A program made the position numbers and the translations under genes. Shown piece after piece: positions 1 to 64,000 of a DNA stretch of 64,000 bases; the stretch's first letter is position 1, and each line of letters starts with the position of its first letter. The notes under the pieces are model-generated. The model was given only the letters and a program-made list of their open reading frames with translations. It made no database searches and was not told where the DNA came from. The DNA comes from Candidatus Bathyarchaeia archaeon (GTDB lineage Bacteria; Patescibacteriota; Microgenomatia; PFEM01; JAFGMK01). The stretch spans positions 113,067-177,066 of the forward strand of contig DATKWK010000035.1 of assembly GCA_035529595.1 (NCBI GenBank). The letters are read 5' to 3'.

Positions 1-1134
1 TCTGATATATTTAGAGATATTAACTAAAATTCCGGCTGCAGTAAGTGTCAGTAATAGTGACGAACCGCCATATGAAATAAAAGGAAGCGGAATACCGGTT
101 AAAGGAACTAAAGCAACCATTGCTCCGAGATTGACTAGAGCCTGAAGTCCAAGCCAAGCGGTTATACCCGAAGCAAGCAGTTTTCCAAACATATCGGGAG
201 ACCTTTGTGCGATACGAAACCCACGAGCGATCAGTAAAGCAAAAACCAGTACCAAAAAGGAAGCACCTACAAAACCTAATTCTTCTGCAATAACAGCAAA
301 TATGGAGTCGGTTGCCGCCGCTGGTAAATATTCATATTTTTGTCTCGATTGGCCTAACCCCAAACCAAACAGATTACCCGACCCAAGCGCAATTAAAATT
401 TGTCTTATATGGTAAGAGGCTCCCAAAGGGTCTCGAAGAGGATTTAGAAAGGTTAGGAACCTAGCCTTTCGATAGGGAGAAGAAATCGCCAAAATAATTC
501 CGCCAATTATTCCGAAGATCATTAAGCCGATAACTTGAATAATTGGTGCACCCGAAACAAAATAGACCAGAAAACCACTACCTAGAATAATCACCGTCGT
601 TCCCAAATCAGGTTGAAACATCATTAGAATTACGATCAAACCGGAAACCAGCAACAGCGGTAAATAATTCTTTTTCTTAACCAGATATGCTGCCAGATAA
701 ATAATGAAGGCGAGTTTAACTATCTCTGATGGCTGAAAGTTTATTCCACCAAAATTCAACCAGCGCCGTGCTCCAAAGTGCAAAAAACCGATTCTGGGAA
801 GAATAACTAGAATCAGACCGATAAAAGAGGCAAACAGAAACAAAGGTACCAATTTTTGAAGCTTCTGATAAGGAAAAAGGGATGCAACCAGAAAACTTAC
901 AAAACCGAAGATCACCCAACGAAACTGAAGTCTAAAATAATAAAGTTTATCGGCAAAATCTCGATAGGCTTCAACTGCTGAAGCGTTAGCTACCATTATC
1001 AAACCAAACAAAGTTAAAAAAAGCACTATCCCCACTAATAACCAGTCGGGCTGGCGGACAGATGACTCAAGAGAGAGCCTTCTTTTTTTCTTTTTACCTT
1101 TAATTCTATTTTTTTTAAAGATAATTGACTTCAT
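1..1134 (-). CDS. ftsW: FtsW/RodA-type SEDS protein (lipid II flippase / peptidoglycan glycosyltransferase), C-terminus cut by window start
   Basis: Own translation of the minus strand; the ORF track omits it because it runs off the window. ATG at 1134, stop codon 9 nt upstream. Multi-TM protein containing 'LPLLLVSGLIVILMMFQPDLGTTVII' and the SEDS hallmark 'TGIPLPFISYGGSSLL' near position 1. Confidence 0.8.
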   Translation of the reverse strand, partial: MKSIIFKKNRIKGKKKKRRLSLESSVRQPDWLLVGIVLFLTLFGLIMVANASAVEAYRDFADKLYYFRLQFRWVIFGFVSFLVASLFPYQKLQKLVPLFLFASFIGLILVILPRIGFLHFGARRWLNFGGINFQPSEIVKLAFIIYLAAYLVKKKNYLPLLLVSGLIVILMMFQPDLGTTVIILGSGFLVYFVSGAPIIQVIGLMIFGIIGGIILAISSPYRKARFLTFLNPLRDPLGASYHIRQILIALGSGNLFGLGLGQSRQKYEYLPAAATDSIFAVIAEELGFVGASFLVLVFALLIARGFRIAQRSPDMFGKLLASGITAWLGLQALVNLGAMVALVPLTGIPLPFISYGGSSLLLTLTAAGILVNISKYIR

Positions 1135-1276
1135 TCCTAATAATTATAGCAAATACTTAAATTAATTCCCTCCATCCTAGCGCTAGCATTATTTGCAGTC
1201 CGATTAAATTGGACCTGGATTCCTCGATAAACTCGAAATAATGAGAGTTTATACAACGCTTTCTATTGTAATTAGA

Positions 1277-1305
1277 TTGAGGATGAGCTATTAAAAGTGT
1301 AAAAT
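1277..1305 (+). promoter_or_regulatory. possible sigma70-like promoter TTGAGG(1277-1282)-17 bp-TAAAAT(1300-1305) in the divergent ftsW/PP-loop-gene intergenic region
   Basis: Hexamers and spacing read directly from sequence. The -10 box lies only ~18 nt from the first ATG (1323), so any transcript would be nearly leaderless. AT-rich DNA gives chance matches. Confidence 0.2.
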
Positions 1306-1319
1306 TACGCCAAGGTAGC

Positions 1320-2699
1320 TTGATGACAGTTTCCAATTCAAACAAACAGTACCCGCGTTTTTTTTATAAAAGCTTTAGTTTTAGAAAAAAAGGTAACAAC
1401 CTATTTTTATCTTTCGAGTTCTTCACTGAACCTAATCTTTATTTTAAACCGGAACTGGTGATTTTTAACCTTCCCCAATATACCCAGAACTTAGATAAGG
1501 ACTTACTTAACAATCTGGTTTTTCACCTGGGACTAATAGAAATCTTAAGCTACTGGAAGGCAACTTGCTCTCCAGAGATTATCATCGAAGCCGGTTACTT
1601 GAACAAAAAACAGATCAGTTGGTGGCACAATTTAATACTAAAAGGAATGGGTGAGTTTTTCTACACAAATCAGATTGATTTTAAACGGAAAAACTTTCTG
1701 ACGATAAAGAATGCTCACCTAAAAACTAAATTCACCCGTAAAACAGAAAAAGCCGGACTTAATTCCAAGACATTTCTGGTCCCGTTTGCCGGCGGAAAAG
1801 ATTCGATCGTCACCGCCCAACTACTAAAGAAAAACAAGGAAGATTTCAGACTTTTTTGTCTTAATCCAACCTCTTCATGCTTAAAAAGCATAGAATTAAT
1901 CACTACTAAGCAACCAATTATTGTTCAAAGAACAATTGATCCGCAGCTGCTGGAATTAAATAAAAGAGGTTATCTTAACGGCCATACCCCATTTACAGCC
2001 TATCTGTCTTTTTTAGGTGTTATCTGCACTGTCTTATTCGACTGCGGCACCGTAATTTTTTCCAATGAAAGAAGCGCTAATGAGGGAAATCTCATCTATC
2101 GCAGCCAGATGATCAACCATCAATATTCTAAAAGTTGGGAATTTGAAAAAAAGTTTTCTAGGTACTGCCGTAAATATCTAATTCAAGTTAATTATTTAAG
2201 TTTATTACGACCTCTTTATGAGATTCAAATCACCAAAATATTTTCACGGTATCCTCAATATTTTGGCCATTTCAAAAGCTGTAATGTTGGTCAAAAAGAA
2301 AACATTTGGTGCCAACACTGCGCGAAATGCTTAGCCACATTTACTCTTCTTTATCCCTTTATCAGCCAGAAAAAAATTATTGAAATCTTCGGTATTAATC
2401 TTCTTGACGAAAAAGATAACTTGCCTATTCTTAAAAAACTTCTCGGAACAGTAGGTTTTAAACCTTTTGAATGTGTTCCAACTAAAGAGGAAGTAAAAAG
2501 TGCTCTGTATTTAGCTTACAAAAAAGACCAGAAAAATAAATACAAGCTTTCGTTAGCTTTGAGATACTTTAAGTCACGATATTTTCCGGAATTCAAGTAT
2601 TTACAGAAGTCGGCAAAAGAAATATTAAATTCCTGGGGTAAAAACCATAGCCTTACGAAAAGATTGACAAAAGTTCTCAAAGAGGCAATGCGGGGATGA
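1320..2699 (+). CDS. PP-loop superfamily ATP pyrophosphatase-fold protein (AGGKDS P-loop at ~res 157, C-terminal CQHCAKC), candidate MurL-like ATP-dependent epimerase (hypothesis)
   Basis: 459-aa ORF, start TTG 1320 or more likely ATG 1323. 'LVPFAGGKDSIVTAQLL' matches the SGGxDS PP-loop. Stop overlaps the start of the downstream MurD-family gene (ATGA at 2696-2699). Confidence 0.5.
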   Translation: MMTVSNSNKQYPRFFYKSFSFRKKGNNLFLSFEFFTEPNLYFKPELVIFNLPQYTQNLDKDLLNNLVFHLGLIEILSYWKATCSPEIIIEAGYLNKKQISWWHNLILKGMGEFFYTNQIDFKRKNFLTIKNAHLKTKFTRKTEKAGLNSKTFLVPFAGGKDSIVTAQLLKKNKEDFRLFCLNPTSSCLKSIELITTKQPIIVQRTIDPQLLELNKRGYLNGHTPFTAYLSFLGVICTVLFDCGTVIFSNERSANEGNLIYRSQMINHQYSKSWEFEKKFSRYCRKYLIQVNYLSLLRPLYEIQITKIFSRYPQYFGHFKSCNVGQKENIWCQHCAKCLATFTLLYPFISQKKIIEIFGINLLDEKDNLPILKKLLGTVGFKPFECVPTKEEVKSALYLAYKKDQKNKYKLSLALRYFKSRYFPEFKYLQKSAKEILNSWGKNHSLTKRLTKVLKEAMRG

Positions 2700-4123
2700 A
2701 AAAAAGGGAGAAATTACTGCTTTTTTTAAAAGATAAGAAGATACTTATTCTCGGTTTTGGCAGTGAAGGCCAGGCTGCCTATACGTATCTTCGGCAAAAC
2801 TTTCCCCAAAAAATAATTGGGGTTGCTGATCGTCTGACAACAAAAAAGTTCGGAGAAAAACAACAAAATATTCTTAAAAGTGATAAGCAATTAAAAATTC
2901 ATTTAGGGAGGAAATACCTAGGTGATCTTAATAAATATGATCTGATCATTAAATCTCCGGGTGTCCCTAGTCATTTACCCCAAATAAAAACATTCATAAA
3001 AAGGGGCGGAAAGATTACTTCTCAAACAGAATTGCTGCTTGAATATTGCCCGGGTGAAATCGTCGGTGTCACCGGAACTAAAGGAAAGACAACGACGGCA
3101 AGTCTTATATATGAGATTCTTAGAACGAAATTTAGGGACGTCCGCCTGGTTGGAAATATCGGTCATACTTCACTGTCGTTTGTTAACCGGGCGAGAAAAA
3201 ATACTATCTTTGTCTTTGAATTTTCCAGTCATCAGCTAGTCAGTCTTAAGGTTAGTCCGCATGTCGCCGTTTTCCTAAATATCTTTCCGGAACATTTAGA
3301 TTATTACTCGAATTTCAGAAAATATTTACGGGCTAAAGAAAACATTACTCTCCATCAAAAAACGAATGATTATTTTATTTATAATCGGGCATTTCCGGAT
3401 ATCCGCCGAATCGCCAGCAAGACTCGGGCAAATAATATCCCTTTTTCTCTTGAAGCGCGAAAAGGCAGCATTTGTTTTATAAAAGATAATTATCTTTTAT
3501 ACCGAAAGGAAAGAATTATCAAGACAACTGAGGTTCCTCTTCTTGGCCGCTTCAATCTCCAGAACGTTATGCCGGCTGTAATCGTTGCCAAGTTATACCA
3601 TATTCCTAACCGGGAGATTGTTAAGACAATCGGTAACTTTCATCCCGTTAAACATCGGTTGGAAAAAGTCGGTACCTTTAATGAAATTATTTTCTACAAT
3701 GACTCGATCGCAACTATTCCTCAAGCAACTATTGCCGCCCTCGAGGCATTGGGTAATCAAGTGGAAACACTTATCTTAGGTGGATATGAGCGCCATTTAA
3801 ATTATCATCAACTGGCAACAAAAATTTTGGAGACCAAACTTAAAAACTTAATTCTGTTCCCCACGACAGGTAAAGAAATCTGGCGCAATATCAAGCTAGA
3901 AATCGGAGATAGAAAAAGCAACCTTCCTAATCATCTATTTACTAAAGAAATGGAGAAAGCCGTAGTCTGGGCTTACCGGTACACTAGTCCGGGTAAAATT
4001 TGCTTGCTTTCACCAGCCGCAGCCAGTTTCAATCTGTTTCGGGATTACCAGGAGAGAGGAAACCTTTTCAAGAAATATGTCAAAAAAATTGGGCAGGCCT
4101 CCTCAGATAACCGCCAACCATAG
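2696..4123 (+). CDS. murD: UDP-N-acetylmuramoyl-L-alanine--glutamate ligase (MurD family; possibly an L-Glu-adding MurD2)
   Basis: 475 aa. N-terminal Rossmann-like 'KILILGFGSEGQAAYTYL', 'IIKSPGVP', 'ITSQTELLL', P-loop 'GVTGTKGKTTTASLI', C-terminal 'LILGGYERHLNYHQLA'. This matches the MurD domain pattern rather than MurC/E/F. Confidence 0.8.
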   Translation: MKKREKLLLFLKDKKILILGFGSEGQAAYTYLRQNFPQKIIGVADRLTTKKFGEKQQNILKSDKQLKIHLGRKYLGDLNKYDLIIKSPGVPSHLPQIKTFIKRGGKITSQTELLLEYCPGEIVGVTGTKGKTTTASLIYEILRTKFRDVRLVGNIGHTSLSFVNRARKNTIFVFEFSSHQLVSLKVSPHVAVFLNIFPEHLDYYSNFRKYLRAKENITLHQKTNDYFIYNRAFPDIRRIASKTRANNIPFSLEARKGSICFIKDNYLLYRKERIIKTTEVPLLGRFNLQNVMPAVIVAKLYHIPNREIVKTIGNFHPVKHRLEKVGTFNEIIFYNDSIATIPQATIAALEALGNQVETLILGGYERHLNYHQLATKILETKLKNLILFPTTGKEIWRNIKLEIGDRKSNLPNHLFTKEMEKAVVWAYRYTSPGKICLLSPAAASFNLFRDYQERGNLFKKYVKKIGQASSDNRQP

Positions 4124-5134
4124 GCCAAAAAGCGCCAAAATCAAACCGGCCAACCAGGCGCGCATTACAATTTTTGGCTCCTCCCAACCTCGGTTTTGCA
4201 GCCATAAATGAAACGGAGCAACCGCAAAAGCTTTTTTCTTTAAAAAATTTTTAGATAATATTTGGATTAAGCTGGTAGAAATCTCCACAATGTAGAGACC
4301 GCCTATTATAGCCAAAGCGGCGATCTTTCCGATTAACAATCCAACTACGGCTAAGGTAGCCCCAAATGATAAAGCACCAACATCTCCCAGCCAGAGACGT
4401 GCTGGATAAACATTGAAGTATAAAAAAGCGATAATTGCCCCAAGCCAGATTGAAATAAATGCCGACAGGACAGTATCGATTACGGTATGCGAGAGAATCC
4501 AAAAAGCAAAAAGACAAATCATTAGCAGGCCGGTTGAAAGACCGTCCAAGCCGTCAGTAATGTTATAGGCATTAGCAAAAGATACGATTATGAAGGCACT
4601 TAGAGGCACAAACCATAGTCCGAGATCAATTTCTCCTAAAAAAGGAATATAGATAAAGTCGATTCCTAAATTAAAATATAAGAGTATGGCAACGACGATG
4701 GCTAAAATGCACTGGATGAGGAATTTTTCACGAAGTCTCAGACCGAAAAAACCGCTTTTTTCAAAACCAAAGAATTTATGGAAATCGTCATATAAGCCCA
4801 ATAGGCCAAACGATATAAAAGAAAAAAAAATAACGTTAAGTTCTTCTTTAATTGGATGAGCTGTTGAAATATAAACACCTAAAATATTTATCAGGGGAAA
4901 CAGAATAACGTAGAGAAGACATACCATAATGATAATTAATAGGCCTCCGCCGACCGGCGTCCCTTCCTTTTTACTATGAAGCCTATCAAAAATCTTTGCC
5001 CTCAAACCCAGGAAATCGCGAGTTATTTGTTTCTGCCGTAAAAATTTCAATCTGTATAGAAGATTGATAAAAGGCACAATCAAAACCGAAGTAATAATAA
5101 AGGAAAAGATTAAAAGCCCCAGATAAAGAGACAT
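4103..5134 (-). CDS. mraY: phospho-N-acetylmuramoyl-pentapeptide transferase
   Basis: 343 aa polytopic membrane protein with MraY motifs 'KKEGTPVGGG', 'NAYNITDGLDGL', 'YPARLWLGDVGALSFGA'. Confidence 0.9.
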   Translation of the reverse strand: MSLYLGLLIFSFIITSVLIVPFINLLYRLKFLRQKQITRDFLGLRAKIFDRLHSKKEGTPVGGGLLIIIMVCLLYVILFPLINILGVYISTAHPIKEELNVIFFSFISFGLLGLYDDFHKFFGFEKSGFFGLRLREKFLIQCILAIVVAILLYFNLGIDFIYIPFLGEIDLGLWFVPLSAFIIVSFANAYNITDGLDGLSTGLLMICLFAFWILSHTVIDTVLSAFISIWLGAIIAFLYFNVYPARLWLGDVGALSFGATLAVVGLLIGKIAALAIIGGLYIVEISTSLIQILSKNFLKKKAFAVAPFHLWLQNRGWEEPKIVMRAWLAGLILALFGLWLAVI

Positions 5135-5157
5135 AAAAACAATCCAGAGTCAAGAAA

Positions 5158-5547
5158 TTAAAAATTTACCATTAACTTGATAAGTTTAGGCATGAAAATC
5201 AAGCCACCTACAATCACTGAACCGACGACCCCTAACAAGACCATTCCGGAAGCTACGTCCTTAGCCATTTTTGCTTTCTGGTGCCATTCTTCTTTTACTA
5301 AATCAGTTATTGCCTCAAGTGAAGTATTAATCATCTCTACGGTCACAACAGCAAAAATTGCCCAGACAATCATAGTAAATTCTATAAGAGAAACTTTCAA
5401 TACCAAAGCAACGACAAAAACCAAAACCGAAATAATTCCCATTAACTTGAGATTTCTCTCATTCCTGAAAGAAAGAACTATTCCAGAAATCGCATTCTTA
5501 AAGGACTGCTTATGATTGCCATTTTTCATGTGACCAAAACCACTCAT
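5158..5547 (-). CDS. dgkA: diacylglycerol kinase / undecaprenol kinase family (DgkA)
   Basis: 129 aa, 3 TM, 'EMINTSLEAITD' matches the prokaryotic DAGK signature. Start may be the internal Met (MKNGNHKQ). Confidence 0.7.
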   Translation of the reverse strand: MSGFGHMKNGNHKQSFKNAISGIVLSFRNERNLKLMGIISVLVFVVALVLKVSLIEFTMIVWAIFAVVTVEMINTSLEAITDLVKEEWHQKAKMAKDVASGMVLLGVVGSVIVGGLIFMPKLIKLMVNF

Positions 5548-5607
5548 GCATGTAAGAGTCTATTACATTCTACTCGGCTTAGTCAAGAAACAGAAACAAT
5601 TCTAACA

Positions 5608-6627
5608 TTAGAGATGACGAAAGACCCGCCTAAGAGTTTCAAAACAATATGTAACCCCGTAACGAATAGAGAGCGGCAGATCCTGGGCATGAAGCCAGTT
5701 AACCCGCTGACCTCCGAAACCTTTTTTAAAGGTTGTTACGCCGGCAAAACGATGACGAGGATTATCATTAGGCGCAATGCCCCAAAAATTATAAATGCGG
5801 CAGCCTCTTTTTTTGGCCTCTTTGATTGCCTCCCACTGAATCAGGTGGGAAGCAGGAACCCGGCTGGCTCCATGGGTTGAACCCGAATAGTGGTATACCG
5901 CCGTATCACCGTAAAATATTATCATTGAGACAGCGATAATCTTTTTTTGGTATTCAGCTAAAAGTAAAAGCGCTTGATTATCTCCGGTAAAAACCTCAAA
6001 TTGTTTTCTTAAAAATTCGTACGAAAAAGGGACGAATTTATGCCGCTTGGCCGTATCCAGTTGAAAACGATACAATATCTTGATATCTCTTATATCTCGA
6101 CTAAAAAGTATGCGCACCTTGCCCTTGGTCGCCTTCCTGATACAGTGACGAGTGGTTTTTCTCATGCCGGCTAACAATTCACTTTCAGGAGAACTAAGAT
6201 CAAGTTGCCAAGTCGTTTCCGCATGCATATGCATTGGCGCATTTAGAAAGCCAGCTTTCTTAAAGAACCGGCGGTTTTGGTCGTTATCAGAAATCGAAGG
6301 CCTGACTCTGATAAAAACTGCCTTTTCCAGTTTCCCCAAATTCTTAAGATAACTGACAAACTCTTTAAAATAATTTTGATTTTGCCAATCAAATAAAGGC
6401 CCGCCGGGACAAGAAAGATAAGTACCCCTTTTGGCTTGTTCTTTTATTAATAAAGACACCCCGACCAGCCTTTTTTTCTCGAAAAAACCTAAACGAAATA
6501 TTTTTTCTCCCAAGGCTTGGTAAAACTCTCCCCAGCTCCAAGATTGAAGGAAAACATTGGGGTTATGACTCAAGACAAATCTATCCCAAATATTTTTATT
6601 ATCGACCGGTTTTAACTCCATAATCAA
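5608..6627 (-). CDS. FemAB-family aminoacyl-tRNA-dependent peptidoglycan aminoacyltransferase (FemX/MurM-like)
   Basis: 339 aa. N-terminal 'NVFLQSWSWGEF' is typical of FemABX, and the size and GNAT-like architecture are consistent. Confidence 0.7.
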   Translation of the reverse strand: MIMELKPVDNKNIWDRFVLSHNPNVFLQSWSWGEFYQALGEKIFRLGFFEKKRLVGVSLLIKEQAKRGTYLSCPGGPLFDWQNQNYFKEFVSYLKNLGKLEKAVFIRVRPSISDNDQNRRFFKKAGFLNAPMHMHAETTWQLDLSSPESELLAGMRKTTRHCIRKATKGKVRILFSRDIRDIKILYRFQLDTAKRHKFVPFSYEFLRKQFEVFTGDNQALLLLAEYQKKIIAVSMIIFYGDTAVYHYSGSTHGASRVPASHLIQWEAIKEAKKRGCRIYNFWGIAPNDNPRHRFAGVTTFKKGFGGQRVNWLHAQDLPLSIRYGVTYCFETLRRVFRHL

Positions 6628-7867
6628 AAAATTGTCTGATTACTTTAATAACTTTTTTTGCCTCTCTTAAGCCGATTTTCGGATGAGTTGGTAAATTAAC
6701 AACCAGAGGAGAAGTCTTTTCCGCTACCGGACAAGTTTTGGGATCATAACCAATCACCGAATAATTTACTCCCGGTGGTGAAATTGACGGATAATACCAA
6801 TTATTTAAAATCACTTCTCTAATCTTTGCAAATCGGTATAATTTCTGGGCCTTTTCGGTTTTAATCGTAAACCGCAGCAAAGGAAAAACATTTGCCCCTT
6901 CCTGATAGTTGGGTAACTCAATCGGTAAATTCTCTAAACCGGCTGCATAAAGCTTGACTATTCTTTGGCGGTTTTCATTAAACTGTGAAAGTTTAGCTAA
7001 TTGAAAGCACGCCAACAAGGCTAAACTATTTGGGATCCGGCCGATAAAATAAGAAGGTAAAATGCCTCTTTGCTCGCAATCTTGCACCGGATTGATAAAT
7101 ATTCTCAGCTTCTGAAAAAAGACTAAAAGAATTTTTCCTAACGAAAAAAAATTGTAGACCGACAAAATAAGACTAAATAAAACCAGGTAAAGCAATTGAC
7201 GAAAAACAAAAAAACGGGTTGGGTAAGAAAGCGATCGATGATATTTTTTTAGCTTATTAAATAGTTTTTGATCTTTGGTAATGACCATTCCCCCGAAAAC
7301 GGAAGAAATGACTTTGTCTCTGCCAAAACTGAAAAAAGCCGCCTCTCCAAAAGTACCCAATTTTTTTCCAACGAAGGAAGCACCAATCACGTGAGCGCAA
7401 TCTTCAATCATCTTCAGTCCATATTTAGCGGCAATTTTGACAATTTCGTTGACCGGGGCCGGGTAACCGAAAGTATGTTGAACGATAATTGCTTTACTTT
7501 TAGGAGTAATTTTCCTGGCTAGATCATCCGGGTCCATATTGAATGAATCCTTGTCAATATCAACATAAACCGGTTTTGCTCCACATTTAATAACGCTGTT
7601 GGCAACTACCACGCAGGTAAACGCTTGAAGTAAAACTTCATCCCCTTTGGCAATACCTAAACAATTAAGAATCGCCAGCAAGCCGGTCCGGCCGTTAAGA
7701 AAACTAATCGTTCGAAAACCGGGATAGATATTTTCAAAGTCGGTTTCAAGTTGTTTGGTCCCTTTACCATGAACCCAATTTTTCGGTTGGAAAATTAACT
7801 TTAAAGCTTTCAGTATATCGGCAGCGTTGTTATTAGGCAACAAAGAGACGGAAATCGGCTTAAACAT
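6599..7867 (-). CDS. DegT/DnrJ/EryC1/StrS-family PLP-dependent aminotransferase with a hydrophobic insertion
   Basis: 422 aa. 'EDCAHVIGASFVGKKLGTFGEAAFFSFGRDKVI' (FSF..K PLP-lysine region). A ~60-aa insertion 'RFFVFRQLLYLVLFSLILSVYNFFSLGKILLVFFQKL' looks membrane-embedded. Confidence 0.65.
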   Translation of the reverse strand: MFKPISVSLLPNNNAADILKALKLIFQPKNWVHGKGTKQLETDFENIYPGFRTISFLNGRTGLLAILNCLGIAKGDEVLLQAFTCVVVANSVIKCGAKPVYVDIDKDSFNMDPDDLARKITPKSKAIIVQHTFGYPAPVNEIVKIAAKYGLKMIEDCAHVIGASFVGKKLGTFGEAAFFSFGRDKVISSVFGGMVITKDQKLFNKLKKYHRSLSYPTRFFVFRQLLYLVLFSLILSVYNFFSLGKILLVFFQKLRIFINPVQDCEQRGILPSYFIGRIPNSLALLACFQLAKLSQFNENRQRIVKLYAAGLENLPIELPNYQEGANVFPLLRFTIKTEKAQKLYRFAKIREVILNNWYYPSISPPGVNYSVIGYDPKTCPVAEKTSPLVVNLPTHPKIGLREAKKVIKVIRQFFDYGVKTGR

Positions 7868-7870
7868 GAA

Positions 7871-9586
7871 TCAATTTCCCTCTGCTTTCTGAAAAACTTT
7901 TAGGTATTTATTAGCCTCTCTTCCTTCAAAAAGAACAACGTCATCTTTTTTCAGTAAAGAAAATATCTTTTGACGAAGATACCTTGGCGAACCGACTAGT
8001 GAAATTTTTTTTCGTTCTTCTTGATTAATACCAGCCAAAATTTCACGAAAATAATTTCGATTGGTTAAGAAAATTTGATCACAAATCTTAGTCGCTTTTC
8101 TAAAAACACGTTTGTGCTCAATCCAAGTTGCCTTACCCAGTTCGATCATTGGTTGAAAGATTAAAAACCTCTGTCCCAAGAATAGCTTTAAGTAATTAAG
8201 TGCCGCTAAAACACCTTCCGGATTACTATTGTATGTATCATTAATCAAAGTCGAATGATTCGGACCCTCAACCGAATTCATAGTTCCTGGCAATGACTTG
8301 ATCTTATCAATTTCTTGAGAAATTTCTTTCAAAGTTAATCCTAAATTAGATGCTATCGCAGTTGCCGCTAACAGGTTACTGATGTTTTGTTTACCCAATA
8401 GTCTGGCTTGAAATGTTTGTTTTTCTTCTCCTTTGGTAACTTGAAAATTAAGTTTATCCTTGAAAACCTTTATTTTAGAAGCATATAAATCAGTTTGGTA
8501 ATTTTTAGTTGAATAAAGTATTTTTTTTAAGCGGGTCAATTGAGAAAATTTTAAACATAATTTATCATCTGCATTTAAGATCACTAGACCGTTTCCCGGT
8601 AAACTATCAATCAACTCAAATTTTGCTTCCACTAAGTTTTCAAGTTTACCAAAAAGTGACAGATGTTGAGTTCCTAAGCCGGTGATTACACCAATTTCAG
8701 GTTTAACAACATCGCAAATCGTTTTGATTTCGCCTTTTTTATAGGCACCCATTTCAACAATATAAAATTGATCATTTCCGTCAAGTTCCAACAATATTTG
8801 CCTTGCTATACCAATTGCCGTATTATGATGAACATGCGTTGCCAAGATTTTAAATCGGCTATTTAAGATCGATGCAAGAAACTCTTTAGTGCTGGTTTTT
8901 CCGAAACTTCCGGTAATCCCGATTACTTTCAAGTCAGGATAAGTTTTTATTTTCTTAATTGCTTTTCTGATAATTTCCCTTTTAAAAAATAAGCTCGGTA
9001 AAGCAAGGGAAGCGACTGAAATAGCCACCCAAACCGCTATTAAAATGTCAGCCTCAAGGAAAACCTGTAGAACTCCGTCTGCGTAACGATTTATTTGGGC
9101 AACTTTAAAGCGGAAAAGCAAAAAACAAACTTGAAGCGAGACAGACTCAAGAGTAATTAATAAAGCTTTAAGAGTAAACTTAGGTCTTCTGAATTGATGA
9201 CGGAAGACCCGGCCTAAAATATAAAACATCTCACTGTAAAAAACTCCGCCCCACAGAACCCAATGGATATACCTGGCTTTGGCAAAAATTATAAAAACAT
9301 TCCCGTCGATAAAAAGGAATAACCAAACTAAAATCTTAAGAAGCAAATGAATATTTAACAAATCCCTTTTGCCTTGATAAGTTTTAAAGTAGTCCTTCAG
9401 CCGATCGAAACGGTACTCCTTTAACTGCCAAAGATAAAGAAAAGAAAAAAGATTACCCAAAACGACAACCACATAATAGACAGAAAACAGATCTCCCAAT
9501 AAAAAAGTAAGCAACTTGTTGCCGATGGGTAAAAGAAAAGTCACTATAAAGAACAGAATTGATGCGAAAAAAATAAAATATTCCAT
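7871..9586 (-). CDS. murF: MurF-like UDP-MurNAc-tripeptide--D-Ala-D-Ala ligase fused to an N-terminal ~200-aa polytopic membrane domain
   Basis: 571 aa. Residues ~215-571 carry MurF signatures 'IGITGSFGKTSTKEF', 'HNTAIGIA', 'EMGAYKKGEIK', 'ITGLGTQHLS', 'LINDTYNSNPEGVLAAL'. Residues 1-200 are 5-6 hydrophobic helices replacing canonical MurF domain 1. Confidence 0.75.
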   Translation of the reverse strand: MEYFIFFASILFFIVTFLLPIGNKLLTFLLGDLFSVYYVVVVLGNLFSFLYLWQLKEYRFDRLKDYFKTYQGKRDLLNIHLLLKILVWLFLFIDGNVFIIFAKARYIHWVLWGGVFYSEMFYILGRVFRHQFRRPKFTLKALLITLESVSLQVCFLLFRFKVAQINRYADGVLQVFLEADILIAVWVAISVASLALPSLFFKREIIRKAIKKIKTYPDLKVIGITGSFGKTSTKEFLASILNSRFKILATHVHHNTAIGIARQILLELDGNDQFYIVEMGAYKKGEIKTICDVVKPEIGVITGLGTQHLSLFGKLENLVEAKFELIDSLPGNGLVILNADDKLCLKFSQLTRLKKILYSTKNYQTDLYASKIKVFKDKLNFQVTKGEEKQTFQARLLGKQNISNLLAATAIASNLGLTLKEISQEIDKIKSLPGTMNSVEGPNHSTLINDTYNSNPEGVLAALNYLKLFLGQRFLIFQPMIELGKATWIEHKRVFRKATKICDQIFLTNRNYFREILAGINQEERKKISLVGSPRYLRQKIFSLLKKDDVVLFEGREANKYLKVFQKAEGN

Positions 9587-9589
9587 TTT

Positions 9590-10408
9590 TTAATTTGTTA
9601 GAAAAGGATTAATTTGTTCAGACAGAGCTTTTGGCTTTTCGTAGGGTAATTTATGGGAAGCGCCCGGAATGACTACCAAGAGAGATTTTTTGATCATCTT
9701 ATGAAGATAACGAGCTTGGAGAAGAGGTGTTACCCGATCATCTTCTCCCCAGACAATTAAAGTCGGCGACTTAATTTTTTTTATAATCTTTTCTTGATTA
9801 GCAGAAACTACTCTCGTAAACACTTTTTTCATGATACCTTGTGATTGATAATAATCTTTCTCCCGAGCAAAAAAATATAGATATCTTGTAAATTGACGTC
9901 TAAATAGAAAAAAAGGCGGCAGAAGAAAAATGACTTTTGCCATTTTAGCAACCAGCCAAAATGAAAATCGCTTCAAGGTTTTTTTTCGCAACACCGGCAC
10001 TCCGGTTAAAACCAGTTTCTCAACTTTTTCAGGATAAGTGACAGCGATCTCCAGCGCAACTCGACCACCAAAGGAATGACCAAGAAGGCAGAACTTTTCT
10101 AAAGCGATTGCCTGACAAAACTGAGTAACAAAATGGGCGTAGTCTTTTATCCCCCAGGAGAAATCAGGCAGGGATGTTTTTCCAAATCCAGGCATATCAG
10201 GAGCGAATGTATGAAAATTCCGAGCCAATATTTTTTGCAGCTGGGAAAAAACCGATCCCGACTTATCCCAACCATGAAGAAGCAGCAGCGGTTTTCCGCT
10301 TCCTTCCTCATGATAATAGACCTTAAGATCCTGAAGTTGAATTTTTTTTAGCTTCACCTTCCGTTTATTAAACTGATTTTTTGCCATTAACTTTCCTGAT
10401 TTCAGCAC
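9590..10408 (-). CDS. alpha/beta-fold hydrolase
   Basis: 272 aa. 'LLLLHGW' oxyanion region and nucleophile elbow 'GHSFGG'. Start may be the internal Met at 10387. Confidence 0.65.
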   Translation of the reverse strand: MLKSGKLMAKNQFNKRKVKLKKIQLQDLKVYYHEEGSGKPLLLLHGWDKSGSVFSQLQKILARNFHTFAPDMPGFGKTSLPDFSWGIKDYAHFVTQFCQAIALEKFCLLGHSFGGRVALEIAVTYPEKVEKLVLTGVPVLRKKTLKRFSFWLVAKMAKVIFLLPPFFLFRRQFTRYLYFFAREKDYYQSQGIMKKVFTRVVSANQEKIIKKIKSPTLIVWGEDDRVTPLLQARYLHKMIKKSLLVVIPGASHKLPYEKPKALSEQINPFLTN

Positions 10409-11645
10409 CCAAACTTCTCAGTCGTAGATGAGGCTCTTGGTAACCTCTTTCGATTAACTGAATATTTTCAATAATGCTTTCGCCTCGAGCGCAGAGGGAA
10501 GCTAATACCAGAGCCATTCCGGCGCGAATGTCAGGGCTTTCGAGAATTTTACCCTGTAAAGGTGTTGGTCCGTTAACTAAAACACGGTGCGGATCACAAA
10601 TTGTGATGTCGGCTCCCATCGTCGTCAATTTATCAATAAAAAACATTCTTGTTTCATACATCCAGTCATGGCAAAGAGTCGCTCCTTTCGCTTGAGTGGC
10701 CAACACGATTAACGGACTCATAAGATCGGTCGGAAAACCAGGCCAAGGCCGGGTTTGAATTTTGCCTCGCGGGGCTTTAAGCTTTGATTTTTTGATCAGC
10801 AGATCATTACCAACCAAACGCAAGTCAACTCCCATTCGCTTCAAGTAGAGCATAATCATATCCAGATCGCCGGGTATGGTATCCTTTATCAGAATTTCCC
10901 CTTTAGTAACCGCCGCAGCAATGGCAAAAGTACCGATCTCCATATAATCGGGAATGATTTTGATGGCTGCTCCCCCCAATTTTTTGACTCCATAAACATT
11001 AAGCCGATTAGTACCAAATCCCTCGATTCTGGCACCCATCTTAACTAGAAACTGAGCCAGATTTCGGACATGCGGTTCGCAGGCAGCATTCTCAATGACC
11101 GTCGTACCGGGAATCAGAGAGGCTAACATTATCGTATTTTCCGTCGCAGTTACTGAAGCCTCATCCAAAAAAATCCGGCTGGCATGCCCACGAATCAACT
11201 TCCCCTCATAATCTCCTTCGCCAACAAAAACTTCGGCACCAAGAGCTCTGAGTGCCTCAAAATGAGTCCCCACGGCCCTCTTGCCGATGAGACAACCGCC
11301 CGGATGTTTTAAACGAGCCTGACGGAAACGAGCCAAAAGAGGCCCCATGAAAAGAATCGAGGCTCGAAGTTTTTGGACTAGTTCTGGTTTTAGATGATGC
11401 TTTTTAACACCAGCAGTTTTGATTATCAGTTTTTCAGTACCCAGACCCTCGACTTTGGCCCCTAAATCTTTCAGAAGCTCGCCCATAATTGTGACATCAC
11501 TGATTTTAGGAACATTTTCAATTAGGCATTCTTCATCGGTCAGTAAAGTTGCTGCTATGATCGGCAAAATCGCATTCTTATTACCGGCTACTTTAATTTC
11601 ACCCTTTAGAGCCATCCCACCTTTAATTAAGTATCGAGCTGACAT
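10368..11645 (-). CDS. murA: UDP-N-acetylglucosamine 1-carboxyvinyltransferase
   Basis: 425 aa. 'IKVAGNKNAILPIIAA' and active-site Cys loop 'KHPGGCLIGKRAVGTH'. Two-domain EPT architecture. Confidence 0.9.
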   Translation of the reverse strand: MSARYLIKGGMALKGEIKVAGNKNAILPIIAATLLTDEECLIENVPKISDVTIMGELLKDLGAKVEGLGTEKLIIKTAGVKKHHLKPELVQKLRASILFMGPLLARFRQARLKHPGGCLIGKRAVGTHFEALRALGAEVFVGEGDYEGKLIRGHASRIFLDEASVTATENTIMLASLIPGTTVIENAACEPHVRNLAQFLVKMGARIEGFGTNRLNVYGVKKLGGAAIKIIPDYMEIGTFAIAAAVTKGEILIKDTIPGDLDMIMLYLKRMGVDLRLVGNDLLIKKSKLKAPRGKIQTRPWPGFPTDLMSPLIVLATQAKGATLCHDWMYETRMFFIDKLTTMGADITICDPHRVLVNGPTPLQGKILESPDIRAGMALVLASLCARGESIIENIQLIERGYQEPHLRLRSLGAEIRKVNGKKSV

Positions 11646-11715
11646 TGGAAAACTCCCTTCTTAAATTTCGACTGTTTAATATTATAAACCAAACCGGTTA
11701 CTATTCTAAATAAAA

Positions 11716-12783
11716 TCAAAAAATATCCGGGTAATTATTTCTCGCATATGATTGGACAAAAGGATAAATGAATTTCTGTAGCCAGTTAAAATTGGACATA
11801 GATAAAATCAATCGCCTCATCAATTTTGCCTTTCTGATCGGAAAGACATAGTCATAGCTTCCAAACTTTCCCCACAGATACCGGTTTACCAGGCTTGCCT
11901 TTATCTTACCGTCAAGATGCCTTTTAATAAGCGCTTTATAGTCACTGTTTTCAATAATGCTTTTAGCCGCCAGATAGCCTGATCCAATGGCATACCTGAT
12001 CCCGAAACCCCAAAAAAAATCCTGCAAGCCGGCTGCCTCGCCAACAAATAATTTTCTCCCTTCTTGAAGTTTTGGATTTATCAAGAAGCTGGCTATTCCA
12101 GAAAACCGTCTTACCGACCGTAACTTAAGATCGAATTTTTTGATGAAAAAACTCTTTGTTTTCTGTAAGTAGTCGCTGATATTAATCTCTTTTATATCTT
12201 TAATCGCAGCGACACAAAGACATCCATAATGGTCTGCAATATGAAGATAACCATACCCGCCCGGAGCAAACCGGTCATTGAAAATCACCACTGATTTGTC
12301 CTTCGAATCCGTTTGAAAAGTGATTCCCTTAGCTAAGCCAAAAACATGAGACAAATTGGGCCCGGTCGCAATAATGTCGGCTTTATTCAAAGCTAATGAT
12401 TGATTAAAGTGAATATTTACACCTAAATCCAGCGCCTGCTCTTTCAAGCTATAATCAAGACTGCCAAGAAAATTCCCTCGTTTTACTAAATAAACAAGAA
12501 CTCCCGAACCGGAAAGCCGATTCCAAAACTGACTATTAGTAAGCATCAGGTCTGAAACCGGTTTATGGTAAAAGCGGTGATAAATACTCGCTTTCTTTAG
12601 GAATTCTAAGACATCTTCTTTTTCCGTCCAATTCTCTAGACCCTGAAAATCACCGTGAAACCTCACTCCCACATCAGATGCCTGCTCATAGATATCAACC
12701 TGATAATCGTGTTTGGCCAAGTTGATCGCGGCTGTCATACCGGCAAGTCCGGCACCTAAAATGATAATTTTTCTTCTTTTCAT
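11716..12783 (-). CDS. FAD/NAD(P)-binding oxidoreductase (geranylgeranyl-reductase-like family)
   Basis: 355 aa. N-terminal dinucleotide-binding 'KIIILGAGLAGMTAAINLA...DIYEQ'. Confidence 0.6.
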   Translation of the reverse strand: MKRRKIIILGAGLAGMTAAINLAKHDYQVDIYEQASDVGVRFHGDFQGLENWTEKEDVLEFLKKASIYHRFYHKPVSDLMLTNSQFWNRLSGSGVLVYLVKRGNFLGSLDYSLKEQALDLGVNIHFNQSLALNKADIIATGPNLSHVFGLAKGITFQTDSKDKSVVIFNDRFAPGGYGYLHIADHYGCLCVAAIKDIKEINISDYLQKTKSFFIKKFDLKLRSVRRFSGIASFLINPKLQEGRKLFVGEAAGLQDFFWGFGIRYAIGSGYLAAKSIIENSDYKALIKRHLDGKIKASLVNRYLWGKFGSYDYVFPIRKAKLMRRLILSMSNFNWLQKFIYPFVQSYARNNYPDIF

Positions 12784-14229
12784 TTATTTAGCAAGTTTTT
12801 TAAGTTGGCGGACAATCATCTTGGCCAGTTGACTGCTATTGCCTGCTCCAAAAACGATGACTACGTCTTCTGAACGACTGTTTTTGGCAATAAAATCAGC
12901 TACTTTTTTGAAGTCTTCGATACAGCTTGCCTTTGGTAAGCCGATTTTAGCTGCCAATTCTTGGGCACTTAGACCGGAAGTTATTTTCTCTCTCCCCCAG
13001 AAAATTTCAGTAACTATTACCTGATTTGCCTTCTTCAGAGCGGTAACAAATTCATTCGTAAAAAACCGGAATCGCGTTTGGTGAGGCTCCAGTACTGCCC
13101 AAATAAACGACTTGGGATATCTTTGTTTAACTGCTTCTATTGTCGCTGCAATCTGAGTCGGATGATGGCCATAATCGTCAATTACGATCCTCCTGGCTTC
13201 TTTCCCAACAATTTCAAATCGTCTCTTAACGCCTGAAAAACTGTTAAAAACGGTTTTTAGCGTTTCACTATTAATGTTAAGAAACCAACCGCAAGCATAA
13301 GCCGCTAGAGCATTGTAAACATTGTGCCTGCCCGGAATTCTCAATTGGAAATCTTCTTTAATGGTTTTTTTTCCATGATCAAAAACAATCGAAAACCTGG
13401 TTGAAAATTTTTCTTGCCGGTTAATTATTCCCCGGAAATCTTTAGCAAAAGGAAAATCAAACGCCGAATCGAGATGAAAAGCGGTTATTTGAACCCTCTC
13501 CCGGTTTAATCTTAACTGGTTTTTGACTAAAATCTGCCGAATATTGTCATCATCACTATTAACAATAAGGATTTTGGGTTGATCCAGACGAAAGATGAAC
13601 CGGGTAAAACTTTTTCTTAGCTGGTCAAGGTTTGAAAAAAATTCAGGGTGATCCATTTCAATATTGGTGATAACGGCCATCTTGGGAGAATAGTTAAGAA
13701 AATTATTATAGTACTCATCAGCTTCACAAATAAAATAATTTGACTCGCCGCAGCGGACATTTGCTTGCCACACCGGAACGACACCGCCAACCAGCACAGT
13801 AGGATCAAGTTTTCCCGCCTCTAAAATCTGGCCGACTAAAGCGGAAGTAGTTGTCTTTCCGTGGGTTCCGGCAATGCAGACAAGATATTTATCTTTCTGA
13901 AGATACCGACCTATAAACTGCTGCCACGTTAATATAATTCCTCGTCTTTTTGCTTCCCGAATTTCAGGATGACGACTATTGACAATCAACACCGCCGGCG
14001 AAGTTACCAAAAGATCAGCTTTTCTCAAATGGCTGATATTATGACCGCCATGAATAGGGATCTTTAATTTCCTCAGTTGGTCAGTTGACGACGTGTTGGG
14101 ATTAAGATCACAGCCACTAACTTGAAAACCCTCGTACCTGGCAAGATAAGCGGCACCTGAACAACCACTGCCGCTAATACCCATAAAATGAATCCTCTTA
14201 ATCTCTTTTGCTGTTTTTCTCTTTTTCAC
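12784..14229 (-). CDS. murC: UDP-N-acetylmuramate--L-alanine ligase
   Basis: 481 aa. 'IHFMGISGSGCSGAAYLA' (MurC N-domain) and P-loop 'CIAGTHGKTTTSALV'. Confidence 0.85.
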   Translation of the reverse strand: MKKRKTAKEIKRIHFMGISGSGCSGAAYLARYEGFQVSGCDLNPNTSSTDQLRKLKIPIHGGHNISHLRKADLLVTSPAVLIVNSRHPEIREAKRRGIILTWQQFIGRYLQKDKYLVCIAGTHGKTTTSALVGQILEAGKLDPTVLVGGVVPVWQANVRCGESNYFICEADEYYNNFLNYSPKMAVITNIEMDHPEFFSNLDQLRKSFTRFIFRLDQPKILIVNSDDDNIRQILVKNQLRLNRERVQITAFHLDSAFDFPFAKDFRGIINRQEKFSTRFSIVFDHGKKTIKEDFQLRIPGRHNVYNALAAYACGWFLNINSETLKTVFNSFSGVKRRFEIVGKEARRIVIDDYGHHPTQIAATIEAVKQRYPKSFIWAVLEPHQTRFRFFTNEFVTALKKANQVIVTEIFWGREKITSGLSAQELAAKIGLPKASCIEDFKKVADFIAKNSRSEDVVIVFGAGNSSQLAKMIVRQLKKLAK

Positions 14230-14969
14230 AAGTTGTCTCCGATAGCGGCCACCGTTAAAAATTCGCCGAATGGACGGCCGTCTTTTCGAAAAGAAAAGAA
14301 TTCATCATTTCGACAGGCAGTACAGATACCGGCCGGTTCTATATTCTTTACCGGTATCCCGGATGTACGCAACTGCCAGATTAAAGGAACAGAGAGATCA
14401 AGATAATAAGCAGCATCCCTTATGTTTATCATGCCTGGCAAGTCACCAAAATTAGCCCGAAATTGTCTGGCTCTTTGTTTATTTATCCGGTAACAACAAG
14501 GCCCGATATGAGGCCCAATTCCAACCACAATATCTCCGACATGTCCTCCTAATTCTTTCAGCTTATCAACTAATTGACAGACAATATTATTAATAATTCC
14601 TTTCCATCCAGCGTGAGCAACACCTAAAACTATCTCCTGAGGATCATAAGCCACCAGAGGCAGGCAATCGGCGGTTTTAATTGCCAAAATTAGATTTTTT
14701 TCCTGAGTAACCAGACCATCTACTTTTTTAATCTCTGTCCCTTTATGATTAATCCAGGCAATTTCCACCCGGTTGCCATGAACCTGTTCCATAGTGACTA
14801 AATCATCAATCCTCAGGCCAATTTTACCTAAGAACTTTTGGATATTTTGTCTTTGTTTTACCTTGTCGGCCTCTGTCATATCTCCCATTGACCGGGAAGA
14901 AATTGCCTGAGTTAAATTTTCTTGTTGACTTAAGAGCTTGAAATAATAAAGATGTTCTTTCTTAAGCAT
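14226..14969 (-). CDS. pgeF: peptidoglycan editing factor PgeF / YfiH (DUF152 laccase-domain protein)
   Basis: 247 aa. 'KTADCLPL', 'VAHAGWKG' and 'GICTAC' match the conserved Cys/His triad of YfiH. Confidence 0.8.
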   Translation of the reverse strand: MLKKEHLYYFKLLSQQENLTQAISSRSMGDMTEADKVKQRQNIQKFLGKIGLRIDDLVTMEQVHGNRVEIAWINHKGTEIKKVDGLVTQEKNLILAIKTADCLPLVAYDPQEIVLGVAHAGWKGIINNIVCQLVDKLKELGGHVGDIVVGIGPHIGPCCYRINKQRARQFRANFGDLPGMINIRDAAYYLDLSVPLIWQLRTSGIPVKNIEPAGICTACRNDEFFSFRKDGRPFGEFLTVAAIGDNL

Positions 14970-16278
14970 TGCCCAACCTTTCCCGTAAGGCTGTTTTTAT
15001 TTCTTCATGCTCACTCCAGGGTTTTTCAATTCGCCCATAACATAGGCTCGCTTCATGTCCTTTACCGAAAAAGGCCACGATATCGTTCTTGCAAGCCAAT
15101 TTATTAATTGCAAACCTGATTGCTTCTCTTCTGTCAGATATCCGAAAATAAACACCTTTCAGCTTGCTAATCTGAGACTCGTTAATACCTGTCGGACTTT
15201 GATAAGTCAAATGACCTTTAAGGCATCCTTGAGCAATCTGATCAATAATTTTTTCCACGTCTTCGGTTCTTGGGTCTTCAGCGGTTAAAATCACAACATC
15301 GGCTATTCGAGCTGCAATCTCGCCCATCAGCGGTCTTTTATAAAAATCACGTAAGCCCGCACAGCCAAAAACGGCTATTATTCTTCTCTCGTTAGATTTT
15401 TCCTTCAAAGCAGTCAGTGCTTGTTGAAGACCATTAGGGGTATGGGCAAAATCAACAAAAACTTGGAAGTCTTGCCCTAAATCTATAATTTCCATCCGGC
15501 CGGTTACTCCAGTAAAAGCAGCCAGGCTTTTTCTGATTGTTTTATCGTCTATTTCTAAAGTTTTGGCAACGGCAATTGCCGCCAAACAGTTATACCGGTT
15601 ATACTCGCCGATCAGAGGGGTTTTAAACCTATAGGTGTTAGGAGTAAATTCGGCTTTCTTCTTAACCGCGTAAGTAACCAGCCGTGAGTTTCTTGATCTA
15701 GCCGTGTTTAGATAACTAAACGAACGATCATCTCTATTTAATACGACTACTTTGGTTTTTTTGAATAGCTTCCCCTTTACTTCTAAATATTTTGAATAAG
15801 TACCGTGATAATCCAAGTGTTCAGAAGTGACATTAGTAATTACCGCCATCTCAAATCTAATCCCCAGGAAGCGATTTTGTGCCAATCCATGGGAAGTACA
15901 TTCAAGTACTAAATATTTGATTTTTTGGTCAGCGATGTTCCGTAAAAGTCGCTGCAAAAAAAAAGGTTGGGGCGAGGTAACGTGAAGACCGATAGGGATT
16001 TTTTCTTGGCCGATTTTGGCACAGACTGTCGAAATAAGGGCCGCTTTTTTGCCGGCATGCAGTAAAATTTTATAGATCAATGTCGAAGTGGTTGTTTTAC
16101 CATCGGTTCCGGTAACGCCAATTATATAAAGTTTCCGGGAAGGAAACCGGAAATATAAATTGGCCGCTATCGCTTTCGGACCATGCCAAAAAAGATTAAC
16201 CAGCCAATCAGGGAAAAGTAACCGAAGATTCTCTCCCAGCTTACTATAACGAATCTTAGTCAAAATTCCTGAAAACAT
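14962..16278 (-). CDS. murE: UDP-N-acetylmuramoyl-L-alanyl-D-glutamate--diamino acid ligase (MurE); 'EDPR' suggests a DAP-type substrate
   Basis: 438 aa. 'IIGVTGTDGKTTTSTL', 'LECTSHGL', 'DFAHTPNGL', 'GCAGLRDFYKRP', and 'LTAEDPRTED' aligning to the E. coli DNPR motif. Confidence 0.85.
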   Translation of the reverse strand: MFSGILTKIRYSKLGENLRLLFPDWLVNLFWHGPKAIAANLYFRFPSRKLYIIGVTGTDGKTTTSTLIYKILLHAGKKAALISTVCAKIGQEKIPIGLHVTSPQPFFLQRLLRNIADQKIKYLVLECTSHGLAQNRFLGIRFEMAVITNVTSEHLDYHGTYSKYLEVKGKLFKKTKVVVLNRDDRSFSYLNTARSRNSRLVTYAVKKKAEFTPNTYRFKTPLIGEYNRYNCLAAIAVAKTLEIDDKTIRKSLAAFTGVTGRMEIIDLGQDFQVFVDFAHTPNGLQQALTALKEKSNERRIIAVFGCAGLRDFYKRPLMGEIAARIADVVILTAEDPRTEDVEKIIDQIAQGCLKGHLTYQSPTGINESQISKLKGVYFRISDRREAIRFAINKLACKNDIVAFFGKGHEASLCYGRIEKPWSEHEEIKTALRERLGNA

Positions 16279-16315
16279 CTAACAAAATTATATCATTTAA
16301 AACCTAATCAGAAAC

Positions 16316-18082
16316 TTATTTAGTGGGCGAAATACCATAGTATGTAAAAAGCTCTTTAGCGATATCAAACCAAAGTGGGGCAGCAGTTTCTGAACCCCAG
16401 GGCGATGAAGTTGGTTCTCTTAAGGTAACTAACATCGCAAAACGCGGTTGTTGGGCCGGAGCAAAACCGATAAACGAAGCAATAGTTTTATCCCGATCGT
16501 AGTGTCCGGCAACGGGGATTTGGGCGGTACCGGTTTTTCCAGCTACAAGAAAACCGGTCGGTTTAGTCCACTTTGCTTCTCCTCTCTCTACGGCAGCAAC
16601 CATCATCTCCGTTAATGTTTTAGCCGTCGACCCTTTAAGGACTGTTTTCCCCATCTCAGGTTCGATCATCGTCGTTTTACCTTGATCAATAACTCCTTTA
16701 ACGATAAAAGGTTTAACTAATTTCCCTCCATTGGCGATGACAGACACCGCCCTTAACATTTGGATCGGAGTTACGGCAATTCCTTGACCAAAACTTGCCG
16801 TCGCTAAGTCAATTTCTCTCCATTCTTTTTCCAGTCGCAAAGAGACAGTGTCTTCTTCTTGAAGATCAATTCCGGTTAACTGTCCAAGACCAAATTTTTT
16901 CAAGTAGGCATGAAGTTTCTTGATCCCTAGCTGCCGACCAACGAAAACCATACCCAAATTGTCCGAGTGAACCAAAATATCGGTCGCAGTTGAATTAGGA
17001 TAGTATTGGTTGTTCCAAGTATTAATGGTATAACCGGCAATCTCAACCGGTCCTCCACACGAAGTGCACTGTGTTTCCGGCCCAATTACCCCTTCATTAA
17101 CAGCCGCTGCCATGATCAAAACCTTGAAGGTTGAACCTGGCTCGTATGAAGAAGCAACCGCCGGGTTTAAAAAGATCTTTTCGTCAAACTCGGAGTAAAT
17201 AGAAGGGTCGTAGGTCGGCAATGAAACCATTGCCAGGACTGCTCCATTGCCAGGATCTATAATAAGCACTGAACCGCTTATTGCCCCATATTTGGCTAAA
17301 GCTTGTTTTAAGCGATTTTCCACAATAAACTGTAACGTCCGGTCGAGACTAGTTAAAAGACTGCGACCGTCTCTTTTGTCCTCTCTTTGAGAGATTCCCA
17401 ATAAAATTGGTTTTCCTGAAGCATCTTTTTCGCGCTTAAGATATCCTGGATGACCCTGAAGTTCCAAATCATAAAATCCCTCAAGTCCAAAATAACCTTT
17501 CGGTTTACCGTTTACATCACTTCCGACAAAACCCATTAAATGGGCCGAGGCAGTTCCCTCAGGATATGTCCGTTTCTGCTCGCGCTCAAAACCGAGACCG
17601 CCAATGCGCATAGCTTCTATTTTCTCTTTTGCCTCCCTTGAAATCTTATGTTGAATCGGTAACCAACTGACGTCCTGACGAAGAAATTGCTGCTTAATCT
17701 CCTCTTCTTTAATTTTGATCAATTCCTGCACCTCTTCAGCGGTAATCCCACTGGCGGTAGCTGTTTTAACAAGATCATTCATCTGTTCATCAACTAATAT
17801 CGGCGCTAACTCTTGTGCAACCGATTCGAAATCTTTACCGATTTCTGATAACGAGACATACAATAGGTAGACTTCTTGGTTGGTCACGAAGGGGAAATTA
17901 TCAGAGGCAAAAAATTGTCCTCTCTGGGCGGGGATTTCCAGAACATCTAAATGCTGCTTAGCCGCGGCTGATGCTAATTCGTCTGTCTTTAAAATCTGCC
18001 AATAAAAAAGTCGCCCCAAAACTAAGAAGGAGAAAAGCCACAAAGAAAGTAAAGAAATTCGTATCCGACGAGAAGTATCCAT
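16316..18082 (-). CDS. ftsI: class B penicillin-binding protein (FtsI/PBP2-type transpeptidase)
   Basis: 588 aa. N-terminal TM anchor, active-site 'GSTFK' (SxxK), 'HSDN' (SxN) and 'AGKTGTA' (KTG). Confidence 0.85.
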   Translation of the reverse strand: MDTSRRIRISLLSLWLFSFLVLGRLFYWQILKTDELASAAAKQHLDVLEIPAQRGQFFASDNFPFVTNQEVYLLYVSLSEIGKDFESVAQELAPILVDEQMNDLVKTATASGITAEEVQELIKIKEEEIKQQFLRQDVSWLPIQHKISREAKEKIEAMRIGGLGFEREQKRTYPEGTASAHLMGFVGSDVNGKPKGYFGLEGFYDLELQGHPGYLKREKDASGKPILLGISQREDKRDGRSLLTSLDRTLQFIVENRLKQALAKYGAISGSVLIIDPGNGAVLAMVSLPTYDPSIYSEFDEKIFLNPAVASSYEPGSTFKVLIMAAAVNEGVIGPETQCTSCGGPVEIAGYTINTWNNQYYPNSTATDILVHSDNLGMVFVGRQLGIKKLHAYLKKFGLGQLTGIDLQEEDTVSLRLEKEWREIDLATASFGQGIAVTPIQMLRAVSVIANGGKLVKPFIVKGVIDQGKTTMIEPEMGKTVLKGSTAKTLTEMMVAAVERGEAKWTKPTGFLVAGKTGTAQIPVAGHYDRDKTIASFIGFAPAQQPRFAMLVTLREPTSSPWGSETAAPLWFDIAKELFTYYGISPTK

Positions 18083-18090
18083 CAGGTAAT

Positions 18091-18390
18091 TTAATCATTT
18101 AAAGCTACGGAAACTCCCGAGGTTAAGTAGACGATATCTGCTAGCGGCCTAAACCCGAGAGCCTGAGCTTTTTGGCTAATTACACTGAGCGAACCTTTTT
18201 GATCAATGCCCTCGCAAAGCTTTTGATTCTCTTCACGAGTTCTCAGTACTTCATTCTCCAATTCGGCGACTACTTTTCCGGCTGTCGCCAGTCGGTGAGA
18301 AACGTAAATTTGAACTAGAGCCAAAAACAAAACTAGCGAAAAAAAGATGCTCACGACATAGAAAAACTTTTTAGGTCGTTTTTTATTCAT
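18091..18390 (-). CDS. ftsL: cell division protein FtsL-like (small bitopic coiled-coil protein)
   Basis: 99 aa, single TM then a coiled-coil. Sits between rsmH and ftsI, as ftsL does in dcw clusters. Confidence 0.55.
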   Translation of the reverse strand: MNKKRPKKFFYVVSIFFSLVLFLALVQIYVSHRLATAGKVVAELENEVLRTREENQKLCEGIDQKGSLSVISQKAQALGFRPLADIVYLTSGVSVALND

Positions 18391-19283
18391 TAATTTTTTT
18401 GTGCTGCCCTGAGTTTTGCACTTCTACTTCTTGGGTTTTTTTCTCTTTCAAGACGAGAGGGTTCAATTGGCTTTTTTGTTAATACAATCAAATTATTCAG
18501 TTTGCTTTCCTGCCGAAAAAAATCTTTAGCTAGCCTATCTTCTAAAGAGTGGAAACTGATGACCACCAGCCGTCCTCCTTTTTCTAACAGTCCCAGAGTT
18601 TGGCTTAATCCCTGCGATAAATTCTCCAGCTCGTTATTAACTACCATCCGTAATGCCTGAAAACAGCGTGTCGCCGGATGACGCGTTCGTTTCACTCGTG
18701 AAGCCGGTATTACCTTCCTGATGATCTTTGCCAAATCAGAACTTCTTTCAATAGGTTTTTTTTTACGGTATCGGCAGACTGCTCGGGCAATAGGCGCTGA
18801 AAAGGATTCCTGGCCAAACTCTGAGAAAAGCTTTTTTAATTCCTTTTCGCTCAAATGATTAATTAAGTCACTGGCGGTAATCCCAAGCTCCGGATTCATT
18901 CGCATATCAAGAAAATCATCATCCTGGAAAGAAAATCCTCTTCCGGAAGTTTTTAGCTGATATAGCGATACGCCCAAATCAAAAAGGATACCGGCTACTT
19001 GATTAAAACCACATCGACAAGCAAGATCATTTAAATGAGCAAAATTACCGCGTTCTAGTTTCCAGTAGAAAGCGCTTGGAGGGCAGGCAGAAACCAAGCG
19101 CTTTCTACTGAAAGCTAACGCTTGAGGATCCCAATCAATACCTAAGACTTGACCTCCTTTTCTTAAAATTTGTTCGCTGTGACCCCCTCCGCCTATAGTT
19201 GTATCAATGTATCTTTTTCCTTTTCTAACGTTAAGAAAGCGGATTGTTTCCTCAACTAAAACTGGCTCATGAAATTTTATCAT
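18390..19283 (-). CDS. rsmH: 16S rRNA (cytosine1402-N4)-methyltransferase RsmH/MraW
   Basis: 297 aa. 'HEPVLVEE', 'DTTIGGGGHS', 'DLGVSLYQL'. Confidence 0.9.
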   Translation of the reverse strand: MIKFHEPVLVEETIRFLNVRKGKRYIDTTIGGGGHSEQILRKGGQVLGIDWDPQALAFSRKRLVSACPPSAFYWKLERGNFAHLNDLACRCGFNQVAGILFDLGVSLYQLKTSGRGFSFQDDDFLDMRMNPELGITASDLINHLSEKELKKLFSEFGQESFSAPIARAVCRYRKKKPIERSSDLAKIIRKVIPASRVKRTRHPATRCFQALRMVVNNELENLSQGLSQTLGLLEKGGRLVVISFHSLEDRLAKDFFRQESKLNNLIVLTKKPIEPSRLEREKNPRSRSAKLRAAQKN

Positions 19284-19410
19284 CTGTCTTGCGTATCTTT
19301 TTCTTAGGCTTGTCTTCTCCCGCAGTCGTGTCTTCCAAAAGCCTTTCCAGTTTTTCTCTCATTTGCTGACCATTAAGACGAACCAATCGACCTCCCCTCC
19401 TTAACTTTCT

Positions 19411-19812
19411 TTAAAACTTGTCTGCTTCAAGAGAATTAAGCTGTTTTTGCCAGCTATCTTGCTTCCAGATTTCAAAATGATCGCCGGCACCAACCACAGT
19501 CACGCTTGTTTCGATCCTGGCATAATCCAACAGGAACTGGGGAATCACTACTCTCCCTTGAGAGTCAAATTTAGCCACCATTGCCCCGGAAAATAAATAT
19601 CTTCTTATCGCCCGACCCTTTTCTTCCGTAATTGGCATTTCAATTTGTTTTTTAGAAGCTTCTTCCCAGGTCTTTTTTTCATAGCCGAAAATGCAATTCT
19701 CAAATCCGCGAGTCAAAACCACCTTATTTCCTGAAAGTAAGCCTCTGATTCTTTTAGGCAAGGCAATTCTTCCTTTACCTAAAAATTTAATCTGATATTC
19801 ACCAACAAACAC
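19411..19812 (-). CDS. mraZ: transcriptional regulator MraZ
   Basis: 133 aa starting from GTG (MFVGEY). Duplicated MraZ half-domains with 'KGRIALP' and 'QGRVVIP'. GGAGGA Shine-Dalgarno at 19816-19821. Confidence 0.85.
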   Translation of the reverse strand: MFVGEYQIKFLGKGRIALPKRIRGLLSGNKVVLTRGFENCIFGYEKKTWEEASKKQIEMPITEEKGRAIRRYLFSGAMVAKFDSQGRVVIPQFLLDYARIETSVTVVGAGDHFEIWKQDSWQKQLNSLEADKF

Positions 19813-19955
19813 CTATCCTCCAGTCAACTATTAGACATTTTCACCACTTCGTTCCATTTTGTACCAATTAAAACCAGGCTGTCAAGGGGCAAAATTAACT
19901 GACTCTGCGTCATCCACACCAGGCAGCTTTGGTACAAAGTGAAAAAGTTTCTAAG
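19813..19955 (-). promoter_or_regulatory. upstream region of mraZ (expected dcw promoter region)
   Basis: 143-bp intergenic region 5' of mraZ on the minus strand. Contains GTGG-type motifs (GGTGTGG, GTGGTG) and the SD GGAGGA. The promoter call is by position only. Confidence 0.3.
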
Positions 19956-20696
19956 TTATCTCAAGATAGAAGCAAAAACACCTACTCCATCAACTTTATT
20001 TCCTTGAAGCCTTTGCCAACTCCTACTATCCCAATAATAGACAGATTCTCCTTCCAGCTCCATTATGCCATTATTGATCTTAGCTGAACCGGAGGTAAAC
20101 ACTCCATATGGTCCGGTGACTATTTCTCCCGCAAGTTCTGCTGGTAAGCCAACAGTTGGCATAATCACATAGAACTGACTTTTGGAAAAATCGGCCATAA
20201 GAGCAAACCGGCCGTCAATAGAAACTAGTTTGTCCATCTCTTGTCGAAGAGAAAAATCACTATTAAATCTTCTCGTTCCGCCTGTTCCGTCTAAGCGGAT
20301 GGTTATTGTTCCACCGGAAACGCCCTCATGGTAACGGTAATGACCGCTTGATTCAGTCCCTAAAAGTATTCTTTTCTCATAACTATCTCCCTCTAGTTTA
20401 AAGGGGCCACCAACAGCCCCTTGACTCAAACCGTCGGCAGTGTCGTAAGTTAATTCGTACTCCAATGAATCCGCCGCCTGAATACGAGTTATGTCCAAAC
20501 TTAACCAATGGCCGTCGACGGAGGGAGTCAGAGAAATAAAAGGCCTTTCTGCCAGAGAAACTTCAACATAAGTTTTTGGCGGTTGAGTGGGAAGAATTTC
20601 CTCCTGTTTAGGGCTACCCCTTAACTTTTGATATCCCAGGACAGCCAAAATAATAATTAGGCTTAAAGTTACTAAAGCGATAATTATCTTTTTCAT
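19956..20696 (-). CDS. hypothetical membrane-anchored/exported protein
   Basis: 246 aa. N-terminal signal anchor 'KKIIIALVTLSLIIILAVLG', Gly/Thr-rich beta-type domain. No recognisable family. Confidence 0.45.
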   Translation of the reverse strand: MKKIIIALVTLSLIIILAVLGYQKLRGSPKQEEILPTQPPKTYVEVSLAERPFISLTPSVDGHWLSLDITRIQAADSLEYELTYDTADGLSQGAVGGPFKLEGDSYEKRILLGTESSGHYRYHEGVSGGTITIRLDGTGGTRRFNSDFSLRQEMDKLVSIDGRFALMADFSKSQFYVIMPTVGLPAELAGEIVTGPYGVFTSGSAKINNGIMELEGESVYYWDSRSWQRLQGNKVDGVGVFASILR

Positions 20697-20736
20697 AAAG
20701 ACTCCTTTTTTGATAAAGACGTCGTCCGAGGCGGTA

Positions 20737-22131
20737 TTAGGTTAGTTTTTTTTGAAAATAACCGGTTAGTACCTGACTCCCCAACCGTTTCTGTTTCATA
20801 GTATCTCTGTCTCTTACCGTCACCGTCTGATCCTTTAAAGTCTGATAGTCAATCGTTATACACCAAGGCGTTCCGATTTCATCCTGTCTTCTGTAGCGCT
20901 TACCAATATTACCAATATCGTCCCAAGCGGTTCTGAAATTTTCTTTTAAATTTTCATAAACCTTTCTTGCTTTTTTCACAAGTTCAGATTTATTAGCCAA
21001 AAGTGGAAAAACAGCGATTTTATAAGGAGATATTGATGGATCGAGAGATAAAACTACCCGGAGTCCGTCCTTATCTTTTTCCTCACGATATGCCTCACAT
21101 AATGTTGCCAAAAAACTTCTGTCTATGCCGAAAGTCGGCTCAATCACATGCGGGACAAATTTCTCTCCAGTTTCTCTATCGGTATAGCGCATATCAACCC
21201 CTGATTTTTCCATGTGGTTTCTTAGGTCGAAATCTGTTCGATAAGCCACCGCATAGAGCTCCTTAAAACCAAAAGGAAACTTATAATCTAAATCCTCTGT
21301 TCTCTTTGAATAATGAGCCCTCTCTTCATCTGAGTGAGGCCGCCATCTAAGATGGCTTTCCTTAAGCCCTAAAATCTCGCTCGCCCACCGCCAAACTTCT
21401 TTTTGCCAATAAGTGAAAAGTTCCTGCCAATTATCTTTCTTGGGATTGAAAAAGTATTCAAATTCTGCCAAATTAAACTGTAAGGTCCGAAAGACGAAAT
21501 TTCCCATTGTAATTTCATTACGAAAGGCAATACCCGATTGGGCCAGTCCAAAAGGAAGTTTAGGGGAAAGGGAATCCAAAACAGCTTTGAAGTTTACAAA
21601 CATTCCTTGGGCAATCTCCCCGCGCAAATAAGCCAAATTTTTTTCTCCGGCGATGATACCGATATGCGTTTCAAACAAATTGTTGAATAGCCGACCTTTT
21701 GTCCAGGAAAATTTCTGGCAGTTAGGACAGTTGATTCGATTTTCATCAATTATCTTATCCATTGCCTCAGGCAAAAACCCTTCGACTTTAATTTGCTTCC
21801 CGCTCCGGGCAAAAAAGTCCTCAATTAAATGATCGGCTCTAGTTCGATACTGACATTTTCGGCAATCCAATAAGACTTCGTTAAAACTTTCGACGTGGCC
21901 TGATGCTTCCCATACTTTACGGCTCATAATCACCGCGGATTGAAGGCCATAAATATCTTCCCGACGACTGACAAAATTCTGCCACCACAGATTGTTAACA
22001 TTTCGCATAAGTTCTACCCCCAATGGACCATAGTCATAAGTATTGGCTAAACCACCGTAGATTTCCGAGCCGGGAAAGACATAGCCTCTTCTTTTACAAA
22101 GCGAAACGATCTTTTCCAGTTTATTTTCCAT
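20737..22131 (-). CDS. glyQS: glycine--tRNA ligase (alpha2 class II type)
   Basis: 464 aa. 'RRGYVFPGSEIYGGLANTYDYGPLGVELMRN' is the canonical dimeric GlyRS N-terminus. Confidence 0.9.
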   Translation of the reverse strand: MENKLEKIVSLCKRRGYVFPGSEIYGGLANTYDYGPLGVELMRNVNNLWWQNFVSRREDIYGLQSAVIMSRKVWEASGHVESFNEVLLDCRKCQYRTRADHLIEDFFARSGKQIKVEGFLPEAMDKIIDENRINCPNCQKFSWTKGRLFNNLFETHIGIIAGEKNLAYLRGEIAQGMFVNFKAVLDSLSPKLPFGLAQSGIAFRNEITMGNFVFRTLQFNLAEFEYFFNPKKDNWQELFTYWQKEVWRWASEILGLKESHLRWRPHSDEERAHYSKRTEDLDYKFPFGFKELYAVAYRTDFDLRNHMEKSGVDMRYTDRETGEKFVPHVIEPTFGIDRSFLATLCEAYREEKDKDGLRVVLSLDPSISPYKIAVFPLLANKSELVKKARKVYENLKENFRTAWDDIGNIGKRYRRQDEIGTPWCITIDYQTLKDQTVTVRDRDTMKQKRLGSQVLTGYFQKKLT

Positions 22132-22687
22132 ATTGAATCCTTTTTAATACATCTTTACTTTTTAATCTTTTCTCAACGACCTCCTCAATATAGTCCGAAA
22201 GACTTCCCGGCTTATCTCTTAGTTGCTTCGGAACGCCAAAACCTAGTCCATCAAGCATTTTTTCCTCAAATTCTCTTATCAATTCGCTTAAACTGGTACG
22301 ATCTCCGATTGCCAGCAAGGATCTTCTTAAAAGAGAAAAGACACCGACATTTTGCTGGGATTCGGCCGTCAATTTATCGACCAGTTCAGTTAGATAAAAA
22401 GCTACCCCTACCCTAATTAAATTACGCCGCCAGGATTTAAATGAATCTTGTAGTTCGACTTCAGTGATTATATCAAGATTTCTTCCTTTTGCCAAAAAAA
22501 GGTTGACCTGATTAAAAAGCTCAAGATTGCCCCCTTTGCGGCTATTGATCTTTCGGACCCCTTTGGCCAATACATGTATTTTACCGTAATGTTTGGAAAA
22601 GATTGTCAAGATCTTGTCCGCTTCACTAAAGTTAATCCTTTTTAAGATAATGGCTTCAGTTTTGTAACTAGCCATAAAAACTATCAA
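22121..22687 (-). CDS. recO: DNA repair protein RecO
   Basis: 188 aa. N-terminal OB-fold region 'YKTEAIILKRINFSEADKILTIFSKHYGKIHVLAKGVRK' matches RecO. recO-glyQS adjacency is as in Firmicutes. Confidence 0.7.
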   Translation of the reverse strand: MIVFMASYKTEAIILKRINFSEADKILTIFSKHYGKIHVLAKGVRKINSRKGGNLELFNQVNLFLAKGRNLDIITEVELQDSFKSWRRNLIRVGVAFYLTELVDKLTAESQQNVGVFSLLRRSLLAIGDRTSLSELIREFEEKMLDGLGFGVPKQLRDKPGSLSDYIEEVVEKRLKSKDVLKRIQYGK

Positions 22688-22744
22688 CTAGTTTTATAAC
22701 TCTACCTGGAATAAAAACACGGCAATCCATCTGCCGTCTCAAAC

Positions 22745-24703
22745 CTAAAAAATAAATTGAAGCTCCTTATCTGAATCAAGATCAAATACCTCAGATTGGT
22801 CCAGATAATTCACCCCGTATTCGTATGAGGGCGTTCCCGGTTGTTTTTGAACTAAAAGGCGATACTGACCTCCATCATTGACTTTAAAAGGTAGGCGATA
22901 TTTAAAAGTCAGTTTTAGACTACCTTCGGGACGAAGTGAAGTCGCTGGCGTCTTTCCAAAGAAACCCTCAAAAACCGTTTTACCCAGCTCTTCGTAAACC
23001 TTAATCTCCACCTCAGAACCGGAGAACTCAAGCAGTTGGCTGCCCTTAGGAACAAAAATCCGAAACCAATCCCGATAGTACCCGTTGAGACAAAGCTCCC
23101 CTTTCTCTAAGTTACAGTTTGAAGGAGGTGCCGGATTTTTGTAATCGACAGTGACTTTTTTTAACAAAGAGCCATCCGGTTCCTTACTGATTTCCTGAGT
23201 AACTTTTTGTCGAATGTACATATTTGACTTGGCACCGGCGAAATTACAATCGTTAAGGTAAAAATAGTCGCCTTCGAACTCTTTAATCCTTCCTCCGGCA
23301 TTTAAAGCCTCAACCGCTTTTTGAAGGTCTTCATTGAAAAAATAGAAAAGCAAATGTTTTTGCTGGATTGAAGTTAGGAAGACATTAAAAAATTGAGGCC
23401 AGGTCTTCCGAGGCGATCCCATAATATTTGATAATATCGAGTGCATCAGGGGACCGATAATCCCCTTCCGTTCCTCACGCTGAGTACTAACCGGTTGGTC
23501 AGCGTACTTCTCAAGTTCATAAAATACTTGAGGGCAATCACACCGAGGATCAATTTCGGCAGAAAAGTTTCCCCAACCTGAGACGCCAATTTTTCCTAGG
23601 ACTTTGAGGACTTCTACTAACACCTGGGTATCCAAGGCGATAATTCCGTCCACTTCTTGGCTGTTGGGAATCTGACGGTAGTTTTCCCAGAAAGTTTGCA
23701 TCGACTTGGTAAAATCAGCAGACAAATTCATATCCCTTAAATGCCAGTAGCGAACATCAGGTAAATACTGCAAGATCGGTTCAGGCGCTTTCAATCGGTC
23801 CCCGAATTGCTTGTCAAGGCTGTAGATATCGTGAGAGGAAAGGGGTTTAAAGTTACCATTATGAACCGAAAGAAAGGCATAAGCAGTCATAAAACCACCG
23901 CTGGGACGAAGTTCGGCATCATTCTGAAAGAGCAAAAAATAAAGCTTTTCCTCAGGAATTCCCAATAAAGGTTTAAGATAACTGACGATCGGTTTTATCT
24001 CGTCAAGAATATTCGACAGGTTATCTACTAAGGCAACTAATTCTTCCATTCTTTTTCTTATCTTCTTTCCAAATAATTCCTCCGGGTAACGACCAGTGTC
24101 GATTTGATCAATTTCTTTTTTCGCTTCAACCAATTTTTGGTTTATCTGATCGAATTGAGGGCTGATTTTATCGAGAGTGTCCAAAATCAGTACCAGTCTT
24201 TCTTCAACCGTCATTGGTCCTAAATCCTGCTCCTTCTTATTTTGCTCAAAACCAAGCAGGTCATAGTAAGGCATCAATGCCTGATTGGCAACCTCAGCTG
24301 CTTCAAGGAGGTACTTACTGCTACTGATCAAATGATATCCATCCTGGTAATAGCGATTAACATAAGGGATGAGCCTTAAAAGAGCCAGTTTCTGATAATC
24401 TTTCTCCATTTTTTCCACTGACTGGTAAATTATCTTAAGCTGGTCAAATGCCTCGGGGAATTTTTGATCGTTTAATGAAGCAGAAACCTGATTCAGTTGT
24501 TCCTCCAAAAGGTTGATATCGTCTTTCAGATGCATCGCCGGCAACAGTAAGAAACTGGCTAGAATAATGACCAGTAAACTAACTAGACCGCCTCCAACCA
24601 GAAGCGGTTTTTTAATGTTTTTCGTTTTCTTTTTGAATCCTGACTCTCTTGCCTGTTTTCCGACAAGGGCTGGCTCTTCTTCTGTAAATTTGATCTTTTT
24701 CAT
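22745..24703 (-). CDS. large hypothetical extracytoplasmic protein with N-terminal membrane anchor
   Basis: 652 aa. Basic N-terminus then a TM helix 'LLVGGGLVSLLVIILASFLLL', a long coiled-coil-like region, then a globular C-terminal domain. Family not recognised. Confidence 0.45.
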   Translation of the reverse strand: MKKIKFTEEEPALVGKQARESGFKKKTKNIKKPLLVGGGLVSLLVIILASFLLLPAMHLKDDINLLEEQLNQVSASLNDQKFPEAFDQLKIIYQSVEKMEKDYQKLALLRLIPYVNRYYQDGYHLISSSKYLLEAAEVANQALMPYYDLLGFEQNKKEQDLGPMTVEERLVLILDTLDKISPQFDQINQKLVEAKKEIDQIDTGRYPEELFGKKIRKRMEELVALVDNLSNILDEIKPIVSYLKPLLGIPEEKLYFLLFQNDAELRPSGGFMTAYAFLSVHNGNFKPLSSHDIYSLDKQFGDRLKAPEPILQYLPDVRYWHLRDMNLSADFTKSMQTFWENYRQIPNSQEVDGIIALDTQVLVEVLKVLGKIGVSGWGNFSAEIDPRCDCPQVFYELEKYADQPVSTQREERKGIIGPLMHSILSNIMGSPRKTWPQFFNVFLTSIQQKHLLFYFFNEDLQKAVEALNAGGRIKEFEGDYFYLNDCNFAGAKSNMYIRQKVTQEISKEPDGSLLKKVTVDYKNPAPPSNCNLEKGELCLNGYYRDWFRIFVPKGSQLLEFSGSEVEIKVYEELGKTVFEGFFGKTPATSLRPEGSLKLTFKYRLPFKVNDGGQYRLLVQKQPGTPSYEYGVNYLDQSEVFDLDSDKELQFIF

Positions 24704-24713
24704 TTTTTCCTCC

Positions 24714-25337
24714 TTACCAACGGGACAGCATTGCCTTAGGAGTCTTGATTAAAATTTTGATATCTTTCCAAATTGATCGTAACCGGGAATAATTCGCATC
24801 CATTTTAGCCCGCTTCAAAAAGGGAACCTCATTACGGCCAGAGGTTTGCCAGGGCCCGGTTATCCCTGGTTTTGCACTGAGAATCTGTTTCATTAACGGT
24901 CTGACCTGAGAATATTTTTCCAGCTGTTCCTTAATCTCTTGAAAACGATATGCTCGCGGACCGACAATACTCATTTCGCCTTTTAAAACGTTCCAGATCT
25001 GGGGAAATTCATCAATCGTAAAAGTCCGCATAAACATCCCGAATTTAGTGATCCTTGGATCCTCTTTCATACCTAATTTCCAATCAGACTCTTTAAATTT
25101 TCTCAATAATTTTTTATCTCTGGCAATAATCTCGTCCGCATTAACAACCATGGAACGAAACTTAAATAGAGTAAATTCCTTGCCGCTTTTACCGATTCTT
25201 CTCTGGCCATAAAAAACCGGTCCAGACGATGTAAGCTTAATAATTAAGGGAACAACTAAAAAAATCGGAAAAAAGATAGCCGTTAATAAAAGCGCAATCG
25301 TTATATCCAATATCCTTTTCTTAAATTCATAGGACAT
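24714..25337 (-). CDS. small monotopic phosphoglycosyltransferase (PglC/WbaP C-terminal type), initiating polyprenyl-phosphate sugar-1-phosphate transferase
   Basis: 207 aa. 'KRILDITIALLL', 'GPVFYGQRRIGKSGKEFTLFKFRSM', 'DEFPQIWNVLKGEMSIVGPRA', 'KPGITGPWQ'. Confidence 0.85.
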   Translation of the reverse strand: MSYEFKKRILDITIALLLTAIFFPIFLVVPLIIKLTSSGPVFYGQRRIGKSGKEFTLFKFRSMVVNADEIIARDKKLLRKFKESDWKLGMKEDPRITKFGMFMRTFTIDEFPQIWNVLKGEMSIVGPRAYRFQEIKEQLEKYSQVRPLMKQILSAKPGITGPWQTSGRNEVPFLKRAKMDANYSRLRSIWKDIKILIKTPKAMLSRW

Positions 25338-25361
25338 ATTTGTGCTATTTTACAGGCAATC

Positions 25362-26483
25362 CTAAAGATACTCAAGCCGTCTTGCTTCTTTGAGCTTATT
25401 AACAATTTTTTTTACCTTCTCTGCCTCTTTGCGGTGGCAAATAAGCAAGGCATCCTCCGTATCGACGACAATCAAATTATTCACTCCAACTAAGGCCAGT
25501 AAGTGATCATTAAAATGAATCAGGTTGTTTTTCGATTCAAAAACAACATAGCCCCCTTTTTTACCATATTTAATAATCGCGTTACCATCGCTGTCCTTAC
25601 CAGATCGCTGATAAACGACGTCCCAATCACCGATATCGTCCCAACTAAATGAAGCCGGCAACAGGACTAAATTGTCAGCTCTTTCAGAGACAGCATAATC
25701 AATTGATATATCTTCGGCGTCTTTGTAAATCCGACGGACTATCGCCGCTTCGCTTGCTTTTCCCATCGCCTGCTGAAAACGCTCTACTAACTTAGCCAGT
25801 TCAGGTGCAAAACGTTTGATCGTTTTAATGATCACCGACGCTTTCCAAGTATAAAGACTGGTATTCCAATAATAATTACCTGAGTTGAGAAAAATTTGCG
25901 CCTTATGATAATCAGGCTTCTCAGTAAAGGCCAGAACCCGGTAAACAGCTTTTTTCCCGGCTAACATTTCCTTCTTACCCACTTTGATGTAACCAAAGCC
26001 GGTATGGGGAAAAGTCGGCTTGATTCCTACCGTGACAATCTGCTGGCTATCGTAAGCGGTTTTGGCTGCCAAGTACATATCTTGCTCAAAGATATTTCTA
26101 GGCGAAACGGCATGATCCGAAGTGAGGTTAATAATAACCGCCTCCGGATCCTTGGCAAAAATATTAACCGCTCCCATGGCCATCGCCAGAGCTGTATTTT
26201 TAGCCATCGGCTCGGCGACAATATTGCGCAGAAGCAAATCTTTTCCTTGATTTAAGACATTGTCAATATAGTCATAAGAGGTGACGATATAGATTTTGTC
26301 AGTAGTAGTTAATTTTTTTGCCCGAGAGACTGTTTGCTCAAAAACAGTGCTGTCGCCAAAAAGATCGATAAATTGCTTGGGCGTTTGTTTTCTCGATCGA
26401 GGCCATAACCTCTTCCCGCCACCACCACATAAGATGCAAACAAAGAGATGCTTTTTTAGTTCTTCTTTTGATATTCCTGCCAT
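25362..26483 (-). CDS. sugar-1-phosphate nucleotidyltransferase (mannose-1-phosphate guanylyltransferase-like)
   Basis: 373 aa. 'VCILCGGGGKRLWPRSRKQTPKQF' is the nucleotidyltransferase G-rich loop. Confidence 0.7.
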   Translation of the reverse strand: MAGISKEELKKHLFVCILCGGGGKRLWPRSRKQTPKQFIDLFGDSTVFEQTVSRAKKLTTTDKIYIVTSYDYIDNVLNQGKDLLLRNIVAEPMAKNTALAMAMGAVNIFAKDPEAVIINLTSDHAVSPRNIFEQDMYLAAKTAYDSQQIVTVGIKPTFPHTGFGYIKVGKKEMLAGKKAVYRVLAFTEKPDYHKAQIFLNSGNYYWNTSLYTWKASVIIKTIKRFAPELAKLVERFQQAMGKASEAAIVRRIYKDAEDISIDYAVSERADNLVLLPASFSWDDIGDWDVVYQRSGKDSDGNAIIKYGKKGGYVVFESKNNLIHFNDHLLALVGVNNLIVVDTEDALLICHRKEAEKVKKIVNKLKEARRLEYL

Positions 26484-27634
26484 TTTGTCTCCACTATCTT
26501 CTTAAAATTTAATAAAAATTTTTGCTCATCAAAACTGCTGGCGTTATTGATGCATTTAGTCTTCGAATATACCTTGCCGCGAGAGTCTCTTACCGCTTTC
26601 ATTAATGCCTCTACAGTCTGAGGATAAAAAAACTCCCCGGTTTCGCCTTCAATAATAGTTTCTAAGGCGCCGCCCTTTTTATAGGAAATTACCGGTTTAC
26701 CGCATGCTTGAGCTTCCAAGGGAACCAAGCCAAAGTCTTCTTCTTGCGGACAAATAACAGCTTTGCAACCATAATAGTAGCGCAAAAGGTTTTCCTCTGT
26801 CAAATAACCTAAGAACTCGATGTTTGATCCGGCAAATTTTTTTAATTCATTAAGTTGGGAGCCGATACCGACGACTTTTAGAGGCAATTTTAACCGGTTA
26901 AAAGCCTTAATCGCCAAATCTATTCTTTTATAGGCAACAAGCCTGGAAACGATCAAATAAAAATCACTCGCTTGAATTTTTAAGTTTTCATTTCGAATTT
27001 TGAATTTACCAAGGTTTATCGGTGGATAAATAACCTCGGCATCGCGATGGTAATATTTTACAATTCGCCGTCGGACATTATCCGAAATTGTCAAATACAA
27101 GTCTGGTCTTTGAGCAGCAGTTTTGTCCCAGAATAATAAATAAGGTCGAAAAGTACGGAGACTGGTTCTAGCAAGAAAGTCTAGCTTGCCAAAGCCGGGA
27201 CAACTAAGATAAGCGCTATAGGCGCTCCAGAGATAGCGTGTCGGCGTTAGGCAATAACAAATATGCAAGGTATCCGGCAGAGTGATTATTCCTTTGGCTT
27301 CCGCGCTGGTAACCGTAATTACGATATCAAAATCCGAAAAATCGAGTAGTTCAAAAGCGACCGGTGTTAGCCAAGGGTAAAATTCATGATGCCTTCTGGC
27401 GAACGGCAGCTGTTGCAGAAACGAAGTTTTAACTCTGAATTTATTAGCCCAAGGCGCCTTCTGTTTATCACAGACAGCCGTGTATAAAGGAGCATCGGGA
27501 AAGATTTTTTGCAGTGCTAAAAGAATCCTTTCCGCCCCACCCCACTTATTGACCCGATCATACACCAGGGCAACTCGACAATTATTCAGTCTTAGACGGT
27601 CAAAACTACTGGGCTTCTTTCGTAATAGATTCAT
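26456..27634 (-). CDS. glycosyltransferase family 1/4 (GT-B)
   Basis: 392 aa. C-terminal 'DFGLVPLEAQACGKPVISY' (EX7E-type motif). Confidence 0.75.
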   Translation of the reverse strand: MNLLRKKPSSFDRLRLNNCRVALVYDRVNKWGGAERILLALQKIFPDAPLYTAVCDKQKAPWANKFRVKTSFLQQLPFARRHHEFYPWLTPVAFELLDFSDFDIVITVTSAEAKGIITLPDTLHICYCLTPTRYLWSAYSAYLSCPGFGKLDFLARTSLRTFRPYLLFWDKTAAQRPDLYLTISDNVRRRIVKYYHRDAEVIYPPINLGKFKIRNENLKIQASDFYLIVSRLVAYKRIDLAIKAFNRLKLPLKVVGIGSQLNELKKFAGSNIEFLGYLTEENLLRYYYGCKAVICPQEEDFGLVPLEAQACGKPVISYKKGGALETIIEGETGEFFYPQTVEALMKAVRDSRGKVYSKTKCINNASSFDEQKFLLNFKKIVETKWQEYQKKN

Positions 27635-28760
27635 AAATCGCTAATGTTTCTCTTGCCATTTTATACCAACTAAAATGAGAAACTCTTTGATAACCGTTCC
27701 GGATTAGCTCCATTCTTAATTTTCTGTTATCGATAACCTGCAAAATTTTGGTTTTTATATCGTTTATCTGATTGGGCTGGAAATAAGAAGCGGCATCTTG
27801 ATAGATTTCGGGCAAACAAGAAGCGCGCGAACAGACAACCGACAAACCGACGGCCATTGCCTCAAGGCCGGGCAAACCGAAGCCTTCTAAAAGAGAAGGG
27901 AAAACAAAAGCTTCAGCTTGTTGATAAAGCCGGGCTAAATCTTCATCCGGAACAAAACCAGCTAACACGACATACTTATCTATCTTCTTTTCTCCGATAA
28001 TCTTTTTGAGCCGCTGCCAAAAAACGTTTTTGGCACAAGCAATAACCAAATACAGTTCTCGTTCCTGATTTATTTTCTTGATCGCCTCCACCAACTTAGC
28101 GATATTCTTATGAGGATATAAATTACCCGTATAAATAACAAAGGGTTGTTTAATCTCATATTTAATCAACAACTCACGGACTTTTTTTTGGTTAGATATT
28201 TTAGTTAGTCCCTTAAAATTATCACTGACCGATTCGTAAGTAACCTTGACTTTTTTCCTTTTGAGTTTAAATTTCGCAACCAGTTTTTTTTGCCACCAAA
28301 AACTTGGCACAATAATCCTGTCAGCTCGCCTCACACCGGCATTGACGATTAACAAATAACCTAAGTATTTAAACCAATATAAAAGGGAGGGGCGAGTAGT
28401 AGTCAGAGACCCTTTGGATTCATGTTTAATCAGATCATGAATAGTAACTACAAATTTACCTTGATAAAGAATTGGCAAATTAAAATGGGGAAAATGGACC
28501 AAGTCGACTTTTTCTTTCTCAAGTATTTTTTTAAAATGAATTTGCTCCGCAAAAGAATAATTGGCAAAGTCAGCTAAGACCTTCTTGAATTTCGGGTTTT
28601 TAAACTTCAATTGATTGAAGTACTGCCTTCTTAAGAAGATTATATATTCGTTTTTTCGATCAATCTTTTCAAGATGTTTAACTAACTCCATTATATACCG
28701 GCCGATACCGGTATGCTTAATTCCCCAAAAACGAGCATCAATTCCTATTTTCATAATCAA
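27606..28760 (-). CDS. glycosyltransferase family 1/4 (GT-B)
   Basis: 384 aa. 'EGFGLPGLEAMAVGLSVVCS'. Confidence 0.75.
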   Translation of the reverse strand: MIMKIGIDARFWGIKHTGIGRYIMELVKHLEKIDRKNEYIIFLRRQYFNQLKFKNPKFKKVLADFANYSFAEQIHFKKILEKEKVDLVHFPHFNLPILYQGKFVVTIHDLIKHESKGSLTTTRPSLLYWFKYLGYLLIVNAGVRRADRIIVPSFWWQKKLVAKFKLKRKKVKVTYESVSDNFKGLTKISNQKKVRELLIKYEIKQPFVIYTGNLYPHKNIAKLVEAIKKINQERELYLVIACAKNVFWQRLKKIIGEKKIDKYVVLAGFVPDEDLARLYQQAEAFVFPSLLEGFGLPGLEAMAVGLSVVCSRASCLPEIYQDAASYFQPNQINDIKTKILQVIDNRKLRMELIRNGYQRVSHFSWYKMARETLAIYESITKEAQ

Positions 28761-28854
28761 ATTCAGATCTGCTCCACCCTCTTCAGGCTGGATTGATTAT
28801 TAAGTTTAAAAAAACTAACACAAACAGCCCCCAAGACACCCGGTGGTGGAGAGA

Positions 28855-29793
28855 TTATAATTTTAAGTAGTGACTCGTTAATCTCAGATAACCTTTGGCT
28901 CTGATCCCTACAAGAACCAGCGACGTCATCCAGTCCGGATATTTATCTTGGTAAAATTTTTTATAGAAGATCTCCATTGCCCTTATTGATGCTTCTGCCG
29001 ATCGAAGACGGGTTCTTCGGTCTGCTCGGCTGATTGCTTTCGATTCATTTCTTAGGCCGGAACTGGCCCCTTTATGATGTCTCAAAAGAGGTTCGGCATA
29101 AAACATCACCCGCCAACCTGCCTCTTTAATTCGATAAAAAAAATCTAGGTCTTCCCCATAGAAGAAATAGCTTTCATCCCAAGTGCCGACTTGATTGATA
29201 ACATCTCTTCTAACCAGCATAAATGTCCCGAAACCGGCGTCAATTTCATGAACCTGGTCAAGGTCCTGATAGAGCTTATGATATTGCCCAAAAAAATGGC
29301 TTTTAGGAAATAGCCTTTCTAAGCCCAGAAAAAATGTTAGTGAAGCCCATGGTGTGGGAAAACCGCGATGGCAATCGGGATCCATCTTACCGGATGTTAA
29401 TAGAGTTTTTGGAGTAACGGCACCAATAGTCTCATCCTTATCCATAAATTCAATCATTTTTCTGAGGGAATTAGGATAAATTTCAGTATCTGAATTTAGA
29501 AAAAGAATATATCTGCCCTTGGCCTTCTTCAACCCTAAATTATTTCCTCTGGAAAAACCGACATTTTTTTTACTGATTACTAATACAGCCTCAGGGAACT
29601 GCCGTCTTACCAAATAAGGACTGTTGTCTTTTGAAGCATTATCAACAACTATCACTTCAATCCGCTGATTGCCGGCAGTTTTGACTGCTCTAAATACCGC
29701 CTCAAGGCAATTCCTGAGTAATAACTCAGTGTTAAAGCTTAAAATTATCAGTGACAAATCAGTTTTTACCATTGGTAATCTCCCGGTAAACAT
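28855..29793 (-). CDS. glycosyltransferase family 2 (GT-A)
   Basis: 312 aa. 'LSLIILSFNTELLLRNCLEAV', 'VVDNASKDNS', DxD-type 'LNSDTE'. Confidence 0.75.
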   Translation of the reverse strand: MFTGRLPMVKTDLSLIILSFNTELLLRNCLEAVFRAVKTAGNQRIEVIVVDNASKDNSPYLVRRQFPEAVLVISKKNVGFSRGNNLGLKKAKGRYILFLNSDTEIYPNSLRKMIEFMDKDETIGAVTPKTLLTSGKMDPDCHRGFPTPWASLTFFLGLERLFPKSHFFGQYHKLYQDLDQVHEIDAGFGTFMLVRRDVINQVGTWDESYFFYGEDLDFFYRIKEAGWRVMFYAEPLLRHHKGASSGLRNESKAISRADRRTRLRSAEASIRAMEIFYKKFYQDKYPDWMTSLVLVGIRAKGYLRLTSHYLKL

Positions 29794-30952
29794 TATCTAA
29801 CTTTTTGGCTGAAATCTGCCAGTCATAATTTAAACTGGTCAATCTCCTGGCCGCAAAAGCAATTTTTAGAGCTAACTCACGATTGTTGATCAGGCGAATG
29901 ACGTTGGTAGCTAATTCTTGACTTGTCTCACCTTTTAGATAATGAACTCCATTTTTGACTCTAATCCCTTCCACACCTTTGGCCGTGGCTACCACCGGTA
30001 AACCGGAAGCCATTGCTTCAAAAATTTTTAAACGTGACCCGCCTCCGCTTCTGAAAGGAGCAATAAATACCCAACCGGTTTGATAGGCTTCCCGAATATC
30101 GCGAACTTTTTTGACCCTTATTCGCGGATCACAAACCCTAACAAACTCTTCACTATGGCGTCCGACAATCAACAGTCTTACTTGCTGATTTTTCTTGACA
30201 ATTAAGGGCCAAATTTTTTTCACCAGTAAATCAACGGCTTCTTTGTTTTGCAGCCATTTAAAATTGCCCACAAAAACAACTGTCGGAACTGCTTCCTTGG
30301 CCGTAACTTTTTTTGAAAAGTAATTACAATCAACCCCATTAGGTACAACACGGACATTGACTTTTTTAACCAATTGAATAATCATTTTTTGATCGCTTTC
30401 TGAAACAGCGGCTACTAAATCTGCTTTCCGCCAATAAAATTTCTCCCACCATTCAAGTTTAAAGATATCAAAATAAAGAAATGGTTTTAAGAAAAAAAGA
30501 TAATAAGGTAAGGTTTTAACAAAGTGATCGTAAACTTGACATTCAATTGTCTGTTCGACAAGCAGGATCGGAATCTTCGTCGGTGGAATATGGGACATGA
30601 CGTAGAAAGTCTCAGCGTGAATTAAATCAAAATTTTCTTTAGCAATTTCTTCTTTAATTTTTTTCTTGGCCAGAGCTGAAAAATTACGGACAACCAAAAA
30701 AGGATCAAAAGAAAACCCGGTGCGAATTATATTCCTTAAAGTCCACGGACTAGAAGGCCGGTCGAAAGCCCAAACGCGAGCACAAAATTTTTCTAATTCT
30801 TTGATATACTTTTTTTCTTGATTGTTCTTTACGAGAGAAATAAGGAAAATCTGGTGTTTATGGGCTAAATTCTTAATTAAATGATAAGAACGAACCTGTC
30901 CGCCTGAGAAAGGAGGATAAGGTAAATAGGGAGTAATCATTAAAATTTTCAT
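29759..30952 (-). CDS. glycosyltransferase family 1/4 (GT-B)
   Basis: 397 aa. 'GGSRLKIFEAMASGLPVVATAKGV'. Confidence 0.75.
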   Translation of the reverse strand: MKILMITPYLPYPPFSGGQVRSYHLIKNLAHKHQIFLISLVKNNQEKKYIKELEKFCARVWAFDRPSSPWTLRNIIRTGFSFDPFLVVRNFSALAKKKIKEEIAKENFDLIHAETFYVMSHIPPTKIPILLVEQTIECQVYDHFVKTLPYYLFFLKPFLYFDIFKLEWWEKFYWRKADLVAAVSESDQKMIIQLVKKVNVRVVPNGVDCNYFSKKVTAKEAVPTVVFVGNFKWLQNKEAVDLLVKKIWPLIVKKNQQVRLLIVGRHSEEFVRVCDPRIRVKKVRDIREAYQTGWVFIAPFRSGGGSRLKIFEAMASGLPVVATAKGVEGIRVKNGVHYLKGETSQELATNVIRLINNRELALKIAFAARRLTSLNYDWQISAKKLDNVYREITNGKN

Positions 30953-32442
30953 CTCAGATCAAAAATTATATATTGGTCAGTTTGTTTGATCAATCTAAAC
31001 TTATCTTTCAGATAACGGCCAAACTCCAAGTTTTCAAACTGGTTAAATTTAGTCGTGACAAAATACTGTGCCCCTAGCAAGCGGGCCTTTTCGATTGAGG
31101 CCACCTCATTGGGGAAGAATGAAGCGTAGCCGCCACTCCATCCGTAGCGGTTACAGTTATAAAGCAAGCTGGCATCGTTGGAATCTCCGGTTAAAATCAA
31201 GGCATCTTTAGGCGTGAGTGAATCAACCGCCTTACCTGCCAAATCAACTCCACCCTGGAGGTTATAAAAGTCACGCACCTGATACCAGGAAAAAGCTAAC
31301 ATAAAAACCAAGCTTAAACCAGCAGCGGTCAAACTAACAAAACGGTTAAGATATCTTTTCGGCGCTTTAGAAAAAAGAAAATCAGCTCCTCTGGCCAAAA
31401 AAACTGCTCCGATCGGGACAAAAACAATCTGGTAGTAGTCATGGGTAACATTACCAGCCGCGAAGACCATTATATAAATTAGAAAACTGACTAACCACCA
31501 ATGATAGAACCAGCCTGATTTTTGTGTCGGCTTAAGCGCTAATCCTATAACAAGAAACGGCAAACCCCAACAACCTAAAATCAGTTTCCCGATTCTTTCG
31601 TCAAAAATCCAGCGAAAAAAAGCCGGCCGGAAACGAATACCGCCTTGATTAAAAAGCCAGTCATAAGGAGGAATTCCGGCCGGATATTGACTAATCCACC
31701 GGCGCCACAAAACAATCGGCAAGATACTAATGACCAGATAAATAAATAGAGCTAACAGATATTTCTTGTGTAACAGCTTCCGCCATCCCCATATTTTAAA
31801 AATCAGGTATGTCATCGGCAAAGCCAAAAAAAGAGGAAAAACTTTCTGTGTCAAACTGATCATGGCCCAAAAAAGAGCTAAGAAAAAACTGGTTATGTTT
31901 CCGCGAACCAGCCAATTTTTAAAAAAATAAATCATCCCTAGAGAAGTAAAGACCATGAACGGTTCAGGTAAAATTACCCGGCTATAATAAATACTGAATG
32001 GTAAAAGCGCAAAGAATAGTGCTGCCCAAAGAGCCACCTCTTGGCTATCAGTCTCTTTAACAAAATAATAAATAAAAATTATCGATCCCAAAGAAGAAAG
32101 AATAGATACTCCTCTGGCTAAAGCGAGGTTAATCCCAAAAAAATAGTAAAGAAGAGCAACTAACGAGTTATATATGGGCGGTTCAGCCAGAAATAATCTC
32201 TCGGAGTTAGGCATATCCGGAGCATGGAGAGGGGTGAAATTATCGATCTTCGGTCTCAAGAAGTCAAAACCCTCTTTAATAAAATTTCTAGCCACGGATG
32301 CAGTATCGGCCTGCCTCCATGAATGATGATCGGCCAAAGGAATATTTAGCTTGTAAAGGCGGACCGTTAAAGCAATAATCAGGATAAAAATCAATCGCAG
32401 ATTAACTTTTCCTTTCCTTTTCGGTTCCAACATATGTTGCAT
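30949..32442 (-). CDS. GT-C fold membrane glycosyltransferase, ArnT/PMT (GT39/GT83)-like
   Basis: 497 aa, ~11 TM. N-terminal loop 'PLADHHSWRQADTASVARNF' resembles the PMT_2/ArnT DE-type motif. Confidence 0.6.
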   Translation of the reverse strand: MQHMLEPKRKGKVNLRLIFILIIALTVRLYKLNIPLADHHSWRQADTASVARNFIKEGFDFLRPKIDNFTPLHAPDMPNSERLFLAEPPIYNSLVALLYYFFGINLALARGVSILSSLGSIIFIYYFVKETDSQEVALWAALFFALLPFSIYYSRVILPEPFMVFTSLGMIYFFKNWLVRGNITSFFLALFWAMISLTQKVFPLFLALPMTYLIFKIWGWRKLLHKKYLLALFIYLVISILPIVLWRRWISQYPAGIPPYDWLFNQGGIRFRPAFFRWIFDERIGKLILGCWGLPFLVIGLALKPTQKSGWFYHWWLVSFLIYIMVFAAGNVTHDYYQIVFVPIGAVFLARGADFLFSKAPKRYLNRFVSLTAAGLSLVFMLAFSWYQVRDFYNLQGGVDLAGKAVDSLTPKDALILTGDSNDASLLYNCNRYGWSGGYASFFPNEVASIEKARLLGAQYFVTTKFNQFENLEFGRYLKDKFRLIKQTDQYIIFDLR

Positions 32443-33912
32443 TTATCTTAACTTTTCTAATCGAACGATTATACCCAACAAAGCGCCCGCAAATATCCAG
32501 AAAATGAATGCCACCTTTGAAGCTTCAAAAACGTCGATAAACAAGGCATTTATCAAAAACCCAACCAGTCCTCCGGCTAATCCGACGACAATTGCTTTCT
32601 CAAAAACTGACTGGGGTTTTCTTATAAAAAGAATAAGCCTGCTGGTTAGCTCCAAAAAAATAAGAGATAAGGCCCCAAATCCGAGAAGGCCAGTCTCGGC
32701 TAAAGCCCGCAAATAATCATTGTCGGTTGCCAAAGTCACCGAAGAGTAACCGGTTCCCAATAAAGGGTTTTTGGCAAAAGCCCGAATTGCTCGTGGCCAT
32801 TCGACCCTAAAGCGAATCTCTCCTGACCGCTGAGCGGCAATTTCAACAGACTCGGGTTGCGGGAACTGGGCGGAAATAGTGGCTTTTTGGGCCTTTTTTT
32901 TATCGAGGGTGACCTTTTCCTTCTGTGCCGGTGCGACTGAAGTAACCGGACCGGAAGGGGTGCGGGATGTAAGGGCAACCGGTAACGGCTCAGGTGTTAA
33001 TGTGGGAGCAAGAACGATCTGTCTTTCCATCTGCCCAATCTTAGGCGAGAGAAAACTTAAGTCGATTTTGAAAGTAGCTGCGTACCGCTGGCCCAGTTCT
33101 GAATTAAAAACCATTACCAGCAAACTTAAGAAACAAACAGGCAAAATCCACTTTGATCTCTTCGTTAATAATAAAACAATAATGATTGAGAACAGATAAG
33201 CGCCAAAAGAAATTCGCGAAGCGGTAAGCAGCAGTAAATAAAAAGCTAAAACAATCAAAACAAGGGCCAGAAATTTTAAAACCCAACTGCTTACCCCAAT
33301 GAGAAAACCAAAGCATAAAGTGATAACCAAAACGCTAAAAGCGGCCAAATCATAATGACCGGCAAAAGTAGAATTTATCCGCGTCCACTCGCTCAAGTAT
33401 AGCACCAGCCCTTTAGAAAACTCTTCATTCATAGTCGAAATTACCGGCCAGTTGAAAAACTTTTGGCCGATTCCAAATACGGTTACCCCGATGGTGGCAA
33501 GAAAGATAGCCACCCAAAAACCGTCGATATTTTTCCGTTCCCGTAAAGCAGCCAACGTTACAAAAAAAAGGGACATATATTCTAACCGGCGCAGGTAATG
33601 AAGCAGGGATAGATGCGGAACAACGATCCTAGTAATTGTTAAGGCACTGACTAGAGAAAGGGCACCTGCGGCAAAGTACCAGAGTACTAAACGCGATGCC
33701 CTCTCTTTAAAAGTCGGCCAGCCGTGCTTAATTTCCAGGAGAAACCAAACCCCAAGGACTAGGGCAACAAAAAAATCTTCCAGCCTTACCGCGACATAAG
33801 TACCCGGTACTTTAAATAAGGGAAATTTCGGGTATAAGGGAATAAAGAGCAGCAAGCTAATTATGCTCAAATATAGAATATTGTCCTCAAGATATCCGAA
33901 AAGCTTCCGCAT
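32443..33912 (-). CDS. O-antigen ligase / Wzy-type polymerase family membrane protein with Pro/Thr-rich periplasmic loop
   Basis: 489 aa polytopic. 'FAKNPLLGTGYSSVTLATDNDYLRALAETGLLGF' matches the Wzy_C (O-antigen ligase) motif. Inserted loop 'PTLTPEPLPVALTSRTPSGPVTSVAPAQKEK'. Confidence 0.65.
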   Translation of the reverse strand: MRKLFGYLEDNILYLSIISLLLFIPLYPKFPLFKVPGTYVAVRLEDFFVALVLGVWFLLEIKHGWPTFKERASRLVLWYFAAGALSLVSALTITRIVVPHLSLLHYLRRLEYMSLFFVTLAALRERKNIDGFWVAIFLATIGVTVFGIGQKFFNWPVISTMNEEFSKGLVLYLSEWTRINSTFAGHYDLAAFSVLVITLCFGFLIGVSSWVLKFLALVLIVLAFYLLLLTASRISFGAYLFSIIIVLLLTKRSKWILPVCFLSLLVMVFNSELGQRYAATFKIDLSFLSPKIGQMERQIVLAPTLTPEPLPVALTSRTPSGPVTSVAPAQKEKVTLDKKKAQKATISAQFPQPESVEIAAQRSGEIRFRVEWPRAIRAFAKNPLLGTGYSSVTLATDNDYLRALAETGLLGFGALSLIFLELTSRLILFIRKPQSVFEKAIVVGLAGGLVGFLINALFIDVFEASKVAFIFWIFAGALLGIIVRLEKLR

Positions 33913-34762
33913 AAGTTCCTTTCAAATATTTATCTTGCGTTAGACAGCCAATTATCAAAGCCAAAAAAGCTTTTAATTTCAGCATCAAACGCAAAACCGC
34001 CAACTCAGGTAGAGAACGATGCTTTTTGTAAAAATATATTAAACCCCGGTAGATATTTAATATCGGATCCTTTTTACCTGTTTCCGAACTGCCCCGTCCT
34101 AAATGAGTAATCTTTGCCTCCGGGTAAAAAACTACCTCATATCCTGTTCTTTTTATTCGATAACAAAGCTCTAATTCGTCCATATACATAAAAATATGCT
34201 CATCGAAAACACCAACCTCGTCCAGAACTTTTTTCTTAAGCATCATCGCCGCCCCCATCACCCAATCGACTTTCTTAATTTTATCAAAAGAACCGCGAAC
34301 AGAGTCACTGGGGCGAAAATGTTCTTTAAAAAGCATCACAGCAGTGACCCAAAGATAGGGGAACAAACCGGCTGAGGACTGATTACTGCCGTCGATGTTT
34401 AAAAGCCGGCAGCCAATTACTCCTGCCTGATTATTCGCTCTTAGGTAATTCACCATCATAATCAAGGCTTTCCTATGAACAAGCGTGTCGGAATTAAGAA
34501 ACAAAACATAATTCCCTCGCGCTTTTCTGATTCCCTGGTTATTACCACGGGCAAAGCCCAGATTTTTCTTATTAACGAATAAACGGACCCGGGGATAGAG
34601 TTCTTTAAGCATCTTCACCGATTCATCTTGGGAATTGTTATCAATCACGATTACTTCAAAGTTTAACTCCGGGCTGTTTTCATAAAGACTCTTCAAGCAG
34701 TTCTTAAGCAGCCGACAGGTATTGAAGCTTAAGATAATAATAGACAGAGTGATCTTTTTCAT
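33887..34762 (-). CDS. glycosyltransferase family 2 (GT-A)
   Basis: 291 aa. 'LSIIILSFNTCRLLKNCLKSL', 'VIDNNSQDES', 'LNSDT'. Confidence 0.75.
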   Translation of the reverse strand: MKKITLSIIILSFNTCRLLKNCLKSLYENSPELNFEVIVIDNNSQDESVKMLKELYPRVRLFVNKKNLGFARGNNQGIRKARGNYVLFLNSDTLVHRKALIMMVNYLRANNQAGVIGCRLLNIDGSNQSSAGLFPYLWVTAVMLFKEHFRPSDSVRGSFDKIKKVDWVMGAAMMLKKKVLDEVGVFDEHIFMYMDELELCYRIKRTGYEVVFYPEAKITHLGRGSSETGKKDPILNIYRGLIYFYKKHRSLPELAVLRLMLKLKAFLALIIGCLTQDKYLKGTYAEAFRIS

Positions 34763-35328
34763 TATAATTTCTTTCTAAAAGAAAGATAGACTGATCTTGC
34801 TTCAGCAAGAATTTTAATTGACAGAACGATGGCCAAGGTGAAGATAAGCAAGCTGAGTAAGCGGGATGAGGGCATGAGGCGTAAAGTAACTTTACGTTGA
34901 TAAAAGCGGTCATTTTTGTTAATTATTTGAGTGGGATCTTTGGCATTTTTTAATTGCGGGTCTTCGGCCGAATCCCAGCCGTTAATAAATAAAGAGTCGC
35001 GACCGGGATGAACAAGCTCATAAAGAAAGGTCGCATTGGTGGTATCCCGAATTGCCCGGCGGGTATATTCCGGCGGATGATTAAGAACAATAACCGGCAA
35101 GGGCAAATTTAGAAAAGATGAGCGAGAAAAAGCATTTTCATAAAACTTGACTACTTCTTGACGGGAAATGTCGGTATAGTAGGCAGAAACCCCGGAAATT
35201 TGTACCGTATCACCCGGCTCATCCGATTTTAAAGAATCAGGAAGAGGCGGAACAGAAGGAACCGGTAACATGAAGTAAATCAGAATTAACGAAATTGGAA
35301 TAAACACTAATCTTCTGAATATTTTCAT
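34762..35328 (-). CDS. hypothetical bitopic membrane protein
   Basis: 188 aa. N-terminal signal anchor and C-terminal TM. No recognisable family. Confidence 0.4.
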   Translation of the reverse strand: MKIFRRLVFIPISLILIYFMLPVPSVPPLPDSLKSDEPGDTVQISGVSAYYTDISRQEVVKFYENAFSRSSFLNLPLPVIVLNHPPEYTRRAIRDTTNATFLYELVHPGRDSLFINGWDSAEDPQLKNAKDPTQIINKNDRFYQRKVTLRLMPSSRLLSLLIFTLAIVLSIKILAEARSVYLSFRKKL

Positions 35329-35963
35329 TGAAAAAGCCTGGATCTGCCAAGACGATACTGGTATTTTGTTATTTTTCGGGCTGCAATCTCCCTGGCCGGC
35401 ACACCGGCAACGATTTTTCCTGAAGCAATATCCTTAGTAACTACTGCCCCGGCGGCTACCACTGCCCCTTTACCGATTTTTACCCCCGGTAAAATAATTA
35501 CTCTTGGTCCGATAAAAACGTAGTCCCCGATTTCTACCGAAGCTTCTATTGCTTTCATCTCCTCATCATGAATATTATGTTCGGAATTATAAATCAAAAC
35601 TTGTGAGGCAATATCGGTATGCGAACCGATTGTTAGCAAAGCCCGGCCGTCTAAGAAAGCAAACTCGCCGACTAGAGTATCCTCGCCGATTCGGATCTTT
35701 CCCGGATCGAAAAATCTGGCTCCAAAATGAATTTTTGATCCCTGACCGATTTTCAAGCCGGCAACCTGATAGATAATTTTTCGCCAGAACCAAAAGGGGC
35801 AATAACCGGACATATCAACGATAAAAATTTTAAAGTCAAGCCACCAATTATAAATCCTGGCAGCCGCCTTTTGGAATGCTTGAACTACCGGTAACCGGTT
35901 TCCCTGTTTATCGGTAAAAACAATCCCCTTCTTGCTTACGCGAATATTTTCTGAATAGAGCAT
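35325..35963 (-). CDS. hexapeptide-repeat (left-handed beta-helix) acyl/acetyltransferase
   Basis: 212 aa. Imperfect hexapeptide repeats 'IGDYVFIGPRVIILPGVKIGKGAVVAAGAVVTKDI'. Confidence 0.7.
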   Translation of the reverse strand: MLYSENIRVSKKGIVFTDKQGNRLPVVQAFQKAAARIYNWWLDFKIFIVDMSGYCPFWFWRKIIYQVAGLKIGQGSKIHFGARFFDPGKIRIGEDTLVGEFAFLDGRALLTIGSHTDIASQVLIYNSEHNIHDEEMKAIEASVEIGDYVFIGPRVIILPGVKIGKGAVVAAGAVVTKDIASGKIVAGVPAREIAARKITKYQYRLGRSRLFQ

Positions 35964-36019
35964 ATCTATTACCTATCCAACGATCCAGCCAGCTTTAACT
36001 CCACGCCGGGGGTGGATTG

Positions 36020-37144
36020 CTATTGACACCTTGGGTTCTGGCTAACTTTTTCCAAGATAGTCAGAGTCTGTCGGGCGCATTTACGCCAGGAAAATTGACT
36101 CGCCCTTTCTATTCCTTTTTGCCGTAATTCTTGTCTCTTTACTATCGCCTCCTCGATTCCCCGAGCAATACTTTCCGGCGAATACGGATCAACCAGCATC
36201 CCAGCTTGGCCAACTATTTCCGGCAGACTGGCGATGTTGGCGACCACTACCGGCGTCCCGACGGCCATTGCCTCAAGCACCGGTATGCCGAAGCCTTCCC
36301 AAAATGAAGGCATCACGAAAAGCTCAGCGCCGGCCATCAAACCGACAACGTCTTTTTCGTCAACAAAACCGGGGAAAATCACCCTATCCTGCAAATTTAA
36401 ATCCTTTACTTTTTGATAAATTGATTCATACAACCAGCCCTTTTTGCCCGCAATTACCAGTTTGACTTTTGTCGCCTTGGATTTTCCAAGTTGCTCGAAG
36501 GCTTCTAGCAAACCCTCAATATTTTTATTGGGCTTTAAAGTTCCTAAAAAAAGGAGATATTTCCCTTCAATATGATACTTCTTGGCAATCTTATTGACTA
36601 CTGGTTCTCGAATCCCAGCTCGATACTGAGACCGGGAATAACTTAACGGCGTTGCCGTAACTTTATCCGGCAGTATCCGATAAGTCTTAATTATATCATT
36701 CCGGGTGAATTCGGAGATAGCAAAAATGTGACTGGCTCTTTTTATGGAAAAATAAGTCCAGAATTTGAGTTTGGCGCGGATCGGCAAAGTAAATTGTCCG
36801 GGATAACGCAGGTAGCCTAAATCCATGACGGAAACAACCAGCGGTGCCGGAAAAAACAGAGGTGAATAATGACCCGGGTTAAAAACAACATCCGGTTTTG
36901 GCTCTTGTCTGAAAAGAGCCAAAGGCAAACCCAAAACATTCCATAATCTTGCCGGGCCGACTATCTTATACTGCCAATTTTTTCTCCCGATAGGTAAATC
37001 GGGCACAGGCGGCTTTGACAGATAAACGCAGTAACTATTCTTTAAATCAAGCCGATAGAGGGCTTTGATTAGTTCAAAGGCGTACTGGTTTGATCCGACC
37101 CGGTTTTTGATGTTGGCTTCGTAGCCGATTAGAGCAATATTCAT
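36020..37144 (-). CDS. glycosyltransferase family 1/4 (GT-B)
   Basis: 374 aa. 'EGFGIPVLEAMAVGTPVVVANI'. Confidence 0.75.
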   Translation of the reverse strand: MNIALIGYEANIKNRVGSNQYAFELIKALYRLDLKNSYCVYLSKPPVPDLPIGRKNWQYKIVGPARLWNVLGLPLALFRQEPKPDVVFNPGHYSPLFFPAPLVVSVMDLGYLRYPGQFTLPIRAKLKFWTYFSIKRASHIFAISEFTRNDIIKTYRILPDKVTATPLSYSRSQYRAGIREPVVNKIAKKYHIEGKYLLFLGTLKPNKNIEGLLEAFEQLGKSKATKVKLVIAGKKGWLYESIYQKVKDLNLQDRVIFPGFVDEKDVVGLMAGAELFVMPSFWEGFGIPVLEAMAVGTPVVVANIASLPEIVGQAGMLVDPYSPESIARGIEEAIVKRQELRQKGIERASQFSWRKCARQTLTILEKVSQNPRCQ

Positions 37145-37165
37145 AAAAGTAAGATTAATTTCGTT

Positions 37166-38662
37166 TTATTTTGTTAATTTATATATTACAATACCGGCCG
37201 GTAATTCCCAGACAGAGGTAATTTTTTCCGGTTTAAAAAGGCCAACTTCCCAAATATCAAGTTTGAGCACCTCTAAACTGCCGGTTTCACTGATTAAATA
37301 TAAAATTTGCGCTTGTTGGTAGTCTAGAACATCCCATCCGGGAACGCGAATGCCACAGTCTGCTTCCAAAAAATAACGGTAATCAACCGCATTATAATAA
37401 TATCCGTCTTTATCCCGGTAAACGGCAACTAAATTAAACTTCTCATCAACCTTAATTTTATCGGCCAGAAACCGGGCAGTATCAACTAGCCCATTGATTT
37501 TGCTCGATCCTATTGGGGAAGAAATTAAAGCCACGATATTTTTACTGATTAAAAAACCAGCCACCAGAATAAAAACCAGGGTTACTTTCCTTGATTTTAC
37601 TCTTATACGATCAAGTAATAAGAGCGTCAGCAAAAAAGGCACCGGATATAAAAAAGTAAGATAAAAAAAGAAAAAACTCCCTTTATAAAAAGCGGCAAAT
37701 AATACGCCTCCAAATAAAGTCAGGAACGTAACCGTAAAAAAGGTCGGTTTAGTTTTTATTTCATTAAAATAAAGCCAAAAACAACCGACTAAAATAAATA
37801 CTGCTGCGATTTTAATCCAGAGAGAAGGTAAGTTGACTAGCAGACCAAAAAGATAAACCAGCTTTTCCCACAAACCGGTAAAAAAGGCTGGCGCCGGAAT
37901 TCGTCCGCCGGTGCCGGAAAAAAAATATTCAACTATATTCCCGACATTCACGAATTGATGCCGGAATTCAAAAACTAATAGAGGCAGTAAGAAAAGACCC
38001 AGGATTAGAAAAGATAGCGCAACTGTCGGGTAAATTTTAAATCTCGGTCGAAAACGCAAATAAATTAGCAAAGTGATAAACAGAAAGGTAAGACCGGAAT
38101 AATGAAGGTTAATCGCCGCGCCGATCGAAAAAGCCAGCAGTAACAAATATTTTTTTTCATTTTCACCGATTATTTTTTGGCAGGCAAGCAAAAACAGCAG
38201 ACTGAAGATCGGTAAAGGATTTGGATTCCAAGCAAAACGGCTTTGGGCAACAATTTGGGGCGAAAAAGCAAATAAAGACGTGAACAATAATATTAAAGCT
38301 TTATTCCCGGTTATTCTTTTGGCGATTATGAAAAAAACAACAATTGATAATAAACTAAAACAGGCAATGCCAAAGTCTAAGCCGACCGGGTTTAGTCTAA
38401 AAAGGAGTAAAAAGGGAGCCATCAAATAATAATAAAAGGGGCCAGTATAGAGTCCGGGGATAGAACTTTGCGTACCGATCAGTCTGAATTGACCGTCAAC
38501 TATAATTCGTTTAATATACAAGGCATCTCTGGCTTGGTCATAGGTGAAAAAAGCCAAACCGGTAAGTTGTCGAAACCGAAAGAAGGCAGCCGCAATCAGG
38601 ATAATCAGTAAGAATAATCCTTCGAACTGACTAAGTTTTTCGTTTCTTATATGCTTCTTCAT
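37166..38662 (-). CDS. GT-C fold membrane glycosyltransferase, ArnT/PMT-like (paralog)
   Basis: 498 aa polytopic. N-terminal loop 'FFTYDQARDALYIKRI'. Size and topology are like the other GT-C paralogs in the locus. Confidence 0.5.
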   Translation of the reverse strand: MKKHIRNEKLSQFEGLFLLIILIAAAFFRFRQLTGLAFFTYDQARDALYIKRIIVDGQFRLIGTQSSIPGLYTGPFYYYLMAPFLLLFRLNPVGLDFGIACFSLLSIVVFFIIAKRITGNKALILLFTSLFAFSPQIVAQSRFAWNPNPLPIFSLLFLLACQKIIGENEKKYLLLLAFSIGAAINLHYSGLTFLFITLLIYLRFRPRFKIYPTVALSFLILGLFLLPLLVFEFRHQFVNVGNIVEYFFSGTGGRIPAPAFFTGLWEKLVYLFGLLVNLPSLWIKIAAVFILVGCFWLYFNEIKTKPTFFTVTFLTLFGGVLFAAFYKGSFFFFYLTFLYPVPFLLTLLLLDRIRVKSRKVTLVFILVAGFLISKNIVALISSPIGSSKINGLVDTARFLADKIKVDEKFNLVAVYRDKDGYYYNAVDYRYFLEADCGIRVPGWDVLDYQQAQILYLISETGSLEVLKLDIWEVGLFKPEKITSVWELPAGIVIYKLTK

Positions 38663-39779
38663 AAACTTTCAGAGTCTCTTGAGCTGTCTTTTCCCAGGTA
38701 AACTTTTTTACCCGAGCAAATCCCCGTTTAATTAACGTCTCCCGTTCCTCTTCAATTTGCCTCAAGCCATCAACGATCGATTTCACTTTCAGCGGATCCA
38801 CAAGAACGGCCGACTTTCCGGCAATTTCCGGCATACTGGAAAGATTTGAAGTAACCACCGGACAGCCACAGGCAAAGGCACCCAAAATCGGCATGCCGAA
38901 ACCCTCATACAAAGATGCGTAAACCAAACAATAAGCACCACTGTACAAAGCCGCCAATTCCGCTGTCGGTAAATAGCCGGTAAAAATCAAGCGGGGAATT
39001 CTTTTGTTAAGCTCCAGAACCTTTTTATCCCAGCCGGTCTTACCGGCCACCACTAAGGATAAATCAGGCTTCGTTTTTAGCAGCAAATAAAAAGCTTCAA
39101 TAATTTTGCCCAGATTTTTCCGCGGCTCGATCGTTGATAAAGCCAGAAGATAGCGGCCTTCAATACCGTATTTTTTCTTAATCGCTGCAATTTGCCTGAT
39201 AGATGCTGGTTTCAGAACTTCATCTTGAAGCGCCTCGTAAATAACTTTGATTTTCTCTTCGGGATAACTCAGATACTTAATCGTATCTTCCTTTGTTGTC
39301 TGGGAAACAGCAATAACAAAGTCAACTTCCTGTTTAACTAACTGCAGTTTCCTTTTCATTACTGCCAGTATCTTCGGGTGGGCGGTTTGAGGATACTTGA
39401 AAAAGCCGAAGTCATGAATAGTTGTCACTTTAGCGCCAGCTGATGGCGGCTGAATCCAATCGGAAGAGTGAAAAACGTCAATCGGTCCGGTTATTTTTTC
39501 CACTGGAAATATTCGCCATTGATTTCCTAAATATTCGGCTAAAGTTATCGGTAAGCTGAGTATTTTACTGCTGAAATTAGAATTGACCCTCTCAACTTCT
39601 TTGCCGAAATCAATCAAGGTCCTCTTAAGACGACAGGAAGTACCAAAAAGGACATATTGATTGTCTTTATCGAATTTGGCCAAAGCCTTAACCAGGTTAC
39701 GGGTATAGAAAGAGACACCGGTTCCGTAAACAATTTGACTGATATCAATGGTTATTCTCATAGCTTCCCATACTCCCAC
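38631..39779 (-). CDS. glycosyltransferase family 1/4 (GT-B)
   Basis: 382 aa. 'YEGFGMPILGAFACGCPVVTS'. Confidence 0.75.
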   Translation of the reverse strand: MGVWEAMRITIDISQIVYGTGVSFYTRNLVKALAKFDKDNQYVLFGTSCRLKRTLIDFGKEVERVNSNFSSKILSLPITLAEYLGNQWRIFPVEKITGPIDVFHSSDWIQPPSAGAKVTTIHDFGFFKYPQTAHPKILAVMKRKLQLVKQEVDFVIAVSQTTKEDTIKYLSYPEEKIKVIYEALQDEVLKPASIRQIAAIKKKYGIEGRYLLALSTIEPRKNLGKIIEAFYLLLKTKPDLSLVVAGKTGWDKKVLELNKRIPRLIFTGYLPTAELAALYSGAYCLVYASLYEGFGMPILGAFACGCPVVTSNLSSMPEIAGKSAVLVDPLKVKSIVDGLRQIEEERETLIKRGFARVKKFTWEKTAQETLKVYEEAYKKRKT

Positions 39780-41221
39780 ACTGGAATCTGATTAAAACTG
39801 ATTTCCCTGATTTTAGCAAAACCTAGTCTTTTTAGCCATAAATCAATCCGTTCTTGGGGATCAAAAAGCGGCACTAAATAGCGGATATAATATACTTCTT
39901 TATCGGTAAATTCGCTTACCGGTAAATTGTCGATTTCTCTATTTTCTATTGGTTTAACTTTTTCGGAAACTGATATTAACTTTCCCTGTTGCTTCGCGTA
40001 ATATTGCCAAGGCCAGGCAGATGTCGCTGATGGCAATACGGCAACGGAATTTTCCTGGGACTTGATAAAACGGGTTACTCCCCGCCAATCTTCGCGCTGG
40101 AAATGGGGATTAAAGTAGTAAACAGCTAAAGAAACCAGATTAACCGACAGAACGAGTACCAGTGCGATTATTCTAATCTTTGAATTTTTTGTTTGTATAA
40201 TCCCGATTGCTAAAAGCAGATAAAAAGCCGGCAAACATAAAAGCAATCGAAAGGGCTGATAATTTGGTATCAAAGACGATACCAACCAAGCAATAAGAAT
40301 CGGAAGCGACAACCAACTCAAGATCACAAAATTTATGCTATTCACCACAAATTTTTTACTGGATAATATACCGGTGACGATTATTTTCCCGTAGACCAGC
40401 AACAATATCCCGATAAAAAAACCGTATATATTTTTATTAAAAATGGTAATCCGGCCGATGGCGAATTTAATAAAAGTTAACGGCAGGGCTTTAAAAAAAC
40501 TAAGATTGACTAATCTCCCCCATCCCGGTAGAAATAAAACGGCTGCCCGCCCCACTCTAAGTTGGATAAAGAAAAAAGGTAACCAGGGAATAAAAAGTAA
40601 CCAGGGAATAAAAAAATCTCGAAGTAAGAAACGCTTTTTGGCAAAAATTGCTATTAACCCCTGAGCCAAAAGAATAAAAAAACCGTAATAATCAGTATAA
40701 AGCAAGGCGGTAGTGGCAAGAACATAACCGACAGTCAGAGATTGTTTTTTTCTATAATCTGCCGGCTGGCAACCGATGACTTTGGTAAATATCCATATCG
40801 AAAGACCGGCAAAAAAAGTTACCATCACATACATTCTCGCCTCTTGGGAATAATAGATATGATAAGGCGCGGTTGCTAGCAAAAGGGCAGCTACCGAAGC
40901 AGTTGAAAATTGAAAATTGAAAATTGAAAATTTGTAAGAACTTATTTCTAGGCCGATTTTATAAACCAGCCAGACTGTTCCTACTCCAAATAAAACTGAG
41001 GGCAGACGCAAGATTACCTCACTTGACCCAAAAAAGTGACTCCAAAGCCAGATAAACAAATGGTAAAGAGGCGGATGAAAATCACCCCGAAGTTCACTTA
41101 AAAGATTGCTAAGTGAACCCTGGCTGGTTAACGCCTGGACGGCCTCATCAAGCCAAAATGATTGATTAAGATTAATCAAGCGCAAAAACAGAGCGAAGAT
41201 TAATATTGATAACAGCATCAA
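39758..41221 (-). CDS. GT-C fold membrane glycosyltransferase, ArnT/PMT-like (paralog) containing internal tandem repeats
   Basis: 487 aa polytopic. 'NQSFWLDEAVQAL' DE-type motif. Contains an 18-bp x2 in-frame duplication (LFIPWL LFIPWL) and a 7-bp x4 repeat. Confidence 0.6.
   Translation of the reverse strand: MMLLSILIFALFLRLINLNQSFWLDEAVQALTSQGSLSNLLSELRGDFHPPLYHLFIWLWSHFFGSSEVILRLPSVLFGVGTVWLVYKIGLEISSYKFSIFNFQFSTASVAALLLATAPYHIYYSQEARMYVMVTFFAGLSIWIFTKVIGCQPADYRKKQSLTVGYVLATTALLYTDYYGFFILLAQGLIAIFAKKRFLLRDFFIPWLLFIPWLPFFFIQLRVGRAAVLFLPGWGRLVNLSFFKALPLTFIKFAIGRITIFNKNIYGFFIGILLLVYGKIIVTGILSSKKFVVNSINFVILSWLSLPILIAWLVSSLIPNYQPFRLLLCLPAFYLLLAIGIIQTKNSKIRIIALVLVLSVNLVSLAVYYFNPHFQREDWRGVTRFIKSQENSVAVLPSATSAWPWQYYAKQQGKLISVSEKVKPIENREIDNLPVSEFTDKEVYYIRYLVPLFDPQERIDLWLKRLGFAKIREISFNQIPVWEYGKL
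40579..40614. repeat. perfect 18-bp tandem duplication gtaaccagggaataaaaa x2 inside the GT-C gene
   Basis: Read directly from sequence at 40579-40596 and 40597-40614. In frame, encoding LFIPWL twice. Confidence 0.9.
40903..40932. repeat. heptanucleotide tandem repeat (ttgaaaa)x4 inside the GT-C gene
   Basis: Four perfect 7-mers at 40903-40930 plus a 2-bp partial copy. Coding on the minus strand (…KFSIFNFQFS…). Confidence 0.9.
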
Positions 41222-42447
41222 ACCCTCTCTGCTTGTTGTAAAGGCAATAGAAAATGATAATAAAGGTCCATTATTTTTGAAGCGGCGTAGTTTTGAATTA
41301 TCATCTTCCTGGACACAATGCTGAACTCACTTCTTAAACGCGGATTCCTTATCAATGATTCCAATGCCACAAACAGTTCTTCAGGATTTTCTTTTTCTAC
41401 AAGAATGCCATTCTTTTTGTTAATCACTATCTCAGCTATTCCTCCTACCCTGGTGGCAATAACCGGTAAACCGGCGGCCATCGCTTCTAAAATAGAAAGT
41501 GAGATTCCTTCAGAATGAAGTGAGGGGTAAACAAAAATATCAGCCGCTTTCAGGTATTTTACCACCTCGTTCTTTTGCTTTTCGCCTAACAAAAGAACTG
41601 ATTTTACTTCTCTTTCTCTTAAATATCTTTTCAGCTGGTCTTCAACCGAGTCAAAATTATTTTTCCCCGAACCAAGAATAACTAAAACAGTTTTCAGATC
41701 TTTTGTATTAATCTTTTTCCAAGCCTTTAGCAAAACAATTAATCCTTTCCTGCGAACCAATCGGCCGCAAAAAATAACAATCACTTTCCCCAAAGGAAGT
41801 AAAATCTTTTTTCTTATCAGGTTTTTCTCTTCGTAAGAACTTGGGGGGATAAAACAGTCTGTCTCCACACCGTCGGGTATCTTGATAATCTTCTTCGCGG
41901 AAATTTTCAGACTGATTAATTCTTTTTTAATCTGCTCGGTTTGAGCAATATAGAAGTCAGCCTTCCCGGCGATAAAAAGTCGAAATTTCATTAAGGGGTG
42001 AATAATTTTTCTGGCTGTTAAGGCAAAAGGGCCGGAAAAAAAAAGTTCGCCCGGTGTAGCTACCCTCGCAATCACTTTTTTTGAAAGAGTTTTTCCAAGC
42101 AGAATTCCGGTTGAACCGAAAATATTAGCCAAGCCACCGTTAACAAAAATTAAATTATACTGCCGATGATTTTTAAGCAGGAAGAACGCCAGTAATAAAC
42201 CTGCTAAGTAGTTAGCCAAGCGAGTATTTCCGGGTATTCCTAGTCTTTCTACCTTAAAACCTTGCTTATAGTATTCTTCCTGAGATAATTCTTTCTTAAT
42301 TCTCCGGGTCAAAACTAAAACTCGGGCTCCCCGCCTTGACAGATTTTCGGCTAAACTAAAAGTCTGTGTTTCCGTTCCACCGACAAACGGATGAAACTTC
42401 TCGATGATAAAAACTATTGAAAAAGGTAACTTTTCGGATTTTTTCAT
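41218..42447 (-). CDS. glycosyltransferase family 1/4 (GT-B)
   Basis: Track ORF 41218..42561. The likely true start is the internal Met 'MKKSEKLPFSIVFIIEKFHPFVGGTE' at 42447, which removes a 106-bp overlap. 'EGISLSILEAMAAGLPVIATRVGG'. Confidence 0.75.
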   Translation of the reverse strand: MKKSEKLPFSIVFIIEKFHPFVGGTETQTFSLAENLSRRGARVLVLTRRIKKELSQEEYYKQGFKVERLGIPGNTRLANYLAGLLLAFFLLKNHRQYNLIFVNGGLANIFGSTGILLGKTLSKKVIARVATPGELFFSGPFALTARKIIHPLMKFRLFIAGKADFYIAQTEQIKKELISLKISAKKIIKIPDGVETDCFIPPSSYEEKNLIRKKILLPLGKVIVIFCGRLVRRKGLIVLLKAWKKINTKDLKTVLVILGSGKNNFDSVEDQLKRYLREREVKSVLLLGEKQKNEVVKYLKAADIFVYPSLHSEGISLSILEAMAAGLPVIATRVGGIAEIVINKKNGILVEKENPEELFVALESLIRNPRLRSEFSIVSRKMIIQNYAASKIMDLYYHFLLPLQQAERV

Positions 42448-42455
42448 AAATTGGC

Positions 42456-43973
42456 CTACTTGTTTTTGTCCCAAGAATAAAGCTCTATTGGCCATCGGTT
42501 CCAATCGGGAGAAAACCAGGCAAATTCTTCCCGCTTTTCTAAATTCAGCTTTTCTCTGCAAAATTCAACTAGTCCCGATGGATAAAAACGAAAATTATGC
42601 TCTACCAAAACTACAAAGCCTTTTGGGTATCGGTCATATATTTCTTTGACCTCCTCTAAATTATGAAGAAAGACAGCTCCGCTATTTGGATTTTCTTTTA
42701 TCGCTTCAGATACATCATTTCTGGGAATGAAAACAGGGATTTTTTCACCTAAATACCAAAAAGGGAGATCATGGCTTAAATCTACTATTGCAGTTTTTTC
42801 CCTATCCCGATAATCGCCTATCTTTGATTCGACAAAGCTGTAAATGCCTTTGTAGTCGATCTCGGGAATTTCTCGCATATCAAGGTTAAGGGTGTAAAAT
42901 TGCCGTGGTTTAATAGAAAATTTATCACCGTTTAATAAAATAAATAATAAAAAAAATGAAAAGACGAGAGTTTTTCCAATTTTGGTTTTGGAAAAATAAT
43001 TACTAATAAAAAAAAGGGAATATGAAGAAACAAGAAACATAATGGGAAAAATCGGCAAAGCATACTTTTCGAAAGGAACAGCAATTAAAAATGAAATTAT
43101 GAATAAATAAATTACTGTAAACGAAAATAGAATTAAGAATAGGTTCTTTTTCTTTCTATTTAACAAGGCCAAAAAACCTAAGTAGGTCAAAAAAGAAATC
43201 AAAGAATATTGACGCCAAAAAAGCGAGTGATAGTAGGATAAAAAAATTTCCTTACCAAAATTTATTATCTTATAATTATAAACCCAACTTATTGCATATC
43301 TGAAATTAGAACAAATTATTATCAGTCCAATAGAAAAAAGAGTAATTAATAAACTAGTCCTCTTACTTAAAAATACCTTGAGGTTTATTTTCCAGAGTAA
43401 GCCAAAAAAGATAATCGGCACAACTATTAATCCAAGGGTATGTGTCCAGATACTTAGAAATGAGAAAACAATCGATAAAAAGAGAGGCCTCTTTTTGCCA
43501 GTTTCAAGGAATTGATATAAAAAGTAAATCGAAAGAAGAAGAAAAACTTCTAAAATTACATAACCACGGGCTTGTCTTGACCAAGCAATTTGAATATAAG
43601 AAAAAGTAGTTAAGGCCGCTGCTCCTAGTCCTGTTAGATTATTGAATAATTTTTTTCCAATGAAAAAAGTTATAAGAATTAGTAGTATACCAAATACTAC
43701 TTCTGGAAGACGAGCCGATAATTCGTTTTTCCCAAGAAACATGAAAGAAACGGCTGTCAAATAGTGAGTTACAAAATAAGAATTTTCTTTATAGCCGGTT
43801 GAGGAAATTTGCGGTAATCCGGTTTCCAGAATTCCTCGGGCAAAACGGGCAGTTGAAGCCTCATCGGTCCAAAACGAATATTGCGTCTCTAAACCATTAA
43901 TCCGATACCAAAAACCAAGAAGAACTAAAAATATGAGAACAATCTCTCCAAAATACCTTAAGAAAAACTTCAT
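42456..43973 (-). CDS. GT-C fold membrane glycosyltransferase, ArnT/PMT-like (paralog)
   Basis: 505 aa polytopic. 'QYSFWTDEASTARFARGILETG' DE-type motif. Confidence 0.6.
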   Translation of the reverse strand: MKFFLRYFGEIVLIFLVLLGFWYRINGLETQYSFWTDEASTARFARGILETGLPQISSTGYKENSYFVTHYLTAVSFMFLGKNELSARLPEVVFGILLILITFFIGKKLFNNLTGLGAAALTTFSYIQIAWSRQARGYVILEVFLLLSIYFLYQFLETGKKRPLFLSIVFSFLSIWTHTLGLIVVPIIFFGLLWKINLKVFLSKRTSLLITLFSIGLIIICSNFRYAISWVYNYKIINFGKEIFLSYYHSLFWRQYSLISFLTYLGFLALLNRKKKNLFLILFSFTVIYLFIISFLIAVPFEKYALPIFPIMFLVSSYSLFFISNYFSKTKIGKTLVFSFFLLFILLNGDKFSIKPRQFYTLNLDMREIPEIDYKGIYSFVESKIGDYRDREKTAIVDLSHDLPFWYLGEKIPVFIPRNDVSEAIKENPNSGAVFLHNLEEVKEIYDRYPKGFVVLVEHNFRFYPSGLVEFCREKLNLEKREEFAWFSPDWNRWPIELYSWDKNK

Positions 43974-43977
43974 AAAG

Positions 43978-45204
43978 TTATTTTCTCAAAATTTTTAAGA
44001 CAAATAAATTATTAACTACCACCCCAAGAAATTCTCCTCCAACCAGCGCCCAAGCAGCTCCTATAACTGAGAAGCGAGAAATCAACCAAACACAAAGACA
44101 CAGATGAAACAACCATTTTAATCCTAACCACTTTAAAAAATGTTTAGCTTCGGGCGAGTTTTGAATAATATTTCCTGCCAAAGAATTCAAAAAAAACAAA
44201 AAAAGTGCTATTCCCAAAACCAGAAGAACAGGAATGGCTTCCTGGTAATTCCTTCCGTAGAAACTTTCAATGATCAATCTGGAAAAGTACATTAATAACA
44301 AGCAAATAGGCAAAGCAAGCAAGACTAAAATCCTTAATCCTCTTTTATATAATTCTTTTAAATGAGTTAAATTGCCAACAAACAATCTGGAAGATAGCGG
44401 AAACAAAGCTAAAGAGAAGGACTGGGGAATTAAAATCAGAGCCTCGATAAACTTGAAAGCAGCACTGTAGATTCCGGTATAATAAGTCCCCTTGATGAAA
44501 GCAACTGCGAGAACTGTCGTTCTTAAATAAAAAACCGCTATAATGGTCAGACCGGCGAAAACCCATGACCGGGAAACGGTTTGACGCCAAAATTTTCTAT
44601 CTACCACCCAATTTACATCTAAATCCCATATGGATGCTTTAATTAAAAAGACTAAGGCAATAGCCAAATTTGCCAATACGACCGCCAAAAAAAAGAAACC
44701 AATCGGTAGTTTAAGGAGTATAAAAAACGCTCCTAAAAACGCGGTCAATACCGGCGTGCTGATGTTTACCATTGCCATATAGCCCATCTTTTCCCGGGCA
44801 TTTTGCAAATTTGTAAATAAATAAATTAAGTTGTAAGGAAAAAGCATCAATCCAAGAATAGCTAAATAAAAAATCTGTCTTGGAGGCCGGCCTAAAGCGG
44901 CGCCACAAGCCAAAGCACCAATATACGCCCCGAAAGTGATAAGAAAACGCAAAGGCAAAAGACGCCTTAAATAAGAAGCGGCTCGCTTGGGCTGACGCGA
45001 AATATCCCGAAGAACTAATCTCTCAATTCCAAAATCAGCCACCGGAATAAAGCTGTAAACAAAGGACAATACGAAATTATAAACCCCGAAATTTTCTACT
45101 CCCAGAAATCTGGCTAAAAAGATAAAATACAAAAAACCCACGACTCTGGCAACAATTTGGGAAACAGAAAGAATTAAAGTATTTTTGGCTATTTTTCGCC
45201 TCAT
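43978..45204 (-). CDS. wzx: Wzx-type oligosaccharide flippase (MOP/polysaccharide biosynthesis protein family)
   Basis: 408 aa, ~12 TM. N-terminus 'KNTLILSVSQIVARVVGFLYFIFLARFLGVENFGVYNFVLSFV' is typical of Wzx/RfbX. Confidence 0.75.
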   Translation of the reverse strand: MRRKIAKNTLILSVSQIVARVVGFLYFIFLARFLGVENFGVYNFVLSFVYSFIPVADFGIERLVLRDISRQPKRAASYLRRLLPLRFLITFGAYIGALACGAALGRPPRQIFYLAILGLMLFPYNLIYLFTNLQNAREKMGYMAMVNISTPVLTAFLGAFFILLKLPIGFFFLAVVLANLAIALVFLIKASIWDLDVNWVVDRKFWRQTVSRSWVFAGLTIIAVFYLRTTVLAVAFIKGTYYTGIYSAAFKFIEALILIPQSFSLALFPLSSRLFVGNLTHLKELYKRGLRILVLLALPICLLLMYFSRLIIESFYGRNYQEAIPVLLVLGIALFLFFLNSLAGNIIQNSPEAKHFLKWLGLKWLFHLCLCVWLISRFSVIGAAWALVGGEFLGVVVNNLFVLKILRK

Positions 45205-45327
45205 ACCTTGAATTCTACTCTACTCGGACCGCTTTTCTCAAACGGATATTTTTCCCCAGAGGTATTGATTACTACCAAGTCGCAAATGCATCTAAGTTTA
45301 TCTATAAGATGGCCGTGTCCGCCAAAA

Positions 45328-46011
45328 TTACTTCTTATTTTCATCTTTTAAATATTCAACGAACATTTGAGCTACGCCTATGGCCAAGAATATATACGCC
45401 CAAATCGCGGTTTTTTCAGCAAAAGACTCCTTTTTAAGAATCAACAGAAACGGGCAAAAAAAAAGAAAAAATAATCCTCCCGCCACAGAAATTATTCCTG
45501 TAAATTTGAAACGCTTGATCGATAAAAGCCACAGGCAAACCAAAAATAAAATCAGCCAATCAGAAGTAAAAGTGAAAGCAAGAATATCAAGCACAATCCC
45601 TAAAGAGACTGCCGCCAGAATATTATATTTACTTAGGATAAAGCTTTTCAAGGTTTGCCAAAGTCCGCCAAAGATCGCCAGAATCGTAGCAAAAGTCATT
45701 ATCACCGGTCCCGTCTTGCTAGTTAATCTTTCTGGATCACGATCAACCATTTTCCTTAGTAAATTTTCTCTTCTCTCCAAGAAATTATTTTTAATTCCAA
45801 AAAGCACTCTTCCTAAAGCCAGATGAATAAGTCGCCATCTACTTTTAATCTCCGATATGACCAAGAGAAAAAAAAGGAACCAAAAAAAACTATTTAAGAC
45901 CGATGCATCAATTCCAAAATTTAAGCCGAATAATTGGGCTGTCCAGAGCAGAAAAATGACCGTAAAGAAAGAAAAGAACAACTTACGGTAATTTAAAAAA
46001 TAAATCCTCAT
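45328..46011 (-). CDS. hypothetical polytopic membrane protein
   Basis: 227 aa, ~6 hydrophobic helices. Preferred over the overlapping plus-strand ORF 45380..45826. Confidence 0.45.
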   Translation of the reverse strand: MRIYFLNYRKLFFSFFTVIFLLWTAQLFGLNFGIDASVLNSFFWFLFFLLVISEIKSRWRLIHLALGRVLFGIKNNFLERRENLLRKMVDRDPERLTSKTGPVIMTFATILAIFGGLWQTLKSFILSKYNILAAVSLGIVLDILAFTFTSDWLILFLVCLWLLSIKRFKFTGIISVAGGLFFLFFCPFLLILKKESFAEKTAIWAYIFLAIGVAQMFVEYLKDENKK

Positions 46012-46048
46012 CTTTATTCAACTACTGGGAATAAATCCCAAAAATATC

Positions 46049-46792
46049 TTAATAAGTAGCCTTAATAGTCAGATTACCGGGATTTCTAATTTCAAACGGA
46101 ATACTGTTGCTGATTATACCATCGCTTCTTTTCAGATAAAGATTAACGCAGCCAAATTTAACCGGCACCGGCAATTCAGCGATAATTATTCCTTCACTCC
46201 AAGATCGGATGTTAGTTTCTTCATTATCGAGCATTACCTTGCCTCCTTTCCAAATCGGAAAAAAATTCAATCCCCTGATTTCAATTAAACTGCCCTGAAT
46301 TCCCCAGTTAGCGCTGATCTTATAGATCTTGGGCAAATATTCCTTGGTTAACTTTTCCTGACGATACTCACGGTAAACCAACCCGCAGATAACCACAAAA
46401 ACAAGTAACAAAAACCGAAATATTTTTACTTTCAATAATTTATTCCAACTAATTGAATTTAAAATAACCGCCAGGATCAACAAAAAAAGCAAACTAAAAA
46501 GAGAAGGAATTTTAGGAATCAGCTTCCAATTTTCAGTCAGCTGGTATTCAAACGGCAAAAAAATTAAAACATAAAAAGATAAAACCAGAATTGACGTAAC
46601 AGAGAAATTTGTTGCCAACCTTATAAAGGGAGAAAAAGCCGGTGACTGCTTGAAGCCCCAGGCCAGCTCAAGTAAAATCATTAAAAAAAGAAAAACAAAC
46701 GTTGCCCCTAACGCTGTCAGGATAACCCTTGAGAGAAAAAGAGTGATCAAAAAAACCAAGCAAGAAAAGATAATACTGGTATATCGTTCCAT
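46049..46792 (-). CDS. hypothetical membrane protein with C-terminal Ig/TIG-like domain
   Basis: 247 aa. N-terminal 5 TM, C-terminal 'IQGSLIEIRGLNFFPIWKGGKVMLDNEE…' beta-rich domain. Confidence 0.4.
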   Translation of the reverse strand: MERYTSIIFSCLVFLITLFLSRVILTALGATFVFLFLMILLELAWGFKQSPAFSPFIRLATNFSVTSILVLSFYVLIFLPFEYQLTENWKLIPKIPSLFSLLFLLILAVILNSISWNKLLKVKIFRFLLLVFVVICGLVYREYRQEKLTKEYLPKIYKISANWGIQGSLIEIRGLNFFPIWKGGKVMLDNEETNIRSWSEGIIIAELPVPVKFGCVNLYLKRSDGIISNSIPFEIRNPGNLTIKATY

Positions 46793-46804
46793 TAATTCAC
46801 CAGT

Positions 46805-48028
46805 TTACTGGAAGAATTGAAGATCGTCAACAAAGAACATCGCCTCACTAGAAGCGGCAATGCCGATTCCGCCCCTAGGAAAACTAGTGTCATTCACTTC
46901 TGATAACTTGATAAAGTCTATGCCGTTCATAGAAAAATAAAATATTAAGCGGTTTTCCTTCATCTCTACCTTTAACCAATAAGGTTGATCTTTCTCCATT
47001 TCGAAACTAGTTATTTTCCCTTTGCTTAAATTCAAATTCTGAGTTTTCCCCTCAAAGAGACCATATTTATTAATCCGCCAAGTATTAGTATCGATCCCAC
47101 CCACTATCAAATAATAACCATAGCCGCTTTTGTAGTCGCCGCGAAAGAAAAGACTAAACTCGCCGTTTTTCATGGGTGTTAACTTGGCCTGGAAAGTGCC
47201 ATTCTTAACCGAACCTTTTTTCAGAGTCGCCCGCTTACCAAACATACCAACCGCTAAAAGACCACCTTCTTTCCTAATTGATAAAAACTTATCCGAGTCA
47301 ACATTCCAATCATTAAGATAATCTTCCTCCTTTTCTGCCCATAAAGTATCAAGATTAACCGTACTTCTCGTTTTCGGGCGGGAAGTCAGCTCAATAACTA
47401 TCTCTCGAATATCCGTTCCTATCTCGCTTTCACCTTCTTCTTTATTCTCAATCGTATAAGTTGAAAATTTTTCTTTGGATAAAACCAAAAGATTCCAACC
47501 CTGACTTAAGCCACTAATAGGAAATTTATAACCCACGTTTTCACTAACAAAAACCAAGTTAAACTCTTCAATGCTGGCATAATCTGTAGCTAAGTAAACA
47601 ATGAATTTAAAATTTAGAACATCTTCGATATTAAATCTCTTTTTCAAACTAGTAATCGCTTTTTTTCCGTCATTACTGGTAATAAACAAGGAACTTACGC
47701 CTTCGTAAAATGTAGCATAGTCAAATTCTTTGTCACCAGACCAATCTTCGTTTTCCTCGAAGCTGGCGATGTCAAAACTAGAAGCGGCTGCATCCCGATA
47801 AGAAAGTTTATACTCTTTGTCGCCAATAGGAATCTGGACTTCAATGGTCTTACTAATAGCCGTTTCTTCTTTCCGAGATAAAAAGGAAACTTCACCCCGC
47901 TCATAAAAGTAAAAGGCAATAACAAAGGCCACAAAAATCAAGGCTAAGGCAATTATCTTTTCAGAAAAAGTCTTTTTCGTCTTTCTCCTTTTCTCCTCAG
48001 ATAGAAAATCTAATTTTTCAAACGCCAT
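46805..48028 (-). CDS. hypothetical membrane-anchored extracytoplasmic protein
   Basis: 407 aa. Basic N-terminus then a single TM 'IIALALIFVAFVIAFYFY', large exported domain. No recognisable family. Confidence 0.45.
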   Translation of the reverse strand: MAFEKLDFLSEEKRRKTKKTFSEKIIALALIFVAFVIAFYFYERGEVSFLSRKEETAISKTIEVQIPIGDKEYKLSYRDAAASSFDIASFEENEDWSGDKEFDYATFYEGVSSLFITSNDGKKAITSLKKRFNIEDVLNFKFIVYLATDYASIEEFNLVFVSENVGYKFPISGLSQGWNLLVLSKEKFSTYTIENKEEGESEIGTDIREIVIELTSRPKTRSTVNLDTLWAEKEEDYLNDWNVDSDKFLSIRKEGGLLAVGMFGKRATLKKGSVKNGTFQAKLTPMKNGEFSLFFRGDYKSGYGYYLIVGGIDTNTWRINKYGLFEGKTQNLNLSKGKITSFEMEKDQPYWLKVEMKENRLIFYFSMNGIDFIKLSEVNDTSFPRGGIGIAASSEAMFFVDDLQFFQ

Positions 48029-48104
48029 CAGGTTTTCAAAATATCATAAAACCTCAAGTAAGACAAGTAAAGTTTTAGCTTAGTAAGAGTTCAGATTTAC
48101 TGAC

Positions 48105-48125
48105 ACACTTTGTCATCCTGAACTT
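48105..48125. other. perfect 8-bp stem / 5-nt loop hairpin (atcctgaa cttga ttcaggat) in the intergenic region downstream of the 1117-aa gene
   Basis: Inverted repeat read from sequence. No adjacent U-tract on the minus strand, so only a weak terminator candidate. Confidence 0.3.
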
Positions 48126-48171
48126 GATTCAGGATCTATATAGATTCCGTGTCAAGAATCTGAATGGTTAC

Positions 48172-51100
48172 TTAGTTTATTTTACGGCGAAGCCACTTAT
48201 CCTTTATAAAAGGATATCCCAAACACCCAAAACATGCAACCAAAGTCATACCGCTGATGAATAAGCCAATATAAAAAAGTCTTTGCGGACGGAATTCAAC
48301 GATTATTTCATAGTTTTCTCTCCCATCGACATCTGCCGGAGTAATATACCAAGAATTAGCATAGCCATTAACTAATAGATGTCTCTCTTCAGAAATTGGT
48401 TTACTACGAAGAGTTTCAAAAGTATTTCTATCAAAAAAGATGTTTTTATGGGTTCCTTCTTTAATCTCCCCATCAAAGTAACTAGCCACGACTTGCCCAT
48501 AATCGTTTTGAGTTTTGAGTTTTGAGTTTTGAGTTTTATCTATATATACTTTCCAGCCCTCGTGGAAACTTTCGGAAAATATTAAAGTATAAGGATTAAC
48601 GGCTCCTTCAACTTTAACTCGGTATTTCGTCGGATTAATTTTGGCAAAAGTAATTTTGGGTATTGCCTTTCTAGTATCTAATGCCTGATTTCCAATATCT
48701 TTAAGTCTTAAAATAACTTCCGGCTGAAAAATGCGCTCAATTGCCAAATCTTTCTCCTGAGCAGTTGATATCGACAAATGAGCAAAAGCTATTTCTGCTT
48801 CCGAGGAAGATTTGAAGAACATTTCAAAATGCCTAAACTCTTCATTAGTGGGAGATAAATATGTTTTGGCTACTTCTCCAGCTTCTCCTTCAGCAACAAA
48901 AAAGCTGCCGCCCAGAGGCGCTTTATAATCAAAACTAATCCGATAAATAGAGTTTGGCAAATAACCTTTTATCCTCAAATTTTCATCAACTAAATTCTCA
49001 CTAACTCCTTTTATGGTCAAAAACAACTCTTGTGCCCCTTTTTTAAAATATTCCTCTCCCAAGTTCATCCATCCAGCCGTATTTACGTTTTTTACGCCCC
49101 TCTCTATGCTCTCGCTCCTTAAAAATACTCCATAATTCCCCTCCTTCGGTACATTCAAATTATAAACCAACTGCGAAAAGTCTCGCTTAACCTCAAGCCC
49201 ATTAGCTCTTTCCTCCAACTCCTTAAAAACATCTTCCCAATCTCTTAATCTCCCAATTTCTTCTATTTTTACTCCATGCTCCCGCAAACTCCCCTCAAAG
49301 TTCGCCAAAAACCTCGGAAAATTCTTGTTTTTTGATTCTTTCAGGCTTATTAAAATCTCAAGAGCGTCTATCATTTCTCTCCGATAGCGCTCCGCCAGCC
49401 GTATTATCCGCTCTTCATCAATACTATCGGCAAACCTTTTCATCTCTACTATCCTCTTCGAGGCATAAAACAAATCCTTTTCAAACAACTTTTCGGGCTC
49501 TTTTCTAACCTTCCAGCTATCATATTCTTCCTCTTTTAAAATTAGGGGGTAAATCAATTGGTTTGGACTCCATCGGACATCAGGCAACTCTATCTCCCTG
49601 GGCACTATTGTCAATTCCTCTCCGCCAATCATATTCTCCAGCTTTCCTCTCACAAACACCTCATCCGCCCAATTCAATGCTGCCAGTTTCTTATCAGAGT
49701 TACCAGGAGTATCTGAAAGGTATATAGCTGATCTCATTTCGTAGTTATCAAGCCCCACTATATCCACCAAACTCTCTATGTTACCCCTCGCATAAATTAT
49801 ATTTTGGGGAATATAAAAACGGGGGAGAAAATATTCATCTTTAATTTTATAAATAAATAATTTGTCTCCAAAGTTCTTAAAATAATCTTCTTGGAAGTAT
49901 TTTTTTATTCCAGATTCCCATTTAATTAACGCCTCAACTCTAGTCTTGTCAATATCGTTCTGGTCTAATAAATAGTCAATCGTTCCCAGTTTAATAAAAT
50001 TAAAATTTTTTTTATCTACAAAGGCTTGCAGTATTTTGCTATAGGGAGCAATCTTATTATAATAATCTCCTATATAATTAGAATTACCAAATAAATGGTA
50101 TATTTTTGCATTTGAATTTCCCAAATTTTCATCATACCATTTATAATTCAAATCATAGCCTTCTGTCATAAAAGGGAAAGGCAATATGAAAGAGTCCTTG
50201 GTGCTCTTTGACCACGATGAATATTCATACCAATAATACGGCAATTTTATAAGATTTTTCTTCCAGCCTTCGTTTGTACGATCAAAAAAGTTATAAGAAA
50301 ACAATGGGATGCCGCCAATTGAAACAAGAAAAAAAACACAAACGATAAAAAAATTTTTATGATTTCTGTTTCTAAATTTTTCGTAAATATTATCCAAAGA
50401 GATTGAAAATAAAGTAACCATTAAGAATAAAACTAGGGGCATAAATTTCGCAAATGGCTCTCTGAAAATATAAAAGAAAGGAACATTCCTATAAAACCAT
50501 AAATATATTTCCGGAATAAAACTAGATCCGCTGGCAAACAAAATAAAGATTAATAAAAATAAAAATAAAACAATATTAGCAATTTTTCTACTTTTTTTGA
50601 AAAATAAGAAAGAAATTGAGAGGCTCGATATTATAAATGAGTGCAAAATTACAAAAGAATTATCATAAAAATATAGCCAAATATTATAAAAAACACCTTC
50701 GTAATCTAAATATTCCCACCATCCTCCTCTTAGTTGAAAAATTAAAAAAAGCGGCGAACCTATCGCTTTAAAAGTAGCTGCCTGCCTGATTTCATCAAAA
50801 TTATTCATCAGTAATCTATAAATGAGTCCTTGATAAAAAAAAATGGGCATCAATAAAATGAAGAAAATGCATAACCTATAAATATATTCCCTAAAAAAAT
50901 TAAACAAACTAATTTTTTCAGAAAATATAAATACCACTACCGCTATAACGTACACAAAAAGCGTCGTCGCTAACTGGGGCGGATTGCAAAAAATTGCCTG
51001 AAATAAAAAAAAGTAAACGAAATTGTATATTGCGTACCTATAACTTCTTGTCTTTAAAAACTTATATAAAAGAACAAAGAATAAGGGCATTAAAATGAGC

Positions 51101-51525
51101 TGGTACATTTTGGCACTATAAAAAATAGTCGAAGTAAAATAAAAATTGAATATATAGAGTAAGGAGCCTGTAAAAATTATGACATTATTACTGGTAAAGA
51201 ATCTTAATAGGCAGCTCATTCCAAGAAGAGAACAAAGTAGAAAAACCTGTAGAAATACTATTTGTATAGAGTGATTACTCAAGCCGACCTCTGATAGTAA
51301 TTTATAAAAAATAGCATTAGGAATAATCATCGTATGGTCGCCAAGAGATGATGCTTGCCCATAGTTTGCTTTTTCACTCCACGAAAACAAGTTTTTATCA
51401 ATTATATTTTGATAATTGGCAAAGCTAGACTCTTCTGATACAAACAGATACTCTCCTTTTAACCAGATAAACGGGATAATTATCGATAATATTATAAAAG
51501 ATATGATTAAATATTTTTTTTGCAT
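48172..51525 (-). CDS. giant polytopic membrane protein (N-terminal ~600 aa, >12 TM) with ~500-aa extracytoplasmic C-terminal domain; possible GT-C/YfhO-like enzyme
   Basis: 1117-aa ORF. Very AT-rich. Contains a (gttttga)x4.9 repeat at 48505-48538. Family assignment is only by architecture. Confidence 0.5.
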   Translation of the reverse strand: MQKKYLIISFIILSIIIPFIWLKGEYLFVSEESSFANYQNIIDKNLFSWSEKANYGQASSLGDHTMIIPNAIFYKLLSEVGLSNHSIQIVFLQVFLLCSLLGMSCLLRFFTSNNVIIFTGSLLYIFNFYFTSTIFYSAKMYQLILMPLFFVLLYKFLKTRSYRYAIYNFVYFFLFQAIFCNPPQLATTLFVYVIAVVVFIFSEKISLFNFFREYIYRLCIFFILLMPIFFYQGLIYRLLMNNFDEIRQAATFKAIGSPLFLIFQLRGGWWEYLDYEGVFYNIWLYFYDNSFVILHSFIISSLSISFLFFKKSRKIANIVLFLFLLIFILFASGSSFIPEIYLWFYRNVPFFYIFREPFAKFMPLVLFLMVTLFSISLDNIYEKFRNRNHKNFFIVCVFFLVSIGGIPLFSYNFFDRTNEGWKKNLIKLPYYWYEYSSWSKSTKDSFILPFPFMTEGYDLNYKWYDENLGNSNAKIYHLFGNSNYIGDYYNKIAPYSKILQAFVDKKNFNFIKLGTIDYLLDQNDIDKTRVEALIKWESGIKKYFQEDYFKNFGDKLFIYKIKDEYFLPRFYIPQNIIYARGNIESLVDIVGLDNYEMRSAIYLSDTPGNSDKKLAALNWADEVFVRGKLENMIGGEELTIVPREIELPDVRWSPNQLIYPLILKEEEYDSWKVRKEPEKLFEKDLFYASKRIVEMKRFADSIDEERIIRLAERYRREMIDALEILISLKESKNKNFPRFLANFEGSLREHGVKIEEIGRLRDWEDVFKELEERANGLEVKRDFSQLVYNLNVPKEGNYGVFLRSESIERGVKNVNTAGWMNLGEEYFKKGAQELFLTIKGVSENLVDENLRIKGYLPNSIYRISFDYKAPLGGSFFVAEGEAGEVAKTYLSPTNEEFRHFEMFFKSSSEAEIAFAHLSISTAQEKDLAIERIFQPEVILRLKDIGNQALDTRKAIPKITFAKINPTKYRVKVEGAVNPYTLIFSESFHEGWKVYIDKTQNSKLKTQNDYGQVVASYFDGEIKEGTHKNIFFDRNTFETLRSKPISEERHLLVNGYANSWYITPADVDGRENYEIIVEFRPQRLFYIGLFISGMTLVACFGCLGYPFIKDKWLRRKIN
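48505..48538. repeat. heptanucleotide tandem repeat (gttttga)x4 plus partial copy inside the 1117-aa gene
   Basis: Four perfect 7-mers at 48505-48532 plus 'gtttta'. Encodes KTQNSKLKTQN on the minus strand. Confidence 0.9.
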
Positions 51526-52178
51526 ATAAAAATATTTATGGGGGCAATACTAGAAAAAAAATAAAATAGTTTCCCAAATCTATAGTCGAATCCTATTTTT
51601 TTAATTACTTTGAATCCGTGATAGTTAACCATTCCTATCATCGCTTTATAAGTTATACCTCTTATATGGTGTATGCTTCCGCCTGGTTTATTATTAATTT
51701 TCCCAAATATACCGGTGCCAAAATTTCCATATTCGTTGGAAACCTCTAGGATATGCGGTTGATATCCTAATAGTAATTCAACTCGGGCATAGATAGAGGA
51801 TAAATTAGGGAAAGAAAAAATTAAATTACCATCATCCTTTAGATTATTAAAGCAATTTTTAAATAGAACGTCTGTTTTATCTATATGCTCAATCAATTCA
51901 AAAAAGGCTACTACATCAAACTTTTTATCAAGACGAAATTCATTTTCTACTGATTGAAGAATAAATCTATCGACAAAATCAGGCTTAAAGACTTGGGGAA
52001 TAATATCAACACTGGTTATATTAACATTCTTTTCTTTTTTTAAAGCCTTTTCAAAATTAAAATTAATTCCGCAACCAAGGTTTAAAACTGAAGCATTTTT
52101 CTTAATGAAAGAAAAAGTCATCGCATAAAAAGAACTATCAATATTAACATTCCCTCCTTGCAAGTTTATTTTATCCAT
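51507..52178 (-). CDS. class I SAM-dependent methyltransferase
   Basis: 223 aa. Motif I 'VLNLGCGIN', acidic 'VDII', motif 'VVAFFELIEHI'. Confidence 0.6.
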   Translation of the reverse strand: MDKINLQGGNVNIDSSFYAMTFSFIKKNASVLNLGCGINFNFEKALKKEKNVNITSVDIIPQVFKPDFVDRFILQSVENEFRLDKKFDVVAFFELIEHIDKTDVLFKNCFNNLKDDGNLIFSFPNLSSIYARVELLLGYQPHILEVSNEYGNFGTGIFGKINNKPGGSIHHIRGITYKAMIGMVNYHGFKVIKKIGFDYRFGKLFYFFSSIAPINIFICKKNI

Positions 52179-52187
52179 TTTTTCTAG

Positions 52188-53501
52188 TCATTTATATTTT
52201 TCTAAAAATTCTCTGAAAGATTTAATAATATAATTCAATCTTCCTTCATTTAAGCCAGGGTAAACTCCAATCCAGAAAAGATTATTCATTACTAAATCTG
52301 TATTTTCCAAAGAACCATAAATTCGATGTTTTGTCTCCAAATAAGCAGGCTGCTTAGTTAAATTCCCACCAAATAGCATCCGGGTGGCAATTTTATTCTT
52401 TTCCAAAAAACTAACAATTTCCCCCCGATCAAAAGGAGCATCCTTTTTAACCAAAAGAGGAAATCCAAACCAACTTGGATCAGAATAACCGTCCCGAATA
52501 GGCAAAACAAAAAAATTTTCCCAATCCCGTAAATTACTAATAAGATACTCAAAGTTTCTTTTTCTCGCTTTAATAAATCGAGGTAGTTTTTCGAGCTGGG
52601 CGACCCCAATTGCCGCCTGCATATCAGTTATTTTTAAATTATAACCGATATGAGAATAAATATATTTATGATCGTAGCCATATGGAAGTTCGCCTAACTG
52701 CCAAGAAAATCGCCTGCTACATGAATTATCTTGCCCTGGTTCACACCAACAATCTCTACCCCAATCACGAAAAGAAGCCACAATTTTTTTTAAAAGCAAA
52801 TCATCAGTTAAAATCGCTCCTCCTTCACCCATCGTAATATGGTGAGCTGGGTAAAAACTAGTGGTGGAAAGATGACCAAAACTGCCAGTATATTTCCCTT
52901 TATACATCGAACCTAAAGCGTCACAATTATCTTCAATAAACCAAAGATTGTATTTTCTTACCAATTTTAGAATCTTATCAAGATTAACAGGATTACCAAG
53001 AGTATGAGCAATAAAAATGGCTTTAGTTTTTTTAGAAATTGCTTTTTCGATTTTATCCGCATTAATGTTATAAGTTCCAAGGGCCACATCTACAAATACC
53101 GGAATCAAATTATTCTGAATTATTGGGTTTAAGGTCGTTGGAAATCCGCAAGCAGTCGTAATCACCTCATCACCAGGCTTTAGCCTTTTCTTTCCCAATT
53201 TGTTGGAAGTCAAAGCCGAAACAGCTAAAAGATTGGCTGACGAACCAGAATTAGTCAAAAGACAGTATTTTAACCCTAATAAGCCAGCCAATTTTTTTTC
53301 AAATTCTTGGGCATAGGGTCCGGCTGTCAACCAAAAATCTAAAGAAGCATTAACTAAGTTTACTAACTCTTTTTCATCATAGACTCTACCCGCATATCTA
53401 ACTGGCGTCTTACCAGGAATAAAAAGTTCTTCACCACTGAGCTGATGAAACTTTTTAACCAGAGTCAAAATCTGTTTCCTGATTGCTTTTTTGTCATCCA
53501 T
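52188..53501 (-). CDS. rfbH: CDP-6-deoxy-L-threo-D-glycero-4-hexulose-3-dehydrase E1 (PMP/[2Fe-2S] enzyme, DdhC/RfbH/AscC type)
   Basis: 437 aa, the same length as Yersinia E1. 'SFYPAHHITMGEGGAI' has His-His where DegT enzymes have the PLP lysine. The Cys pattern C-X57-C-X1-C-X7-C ('NCDALG…GRDCWCEPGQDNSC') exactly matches the E1 iron-sulfur motif. Confidence 0.85.
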   Translation of the reverse strand: MDDKKAIRKQILTLVKKFHQLSGEELFIPGKTPVRYAGRVYDEKELVNLVNASLDFWLTAGPYAQEFEKKLAGLLGLKYCLLTNSGSSANLLAVSALTSNKLGKKRLKPGDEVITTACGFPTTLNPIIQNNLIPVFVDVALGTYNINADKIEKAISKKTKAIFIAHTLGNPVNLDKILKLVRKYNLWFIEDNCDALGSMYKGKYTGSFGHLSTTSFYPAHHITMGEGGAILTDDLLLKKIVASFRDWGRDCWCEPGQDNSCSRRFSWQLGELPYGYDHKYIYSHIGYNLKITDMQAAIGVAQLEKLPRFIKARKRNFEYLISNLRDWENFFVLPIRDGYSDPSWFGFPLLVKKDAPFDRGEIVSFLEKNKIATRMLFGGNLTKQPAYLETKHRIYGSLENTDLVMNNLFWIGVYPGLNEGRLNYIIKSFREFLEKYK

Positions 53502-53734
53502 ACTAAAACATTTCTGAAGCGAAAACTCCTGATTGATCTAAATCCTAACAAGACCAAAGCCCTTTTTCAATCATCTAATTCCTGAATGTCCGTAGTAAAG
53601 AAGGTCTGAGCAAGGCCACTAATTCTTTTCTTCTCTATTCTATCTATAACATCCAAAAGCCCGGTTGAATCAGCTTGCAATACATATTCCAAACCAGCTC
53701 TTTCCGAAAAATCATTTGCAGGACTTCTGATTTT

Positions 53735-55420
53735 TTACCTCAATCGGTACTTTCCTGCAGTCCATTTGGGTAGCATCGGCTGGTCGGGATCAATCATTAA
53801 CTCGCAAACTACCGCTCCCCGGTAATCTATTACTTTTTTAACTTTATAAAGATCTTTATTAGCAGCAATCTTCTCGTATTTTATTCCCCAAGCTTTTATC
53901 AGTTTCTCAAAATTGGGAAAACTTACACCCGTTTCCGGGGTTGAGGCAAAAATTCTTTTGAAAAAAGCAGCGTGAGTTACTTTTATTGAGTAATAACCAT
54001 TATTATTGAAGATAAAAATTTTCAAGGGAAGATTGTGATGAACCATAGTTTGTAACTCATGAATATTAAGCATTATCGATCCATCGCCTTCCATACAGAT
54101 GACTGGCCTTTTATGATCGGCAATACAAGCTCCAATTGCCAAAGGAAGGCCAGATCCCATCTGTCCTAAACCAGCATTGGTGATAAACCGCTGTCCCCGC
54201 TTTATCTTAAGAGCCTGATGAGCAGCTAAACTCGCCATCCCGTTAGCGGTTGCCAGATGATAATTTTTTGTCTGTTTACCTAATTCTGCTAAAAATTTAT
54301 AAACATTAAGATATTTTTTATCTCCCTGAAAACTTTTAGGATTGATCGGCTGAATTTTTACTTCCCAACGATTAAGTTTGATATTTTGTTTGGACAATTC
54401 TTGTAAAAATAGTTTCGCATCACAACAAATTGGAACATTAATACTCACTGTTTTCTTATGCATTTCTGCCGCATCAATATCAACCATAATTTTAAAAGCG
54501 TCCTTGGCGAAATTTTTATAATCGTAAGAAGTTTGGGTAAGTTGTAATCTTTCACCAATCACCAAAAGGAGATCACAATTGTCAATCGCATAATTGGCTG
54601 ACTCATTACCAGGCATGCCTTGCCGACCCAAATAATAGGAATAATCATCCGTAACCAAATCATCGGCCGTAAAAAGAGCAGTCACCACGTTTATTTTTAA
54701 TTTTTCGATCAGTTGCCAAAGTATTTTTTCTCCACCACTCAATCTAATCCCGTTTCCTACCAAAAGGAGTGGTTTCTTTGCTTTCTGTAATTTTTCTACA
54801 ATCAAATCAATCTGAATTTTAGGTAATTTAAATTGAAAATTTGATGAAGGAACGAAAGGCCTTAATTTTTTAGGATCTACTTGACCAGTTTGAGCATCAA
54901 CAGGGCCCTGAACATCAAGAGGGATTTCAACCCAGACCGGGCCTGGACGGCCTGACTTGGCCAGATAAACTGCTTTTTCCAGGTGGTAACGAATGTCAGC
55001 CTCTTTTTCAACGGTTACCGCATATTTGGTAATTGGTTTAACGATATCAATGACGTTTAGTTCTTGAAAACCAAGTGCTCTAAAAACAGGCACGCCGTTT
55101 TTGCGTGGGACAATATTATCTCTCTTTACTTGGCCGCTGATGACTAAAATCGGAATGCTGTCCAACCAAGCGCCCGCAACGCCAGTTACCGCATTAGTTC
55201 CTCCGGGTCCTGTTGTCACCAAACAAACGCCAATGTCATTTTTTATCCGGGCATAACCCTCAGCGGCAATCGCCGCTGCTTGTTCATGATGACAGCAATA
55301 AGCGTTAAGCTTAGATCTCCCAACCGAATCGACCAAGTGCATAATCCCACCACCAGACAAAAGGAAAATTGAATCAGTATTTTTCTCTAAAAATTTGACA
55401 ACGTAGTCGCTAAGTTTCAT
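53735..55420 (-). CDS. thiamine-diphosphate-dependent acetolactate-synthase-like enzyme (YerE-like candidate sugar C-branching enzyme)
   Basis: Track ORF extends to 55537. The likely start is Met 'MKLSDYVVKFLEKN' at 55420, abutting the HAD gene. ThDP/FAD three-domain pattern ('GGGIMHLVDS', 'VTTGPGGTNAVTGVAGAWLDSIPILVISGQV', C-terminal 'GLGQMGSGLPLAIGA…GDGSIMLNIHEL'). Confidence 0.8.
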   Translation of the reverse strand: MKLSDYVVKFLEKNTDSIFLLSGGGIMHLVDSVGRSKLNAYCCHHEQAAAIAAEGYARIKNDIGVCLVTTGPGGTNAVTGVAGAWLDSIPILVISGQVKRDNIVPRKNGVPVFRALGFQELNVIDIVKPITKYAVTVEKEADIRYHLEKAVYLAKSGRPGPVWVEIPLDVQGPVDAQTGQVDPKKLRPFVPSSNFQFKLPKIQIDLIVEKLQKAKKPLLLVGNGIRLSGGEKILWQLIEKLKINVVTALFTADDLVTDDYSYYLGRQGMPGNESANYAIDNCDLLLVIGERLQLTQTSYDYKNFAKDAFKIMVDIDAAEMHKKTVSINVPICCDAKLFLQELSKQNIKLNRWEVKIQPINPKSFQGDKKYLNVYKFLAELGKQTKNYHLATANGMASLAAHQALKIKRGQRFITNAGLGQMGSGLPLAIGACIADHKRPVICMEGDGSIMLNIHELQTMVHHNLPLKIFIFNNNGYYSIKVTHAAFFKRIFASTPETGVSFPNFEKLIKAWGIKYEKIAANKDLYKVKKVIDYRGAVVCELMIDPDQPMLPKWTAGKYRLR

Positions 55421-56115
55421 TTTGTCTCCCAAGCCTCTAACTCCAATATTTCCGCTAATGAATGAATGACGGGGAATTCTTGCTGTTTCCCCTGCCAAGC
55501 AGTATTGCGGGCGGTTTGGACACCGATAAATCGACACCCGACTGCTTGGGCTGCCTGCCAGTCGTTCTCACTATCTCCAACATAAAGAATTTTTGAGGGA
55601 TCGATTGATTCTCTCTCAATGATAGTTTTTAGATTCTCGACTTTGTTTCCGGGACGTCCATAAACATCCTTAAATCCCCCCAACTCTAACGCTGCAAGAC
55701 TTTCTAAAGATTGTTCCTTAGGCGTGGCTGTATTAATATAGACCGGCATCTTTCCAGAGAGAATTTTTATCGCTTGGCGATTTTCTGGCGAAACACCGAT
55801 TTGTAAAATACCAACCTGGACAATGGCATTAAAAGCCTCACAACGATATTCTATTTCAGTAGGGATTTTTTCTTCTGGGATGCCAAAATGTTTACAAACA
55901 AGACGCACGATATCGCGACGATCTCCTTTACCACCCTTAATTTGCTCCTGCGCTTCGGCTATCACCTTTTCAAGTTCTTCCGGATCATATTCCGTGAAGA
56001 CTTTACACCAAGCCTGATCTTTAACCTCTTCAGATCCTCTTCTGGTTGTCGGGTCTAAAACGATACAATTATCAAAATCTAGTACTATTACTTTTATTTT
56101 ATTAACCTGTCTCAT
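55417..56115 (-). CDS. HAD-superfamily phosphatase
   Basis: 232 aa. Motif I 'VIVLDFDNCIV' (DxD), C-terminal 'YVGDSENDWQAA'. Confidence 0.65.
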   Translation of the reverse strand: MRQVNKIKVIVLDFDNCIVLDPTTRRGSEEVKDQAWCKVFTEYDPEELEKVIAEAQEQIKGGKGDRRDIVRLVCKHFGIPEEKIPTEIEYRCEAFNAIVQVGILQIGVSPENRQAIKILSGKMPVYINTATPKEQSLESLAALELGGFKDVYGRPGNKVENLKTIIERESIDPSKILYVGDSENDWQAAQAVGCRFIGVQTARNTAWQGKQQEFPVIHSLAEILELEAWETK

Positions 56116-56222
56116 AATTATTTATTATTTTTTAAATTAAATCCCCTTAGCAAAAATAATAGAAATCAATAATCTTTTTAATAAATCTAACGACATAATC
56201 ATTCATCTTCATGTTCCTTATT

Positions 56223-57167
56223 TTAAGCAGTTAAAATGTATTTTGATTCTTCCTTAATTGTTTCCATCGATGTAAAAACCGGTTTATAACCAATCTCTCT
56301 TGCCTTATTATATTTGGAATAGTAAATATCTTTTGAACCAGTCGCGCTAACATGTTTTAAAGCCCGGCTTACTTGATATTTCAAACCGTATTCTGATGAG
56401 AAGTAATCAAGGATTTCCTTTTTTTCAACTGGCCTAGCGCTGTTTATGTCAAAAGCGGCATTGATTTTTTTAAACTTCATACATCCTTTTATTGCCGAGT
56501 ACATATCTTTCGGATGTAGGTAATCGCGAACAAAGTCCTTATCAGTGGTAACAAACACTTTTTTCTTTAAAACACAATCCAGTAATTCAGTAATAAAATA
56601 ACTATCCGTCAAATCAATAAATCTACTAAAATAAGAAAAAACCCTAAGATCAACAATCCTCAAATAATCAAATGCCCTATGCTTCACCTCGGAGTTGAGT
56701 CTGCTAATAGAGTAATAATCTTCTTTAGCAACATGGTTCACCCGGATACTACTCATCGTGTTTTCCTCCGCCGGCATTGTAAATCCGCTACCATAAATAG
56801 CTCCACTACTGAAACTGATATAAAGAGCCTCAGGACAGCTGCTACGCAGACACTCAATAACCAGATTGTCATATTTTTCGGTTACCATAAAGTAATTAGT
56901 ATAATTACCCTGTAACTTATCTATAGGCCCCACGCCAACGCAGTTAATGATGATATCATAAGAAGATTTAATAAAATTCTCATAACCTTCATGAATAACA
57001 CAATTCTTATCAGGGGATTTCTTTATCGTGCCAAGAAAACGGCAGGCCTTGTCCGGCGATCTCGTATAGAGATGTAGGCTGAATTCTTCTCTCTCTAGAA
57101 AATTGTTAATCAATCCTTTGGCAATATGAGAAGTGGCGCCAAAAACAGCAATTTTTGCTTTTTTCAT
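56223..57167 (-). CDS. NAD(P)-dependent short-chain/extended SDR (sugar epimerase/reductase family)
   Basis: 314 aa. N-terminal Rossmann 'KIAVFGATSHIAKGLINNF'. Confidence 0.6.
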   Translation of the reverse strand: MKKAKIAVFGATSHIAKGLINNFLEREEFSLHLYTRSPDKACRFLGTIKKSPDKNCVIHEGYENFIKSSYDIIINCVGVGPIDKLQGNYTNYFMVTEKYDNLVIECLRSSCPEALYISFSSGAIYGSGFTMPAEENTMSSIRVNHVAKEDYYSISRLNSEVKHRAFDYLRIVDLRVFSYFSRFIDLTDSYFITELLDCVLKKKVFVTTDKDFVRDYLHPKDMYSAIKGCMKFKKINAAFDINSARPVEKKEILDYFSSEYGLKYQVSRALKHVSATGSKDIYYSKYNKAREIGYKPVFTSMETIKEESKYILTA

Positions 57168-58183
57168 GTCTCATAAAACTTTTTAAGCCGCTCGGCATCA
57201 TCATTTAAAACATCCTCCGGGAATAATCGATACTTAATTAAATCACAGTTTGGACATATCTTGGGCATCTGGGAAACGCCGTCAAGCATCCGGCGCCTAA
57301 AACTTTGAAATTTTTTTCCATTCCATATCTTAACCACTGATTCTTCATGACAATCACCTAAAATCTCAGGATATTCAAAAGAATAACAGGGAACAATTTT
57401 GCCATCCGGATTAATCTGAAAGTGAAAAAAAGGCTGGGGACAAATTTTGACTTCTGAAACCGGCAATCCAAACTGGGTAAAAGACATCTTTTTACCCTTG
57501 ATTATTTTCTCATAGTCCACGTTTGAGTGAATCGGCACCATATGTTCGATGGCAATCGTATCGCAAAGATCGCCAAAAATTTTATAAAACTTCTTTTCAT
57601 CGTCCTTGCCCTGCAAAGCGCAATCGATGATTTTAATATACATTTGGGTATCGCCTTTATTTTCAAAAAAGTAGCGCAGGTTCTTGACAAATTCTTCAAA
57701 ATCGATGTCTGTTTGACAGACCTCTTTATATTTTTCTTTGGTCGTTCCCTGCAAGGAGACAACCAATCTTGTCAGTCCGGCGGAAATAAGTGAGTCTGAC
57801 ATTTTAGGCGTCAAAAGCGAAGCGTTGGTTAACATTTCGACTGTCCTGGCGATCTTTTTGGAAGCGGTATAGGCAACCATCTCTGCGATATTGGGGTGCA
57901 AGAGTGGTTCGCCGATTCCCACAAAACGAACCACTTTTATCTTGTTTGGAAACTTGGCCATATCATCAACGCATTTTTTATACAAACCAAGATCCATGAC
58001 CACTTTATCGGAAATAAAACCCCGCTTATTCTTGTCTAAATGAAAAATGCAATAATTACACTTAAAATTACAGGCATAAATGGGAAATATCTGAACCACA
58101 AATGGCGTCGCCAGGGGAAGAACAGCCGCCAGTCTTGTTCTTTTTCCCCCGGGTGCTTGTCCGCTAATATCTGTGGCTTTCAT
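57164..58183 (-). CDS. radical SAM enzyme with C-terminal SPASM/twitch-like Cys-rich domain
   Basis: 339 aa. 'IFPIYACNFKCNYC' (CxxxCxxC), 'VGIGEPLL', C-terminal Cys cluster 'ICPQPFF…VPCYS…CPNC'. Confidence 0.75.
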   Translation of the reverse strand: MKATDISGQAPGGKRTRLAAVLPLATPFVVQIFPIYACNFKCNYCIFHLDKNKRGFISDKVVMDLGLYKKCVDDMAKFPNKIKVVRFVGIGEPLLHPNIAEMVAYTASKKIARTVEMLTNASLLTPKMSDSLISAGLTRLVVSLQGTTKEKYKEVCQTDIDFEEFVKNLRYFFENKGDTQMYIKIIDCALQGKDDEKKFYKIFGDLCDTIAIEHMVPIHSNVDYEKIIKGKKMSFTQFGLPVSEVKICPQPFFHFQINPDGKIVPCYSFEYPEILGDCHEESVVKIWNGKKFQSFRRRMLDGVSQMPKICPNCDLIKYRLFPEDVLNDDAERLKKFYET

Positions 58184-58674
58184 ATAAGGTCTTTATAAAC
58201 ATGATGACACCCCAGTAAATTACGAGGGCATGATCCATGCCATTTGAGATAACCAGGATCGGTTTCCTTCAGGCCCCTGTTAATGGGAATAAATGTCCTT
58301 GTCAGAAAGCACTTGAATAAAATCGAAACAAAATGACTTCTGACATCCCGCTTGTGATTAATAAATTGATTAACGGCGATTGGGATAGGGTCAAAACTTA
58401 CCTCAACCCCTACTTCTGCTTGGGCGACTTTTTTGAGCCTTGTCTCCAGAGTTTCTTTATACCTCACAATCCCCCCCGGAAGATGCCAGCCTTGCCCTGA
58501 CAACTGGTCGTCTCTCCACGATAAAAGAGTCTGCCCATCCTCATCTTTTATCAAAAGATCAACATTCACCAATGGGGTAAGGCCACTGATAAAAAAAAAT
58601 ACTTCTTCAGGCAAACTTTTTTTTCGATTGGGAATTTTTTTGTTAAGAAAAGCAATCGCTTCGGTAATATTCAT
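58180..58674 (-). CDS. NUDIX-like hydrolase (degenerate Nudix box)
   Basis: 164 aa. 'GWHLPGGIVRYKETLETRLKKVAQAEVGVEV' approximates GX5EX7REUXEEXGU with substitutions. Confidence 0.4.
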   Translation of the reverse strand: MNITEAIAFLNKKIPNRKKSLPEEVFFFISGLTPLVNVDLLIKDEDGQTLLSWRDDQLSGQGWHLPGGIVRYKETLETRLKKVAQAEVGVEVSFDPIPIAVNQFINHKRDVRSHFVSILFKCFLTRTFIPINRGLKETDPGYLKWHGSCPRNLLGCHHVYKDLI

Positions 58675-59771
58675 GATTGGAACAGTCTTTTGTCTTTGTT
58701 AAATGGTTTTTTTGTTTTATCTTTAGCTGTAAAAACCTTAGACCAGTGAACCGGAAGGGGTTTACCATAAGTCTTTTTAGCGATATAATTTTTAATAAAA
58801 TCTCTATCTTCGGCAATCTGACAAGTTTCAACCCGCTCGCCGAAGTATTTAATACTAAACCCTCTTTCAATAATATCTTTTAGCGGTTCTTCAAAGACAT
58901 TACCAATCGAGACATATATGTATGGACAAGGCAGAACATCCCCATATTGGGTAACGGAAAACATGCCTTTAACGGCAATACAACCCATATTAAGACCATA
59001 GGCCGGGGTTAAATGAGTAAAAACCTTGTATTTTTTTTCAAGCTCTTCCATGTATTTCATATCTTTTTTATCAATCAGGTTGTCAAAATTCCCTTCCCAA
59101 GCCCCAACCGGCTTGGCATAGCTCACAAAAATCCCAATGTCTCTCTTATCAAAATATTTAATAAAGTTAACAAACTCATCTGAGTAAAGCCTTTGTTTCC
59201 AAACTACGGTTTGGATAAAAATGCCTAAACCAGCCTTTAGGGCGGCATCAATTGACTTTACTGCCCTCGCATGAGCACCAGGCATTCTCCTAAACGCATC
59301 ATGCTCCTCGGCGTTAAGACTATCGATGCTCAACTGGACCCTATCCACCCCAATGCTTTTTAAATGCCTGGCTTTTTTCTCGTCCAAAAACCAGCCGTTA
59401 GTATCAGAGTTGATGTAAAACTTTTGTGGATTAATAGCAGCAACCAATTCGTCAAAATCTTTAAATACGAGCGGTTCACCCCCGGTGATCGTTACCCGCG
59501 CCAAGCCTAGTTCGTCTGCTTGTTGAAAAAGATTTTTAACATCAGAAATGGTCAATGACCGCTTATTTTGCTTACCCTGCATTGTTTTAATCGAACAATG
59601 CTGACAACGAAAGTTACAGGTGTAGTTATATTGAAGTTGAATAATGGCAATGCTTTCTCCTCTTTTGAGTTTTTCATCAAACTTCATAATCTTCTCATAG
59701 ACCAAAGGTTTTTCTTCTTTGAGTTTGTTTCTTCTGCTCTTTTCCTCGGGTTTTATCTTTTTCTTGGCCAT
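58671..59771 (-). CDS. radical SAM enzyme (SPASM/twitch-type auxiliary Cys)
   Basis: 366 aa. 'QLQYNYTCNFRCQHC' (CxxxCxxC), 'VTITGGEPL', later Cys 'MGCIAV…LPCPY…ETCQ'. Confidence 0.7.
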   Translation of the reverse strand: MAKKKIKPEEKSRRNKLKEEKPLVYEKIMKFDEKLKRGESIAIIQLQYNYTCNFRCQHCSIKTMQGKQNKRSLTISDVKNLFQQADELGLARVTITGGEPLVFKDFDELVAAINPQKFYINSDTNGWFLDEKKARHLKSIGVDRVQLSIDSLNAEEHDAFRRMPGAHARAVKSIDAALKAGLGIFIQTVVWKQRLYSDEFVNFIKYFDKRDIGIFVSYAKPVGAWEGNFDNLIDKKDMKYMEELEKKYKVFTHLTPAYGLNMGCIAVKGMFSVTQYGDVLPCPYIYVSIGNVFEEPLKDIIERGFSIKYFGERVETCQIAEDRDFIKNYIAKKTYGKPLPVHWSKVFTAKDKTKKPFNKDKRLFQS

Positions 59772-59785
59772 GATATTTTTTGATA

Positions 59786-60958
59786 TTATCTCATAGTAAT
59801 AATTTCATTATTGAGCCCCATCTTTTCTATCTCTTTTAAGATTTCATCGCTGTATAAAGCAGCACAAATAACAATGACGCCATTAAATGATTTTAGCCTG
59901 TCTGGTGAACAAAAAATAGGGACCCCTTTTATTTTCATTCCTTGTTTTTTATCGTCTTTATCAATAAAAAAGGCAATCTTGCATTTGCCAAGAGAAGTAT
60001 TATTGATAAGCCGCATCGTATAGGACCCTGCTCCCCAAATAGCAATCTCCTGTTGTGACTTAGCAATCCTGTCTATTTTGGGCCATTTATCCTGACGACG
60101 TGATTTCTTAATATAGGAAACAATTGAATCTCTAACTTTGAAACTGGGAGCGATCCTTTCGGGTGGCTTTTTTGGGGTTCTTTTTTGGTAAAGAGTATAA
60201 ACGGCTGGATAGAGTTTATTAGACACATGACTTTCTTTTTTTGCAAATTCCACCAAATCAAGATTTTTTTGAAGAAATAAATTGTTGAGAGAATTTTCGT
60301 CAAAATGGTTAATATGCTCGCAATCAAAATAATGAAAAGGGACGAGGTAATATTTTGTATAGCGTGATGCGTCCGGCACTTCAATATACAATATCCCGTT
60401 TTCATTTAGTTTACCGACGATATTATCAGCGGCTACTTGCAAGTCACAGATATGTTCCAGAACATGAGAAAGAATAATGCAGTCAAATTTCTGTCGGGGA
60501 ATCGCGGAGCGAATGGTAAAAAGCTCTCCCTCAAAAGCATTTATGCCCTCTTGAACATTCTCGACACACTTTCGAGACGGATCTAATCCATTTAAGTTCT
60601 TATACCCTAATTTTTTGAATTCGGTTAATAATTCGCCGTTCGCGCAGCCAATATCCAGTATTGAAGCGTTTTTGTTCTCTAAACGATTTGATATCGGCGT
60701 TAATTTGCTTAAGTTCCATTTCGTGGTCGTTTTTGTCGCACCACTAAATTCATATTTTGAAAATTCTTGATAAAACTTATTGTAATCTCGCTGGCGGGCG
60801 GGCGTATCGGCGTAAACAAAGCCGCATTTTTGGCAACAAACAACATCATATTCTTCTGGCAAAGGATAGTTTTCGGGTATCGCAAAAAATTGATGATGAA
60901 GTATTTGGCCAGACTTATTAAAGCATATCGGGCATTTCCTAACCAATTTTTTAATCAC
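59786..60958 (-). CDS. NDP-sugar C-methyltransferase (TylC3/EryBIII-type: N-terminal Zn-ribbon + class I SAM MTase + C-methyltransferase C-terminal domain)
   Basis: 390 aa. 'CPICFNKSG…PLPEEYDVVCCQKCGFVY' Zn-binding domain, motif I 'ILDIGCANGEL', C-terminal Rossmann-like 'IAIWGAGSYTMRLI'. Confidence 0.65.
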   Translation of the reverse strand: MIKKLVRKCPICFNKSGQILHHQFFAIPENYPLPEEYDVVCCQKCGFVYADTPARQRDYNKFYQEFSKYEFSGATKTTTKWNLSKLTPISNRLENKNASILDIGCANGELLTEFKKLGYKNLNGLDPSRKCVENVQEGINAFEGELFTIRSAIPRQKFDCIILSHVLEHICDLQVAADNIVGKLNENGILYIEVPDASRYTKYYLVPFHYFDCEHINHFDENSLNNLFLQKNLDLVEFAKKESHVSNKLYPAVYTLYQKRTPKKPPERIAPSFKVRDSIVSYIKKSRRQDKWPKIDRIAKSQQEIAIWGAGSYTMRLINNTSLGKCKIAFFIDKDDKKQGMKIKGVPIFCSPDRLKSFNGVIVICAALYSDEILKEIEKMGLNNEIITMR

Positions 60959-61952
60959 GTGGAAAAGTTTTTATATTTTTTAACCGCTCTATAATCTTTT
61001 CTGCATACTGATCAATATTATCAAGTTCGCAATAGTCGTTCATTGTACATTGTTTGCAGGGTTCAATTTTATCTTTGCTTCCCATCAAATGGGCAATCTG
61101 CAACCCTCTTAACTTTTTACCATTCCAAATTTCTAAAAGTGAGCTTTTGTTGGCGTCACCGATGATGTTTATCCTTCTCCAATCGACGCAACAAGGAACA
61201 ACTTGGCCGTCTGCTTGAATTTGAAAACCCTTAAACATTTGAGCGCAAACTTGTCGCTTGACCACCTTCCCTCCGTACCTGAACTCACTACTGGAGTAAG
61301 GACCATCAAATTCAGGCCACATAGAAACTAATTTTTCAATGTATATTTCGTCACAGCTGTCACCAAATAAATCTAAAAATTTTCTTTTTTTACTTTTTGA
61401 GGGAACCGCTTGATGATGAATCTTAACATGAATAATGCAATCACCGCTGCCAGCGTGCAAAGCGCGAATATTTTTCAATAATTTTTCAAAATCTATCTTG
61501 ACATTGGAGATACGCTTATACTCCTGGGCCGATAATCCTTCAATAGAAAAAATTATTCTATCAGCAAAACGCGGCAGATTTTTAATCAAATCAGGATTAA
61601 GCAGAGTTCCGTTACTGATCAACTCTATCCTTTCAATAAGTTTTTTTTCCTTTGCATACTGCAGTATTCCCACAATGTTCTTGCTCATTAAGGGTTCGCC
61701 ATTGCCACAAACGCGCAGTACCTTAATTTTATCGGGAAATTCAGACAAATCATCGATTAGCTTTTTAAGAAGCTCAAGAGACATAAAATCTCTTTTGAAA
61801 GCCTTGTCGCCACTTGTTTGGGGACAAAACGCACATTTCAAATTGCAATAGCCTGATGGCTCAATGTAAACAACAAACGGAGTAGTCAGAGGAATATGCT
61901 TTCCCAATACTAGCCGTTCGTGACGTGTTTGAGATACTAATTTCGCCTTCAT
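60951..61952 (-). CDS. radical SAM enzyme with SPASM domain (paralog of 57164..58183)
   Basis: 333 aa. 'YIEPSGYCNLKCAFC', 'CGNGEPLM', C-terminal 'VCAQMF…VPCCVDW…CKQCTMNDYC'. Collinear similarity to the 339-aa radical SAM protein. Confidence 0.75.
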   Translation of the reverse strand: MKAKLVSQTRHERLVLGKHIPLTTPFVVYIEPSGYCNLKCAFCPQTSGDKAFKRDFMSLELLKKLIDDLSEFPDKIKVLRVCGNGEPLMSKNIVGILQYAKEKKLIERIELISNGTLLNPDLIKNLPRFADRIIFSIEGLSAQEYKRISNVKIDFEKLLKNIRALHAGSGDCIIHVKIHHQAVPSKSKKRKFLDLFGDSCDEIYIEKLVSMWPEFDGPYSSSEFRYGGKVVKRQVCAQMFKGFQIQADGQVVPCCVDWRRINIIGDANKSSLLEIWNGKKLRGLQIAHLMGSKDKIEPCKQCTMNDYCELDNIDQYAEKIIERLKNIKTFPRD

Positions 61953-62016
61953 AAAATGATTTCAAATATATTTTTTTAGCATTATAGTATACCTGTCTAT
62001 GTTTATCAAGATTTTT

Positions 62017-63549
62017 TTAATCTATCCAATAGGTAATATACGTTTTCCTATTCTTATTTTTCCCAATCTTCTCATCTTCATAAAAAGAATCTTTTACATA
62101 GTGAGTTGAAGAAACCTCCTCGAATACCCCATCAGTTTTAGCTTTCATGCTATGCTTCACTTTCCGCTTTACTGTCACGATATCACCTGCTTTATAATTT
62201 TTTTCCTTACCATTTAAAGTAATTACGAACTTACCACCAAGAATATAAAAAGTCTCTTCTTTCTTTTTATGATATTGTGCCGGATGCTTCTGGTTCGAAA
62301 ACATAACAATTAATTTTTTGCAGTATTCTCGATTAACGCAATCTATCAAAATCCCGCCATATTGATAAAATTTCTCAAGTCCATAATGATAAGAGATTGA
62401 AAAATCAGTTTTTTGAGGAATCGCAATTTTATATTTTTTCAAAATTTTATCAGCTTTCTCCACTATTGAATAAATCTTTTTTCTAATATTTACTTTTTTA
62501 ACATCAATAATCGCTTCATTCTTTTTAATTTGTTTATTAGCATAAAAGTGAGTATATTTAGACATATCATTGGCTAAAACTTGATCCTCTTGATTAGGAA
62601 AGGCAAAAAAAACATCCTTAATATCAATAAGCTCGCCTTTTTTAATTTCCTTTTTGGCAAAAACCCCTCTTTTAAATTGCCTCAGGTCAGCCAACTCTTT
62701 TTTAGTAAATTCAGCTCTCTGATCTGTAAGTCCACTCATTTTTAGAGCCTCTTCAGCCGATTTTAGCCATTTTTTAGTTTGATTCGGAGTGGCTGAATAA
62801 GCATTGATGTTAAATTTTTTTGTTTTAACCGCTACGTGCTTTTCTAAAATCCTTGCCCCCTTAGCGATTGCCAATTTAACCGCTTCGAAACTATTCGGAT
62901 CTTCATGAGTTGAAAAACCAATCACCACCCCCGAATATCTCTTCCTAAGCATATCTATTTGGCCAAGCTGTAAATTTTCTTCTCCTGTTGGGTATTCGCC
63001 CACACAATGCATTAGGGCAAACCGTTTCTTCCGGTTTTGAAAAAAACTTACCACTTTATCTATATCTTCAAGCTCTACGCCTGCTGTCGAAGCAATAATT
63101 GGTTTCTTGGTTTTAACAATTCTCTCAAGCAATGGCCAATCATTAAAAGAACAACTGCCAATTTTGACAATATCAAAATTTAAGGCTTCAATCCTATCAA
63201 CTGATTTCTCATCAAAAGGGGTACAAACGGAAATAAAGCCTAATTTATCAAGTTCGTTTTTTAAAGTTTTCCATTCTTTTTCTGAAAGATCTGTTTCCGA
63301 AAATCGCTTTACATATTTGATATCCATCCTTTTTTGATAATCAGGATGAATAAAGCTGGGAATATCACGAAATTGAAACTTAAAAGCAAAATTAAAATCA
63401 AACTCTTGGGCCACCTTATAAAAACTTCTGATTACTCCTAAACCATGTTCAACACTGCCCATATGATTATTAGCCAATTCAAAAATAAACAGCGGTTTCT
63501 CTTTCCTTGATAGCTCAAAGTCAAACAAATTTTTAAGCTTCAATTTCAT
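62017..63549 (-). CDS. NeuB-family (sialic/nonulosonic or ulosonic acid synthase-like) PEP-condensing enzyme with SAF domain and an extra C-terminal cupin-like domain
   Basis: 510 aa. 'LFIFELANNHMGSVEHGLGVIRSFYKVAQEFDFNFAFKFQ' matches the NeuB TIM-barrel N-terminus. SAF-like 'GELIDIKDV'. C-terminal 'FYILGGKFVITLNGKEKNYKAGDIVTV' is a cupin-like beta-barrel. Confidence 0.75.
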   Translation of the reverse strand: MKLKLKNLFDFELSRKEKPLFIFELANNHMGSVEHGLGVIRSFYKVAQEFDFNFAFKFQFRDIPSFIHPDYQKRMDIKYVKRFSETDLSEKEWKTLKNELDKLGFISVCTPFDEKSVDRIEALNFDIVKIGSCSFNDWPLLERIVKTKKPIIASTAGVELEDIDKVVSFFQNRKKRFALMHCVGEYPTGEENLQLGQIDMLRKRYSGVVIGFSTHEDPNSFEAVKLAIAKGARILEKHVAVKTKKFNINAYSATPNQTKKWLKSAEEALKMSGLTDQRAEFTKKELADLRQFKRGVFAKKEIKKGELIDIKDVFFAFPNQEDQVLANDMSKYTHFYANKQIKKNEAIIDVKKVNIRKKIYSIVEKADKILKKYKIAIPQKTDFSISYHYGLEKFYQYGGILIDCVNREYCKKLIVMFSNQKHPAQYHKKKEETFYILGGKFVITLNGKEKNYKAGDIVTVKRKVKHSMKAKTDGVFEEVSSTHYVKDSFYEDEKIGKNKNRKTYITYWID

Positions 63550-63561
63550 TTACCTCTATTT

Positions 63562-64000
63562 TTAAACAAAGCTATAAACTTTTGTATACCATTTAATTGT
63601 TTTTTGCAATCCCCTTTCCAGGTTGTATTTTGCCCTCCATCCCAAAATCTTTTTGGCTTTTTGGGAAGATAAGTATTGATCTCTTATCTCCGCCTTAGCT
63701 TGATTAACTATTTTATAGTTTGACTCCTGACCACAAAGTTTATAAATAGCGCTTACTAACTTTAAGACAGAAACTGGTTTTTCGTTACTAAAATTAAAAG
63801 CCTGGCCATAAAGACCAAGTTTTTTCATTTTGGAGGCTAACAGAAGATAGCCTTCTACCACATCTTTAACATAAATATAGTCACGGGTAAACTTACCATC
63901 GCTGCGGATTAAGAGCGTTTCTCCAGCCAGCGCTTTTCGAACCGTGTCCGGAACAATCCGAGAGAAATGGTGGTCTCCCGGACCAAAAATATTCCCGCAA
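63562..64000 (-). CDS. rfbG: CDP-glucose 4,6-dehydratase (extended SDR), N-terminus beyond window end
   Basis: The track shows only a GTG-initiated fragment (63562..63861), but the frame stays open to 64000. 'GNIFGPGDHHFSRIVPDTVRKALAGETLLIRSDGKFTRDYIYVKDVVEGYLLLASKM' parallels the RfbG region 'GNVIGGGDWA.DRI(V/I)PD…IRNP…RPWQHVLEPLSGYLLLA'. Confidence 0.7.
   Translation of the reverse strand, partial: CGNIFGPGDHHFSRIVPDTVRKALAGETLLIRSDGKFTRDYIYVKDVVEGYLLLASKMKKLGLYGQAFNFSNEKPVSVLKLVSAIYKLCGQESNYKIVNQAKAEIRDQYLSSQKAKKILGWRAKYNLERGLQKTIKWYTKVYSFV

Follow-up and report, generated by a model that had tools for sequence, protein, structure and literature searches.

The murL-murD2 cassette that lies between mraY and ftsW in this CPR bacterium is, taken as a whole, best explained as a route for supplying D-Glu without a racemase, a reading that we consider very probable. 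The original prediction of a MurD2/MurL-type route gains support from the MurL profile match and MurL domains of the first protein (ORF1), from residues E199 and R366 of the second protein (ORF2), and from the position of ORF2 in a tree of related ligases. In the proposed pathway, ORF2 would ligate L-glutamate, not D-glutamate, onto UDP-MurNAc-L-Ala with consumption of ATP, and ORF1 (MurL) would then invert the now acidic α-carbon before hydrolyzing the adenylate. Together the pair would provide the D-Glu of the stem peptide with no need for a free D-Glu pool, a glutamate racemase, or a D-amino-acid transaminase. This chemistry is known from the enzymes of X. oryzae, Micromonospora, and Salinispora, in which ligation of L-Glu is followed by a unidirectional L-to-D epimerization that converts ATP to AMP. 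The published MurL activity is ATP- and Mg-dependent, forms AMP, and acts on the terminal Glu; an α-carboxyl adenylate has been proposed as the intermediate, and the X. oryzae pair complements the D-Glu auxotroph E. coli WM335. By analogy, we infer that the CPR proteins share this chemistry.

The cassette is therefore a new member of a known but little-studied system, and what is new is its CPR host, a family much wider than the published one, and the apparent replacement of murD. Public annotation misses the MurL route altogether, with ORF1 labeled as hypothetical and ORF2 as a D-glutamate ligase. As a result of this naming, metabolic reconstructions of this and thousands of similar genomes will wrongly infer either a missing source of D-Glu or a requirement for it. 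Reviews portray MurL as a protein without recognizable domains (PMC8788868, PMC5808125). The QueC-like PP-loop fold, Cys4 motif, and invariant Cys384 described below offer concrete handles on its mechanism.

Gene order and the murL-murD2 junction

The window, by which we mean the entire 64-kb stretch of DNA that was analyzed, contains 51 ORFs that encode 150 aa or more, and only ORF1 and ORF2 among these lie on the plus strand, just as had been noticed at the outset. ORF1 spans 1320..2699 (+) and encodes 459 aa, the length first reported, if the TTG at its beginning is taken as the start; the public protein record begins at the ATG at 1323 and has 458 aa, which places murL at 1323..2699. ORF2, or murD2, spans 2696..4123 (+) and encodes 475 aa. 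Both neighbors lie on the minus strand and confirm that the pair occupies the usual slot of murD, which in E. coli follows the order mraY-murD-ftsW. On the left and divergent from murL is ftsW (1..1134, FtsW/RodA/SpoVE family, Pfam PF01098, E 1e-103), the 3′ part of which is cut by the window edge and continues in locus L083 along with murG, ftsA, and ftsZ. On the right is mraY (4103..5134, Pfam PF00953), the product of which is 71% identical to MraY of locus L084.

Direct reading of the divergent ftsW/murL intergenic region (1135..1322) turned up a Shine-Dalgarno-like AAGG 8 nt 5′ of the ATG at 1323. Promoter and terminator scans around the cassette returned matches that were no more common than in shuffled sequences, so no promoter is claimed. 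At the junction between the two genes, the murL stop codon overlaps the murD2 start codon in the ATGA at 2696..2699 (+), exactly as predicted, and the ORF2 start is preceded, at a distance of 10 nt, by a GAGG. Both genes belong to one transcript and their translation is probably coupled; 1:1 stoichiometry of the proteins is only suggested by the ATGA overlap. At the other end of the cassette, murD2 (+) and mraY (−) converge, with an overlap of 21 nt between their 3′ ends (4103..4123). This overlap and the inversion of the cassette relative to the dcw cluster set the locus apart from known MurL/MurD2 systems. The antisense placement is also not typical of the murL-murD2 system more broadly, since the order in 31 related genomes is mraY, murL, murD2, ftsW, all on one strand. 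A search for inverted repeats that could explain the inversion found none, only short AT-rich chance pairs, and an Rfam scan of the 64-kb window returned no matches, so that no rRNA or tRNA is available with which to fix the taxonomy.

Pairing of the two genes is close to a rule in other genomes. In 74 of the 77 genomes that were informative, drawn from many phyla, murL is followed by a ligase gene on its own strand, and the X. oryzae-type system shares both the two-protein composition and the order of murL then murD2 (XOO_1319 to XOO_1320). Junctions in related loci include 40 overlaps (15 of the −4 type and 25 others) and four single-ORF fusions. Representative proteins of the family include MurL-MurD, MurD-MurL, MurE-MurL, and MurB-MurL fusions.

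ORF1 as a MurL homologue with a QueC-like core

The original prediction left undecided whether ORF1 is homologous to MurL or represents a new adenylating partner, and profile comparison settles the matter in favor of a MurL homologue. The match of ORF1 to the NCBIfam MurL model NF041275 is full length, from profile position 10 to 445 of 447 (E 6.7e-77, 258.9 bits), and precomputed annotation assigns the protein both Pfam MurL_N and MurL_epimerase_C. The equivalog cutoff of this model is 700 and specific to Xanthomonadales, so that the score of ~259 bits falls far below it, a difference from the X. oryzae-type system that accounts for the PGAP label of hypothetical. Orthology to MurL is accordingly drawn from context and not from the model's own threshold.

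An AF2 model of ORF1 (pLDDT 90.7, pTM 0.91) was used for a fold search. The best matches were QatC (PDB 9y01), QueC (PDB 3bl5), and Cap9 (PDB 9nto), followed by YcfA, TtuA, and ThiI, all of which are PP-loop ATP-pyrophosphatases; QatC and Cap9 are QueC-like defense enzymes. In this model, the ORF1 core adopts a QueC-like PP-loop fold. The AGGKDS PP-loop recognized earlier is present at residues 156-161 (1788..1805, +) and is predicted to bind the α-phosphate and pyrophosphate of ATP. Its core, G157-G158-K159-D160-S161, is invariant in 30 close homologues, and the loop is conserved in 76 homologues across phyla. A C-terminal Cys cluster had also been described; the cluster is real but is located in the C-terminal third of the protein instead of at its extreme C-terminus. 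This Cys4 motif, C320-x9-C330-x2-C333-x2-C336 (2280..2330, +), is invariant in the 30 close homologues and 100% conserved in the 76 across phyla. It shares its spacing class with the E. coli QueC motif C188-x8-C197-x2-C200-x2-C203, and QueC-like enzymes and ORF1 have in common the PP-loop and a C-x8/9-C-x2-C-x2-C motif at an equivalent place. We infer a QueC-type zinc site at these residues. A fifth invariant cysteine, Cys384 (2472..2474, +), is likewise 100% conserved in the 76 homologues and is a candidate for the catalytic acid/base in α-proton exchange, while Cys82 is 95% conserved in the same set. The PP-loop adenylating fold and the invariant motifs agree with the published release of AMP and the proposed α-carboxyl adenylate, and the expectation that an ATP-pyrophosphatase fold would suit the ATP-to-AMP chemistry of MurL systems is borne out by the fold search.

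Kinship between ORF1 and QueC at the level of sequence was considered and set aside. An hhalign comparison with E. coli QueC covers 35 residues with a probability of 3.9%, and a family profile run against PDB sequences recovers the PP-loop only, aligning this segment to the TtuA PP-loop (E 7e-6). Because sequence comparison is limited to the PP-loop segment, the relation between ORF1 and QueC rests on the fold match and the motif spacing.

QueC activates a carboxylate via an adenylate, and QueC-family enzymes make amides from adenylated carboxylates. Two readings of ORF1 other than epimerization were weighed. ORF1 might be taken for a PP-loop enzyme of the QueC, TilS, ThiI, or TtuA type that modifies tRNA or nucleosides and came to lie beside murD by accident, given its PP-loop and QueC-like Cys motif, the presence of QueC, TtuA, and ThiI among the top fold matches, and some JGI records in which homologues are automatically named 7-cyano-7-deazaguanine synthase. 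This reading is effectively refuted. The TilS, ThiI, QueC, and TtuA family models gave no Pfam match to ORF1 at E<0.01 and no NCBIfam match at E<0.1, so that of the families first proposed for comparison only MurL was matched, and just ~35-50 residues around the PP-loop align in sequence. ORF1 is also twice the length of QueC, carries MurL_N and C-terminal helical domains that QueC lacks, and belongs to a family with conserved linkage and fusion to Mur enzymes. Its substrate would be UDP-MurNAc-dipeptide and, by analogy with MurL, the outcome would be epimerization and hydrolysis and not an amide or nitrile. The other reading is that ORF1 adenylates the Glu α-carboxylate without epimerizing it, for example for amidation to iso-glutamine by analogy with QueC, in which case the CPR stem peptide would be chemically different at position 2. 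The nearest solved folds do belong to QueC-family enzymes, and ORF1 shares little identity with characterized MurL, scoring well below the cutoff of the equivalog model. We nevertheless regard an outcome other than epimerization as quite improbable. The MurL profile match is full length and includes both MurL-specific Pfam domains, the same residues are conserved throughout the MurL family, and the characterized MurLs, which come from two distant phyla, all epimerize. In addition, the cassette contains neither a glutaminase nor an ammonia-donor partner, and an L-Glu ligase of the MurD2 type makes sense as a partner only if the L-center is later inverted.

ORF2 as a MurD2-type ligase

ORF2 had been described as a bona fide MurD-family ligase, and this holds: it scores 348.5 bits against TIGR01087 (murD), for which the curated cutoff is 212, and it contains all three Mur-ligase domains (Pfam MurD-like_N, Mur_ligase_M, and Mur_ligase_C). 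In this three-domain architecture and in its position between mraY and ftsW of the dcw cluster, ORF2 resembles canonical MurD (E. coli b0088; PDB 1e0d, 2jff). It retains all of the ATP/Mg and carbamyl-Lys residues, equivalent to K115, N138, E157, H183, and K198 of E. coli MurD. The differences from canonical MurD are D182 to Glu and K348 to Arg. As placed by a HMMER alignment to 2jff_A, Glu199 (3290..3292, +) corresponds to Asp182 of E. coli MurD and Glu197 of X. oryzae MurD2, and Arg366 (3791..3793, +) to Lys348 of the former and Arg358 of the latter; both are specificity-switching positions, given that the X. oryzae MurD2 double mutant at E197/R358 becomes a D-Glu ligase (PMC8788868). Glu at the D182 position is found in 69 of 73 MurL-linked ligases compared with 4 of 15 controls, and Arg at the K348 position in 72 of 73 compared with none of the controls, all 15 of which have Lys. 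The controls are ligases of related CPR loci, seeded with MraY, that have no murL in the flanking DNA (up to 7 kb and less on short contigs), and murL may be present elsewhere in their genomes. R348 together with E182 thus offers a simple sequence marker to tell MurD2 from MurD. Streptococcus MurD has Arg at the K348 position yet uses D-Glu, so R348 is insufficient by itself (PMC8788868).

A443 and F445 of ORF2 are the equivalents of A414 and L416 in E. coli MurD, where X. oryzae MurD2 has P433 and F435. The Phe is shared and the Ala in place of Pro is a difference from the X. oryzae-type system; published mutagenesis found these positions to be without effect on stereospecificity. Position 414 is Ala in 33, Pro in 25, Ser in 12, and Thr in 3 of the 73 MurL-linked ligases, and therefore Pro does not characterize the family as a whole. 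Absence of Lys at the position of E. coli K319 was considered as a further MurD2 signature and withdrawn, as the residue is Ile or Leu in 71 of 73 MurL-linked ligases but the controls also lack Lys (Phe, Thr, Val, or Ala). In a neighbor-joining tree built without X. oryzae MurD2, all 74 MurL-linked ligases, ORF2 among them, form a monophyletic group that excludes both E. coli MurD and the 15 controls (23 of 30 bootstraps). Both specificity positions and the tree agree in identifying ORF2, by sequence, as a MurD2-type Mur ligase.

The remaining alternative is that ORF2 is an ordinary D-Glu-specific MurD fed by a racemase encoded elsewhere, with the MurL-family protein in an accessory role such as proofreading or repair of precursor mischarged with L-Glu. 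The NCBI name of D-glutamate ligase and the score above the curated murD equivalog cutoff are in line with this proposal, but TIGR01087 does not separate MurD2 from MurD. ORF2 also has Ala at position 414, as does E. coli MurD. Canonical MurD relies on the racemase MurI acting on free Glu, whereas ORF2 is partnered with a predicted epimerase that would act after ligation. The cluster, with its murA, murC, murE, murF, mraY, ftsW, and murG, encodes no MurD-type ligase besides ORF2. No Asp/Glu racemase or class-IV aminotransferase was found among the 51 ORFs of the window that reach 150 aa or in the gene calls from the 10 kb to its left; the contig, which carries HUW21980.1 and HUW21981.1, is 846,852 bp long, and the extent of this search leaves some room for a distant racemase. 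Against an ordinary MurD stand the MurD2 state of both specificity-switching residues, the placement of ORF2 inside the MurL-linked clade, where the MurDs of its closest relatives do not fall, and the near-obligate pairing of murL with the ligase, which extends to fusions. We judge this alternative to be unlikely.

Spread of the family and apparent replacement of murD

Published hosts of MurL/MurD2 (PMC8788868, PMC5808125) are Gamma- and Alphaproteobacteria and rare actinomycetes, in contrast to the CPR (Microgenomates-like) bacterium described here. In the literature library that was searched, no paper links MurL/MurD2 to CPR or Patescibacteria. The MurL family comprises ~2,500 clusters at 50% identity in many phyla, and its linkage with MurD-type ligases extends to CPR, Acidobacteria, Rokubacteria, Omnitrophota, Bacteroidales, and Clostridia. 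The genome collections that were searched do not bear out the published view of a system confined to a few genera, nor the idea of a narrow-spectrum drug target that follows from it.

In the nearest sampled relative, a canonical murD occupies the slot in which the cassette sits inverted here. The cassette thus appears to have replaced canonical murD in this bacterium, and a portable two-gene module is the best explanation for murL-murD2. The joint reading, that a laterally mobile murL-murD2 displaced the resident D-Glu-dependent murD in situ and in inverted orientation and that no free D-Glu metabolism is left, is one that we offer tentatively, as a possibility somewhat against the odds. If true, the MurL route would be a major source of peptidoglycan D-Glu across Patescibacteria and many uncultivated phyla, and the slot between mraY and ftsW would be a hot spot at which different ways of filling stem-peptide position 2 supplant each other. 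Close relatives also carry an uncharacterized pair made up of a PLP enzyme and an ATP-grasp protein, which the mobile-module reading would count among the solutions found in this slot.

The murL-murD2 cassette

The two-gene pair described here is a further member of a known system, and the MurL family itself is recognised by current Pfam and NCBIfam models. A literature search found no paper linking MurL/MurD2 to the candidate phyla radiation (CPR). What goes beyond published work is the breadth of the MurL family, its natural fusions, a discriminator at positions 348 and 182 of the ligase (R348/E182, E. coli MurD numbering) that was checked on a control set, a predicted QueC-like fold with a Cys4 motif in MurL, and the apparent displacement in situ of murD.

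The original prediction placed two plus-strand genes between mraY and ftsW, and the ORF calls agree: ORF1 (1320..2699, +; 458 aa in the public protein record, which takes the ATG at 1323 as the start) and ORF2 (2696..4123, +) are the sole plus-strand ORFs among the 51 in the 64-kb window that reach 150 aa. The predicted overlap was also confirmed, with ATGA at 2696-2699 serving both the ORF1 stop and the ORF2 start. AAGG lies 8 nt 5′ of the ORF1 ATG at 1323 and GAGG 10 nt 5′ of the ORF2 start. To the left lies an FtsW/RodA-family gene (1..1134, -) and to the right mraY (4103..5134, -), which shares 21 nt at its 3′ end with the 3′ end of ORF2; in E. coli, this slot is occupied by murD.

ORF1 gave one strong full-length match in NCBIfam, to NF041275 (UDP-N-acetyl-alpha-D-muramoyl-L-alanyl-L-glutamate epimerase, MurL; E 6.7e-77, profile positions 10-445/447); the score, 258.9 bits, is under the cutoff (700), a value tuned to Xanthomonadales. 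The profile comparison that had been proposed for this protein came out for MurL, and none of the TilS, ThiI, and QueC models matched. Precomputed Pfam annotation in the public record places MurL_N (PF26299) and MurL_epimerase_C (PF26298) on ORF1; a Pfam set scanned locally gave no match. The expected AGGKDS PP-loop (residues 156-161) and Cys cluster (C320-x9-C330-x2-C333-x2-C336) are both present. Across 76 homologues drawn from many phyla, conservation is 100% at these four cysteines and at a fifth (C384) and 95% at C82.

A search for solved structures related to ORF1 by sequence found none, and the MurL family profile matched TtuA over the PP-loop segment alone (E 7e-6). An AlphaFold2 model built from an alignment of 30 homologues is confident (pLDDT 90.7, pTM 0.91), and a fold search with it returned QatC, B. 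subtilis QueC, and Cap9 as the top PDB matches, followed by YcfA, TtuA, and ThiI, all of them PP-loop ATP-pyrophosphatases. The E. coli QueC motif C188-x8-C197-x2-C200-x2-C203 is spaced like the Cys4 motif of ORF1. Reviews state that MurL lacks known conserved domains, requires ATP and Mg, and releases AMP, with the Glu alpha-carboxylate probably adenylated (PMC8788868, PMC5808125). The QueC-like PP-loop core of the model is the fold expected for such adenylation chemistry.

ORF2 has the three domains of a Mur ligase and scores above the curated murD cutoff in a profile search; the model does not tell MurD2 apart from MurD. According to Feng et al. (PMC8788868), the Glu site of X. oryzae MurD2 differs from that of E. 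coli MurD at four positions (E. coli/X. oryzae): D182/E197, K348/R358, A414/P433, and L416/F435, at which ORF2 carries E199, R366, A443, and F445. Only positions 182 and 348 affect stereospecificity, and the E197D/R358K double mutant of X. oryzae MurD2 becomes a D-Glu ligase (PMC8788868). Residues were read from a HMMER alignment to E. coli MurD and verified by MAFFT with the authentic E. coli sequence, and on this alignment ORF2 is in the MurD2 state at both decisive positions. Together with the full-length MurL match of ORF1, E199 and R366 support the predicted MurL/MurD2-type pair.

MurL-linked ligases and fusions across genomes

When the MurL alignment was scanned against one genome per GTDB species, at least 598 genomes were found to encode a relative. 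The best 80 of these loci include many Patescibacteria lineages, the cultured Minisyncoccus archaeiphilus among them, and genomes labelled Acidobacteria, Rokubacteria, Methylomirabilia, Omnitrophota, Binatia, Bacteroidales, Delongbacteria, and Clostridia (Fumia xinanensis). Among these best 80, 77 have a usable downstream flank, and in 74 of the 77 a same-strand MurD-family ligase lies 3′ of murL. The two genes overlap in 40 of the 74 (15 with the identical ATGA), form a single fused ORF in 4 (no stops or Ns on verification), and are separated by at most 200 nt in 14 and by more than 200 nt in 16. No ligase was found within the downstream flank, of at least 4 kb, of three murL genes (L006, L008, L079). 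When 1.84 billion representative proteins were searched exhaustively, 2,506 clusters matched with E≤1e-3, and 1,117 of them reached E≤1e-30. About a quarter of the best 150 of the 2,506 are 740-1,070 aa long, and nine long representatives that were scanned comprise six MurL-MurD, one MurD-MurL, one MurE-MurL, and one MurB-MurL fusion, so that every partner in these nine is a cytoplasmic enzyme of the UDP-MurNAc-peptide pathway. Natural fusions, most commonly MurL-MurD, occur in representative proteins P0126, P0129, P0148, and some 30 others and at loci L050, L057, L062, and L080.

Because the MurL-linked ligases had been found via MurL, a second dcw sample was drawn via MraY. It supplied 15 control CPR ligases for which the retrieved flank, 7 kb at most and shorter on short contigs, contains no murL. 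Position 348 is Lys in 15/15 controls versus Arg in 72/73 MurL-linked ligases, and position 182 is Asp in 11 and Glu in 4 controls versus Glu in 69/73. One MurL-adjacent ligase (L048:7298-8662) is in the canonical D182/K348 state. Position 319 is Ile or Leu in 71/73 MurL-linked ligases, and loss of Lys319 was rejected as a mark of MurD2 because control ligases without a nearby murL are also non-Lys there (F/T/V/A). In a neighbor-joining tree of the MurL-linked ligases, the controls, and E. coli MurD, 74/74 MurL-linked ligases, ORF2 included, form one clade that leaves the 15 controls and E. coli MurD outside (23/30 bootstraps).

History of the mraY-ftsW slot

The order mraY, murL, murD2, ftsW is fully co-directional in 31 relatives, and only in the window are both flanking genes opposite in strand to the cassette. 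In one relative (L009), ftsW is upstream and opposed as in the window, and mraY was not found in the flank. L084, the closest relative as judged by MraY, has the collinear order murC-murA-murF-mraY-ligase-ftsW; its MraY and FtsW are 71% and 61% identical to those of the window, whereas its ligase, of the K348 type, is only 36% identical. ORF2 has a median identity of 44% to MurL-linked ligases of other phyla versus 35% to the ligases of MraY relatives. The GC content of the cassette is about that of its surroundings, and a search for flanking inverted repeats found none. Most simply, a murL-murD2 module would have taken the place of a canonical murD here, in inverted orientation; alternatively, an ancestor may have carried both, with differential loss afterwards.

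In the MraY-sampled relatives, the slot is empty (<400 nt) in 25 loci and holds murD alone in 9-10, a PLP enzyme with an ATP-grasp ligase in 5, murL with or without murD2 in view in 3, and other content in 4. The 25 ligase-free loci, with mraY abutting ftsW, are Microgenomates-like (L090, L094, L097, L100, L101, L119, L122-L128, and others), and five of them (L104-L106, L110, L145) have a K348-type murD a few kb upstream of mraY. The five loci with neither murD nor murL in the slot (L085:9021-11208, L089:9454-11438, L091, L092, L109) have MraY 62-70% identical to that of the window. Their slot contains a fold-type-II PLP enzyme (Pfam PALP; weak threonine-synthase/dehydratase-like NCBIfam matches) overlapping an ATP-grasp ligase (ATP-grasp_3/YheCD-like), and one or two small ORFs without family matches. 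Such a pair could represent a third, hitherto uncharacterised way of filling stem-peptide position 2, or an unrelated insertion.

Proposed chemistry and the surrounding region

In the mechanism we propose, ORF1 would adenylate the Glu alpha-carboxylate at the PP-loop site, and the acidified alpha-proton would then be exchanged with inversion, with Cys384, with or without Cys82, as the candidate base; a transient oxazolone is chemically plausible. Epimerisation would be unidirectional because only the L-form would be adenylated, as published for X. oryzae MurL, and MurE would then add the diamino acid. The ATGA overlap, like the natural fusions, is suggestive of coupled expression and perhaps of hand-over of the substrate. 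Among all 51 ORFs ≥150 aa of the window, which is <8% of the 847-kb contig, and the genes of the 10 kb to its left, no Glu racemase or class-IV aminotransferase was found.

In the NCBI record, Candidatus Bathyarchaeia archaeon is given as the source of the 846,852-bp contig, on which the cassette (window 1323-4123) has the public records HUW21980.1 and HUW21981.1. A complete bacterial dcw/peptidoglycan cluster is present on it, with closest MraY and FtsW matches from Beckwithbacteria and other Microgenomates-type CPR loci. The archaeal label looks like a binning or taxonomy error. Strand bias is extreme (49/51 ORFs ≥150 aa of the window on the minus strand), GC skew is negative across the whole window, and a search for RNA families over all 64 kb found none.

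The MurE homologue (14962..16278, -) is short at 438 aa, and its profile match starts at position 71/472, so most of the usual N-terminal UDP-binding domain is absent. The 571-aa MurF homologue (7871-9586, -) matches the murF profile from residue 218 onward only; its first ~200 residues, in place of the usual N-terminal domain, look hydrophobic and membrane-like by eye. PgeF, a peptidoglycan editing factor (14226-14969, -), is inserted between murC and murE. The murF-mraY interval (5158-7867, -) holds further unusual inserts, a diacylglycerol-kinase-family gene, a DegT-type aminotransferase, and a FemAB-family transferase, the last of which raises the possibility that the stem peptide is branched or bridged. 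Two minus-strand stretches (24714-47000 and 48172-63549) hold a long glycan-synthesis region and the genes that follow it. The region encodes numerous GT4/GT2 glycosyltransferases, membrane glycosyltransferases of the PMT_2 type (five), a sugar transferase, and Wzy- and Wzx-like proteins. Beyond it lie a 1,117-aa ORF with no match in an NCBIfam scan, three radical-SAM/SPASM proteins, a TPP enzyme, methyltransferases, and a NeuB-like synthase.

What the first reader, a model, noticed from the sequence alone, without database searches (positions are those of the whole stretch)
7871..9586. MurF-type ligase with a ~200-aa N-terminal polytopic membrane domain replacing canonical domain 1
- The C-terminal ~360 residues are unambiguously MurF-like: P-loop GITGSFGKTSTKE, EMGAYKKGEIK, ITGLGTQHLS, LINDTYNSNP.
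- The P-loop sits at residue ~222 instead of ~100.
- It is preceded by 5-6 hydrophobic helices rather than the soluble UDP-binding N-domain.
- Cytoplasmic Mur ligases are normally soluble.
- A membrane-integrated MurF could act at the membrane, be tethered to MraY (two genes downstream), or act on a lipid-linked substrate.
Basis: partly seen in the sequence, partly recalled or inferred. Interest (0 to 1): 0.55.

Follow-up and report, generated by a model that had tools for sequence, protein, structure and literature searches.

The report
Membrane-embedded MurF cell-wall ligase
This gene encodes the enzyme that finishes the peptide of the bacterial cell-wall precursor, but its usual soluble nucleotide-binding head is replaced by a five-helix membrane domain of unknown fold, a design shared by over a thousand protein clusters in the ultra-small Patescibacteria (CPR) and apparently not described before.

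Summary
ORF 7871-9586 (-) encodes 571 aa. Residues 218-559 are a MurF-type ligase: Mur_ligase_M and Mur_ligase_C, best NCBIfam model murF, best fold matches MurF crystal structures. The uridine-binding domain 1 is absent. Residues 1-217 are instead a polytopic membrane domain.

It is not a mis-assembly. The same N-domain sits in one ORF with the ligase in 80/80 fetched genomic loci. A pattern scan found it in 372 GTDB species genomes, and a profile search found 1,245 clusters at 50% identity. Most hits are Patescibacteria; a few are high-GC MAGs labelled Anaerolineae.

The family core has five helices (N-out, C-in); this protein may carry a sixth. The invariant residues (WQLKEYRxDR, G72, RxPxFTxK) lie on the cytoplasmic loops, where domain 1 would sit. 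AlphaFold2 confidence is high (pLDDT 92.8). The N-domain has no Pfam family and no PDB fold match.

The gene lies in the dcw cluster inside a conserved cassette: alpha/beta-hydrolase, TM-MurF, DegT-like, FemAB-like. MurE in this lineage also lacks domain 1.

The most likely reading is the housekeeping MurF, built into the membrane. Whether its substrate is UDP-linked or lipid-linked is unresolved. I found no literature on this.

The parts
7871..9586 (-). Whole ORF, 571 aa: membrane-anchored MurF (TM-MurF)
   Evidence: ORF listing. An identical protein is on record in public assemblies on contigs up to 846,852 bp, named MurF by NCBI. AF2 mean pLDDT 92.8, pTM 0.89.
9515..9586 (-). Residues 1-24: an extra N-terminal hydrophobic helix ('TM0'), lineage-specific or an artefact of start-codon choice
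   Evidence: Absent from nearly all aligned homologues. pLDDT about 60. TTG at codon 25 would give the family-typical N-terminus. The ATG lies 3 nt after the hydrolase stop codon (TAA AAA ATG), a tight operon spacing comparable to the stop/start overlap seen in homologous loci.
8987..9514 (-). Residues 25-200: conserved five-helix membrane domain (N-out, C-in) that takes the place of MurF domain 1
   Evidence: Hydropathy, AF2 helices and positive-inside statistics over 109 homologues. Profile search found 1,245 clusters at E<=1e-3. No Pfam family and no PDB fold match (best E 3.7).
9401..9430 (-). Residues 53-62, WQLKEYRFDR: invariant or near-invariant motif at the cytoplasmic end of TM1
   Evidence: Q54, K56, Y58 and R62 are invariant; W53, L55 and E57 are at least 90% conserved in 109 sequences. 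The motif is present in 115 of 120 top homologues, roughly 140-185 aa before the P-loop.
9167..9190 (-). Residues 133-140, RRPKFTLK: second conserved cytoplasmic loop motif (R/K-x-P-x-F-T-x-K)
   Evidence: P135 is invariant; T138 and K140 are at least 98% conserved.
8936..8986 (-). Residues 201-217: basic helix continuous with TM5 that leads into the ligase domain
   Evidence: AF2 predicts a single helix over 183-214. The segment carries 6.3 Lys+Arg on average; A209 and K212 are conserved.
8351..8917 (-). Residues 224-412: Mur ligase central ATP-binding domain, with P-loop GITGSFGKTS at 8891-8920
   Evidence: PF08245, E 1.5e-38. Aligned to E. coli and A. baumannii MurF.
7922..8275 (-). Residues 438-555: Mur ligase C-terminal domain (DTYNSNP and MIELG...H motifs)
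   Evidence: PF02875, E 1.2e-9. Motifs align with MurF DDSYNAN and MAELG...H.
9590..10408 (-). Alpha/beta-hydrolase gene immediately upstream; a cassette partner
   Evidence: Pfam Abhydrolase_1/6. Adjacent upstream in 68 of 74 evaluable loci. Ser/Asp/His triad invariant in 70/70. One fused hydrolase-TM-MurF protein, P0018.
6599..7867 (-). DegT/DnrJ/EryC1-like PLP enzyme with a conserved hydrophobic insertion of about 50-70 aa (residues ~210-283); a cassette partner
   Evidence: The Pfam match is split in two. The insertion is seen relative to solved DegT enzymes. Adjacent downstream in 52 of 61 loci. PLP Lys185 and Asp156 invariant in 54/54. Fused to TM-MurF in L033.
5608..6627 (-). FemAB-family transferase; a cassette partner
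   Evidence: Pfam FemAB, E 1.3e-39. Downstream in 52 of 56 evaluable loci.
4103..5134 (-). MraY, the next enzyme of the pathway, four genes downstream
   Evidence: Pfam Glycos_transf_4; phmmer to Aquifex MraY, E 4e-42.
14962..16278 (-). MurE, 438 aa, which also lacks the N-terminal uridine-binding domain
   Evidence: TIGR01085 match starts at profile position 71. Residue 36 aligns with T. maritima MurE residue 89. All 120 best homologues are 385-464 aa and lack PF01225.

Best explanation
This is the organism's housekeeping MurF, the ATP-dependent enzyme that adds D-Ala-D-Ala to the MurNAc-tripeptide precursor. It is a lineage-wide variant built into the cytoplasmic membrane.

Shown:
- The two catalytic domains are MurF-like and intact.
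- The uridine-binding domain 1 is missing. In its place is a conserved five-helix membrane domain (six helices here if the ATG start is right).
- The last helix of that domain continues as a rigid basic helix straight into the ATP-binding domain, so the ligase hangs on the cytoplasmic face.

Inferred:
- Every invariant residue of the membrane domain lies on its two cytoplasmic loops or at the membrane-cytosol interface (W53 Q54 K56 E57 Y58 R62, G72, P135 T138 K140). These occupy the sequence position of domain 1.
- These aromatic and basic residues therefore most likely form the pocket that holds the distal end of the substrate, the UDP of UDP-MurNAc-tripeptide.
- The reaction would thus occur at the membrane surface, releasing UDP-MurNAc-pentapeptide next to MraY.
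- The enzyme works within a conserved operon cassette with an alpha/beta-hydrolase, a DegT-like PLP enzyme and a FemAB-type transferase. Their roles are unknown but are probably precursor tailoring.
For: MurF identity:
- Best NCBIfam model is murF, 240.7 bits, against about 99 bits for the best single-function model of another Mur ligase (MurE).
- Best PDB sequence and fold matches are MurF.
- The C-terminal motifs DxYNxNP and ELG...H are retained.
- The gene sits in the dcw cluster: mraZ-mraW-ftsL-ftsI-murE-...-murC-murA-...-mraY-...-ftsW-murG-ftsA. No other MurF-like ORF occurs in the 64-kb window or in the cluster of a relative. In L062 it is directly followed by mraY.

Membrane domain:
- Hydropathy, AF2 (pLDDT 92.8 full length, 89.5 for the N-domain alone) and the positive-inside rule across 109 homologues all agree.

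Conservation:
- One ORF in 80/80 loci; 372 GTDB species; 1,245 clusters at 50% identity.
- Short hits are truncated fragments ending in TM5, the linker or the P-loop, not stand-alone domains.
- Invariant residues are confined to cytoplasmic loops.
- The N-domain persists in loci that lack the hydrolase, DegT and FemAB genes, such as L062, L028 and L067. It is therefore not merely a dock for those partners.

Role of domain 1:
- In ordinary MurF it holds the uridine-ribose pocket (review PMC11569785).
Against: - No biochemical data exist.
- I could not inspect model coordinates, so the proximity of the conserved loops to the active site rests on sequence order, not on measurement.
- The murF model score is below NCBI's trusted cut-off (240.7 vs 288.6). 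This is expected when domain 1 is missing, but it means family membership is not certified.
- I could not scan the whole genome for a second, canonical murF.
- Five conserved helices, with conserved acidic residues inside them (E119 77%, D180 81%), are more than an anchor needs.
- MurE of the same lineage has also lost domain 1 without gaining any obvious substitute. This sits uneasily with simple UDP recognition and fits the lipid-substrate rival equally well.
Confidence: 0.6

Rival explanations
1. Lipid-linked substrate. The enzyme adds D-Ala-D-Ala to undecaprenyl-pyrophosphoryl-MurNAc-tripeptide (a lipid I or lipid II analogue), not to a UDP-linked precursor. The membrane domain would bind the polyprenyl-pyrophosphate, and MraY would act earlier in the pathway than in textbook bacteria.
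For: - The UDP-binding domain is gone from both MurF and MurE across the lineage.
- The invariant basic and aromatic residues sit at the membrane-cytosol interface, where a lipid pyrophosphate would lie.
- Conserved acidic residues lie inside the helices.
- The domain is far larger than an anchor needs to be.
- MraY of these organisms has a degenerate HHH motif, APxHL(W/Y).
- Precedent from general knowledge, not tested here: MurT, a Mur-ligase homologue without domain 1, acts on lipid II.
Against: - MurC and MurD keep their normal N-terminal domains.
- MurE has no membrane segment, and its short N-terminal extension is no more amphipathic than shuffled controls.
- The ligase shows no affinity to MurT models (45 bits against a cut-off of 800).
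- Soluble enzymes such as MurT and FemX act on lipid II without any membrane domain, so a membrane domain is neither necessary for nor diagnostic of a lipid substrate.
Confidence: 0.2
2. Scaffold only. The membrane domain takes no part in catalysis. It tethers MurF to MraY, MurG or the flippase, and/or docks the cassette enzymes (hydrolase, DegT-like) into a membrane metabolon.
For: - The cassette is tightly conserved: 68/74, 52/61 and 52/56.
- Hydrolase-MurF and MurF-DegT fusions occasionally occur.
- The DegT-like partner has a conserved hydrophobic insertion that could contact the membrane or the N-domain.
Against: - The N-domain is retained where the cassette partners are absent (L062, L028, L030, L067).
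- Loss of domain 1 leaves a substrate-binding function to be filled.
- The hydrolase lid is not convincingly membrane-spanning (median maximum hydropathy 1.09).
Confidence: 0.12
3. Not a true MurF. It is a MurF-derived paralogue that ligates a different amine, for example a product of the neighbouring DegT-like or FemAB-like enzymes, onto the stem peptide or another carboxylate.
For: - The score is below the trusted murF cut-off.
- It is invariably associated with three uncharacterised enzymes.
- No Ddl or alanine racemase was found among the window ORFs scanned with Pfam or NCBIfam (35 of 55, including all those of Ddl- or Alr-like length).
Against: - The C-terminal domain motifs match MurF.
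- It occupies the murF slot of the dcw cluster, and no other MurF candidate is present there.
- The low score is accounted for by the missing ~72 N-terminal profile positions.
Confidence: 0.07
4. Artefact. The N-terminal 200 aa belong to a separate gene that was joined to murF by mis-assembly, a frameshift or a gene-calling error.
For: None, beyond uncertainty over the first 24 residues.
Against: - The same single ORF occurs in 80/80 independent genomes and more than 1,000 clusters.
- An identical protein is on record in the public collection under several sources, on contigs up to 846,852 bp.
- AF2 predicts one continuous helix joining the two parts.
Confidence: 0.01

Closest known systems
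Canonical MurF (UDP-MurNAc-tripeptide:D-Ala-D-Ala ligase; e.g. E. coli 1GG4, A. baumannii 4QF5, P. aeruginosa 4CVM)
   Same: - The central ATP-binding and C-terminal domains, P-loop and C-terminal motifs match: 23-25% identity and TM-score 0.62-0.76 on the target.
- It holds the same position in the dcw cluster.
   Different: - It lacks the ~90-aa soluble domain 1 that holds the uridine-ribose pocket.
- It has instead an integral membrane domain of about 190 aa.
- Canonical MurF is a soluble cytoplasmic protein.
MurT of the MurT/GatD lipid II amidotransferase
   Same: It is a Mur-ligase-family protein without the N-terminal UDP-binding domain, acting at the membrane-linked stage of the pathway (general knowledge).
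   Different: - There is no sequence affinity: 45 bits against a cut-off of 800.
- MurT is soluble, needs GatD and amidates D-Glu.
- No GatD-like neighbour is present here.
Fused Mur enzymes (MurE-MurF fusion 8F5D; MurC-Ddl; MurF-Alr)
   Same: These are other cases where MurF is physically coupled to a neighbouring pathway step.
   Different: - Those fusions join soluble enzymes and keep domain 1.
- Here the added module is a membrane domain with no detectable enzyme homology.
MraY (phospho-MurNAc-pentapeptide translocase)
   Same: - It is an integral membrane enzyme of the next step, encoded in the same operon.
- A short look-alike motif, RGWxxPK(I/F)(V/T)x(R/K)A, precedes a TM helix in both.
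   Different: Profile-profile comparison gives probability 1% or less (E 0.056), so there is no evidence of homology.

Membership tests
MurF (Mur ligase family, TIGR01143) | Central ATP-binding domain with a P-loop (PF08245) | tested here: met
   E 1.5e-38, residues 224-412.
MurF (Mur ligase family, TIGR01143) | C-terminal Mur ligase domain (PF02875) with the DxYNANP and ELG...H motifs | tested here: met
   E 1.2e-9; motifs aligned to E. coli and A. baumannii MurF.
MurF (Mur ligase family, TIGR01143) | Whole-protein score above NCBIfam's curated cut-off for murF | tested here: not met
   240.7 bits against a cut-off of 288.6. The match covers profile positions 73-409 only. murF is still the best model by a wide margin.
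MurF (Mur ligase family, TIGR01143) | N-terminal domain 1 (uridine-binding; PF01225) | tested here: not met
   No PF01225 hit. Alignments to MurF start at E. coli residue 95. Foldseek aligns only ~373 columns.
MurF (Mur ligase family, TIGR01143) | Location in the dcw cell-wall cluster upstream of mraY, as the only MurF-like gene there | tested here: met
   The whole genome was not scanned.
MurF (Mur ligase family, TIGR01143) | Catalyses ATP-dependent addition of D-Ala-D-Ala to UDP-MurNAc-tripeptide | not testable with these tools
   Needs an enzyme assay or complementation.
MurF (Mur ligase family, TIGR01143) | Soluble cytoplasmic protein | tested here: not met
   Five to six predicted TM helices; the positive-inside pattern is conserved in 109 homologues.
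MurT (lipid II isoglutaminyl synthase subunit) | Match to the MurT equivalog models | tested here: not met
   NF052464 at 45.5 bits and NF045635 at 26.7 bits, both against cut-offs of 800.
Any described membrane-protein family (for the N-domain) | Sequence or fold match to a curated family or solved structure | tested here: not met
   Pfam on 31 members at E<=1 finds no shared family. Foldseek against PDB gives best E 3.7. hhalign against DAGK and MraY gives probability 1% or less.

The most novel reading that the evidence does not exclude
In Patescibacteria, and in some Chloroflexota, the late steps of peptidoglycan stem-peptide assembly are membrane-bound. MurE and MurF have both shed the UDP-binding domain. 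The membrane-embedded MurF would act on an undecaprenyl-pyrophosphate-linked MurNAc-tripeptide, so MraY would act before MurF. It would work as part of a membrane complex with a hydrolase, a PLP enzyme and a FemAB transferase. This would be a re-ordered version of a pathway regarded as universal among wall-bearing bacteria.
Probability: 0.15. Interest if true: 0.9.

Novelty: new variant of a known kind. Interest (0 to 1): 0.66.

Why it matters
- MurC to MurF are textbook soluble cytoplasmic enzymes and long-standing antibiotic targets.
- An integral-membrane MurF that lacks the uridine pocket, conserved across a radiation making up a large share of bacterial diversity, would show that the cytoplasmic and membrane stages of wall-precursor synthesis can be physically merged.
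- It would define a new membrane domain with an invariant motif and no known fold.
- Inhibitors aimed at the MurF uridine pocket should not bind these organisms' enzyme.
- It offers a directly testable question, UDP-linked or lipid-linked substrate, about how ultra-small episymbiotic bacteria build their walls.
- The conserved four-gene cassette and the domain-1-less MurE suggest further unrecognised steps in the same pathway.

Tried and rejected
1. The word-indexed search with the N-domain alone found nothing. The full-length search and a profile search were needed.
2. Looked for homology of the N-domain to known families. Pfam at E<=1 on 31 members gave only scattered single chance hits. Foldseek against PDB gave nothing below E 3.7.
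3. Tested whether the N-domain derives from MraY or DAGK by profile-profile comparison. Probability was 1% or less, and only a 16-41 column look-alike around RGWxxPK appeared. Rejected as evidence.
4. Tested whether the short N-terminal extension of MurE is an amphipathic membrane anchor. Its hydrophobic moment equals that of shuffled controls (0.529 vs 0.527). No support.
5. Tested whether the hydrolase and DegT partners carry true TM hairpins. The DegT insertion is conserved and moderately hydrophobic (median maximum KD19 1.49). The hydrolase lid mostly is not (1.09). Inconclusive.
6. Looked for stand-alone N-domain proteins. All 45 short hits end inside TM5, the linker or the ligase, or carry frameshifted tails, so they are fragments.
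7. Looked for Ddl or alanine racemase in the window. Pfam or NCBIfam was run on 35 of the 55 ORFs, including all those of Ddl- or Alr-like length, and found neither. The rest of the window is mainly a glycosyltransferase and radical-SAM cluster. This says nothing about the rest of the genome.
8. Nine literature searches on membrane, transmembrane or CPR MurF returned nothing relevant.
9. The mis-assembly or frameshift explanation is rejected.
Full report
**The object.** On the minus strand, 7871..9586 is an uninterrupted ORF of 571 codons.
- Pfam finds Mur_ligase_M (224-412, E 1.5e-38) and Mur_ligase_C (438-555) but not the Mur ligase N-domain PF01225.
- Among NCBIfam models, murF (TIGR01143) is the best at 240.7 bits. 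The best single-function model of another Mur ligase, a MurE model, scores about 99 bits.
- The murF match covers only profile positions 73-409 of 418, and the score is below the curated cut-off of 288.6.
- phmmer against PDB aligns query residue 214 with E. coli MurF residue 95.
- Foldseek of the AlphaFold2 model finds MurF structures first (4QF5, E 5e-29), over about 373 columns, which is domains 2 and 3 only.
- The ligase part is therefore MurF-like and complete, and the uridine-binding domain 1 is absent. A review states that the MurF N-terminal domain carries the uridine-ribose pocket (PMC11569785).

**The N-terminal 217 residues.**
- Kyte-Doolittle windows of at least 1.6 occur around residues 10-22, 33-44, 84-95, 148-151 and 180-193. 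A weaker stretch lies at 106-126.
- AlphaFold2 with a 109-sequence alignment gives mean pLDDT 92.8 and pTM 0.89. Helices are at 2-18 (low confidence), 23-55, 60-67, 70-76, 79-94, 102-128, 139-166 and 171-214. The last helix runs without a break into the first strand of the ligase domain.
- The N-domain modelled alone has pLDDT 89.5.
- Over 109 homologues, the segments 53-78, 127-140 and 201-217 carry 5.7, 4.6 and 6.3 Lys+Arg on average. The short connections 98-103 and 167-172 carry about 0.35.
- This is the positive-inside pattern of a five-helix domain with its N-terminus outside and the ligase in the cytoplasm.
- Residues 1-24 of the window protein form an extra helix that nearly all homologues lack. 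It may be lineage-specific.
- Alternatively the real start may be the TTG at codon 25. That would give the family-typical N-terminus.
- In favour of the ATG, it lies 3 nt after the upstream gene's stop codon. This tight spacing is comparable to the stop/start overlap seen in homologous loci.

**Not an artefact, and not rare.**
- The full-length protein finds 2,560 relatives at E<=1e-10. Almost all of the best 120 are 523-570 aa long and cover 89-95% of the query. Those with names are called MurF and come from Patescibacteria such as Pacebacteria and Gottesmanbacteria.
- The motif WQLKEY is present in 115 of these 120, roughly 140-185 residues before the P-loop.
- A pattern scan of one genome per GTDB species found 372 genomes encoding a relative of the N-domain.
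- In all 80 loci fetched, the motif lies in the same stop-to-stop ORF as a protein of about 500-600 aa. The P-loop pattern was recognised in most of these.
- The loci span Microgenomates, many Parcubacteria groups, Gracilibacteria, Peribacteria and others. Four contigs are labelled Anaerolineae and have 51-64% GC, against a median of 38%.
- A profile of the N-domain against 1.84 billion representative proteins finds 1,245 clusters at E<=1e-3 and 866 at E<=1e-10. The domain is at the N-terminus in all 150 best hits listed.
- The 45 short hits end inside TM5, the linker or the ligase, or have frameshifted tails. They are fragments, not free-standing domains.

**What is conserved in the membrane domain.**
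- Invariant in 109 sequences: Q54, K56, Y58, R62 and P135.
- At least 90% conserved: L52, W53, L55, E57, G72, T138 and K140.
- At 77-89%: H66 (Tyr in the window protein), T69, K84, E119 and D180.
- The invariant and near-invariant residues form two motifs, WQLKEY(R/H)x(D/G)R at the cytoplasmic end of TM1 and (R/K)xPxFTxK before TM4. Both lie on the cytoplasmic face.
- E119 and D180 lie inside helices.
- No Pfam family matches and no solved structure resembles the fold (best Foldseek E 3.7).
- Profile comparison with the neighbouring membrane proteins DAGK and MraY shows no homology, with probability 1% or less.

**Genomic setting.**
- The gene lies in a complete division/cell-wall cluster: mraZ, mraW, ftsL, ftsI, murE, a Cu-oxidase_4 (YfiH-type) gene, murC, a flavoprotein, murA, an alpha/beta-hydrolase, TM-murF, a DegT-like gene, a FemAB-like gene, dagK and mraY. 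After these, murD and murL lie on the other strand, followed by ftsW, murG and ftsA.
- No other MurF-like ORF is in the window or in the equivalent cluster of a relative.
- Four genes form a cassette that keeps its order and strand across the 80 loci.
- The hydrolase is directly upstream in 68 of 74 evaluable loci.
- The DegT-like gene is directly downstream in 52 of 61. The FemAB-like gene is directly downstream without it in 4 of 61.
- The FemAB-like gene lies somewhere downstream in 52 of 56.
- In Parcubacteria-type contigs the cassette sits outside the dcw cluster, between serS and ftsQ, and is still intact.
- One protein fuses the hydrolase to TM-MurF (P0018). One ORF fuses TM-MurF to the DegT-like enzyme (L033).
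- The partners look catalytically competent. The Ser-Asp-His triad is invariant in 70/70 hydrolases. The PLP lysine and aspartate are invariant in 54/54 DegT-like proteins.
- The DegT-like protein carries a conserved, moderately hydrophobic insertion of about 50-70 residues that solved DegT enzymes lack.
- The N-domain is retained in loci without these partners (L062, L028, L030, L067).

**A related observation that bears on mechanism.**
- MurE of this organism (14962..16278) also lacks domain 1. Its match to the murE model starts at profile position 71, and residue 36 aligns with residue 89 of T. maritima MurE.
- All 120 best MurE relatives are 385-464 aa and lack PF01225, with the P-loop at a median of residue 50.
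- MurC and MurD keep their N-terminal domains.
- MurE's short N-terminal extension is basic but no more amphipathic than shuffled sequence.

**Interpretation.**
- Shown: this is a MurF-clade ligase in the murF slot of the cell-wall operon. It has intact catalytic domains. A conserved polytopic membrane domain stands where domain 1 should be.
- Inferred: the invariant aromatic and basic residues on the cytoplasmic loops take over the job of domain 1, holding the distal end of the MurNAc-tripeptide substrate. Catalysis would then happen at the membrane surface next to MraY.
- I put 0.6 on this reading, with UDP-MurNAc-tripeptide as the substrate.
- The main rival (0.2) is that the distal end is an undecaprenyl pyrophosphate rather than UDP.
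- For the rival: both late ligases have lost domain 1, the conserved residues sit at the interface, the helices carry acidic residues, and MraY has an altered HHH motif.
- Against the rival: MurE has no membrane association, and soluble enzymes are known to handle lipid II.
- A scaffold-only role (0.12) is weakened because the domain persists without the cassette partners.
- A non-MurF paralogue (0.07) is weakened by the conserved C-terminal motifs and the operon position.
- An assembly artefact is excluded.

**Comparison with what is known.**
- It works like MurF and descends from MurF. It fails two features of the family as described: domain 1 and solubility. It also misses NCBI's cut-off for that reason.
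- It resembles MurT only in lacking domain 1, with no sequence affinity.
- Known MurF fusions (MurE-MurF, MurF-Alr) join soluble enzymes and keep domain 1.
- Nine full-text searches found no description of a membrane-embedded MurF or of this cassette. Subscription-only literature was not searchable.
- I rate it a new variant of a known kind. It carries an undescribed membrane domain and is widespread in Patescibacteria.

**Limits.**
- I could not read model coordinates, run complex predictions or scan whole genomes.
- I therefore could not establish the position of the conserved loops relative to the active site.
- The absence of a second murF elsewhere in the genome remains untested.
- The source of D-Ala-D-Ala (Ddl, Alr) also remains untested.

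Noticed in passing
window 5608-10408 (-); loci L001-L084: A four-gene cassette is conserved in order and strand across Patescibacteria: alpha/beta-hydrolase, TM-MurF, DegT-like PLP enzyme, FemAB-like transferase. Counts are 68/74, 52/61 and 52/56 loci. It also occurs outside the dcw cluster. All catalytic residues are invariant. Its function is unknown.
   Followed up: partly
window 6599-7867 (-): The cassette's DegT-like protein has a conserved, moderately hydrophobic insertion of about 50-70 aa (QQLLHP...Y...GK...EKxG...PNALA) that solved DegT enzymes lack. An ordinary uninterrupted DegT gene lies at 52188-53501.
   Followed up: partly
window 14962-16278 (-): MurE is only 438 aa and lacks the N-terminal uridine-binding domain. 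All 120 best homologues (385-464 aa) share this, so it is a lineage-wide trait.
   Followed up: partly
window 11716-12783 (-): A geranylgeranyl-reductase-like flavoprotein sits between murC and murA, exactly where relatives (L009, L046, L082) have a canonical MurB. It may be a non-orthologous replacement of MurB. No canonical MurB was seen among the window ORFs scanned.
   Followed up: partly
window 1320-2699 (+) and 2651-4120 (+): murD is followed on the same strand by a gene whose precomputed Pfam hits are MurL_N and MurL_epimerase_C. This suggests the L-Glu-then-epimerise (MurD2/MurL) route to D-Glu. The local Pfam copy did not reproduce the hit.
   Followed up: no
window 4103-5134 (-); alignment A3: MraY of this organism and seven relatives reads APxHL(W/Y)LQ where Aquifex MraY has the APFHHHLE loop-E motif. 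Only the first His of the HHH triad is kept.
   Followed up: partly
window 9584-9592 (-): The hydrolase ORF and the TM-MurF ORF are in the same reading frame, separated only by TAA AAA before the ATG. A database protein (P0018, 738 aa, single member, 3.5-kb contig) is a hydrolase-TM-MurF fusion. It could be real or a sequencing error.
   Followed up: partly
L030, L032, L033, L035: High-GC contigs (51-64%) labelled Anaerolineae also encode TM-MurF. L033 has a 1,075-aa ORF that fuses TM-MurF to the DegT-like enzyme. This bears on the Patescibacteria-Chloroflexota relationship or on horizontal transfer.
   Followed up: partly
window 14226-14969 (-): A Cu-oxidase_4 (YfiH-type) gene lies between murE and murC, and the same is seen in L082.
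   Followed up: no
window 25000-62000 (-): A long run of glycosyltransferases lies here: GT1/GT4/GT2 enzymes, a nucleotidyltransferase, a Wzx-like flippase, three radical-SAM (two of them SPASM) enzymes, a methyltransferase and an epimerase. Nearly every gene in the 64-kb window is on the minus strand, and the GC skew is steadily negative.
   Followed up: no
N-domain residues 106-146 vs MraY residues ~271-331: There is a short resemblance: a TM helix with a conserved Glu, then RGWxxPK(F/I)(T/V)x(K/R)A before the next helix. hhalign gives E 0.056 and probability 1%, so it is not significant.
   Followed up: yes

Follow-up and report, generated by a model that had tools for sequence, protein, structure and literature searches.

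Two adjacent genes, encoding an E1-type sugar 3-dehydrase and a ThDP-dependent carboligase, probably form the core of a pathway for a CDP-linked, acyl-branched deoxysugar of the YerE type (yersiniose, erwiniose, caryophyllose), within an extensive surface-glycan locus in a Patescibacteria-like bacterium. We examined the 64-kb stretch of DNA that carries them (the window) and 11.5 kb past its end, upstream of the genes, ~75 kb in total; coordinates are those of the window, and all genes given with them lie on the minus strand. This analysis established the identities of the enzymes, their family placement and the conserved association of their genes. The core of the pathway is already known from systems of the YerE type; the difference lies in how the branch is supplied.

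The ORF at 52188–53501 (437 aa) is, judged by its sequence, a full-length E1/RfbH-type CDP-4-keto-6-deoxyglucose 3-dehydrase (PMP, [2Fe-2S]), as an earlier note on this DNA had proposed from its cysteine motif, its histidine pair in place of the PLP lysine and its length. It scored 720 bits against the NCBIfam RfbH model (NF011936; cut-off 423), and the structure of the Y. pseudotuberculosis E1 (3BCX) aligned with it end to end (residues 5–433, E=1.8e-167, 57% identity). The [2Fe-2S] motif C-X57-C-X1-C-X7-C is present (C193, C251, C253 and C261), as is H220-H221 within AHHITMGEGG, where H220 replaces the Schiff-base lysine of aminotransferases, and in the alignment all of these residues carry the same numbers as in the Yersinia enzyme. 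All key active-site residues were kept over the full-length alignment, and the [2Fe-2S] motif is also conserved in the E1 proteins of Patescibacteria relatives, where its first cysteine is C192 or C193. Gene callers chose other start codons, and the 437-aa start gives the better fit to the Yersinia E1. A gene for a small SAM methyltransferase (51507–52178; Pfam Methyltransf_23) lies directly downstream.

The enzyme resembles the E1 components of the E1/E3 systems of Yersinia and Salmonella (AscC/AscD and RfbH/RfbI) in sequence (56–57% identity), in its identical cofactor motifs and in its accompanying RfbF and RfbG homologues. However, whereas the Salmonella cluster has its E3 gene directly upstream of rfbF and three genes from rfbH (L046, 5112–6086), no E3 reductase gene was found within the ~75 kb examined here. 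The earlier note had seen no E3 in the window, and every search agreed: no E3-type domain was detected in window ORFs of at least 150 aa or in most of those of 120–149 aa (Pfam and/or NCBIfam), scans for ferredoxin, [2Fe-2S] and FNR motifs gave no match, and tblastn with Salmonella RfbI, which recovered its own Salmonella gene as a positive control, returned best values of E=1.1 for the window and E=7.9 for the adjoining 11.5 kb. An E3 gene is also absent beside the homologous genes in six relatives and in the locus of JanthE, from Janthinobacterium sp. HH01, the nearest YerE-like enzyme that has been characterized, so that a missing clustered E3 is usual for this type of cluster. SpnQ, of the spinosyn forosamine pathway, is likewise an Fe-S E1 homologue with no dedicated E3, and general ferredoxin/flavodoxin reductase pairs can serve it instead (PMC8987622); it differs in that its substrate is a dTDP-2,6-dideoxy sugar and its gene belongs to a secondary-metabolite cluster of an actinomycete, whereas the window's pathway, as read from its genes, would be CDP-linked and serve a surface glycan. 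Thus, of the view that the missing E3 implies an alternative reductant or a distant gene, the absence itself stands over ~75 kb, but, being common in such clusters and having a precedent in SpnQ, it is no special anomaly.

Upstream of the ThDP gene, the cluster continues with a HAD-family phosphatase (55417–56115; Pfam Hydrolase/HAD_2) and an SDR (56223–57167; Pfam Epimerase) whose full-length alignment with the SDR encoded immediately after JanthE shows 40% identity and which is probably a YerF/ErwF-like reductase of the branch carbonyl. These are followed by a radical SAM/SPASM enzyme, rSAM3 (57164–58183; Pfam Radical_SAM and SPASM), whose gene shares a 4-nt overlap with each of its two neighbours, a Nudix protein resembling GDP-mannose mannosyl hydrolase (Gmm) (58180–58674; NCBIfam NF011963, PDB 1RYA/2GT4), a second radical SAM/SPASM enzyme, rSAM2 (58671–59771; Pfam), a SAM methyltransferase with a C-terminal domain of the sugar C-methyltransferase type (59786–60958; Pfam Methyltransf_23 and Methyltransf_14), a third radical SAM/SPASM enzyme, rSAM1 (60951–61952; Pfam), and a NeuB-like PEP-dependent synthase that carries a cupin fused at its C-terminus (62017–63549; Pfam NeuB and Cupin_2; hereafter NeuB-cupin), for which gene callers also chose other start codons. 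Directly upstream lie a CDP-glucose 4,6-dehydratase-like (RfbG-like) SDR, of which the 3' part occupies 63562–64000 and the remainder runs past the window end to 64536, and, just past that end, a glucose-1-phosphate cytidylyltransferase (RfbF; 295.7 bits, cut-off 300.25). The RfbG-like SDR has SDK and YxxxK motifs, is 28.5% identical to Salmonella RfbG over 330 aa and matched TIGR02622 best among NCBIfam models, with 221 bits (cut-off 278). An upstream GalE-like SDR was dropped as the 4,6-dehydratase because the SDK/YxxxK signature and the top CDP-dehydratase score belong to the other SDR. A search of metagenome and genome contigs with an SDR from this upstream region found relatives at 53–59% identity with little synteny. 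Promoter and terminator scans of the cluster gave nothing above shuffled expectation.

Characterized clusters of the YerE type include those for yersiniose (YerE/YerF of Y. pseudotuberculosis), erwiniose (ErwE/F/I/J) and caryophyllose (MMAR_2331-2333). These and the JanthE locus share with the window a cytidylyltransferase, a CDP-glucose 4,6-dehydratase, an E1-type 3-dehydrase, a ThDP carboligase and an adjacent SDR. In the JanthE locus, ordered RfbF-RfbG-E1-JanthE-SDR-AcDH-aldolase, all five core genes are orthologous to those of the window cluster (44, 29, 55, 36 and 40% identity for RfbF, RfbG, E1, JanthE and the SDR, respectively). The presence of RfbF, the RfbG-like SDR and the candidate YerF-type SDR with the E1 and ThDP genes, along with this orthology, supports the earlier suggestion of a branching reaction analogous to that of Yersinia. 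The window cluster differs from the YerE-type clusters in its host, an uncultured Patescibacteria-like bacterium, and in having neither a pyruvate aldolase nor an acetaldehyde dehydrogenase; instead, it carries the NeuB-cupin, the HAD protein, the Gmm-like Nudix protein, three radical-SAM/SPASM enzymes and methyltransferases, which are conserved across Patescibacteria relatives.

We compared the loci of six close relatives (L036, L037, L038, L047, L048 and L049). In five of them an E1-type gene occurs no more than 10 kb from the ThDP gene, adjacent to it or one gene away in four (L036, L037, L038 and L048), and none was found within that distance in L049 or in a further locus, L013. In L047, L048 and L049 the ThDP gene occurs together with RfbF and RfbG-like genes, and a HAD gene of one type or another adjoins it in L036, L037, L038 and L048; a fused ThDP-HAD protein also occurs among the homologues (P0116). 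No more than a few genes separate the ThDP gene from a NeuB-like one in the window, L037, L038, L047, L048, L049 (twice) and L013, and none was found within 10 kb in L036, while two outgroup loci (L012 and L039) carry an aldolase and an acetaldehyde dehydrogenase in its place. Orthologues of the NeuB-cupin in L037, L038 and L048 are 58–63% identical to it; rSAM3 is kept in L036–L038 (62–71%), the Gmm-like Nudix protein in L036–L038 and L048 (46–61%), and rSAM2, the most conserved accessory gene, in the same four loci (66–76%).

The ThDP gene (53735–55420, 561 aa) had been placed two genes away from E1; it is in fact adjacent, directly upstream, across a 233-bp spacer devoid of ORFs of at least 80 aa. 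Its mechanical ORF spans 53735–55537, from a GTG at 55537, but since the homologues all begin MKLSDYV, the true start is at 55420, the position also given in the earlier note, where it overlaps the stop of the HAD gene (ATGA). We considered whether its product is simply the large subunit of an acetolactate synthase (ALS, also AHAS) for branched-chain amino acids that lies in the glycan locus by chance, a reading to which we give next to no credence. In its favor, the top NCBIfam match by name is TIGR00118 (acolac_lg), the JGI annotation of its relatives is acetolactate synthase, and it shares with the AHAS large subunit (IlvB/IlvG/IlvI) the three-domain ThDP fold (TPP_enzyme N, M and C domains in Pfam), the catalytic glutamate (E46), the GDG-NN motif (GDGS...NNNG) and ~33% identity. 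However, it reached only 368 bits against the TIGR00118 cut-off of 538 and fell below the cut-off of every ALS model in NCBIfam. Among solved structures, JanthE (8RPH) scored 361 bits, PpYerE (5AHK) 261 bits and AHAS ~230 bits, although by identity PpYerE (34%) barely exceeds plant AHAS (33%). In a neighbor-joining tree (100 bootstraps) with JanthE and PpYerE as the YerE-like references (YpYerE, ErwE, MMAR_2332 and MyGE were left out), the enzyme formed a clade with JanthE (100%), joined by PpYerE (99%), AHAS and Gcl being separate, and IlvB, IlvI and plant AHAS split from it at 99%; unlike JanthE, which has CDG in its ThDP motif, it has the canonical GDG. In an alignment of 119 family members, AHAS K256, D376, R377, W574 and P197 are all replaced family-wide. 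Of these, K256, R377 and W574 (Arabidopsis numbering, mapped via E144), which we take to form the second-substrate site, correspond to L168, T295 and T482, each invariant or nearly so in the family. Nor does an IlvN/IlvH small subunit adjoin the gene, whose neighbors are the HAD gene and E1, and domain scans of the ~75 kb found no ACT-domain protein or other ilv gene. With its sub-cut-off ALS scores, lost acceptor-site residues, YerE-like clade and lack of an IlvN neighbor, the predicted enzyme is not an acetolactate synthase; of the two outcomes that the earlier note named as refuting its reading, a firm grouping with true acetolactate synthases along with an IlvN partner, and the loss of key E1 active-site residues, neither was observed, and the ALS reading is already effectively refuted.

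What, then, supplies the branch? ErwE, MMAR_2332 and MyGE take the product of a pyruvate aldolase as donor, and ErwE rejects pyruvate. In the window, the NeuB-cupin occupies the place that the donor-making aldolase holds in YerE-type clusters. This protein matched the uncharacterized SpsE-like 3G8R, its closest solved relative, with 366 bits vs 98 bits for NeuB, and scored 139 and 129 bits against the NCBIfam NeuB and PseI models (cut-offs 400 and 340); at the positions that align with the SDH and ERH histidines of N. meningitidis NeuB, presumably metal ligands, its residues are conserved. The arrangement resembles the NeuB/PseI/LegI and KdsC-type phosphatase logic of nonulosonic and octulosonic acids in that a putative PEP-dependent synthase with two aligned NeuB histidines is found together with a HAD phosphatase and a Nudix protein of nucleotide-sugar-hydrolase type, but differs in the synthase's sub-cut-off scores, in its cupin fusion and in the lack of a CMP-transferase. 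None was found in the scanned window ORFs or in the Pfam annotation of the relatives' called genes, and without such an enzyme a NeuB product could not serve as an activated glycosyl donor. The replacement of the pyruvate aldolase by the NeuB-like synthase, HAD, Nudix and radical-SAM/SPASM proteins suggests a long branch derived from an ulosonic acid rather than a two-carbon one. As the most likely donor we propose a 3-deoxy-2-ulosonic acid (a 4-hydroxy-2-oxo acid), which the NeuB-cupin would build from PEP and the HAD protein would then strip of its phosphate. YerE-like enzymes are known to use aldolase-made alpha-keto acids of C3–C8 as donors (PMC9306805, PMC12247030), and a full-text literature search for YerE and NeuB together returned no relevant match.

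An alternative, which we deem unlikely, is that the YerE-type pathway uses pyruvate and yields a two-carbon, yersiniose-like branch, while the NeuB-cupin, HAD, Nudix and radical-SAM proteins serve a separate sugar pathway in the same glycan locus. A simple C2 branch is possible because JanthE accepts pyruvate, which YpYerE uses as well (PMC12247030); moreover, L036 keeps HAD-ThDP-E1 where no NeuB gene was seen within 10 kb, and glycan loci often mix several sugar pathways. Against this stand the ThDP-HAD fusion, the missing CMP-transferase, and the seven loci with NeuB-like genes beside the ThDP gene, a place taken by aldolase genes in the two outgroup loci. It is very unlikely, in our estimate, that the ThDP enzyme is uncoupled from E1, with the NeuB-derived keto acid as its sole substrate, which it would decarboxylate or join to another acceptor, while one of the SDRs reduces the E1 product to an ordinary 3,6-dideoxyhexose. 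The cluster does hold two further SDRs, and L049 and L013 combine NeuB and ThDP genes with no E1 within 10 kb, but the window, four relatives and the JanthE locus have their E1 and ThDP genes side by side or almost so, three relatives, L049 among them, carry RfbF and RfbG-like genes with the ThDP gene, and characterized relatives of the enzyme accept ketones (PMC12247030). Of the two-carbon branch envisaged in the earlier note by analogy with yersiniose, the branching reaction gains support, but the size probably differs: with its conserved neighbors favoring a NeuB-made donor, the branch is probably not the acetyl unit of yersiniose, and a NeuB-made alpha-keto acid would be the donor instead.

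In the pathway we propose, with its step order drawn from established knowledge of YerE pathways, the cytidylyltransferase would form CDP-glucose, the SDR across the window end would convert it to CDP-4-keto-6-deoxyglucose, and E1 would strip the 3-hydroxyl via PMP/[2Fe-2S] chemistry. A general ferredoxin or flavodoxin system, in place of a dedicated E3, may supply the electrons for E1; the four radical-SAM enzymes of the locus would need such a system in any case. The ThDP enzyme would then decarboxylate the alpha-keto acid and transfer the resulting acyl-anion equivalent onto the keto group at C-4, creating a tertiary alcohol branch, and the YerF-like SDR would reduce the branch carbonyl. 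With the product of the NeuB-cupin and HAD protein replacing that of the aldolase, the branch would be long and polyhydroxylated. More broadly, we put forward tentatively that many Patescibacteria may make an undescribed class of higher-carbon branched sugars, in which a NeuB-type, PEP-derived 3-deoxy-2-ulosonic acid, not activated by CMP, is decarboxylated and joined by a C-C bond to C-4 of CDP-4-keto-3,6-dideoxyglucose by a YerE-like ThDP enzyme, with tailoring by radical-SAM/SPASM enzymes and with E1 reduced by a non-dedicated donor within a minimal redox metabolism.

[quoted passage not shown] That Fe-S-type E1 genes repeatedly lack a neighboring E3, in this locus as in Janthinobacterium, lends support to a dedicated E3 being dispensable. 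Moreover, ultra-small, metabolically reduced bacteria would be spending about a dozen genes, three to four of them for radical-SAM enzymes, on one exotic surface sugar, an investment that bears on how such bacteria interact with their hosts.

Directly upstream of the gene for E1, an RfbH-type CDP-4-keto-6-deoxyglucose 3-dehydrase (52188-53501, minus strand), lies the gene for a YerE-like ThDP enzyme (53735-55420, minus strand, 561 aa), the two being adjacent across a 233-bp spacer and not, as the earlier note had it, two genes apart. With 720 bits, E1 itself (437 aa) lies above the cut-off of 423 set for the RfbH equivalog in NCBIfam, and the crystal structure of Yersinia pseudotuberculosis E1 (3BCX) aligned to its residues 5-433 with 57% identity (E=1.8e-167). 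In this alignment H220-H221, C193, C251, C253 and C261 bear the same residue numbers in both proteins, i.e., all key residues are present, and the initial description of E1 (437 aa, cysteine motif and HH) is right throughout. The match to ColD, an Fe-S-free relative of E1, was far weaker (208 bits). Public gene calls give a 426-aa E1 that starts 11 codons late (53468-53501), presumably at a TTG; the Yersinia alignment favours the 437-aa ATG start.

When called mechanically, the ThDP ORF opens at GTG 55537 (600 aa). The additional stretch (55421-55537) was rejected as an over-extension, since all 119 aligned homologues start at MKLSDYV, which corresponds to 55420 and bears out the start proposed initially. 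This ATG overlaps the stop codon of the upstream HAD gene (55417-56115, minus strand).

The ThDP enzyme carries three TPP domains (Pfam), and an acetolactate synthase (ALS, or AHAS) identity was considered for it and rejected, as it reaches none of the curated cut-offs of the ALS models; its best score was with TIGR00118 (368 bits vs a cut-off of 538). When aligned with Arabidopsis AHAS as anchor (E144 maps correctly), the enzyme retains the catalytic Glu, Q207 and the GDG...NN motif; at five positions with a functional role in AHAS, K256, D376, R377, W574 and P197, it has L, L, T, T and K instead, respectively, and these exchanges show little or no variation among 119 family members. Among solved structures, 8RPH ranked highest (361 bits), followed by 5AHK, which we take to be PpYerE (261), plant AHAS (230) and yeast AHAS (207). 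8RPH is JanthE, a YerE-like ketone-accepting enzyme (PMC12188165), and a PpYerE structure exists (PMC12247030). A neighbour-joining tree with E. coli PoxB as root and JanthE and PpYerE as the YerE-like references (YpYerE, ErwE, MMAR_2332 and MyGE were left out) united the enzyme with its Patescibacteria family and the JanthE group in 100 of 100 bootstrap replicates; PpYerE joined this clade in 99, while IlvB, IlvI and plant AHAS grouped separately (93), together with Gcl (82). Domain scans of the window ORFs detected no ACT-domain small subunit or other ilv gene. Judged by its sequence, the enzyme is thus not an acetolactate synthase: it neither groups with true ALS nor has an IlvN partner.

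The surrounding genes, starting upstream of the window, are transcribed in the order GT2, B12-radical SAM, GT2, glucose-1-phosphate cytidylyltransferase, GalE-like SDR, 4,6-dehydratase-like SDR and NeuB-cupin (62017-63549, minus strand), followed by radical SAM (rSAM)/SPASM, methyltransferase, rSAM/SPASM, Nudix, rSAM/SPASM, SDR, HAD, the ThDP enzyme, E1 and a methyltransferase. The cytidylyltransferase, which lies beyond the window end, matched TIGR02623 over its full length with 295.7 bits (cut-off 300.25); its identity to Salmonella RfbF is 43.5%. The 4,6-dehydratase-like SDR (63562-64536, straddling the window end) best matched the CDP-glucose 4,6-dehydratase model, carries SDK and YxxxK motifs and is 28.5% identical to Salmonella RfbG over 330 aa. 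The JanthE locus of Janthinobacterium sp. HH01 encodes RfbF, RfbG, E1, JanthE, an SDR, an acetaldehyde dehydrogenase and a DmpG/BphI-type aldolase, the first five of which have orthologues in the window cluster (44, 29, 55, 36 and 40% identity, respectively). The published YerE-type scheme, comprising the acceptor CDP-4-keto-3,6-dideoxyglucose, a ThDP enzyme, a YerF/ErwF reductase and a donor-making aldolase (PMC9306805; PMC12247030), has the same layout as the JanthE locus. Together with the RfbF/RfbG-like genes, these correspondences support the YerE-like branching reaction originally suggested.

The earlier note also reported no E3, the AscD/RfbI-type [2Fe-2S]/FAD reductase partner of E1, in the window. 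This absence held: Fer2, FAD_binding_6 and NAD_binding_1 domains were absent from the window ORFs, regular expressions for plant-type [2Fe-2S], 4Fe-4S ferredoxin and FNR motifs returned only two spurious RxYS matches inside radical-SAM gene coordinates, and tblastn with Salmonella RfbI gave nothing better than E=1.1. As a positive control, both regular expression and tblastn detected the RfbI gene on a Salmonella plasmid record, where it lies unannotated between rfbC and rfbF. Nor did RfbI significantly match the upstream extension, six Patescibacteria relatives, three further compared loci (L012, L013 and L028) or the JanthE locus; the other loci compared gave one weak exception, E. coli hcr in reference locus L045. 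Lacking a clustered E3 is therefore the rule for such clusters and not an anomaly. SpnQ is a precedent, an Fe-S homologue of E1 that works with ferredoxin or flavodoxin reductase pairs of the general kind (PMC8987622), and since the four radical-SAM enzymes of the locus need a low-potential donor, we infer that the cell must have one. In the aldolase-type YerE-like cluster of L012, the E1 homologue (18011-19324) keeps H220 and has S, A and P at C251, C253 and C261; by these residues it looks like a ColD-type, Fe-S-free 3-dehydrase with no need of E3, which looks like a second route to dispensing with that reductase.

As for the branch donor, no aldolase or acetaldehyde dehydrogenase was found in the window cluster. 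Close relatives (ThDP enzyme 65-79% identical) keep rSAM2 (66-76%) and rSAM3 (62-71%), both radical SAM/SPASM enzymes, a Gmm-like Nudix (46-61%), NeuB-cupin (58-63%) and E1 (53-70%). An HAD phosphatase of varying subtype adjoins their ThDP gene, and in one homologue the ThDP enzyme is fused to a C-terminal HAD domain. NeuB-like and ThDP genes are also paired in the distant loci L047, L049 (two pairs) and L013 (NeuB, a DHQS-like gene, an FGGY kinase and the ThDP gene), whereas the outgroup loci, L012 and that of JanthE, have the aldolase pair instead. The two L049 pairs are separate (8729-18716), the second accompanied by a DHQ-synthase-like gene and an HAD; the glycan locus of L047 includes, besides its YerE-like enzyme, a transketolase split into N- and C-terminal genes (15843-17572). 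In N. meningitidis NeuB the histidines of the SDH and ERH motifs are presumably metal ligands, and the residues aligned with them are retained in the NeuB-like domain, which belongs to an uncharacterised subfamily (366 bits to 3G8R vs 98 to NeuB). A CMP-transferase domain was absent both from the scanned window ORFs and from the Pfam annotation recorded for the called genes of the relatives' loci. PseG and LegG liberate an aldose from a nucleotide sugar, and by analogy the Gmm-like Nudix would perhaps do so too. The products of NeuB-type enzymes, 3-deoxy-2-ulosonic acids, are 4-hydroxy-2-oxo acids. This is the donor class of ErwE and MMAR_2332 (PMC9306805), and gene association thus tentatively suggests, at somewhat less than even odds, that the NeuB product, once dephosphorylated by the HAD enzyme, would serve as ThDP donor.

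From ~4.1 kb up to the window end all predicted genes lie on the minus strand, and from ~24.7 kb on they constitute one large surface-glycan locus with glycosyltransferases, PMT-like membrane proteins, flippases and a ManC-like enzyme. E1 and its downstream methyltransferase are followed by a 1117-aa multi-pass membrane protein (48172-51525), which overlaps that methyltransferase, and then by three proteins of 407, 247 and 227 aa (45328-48028); these proteins lack a Pfam match in the gene tables and may transfer or polymerise the branched sugar. Beyond the window end, on sequence L034, a 499-aa B12-binding radical-SAM protein (6686-8185; best families HpnJ and BchE) lies between GT2 glycosyltransferases; the relatives' loci L037 and L038 have genes for B12-binding radical-SAM proteins too. 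Inside the glycan locus, adjoining the four radical-SAM genes, are genes for adenine phosphoribosyltransferase and methylthioadenosine phosphorylase (L034 3440-4781, ~5.2-6.6 kb beyond the window end, on the cluster's strand), which may salvage 5'-deoxyadenosine or MTA locally.

The low-coordinate part encodes Mur ligases, FtsI, MraW and FemAB, and the host is therefore a bacterium; the nearest relatives of several window proteins come from Levybacteria, Magasanikbacteria and 'Patescibacteria group' MAGs. The peptidoglycan region at 1320-10408 is unusual: besides several extra Mur-ligase paralogues and a FemAB-like gene, it encodes another DegT aminotransferase, the second one (6599-7867), and, at 1320-2699, a 459-aa protein without Pfam match whose GGKDS motif recalls PP-loop ATPases. 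The window matches part of JGI contig Ga0307378_10000010 (394,681 bp) with 0 mismatches over 20.3 kb. Identical proteins (2696-19283 region compared) carry the NCBI label 'Candidatus Bathyarchaeia archaeon', which, given these genes and relatives, looks like a mis-binned or mis-classified MAG.

Taken together, the finding of the earlier note is real and its pathway reading is supported, with three corrections: the two genes are adjacent, a missing E3 is ordinary for this class, and a NeuB-type product is proposed as donor. The pairing of E1 with a YerE-like enzyme belongs to a cluster type that is already known, with over 200 predicted examples reported (PMC12247030); what appears to be new is its Patescibacteria form, with a putative NeuB-type donor module and radical-SAM enzymes that would tailor the product.
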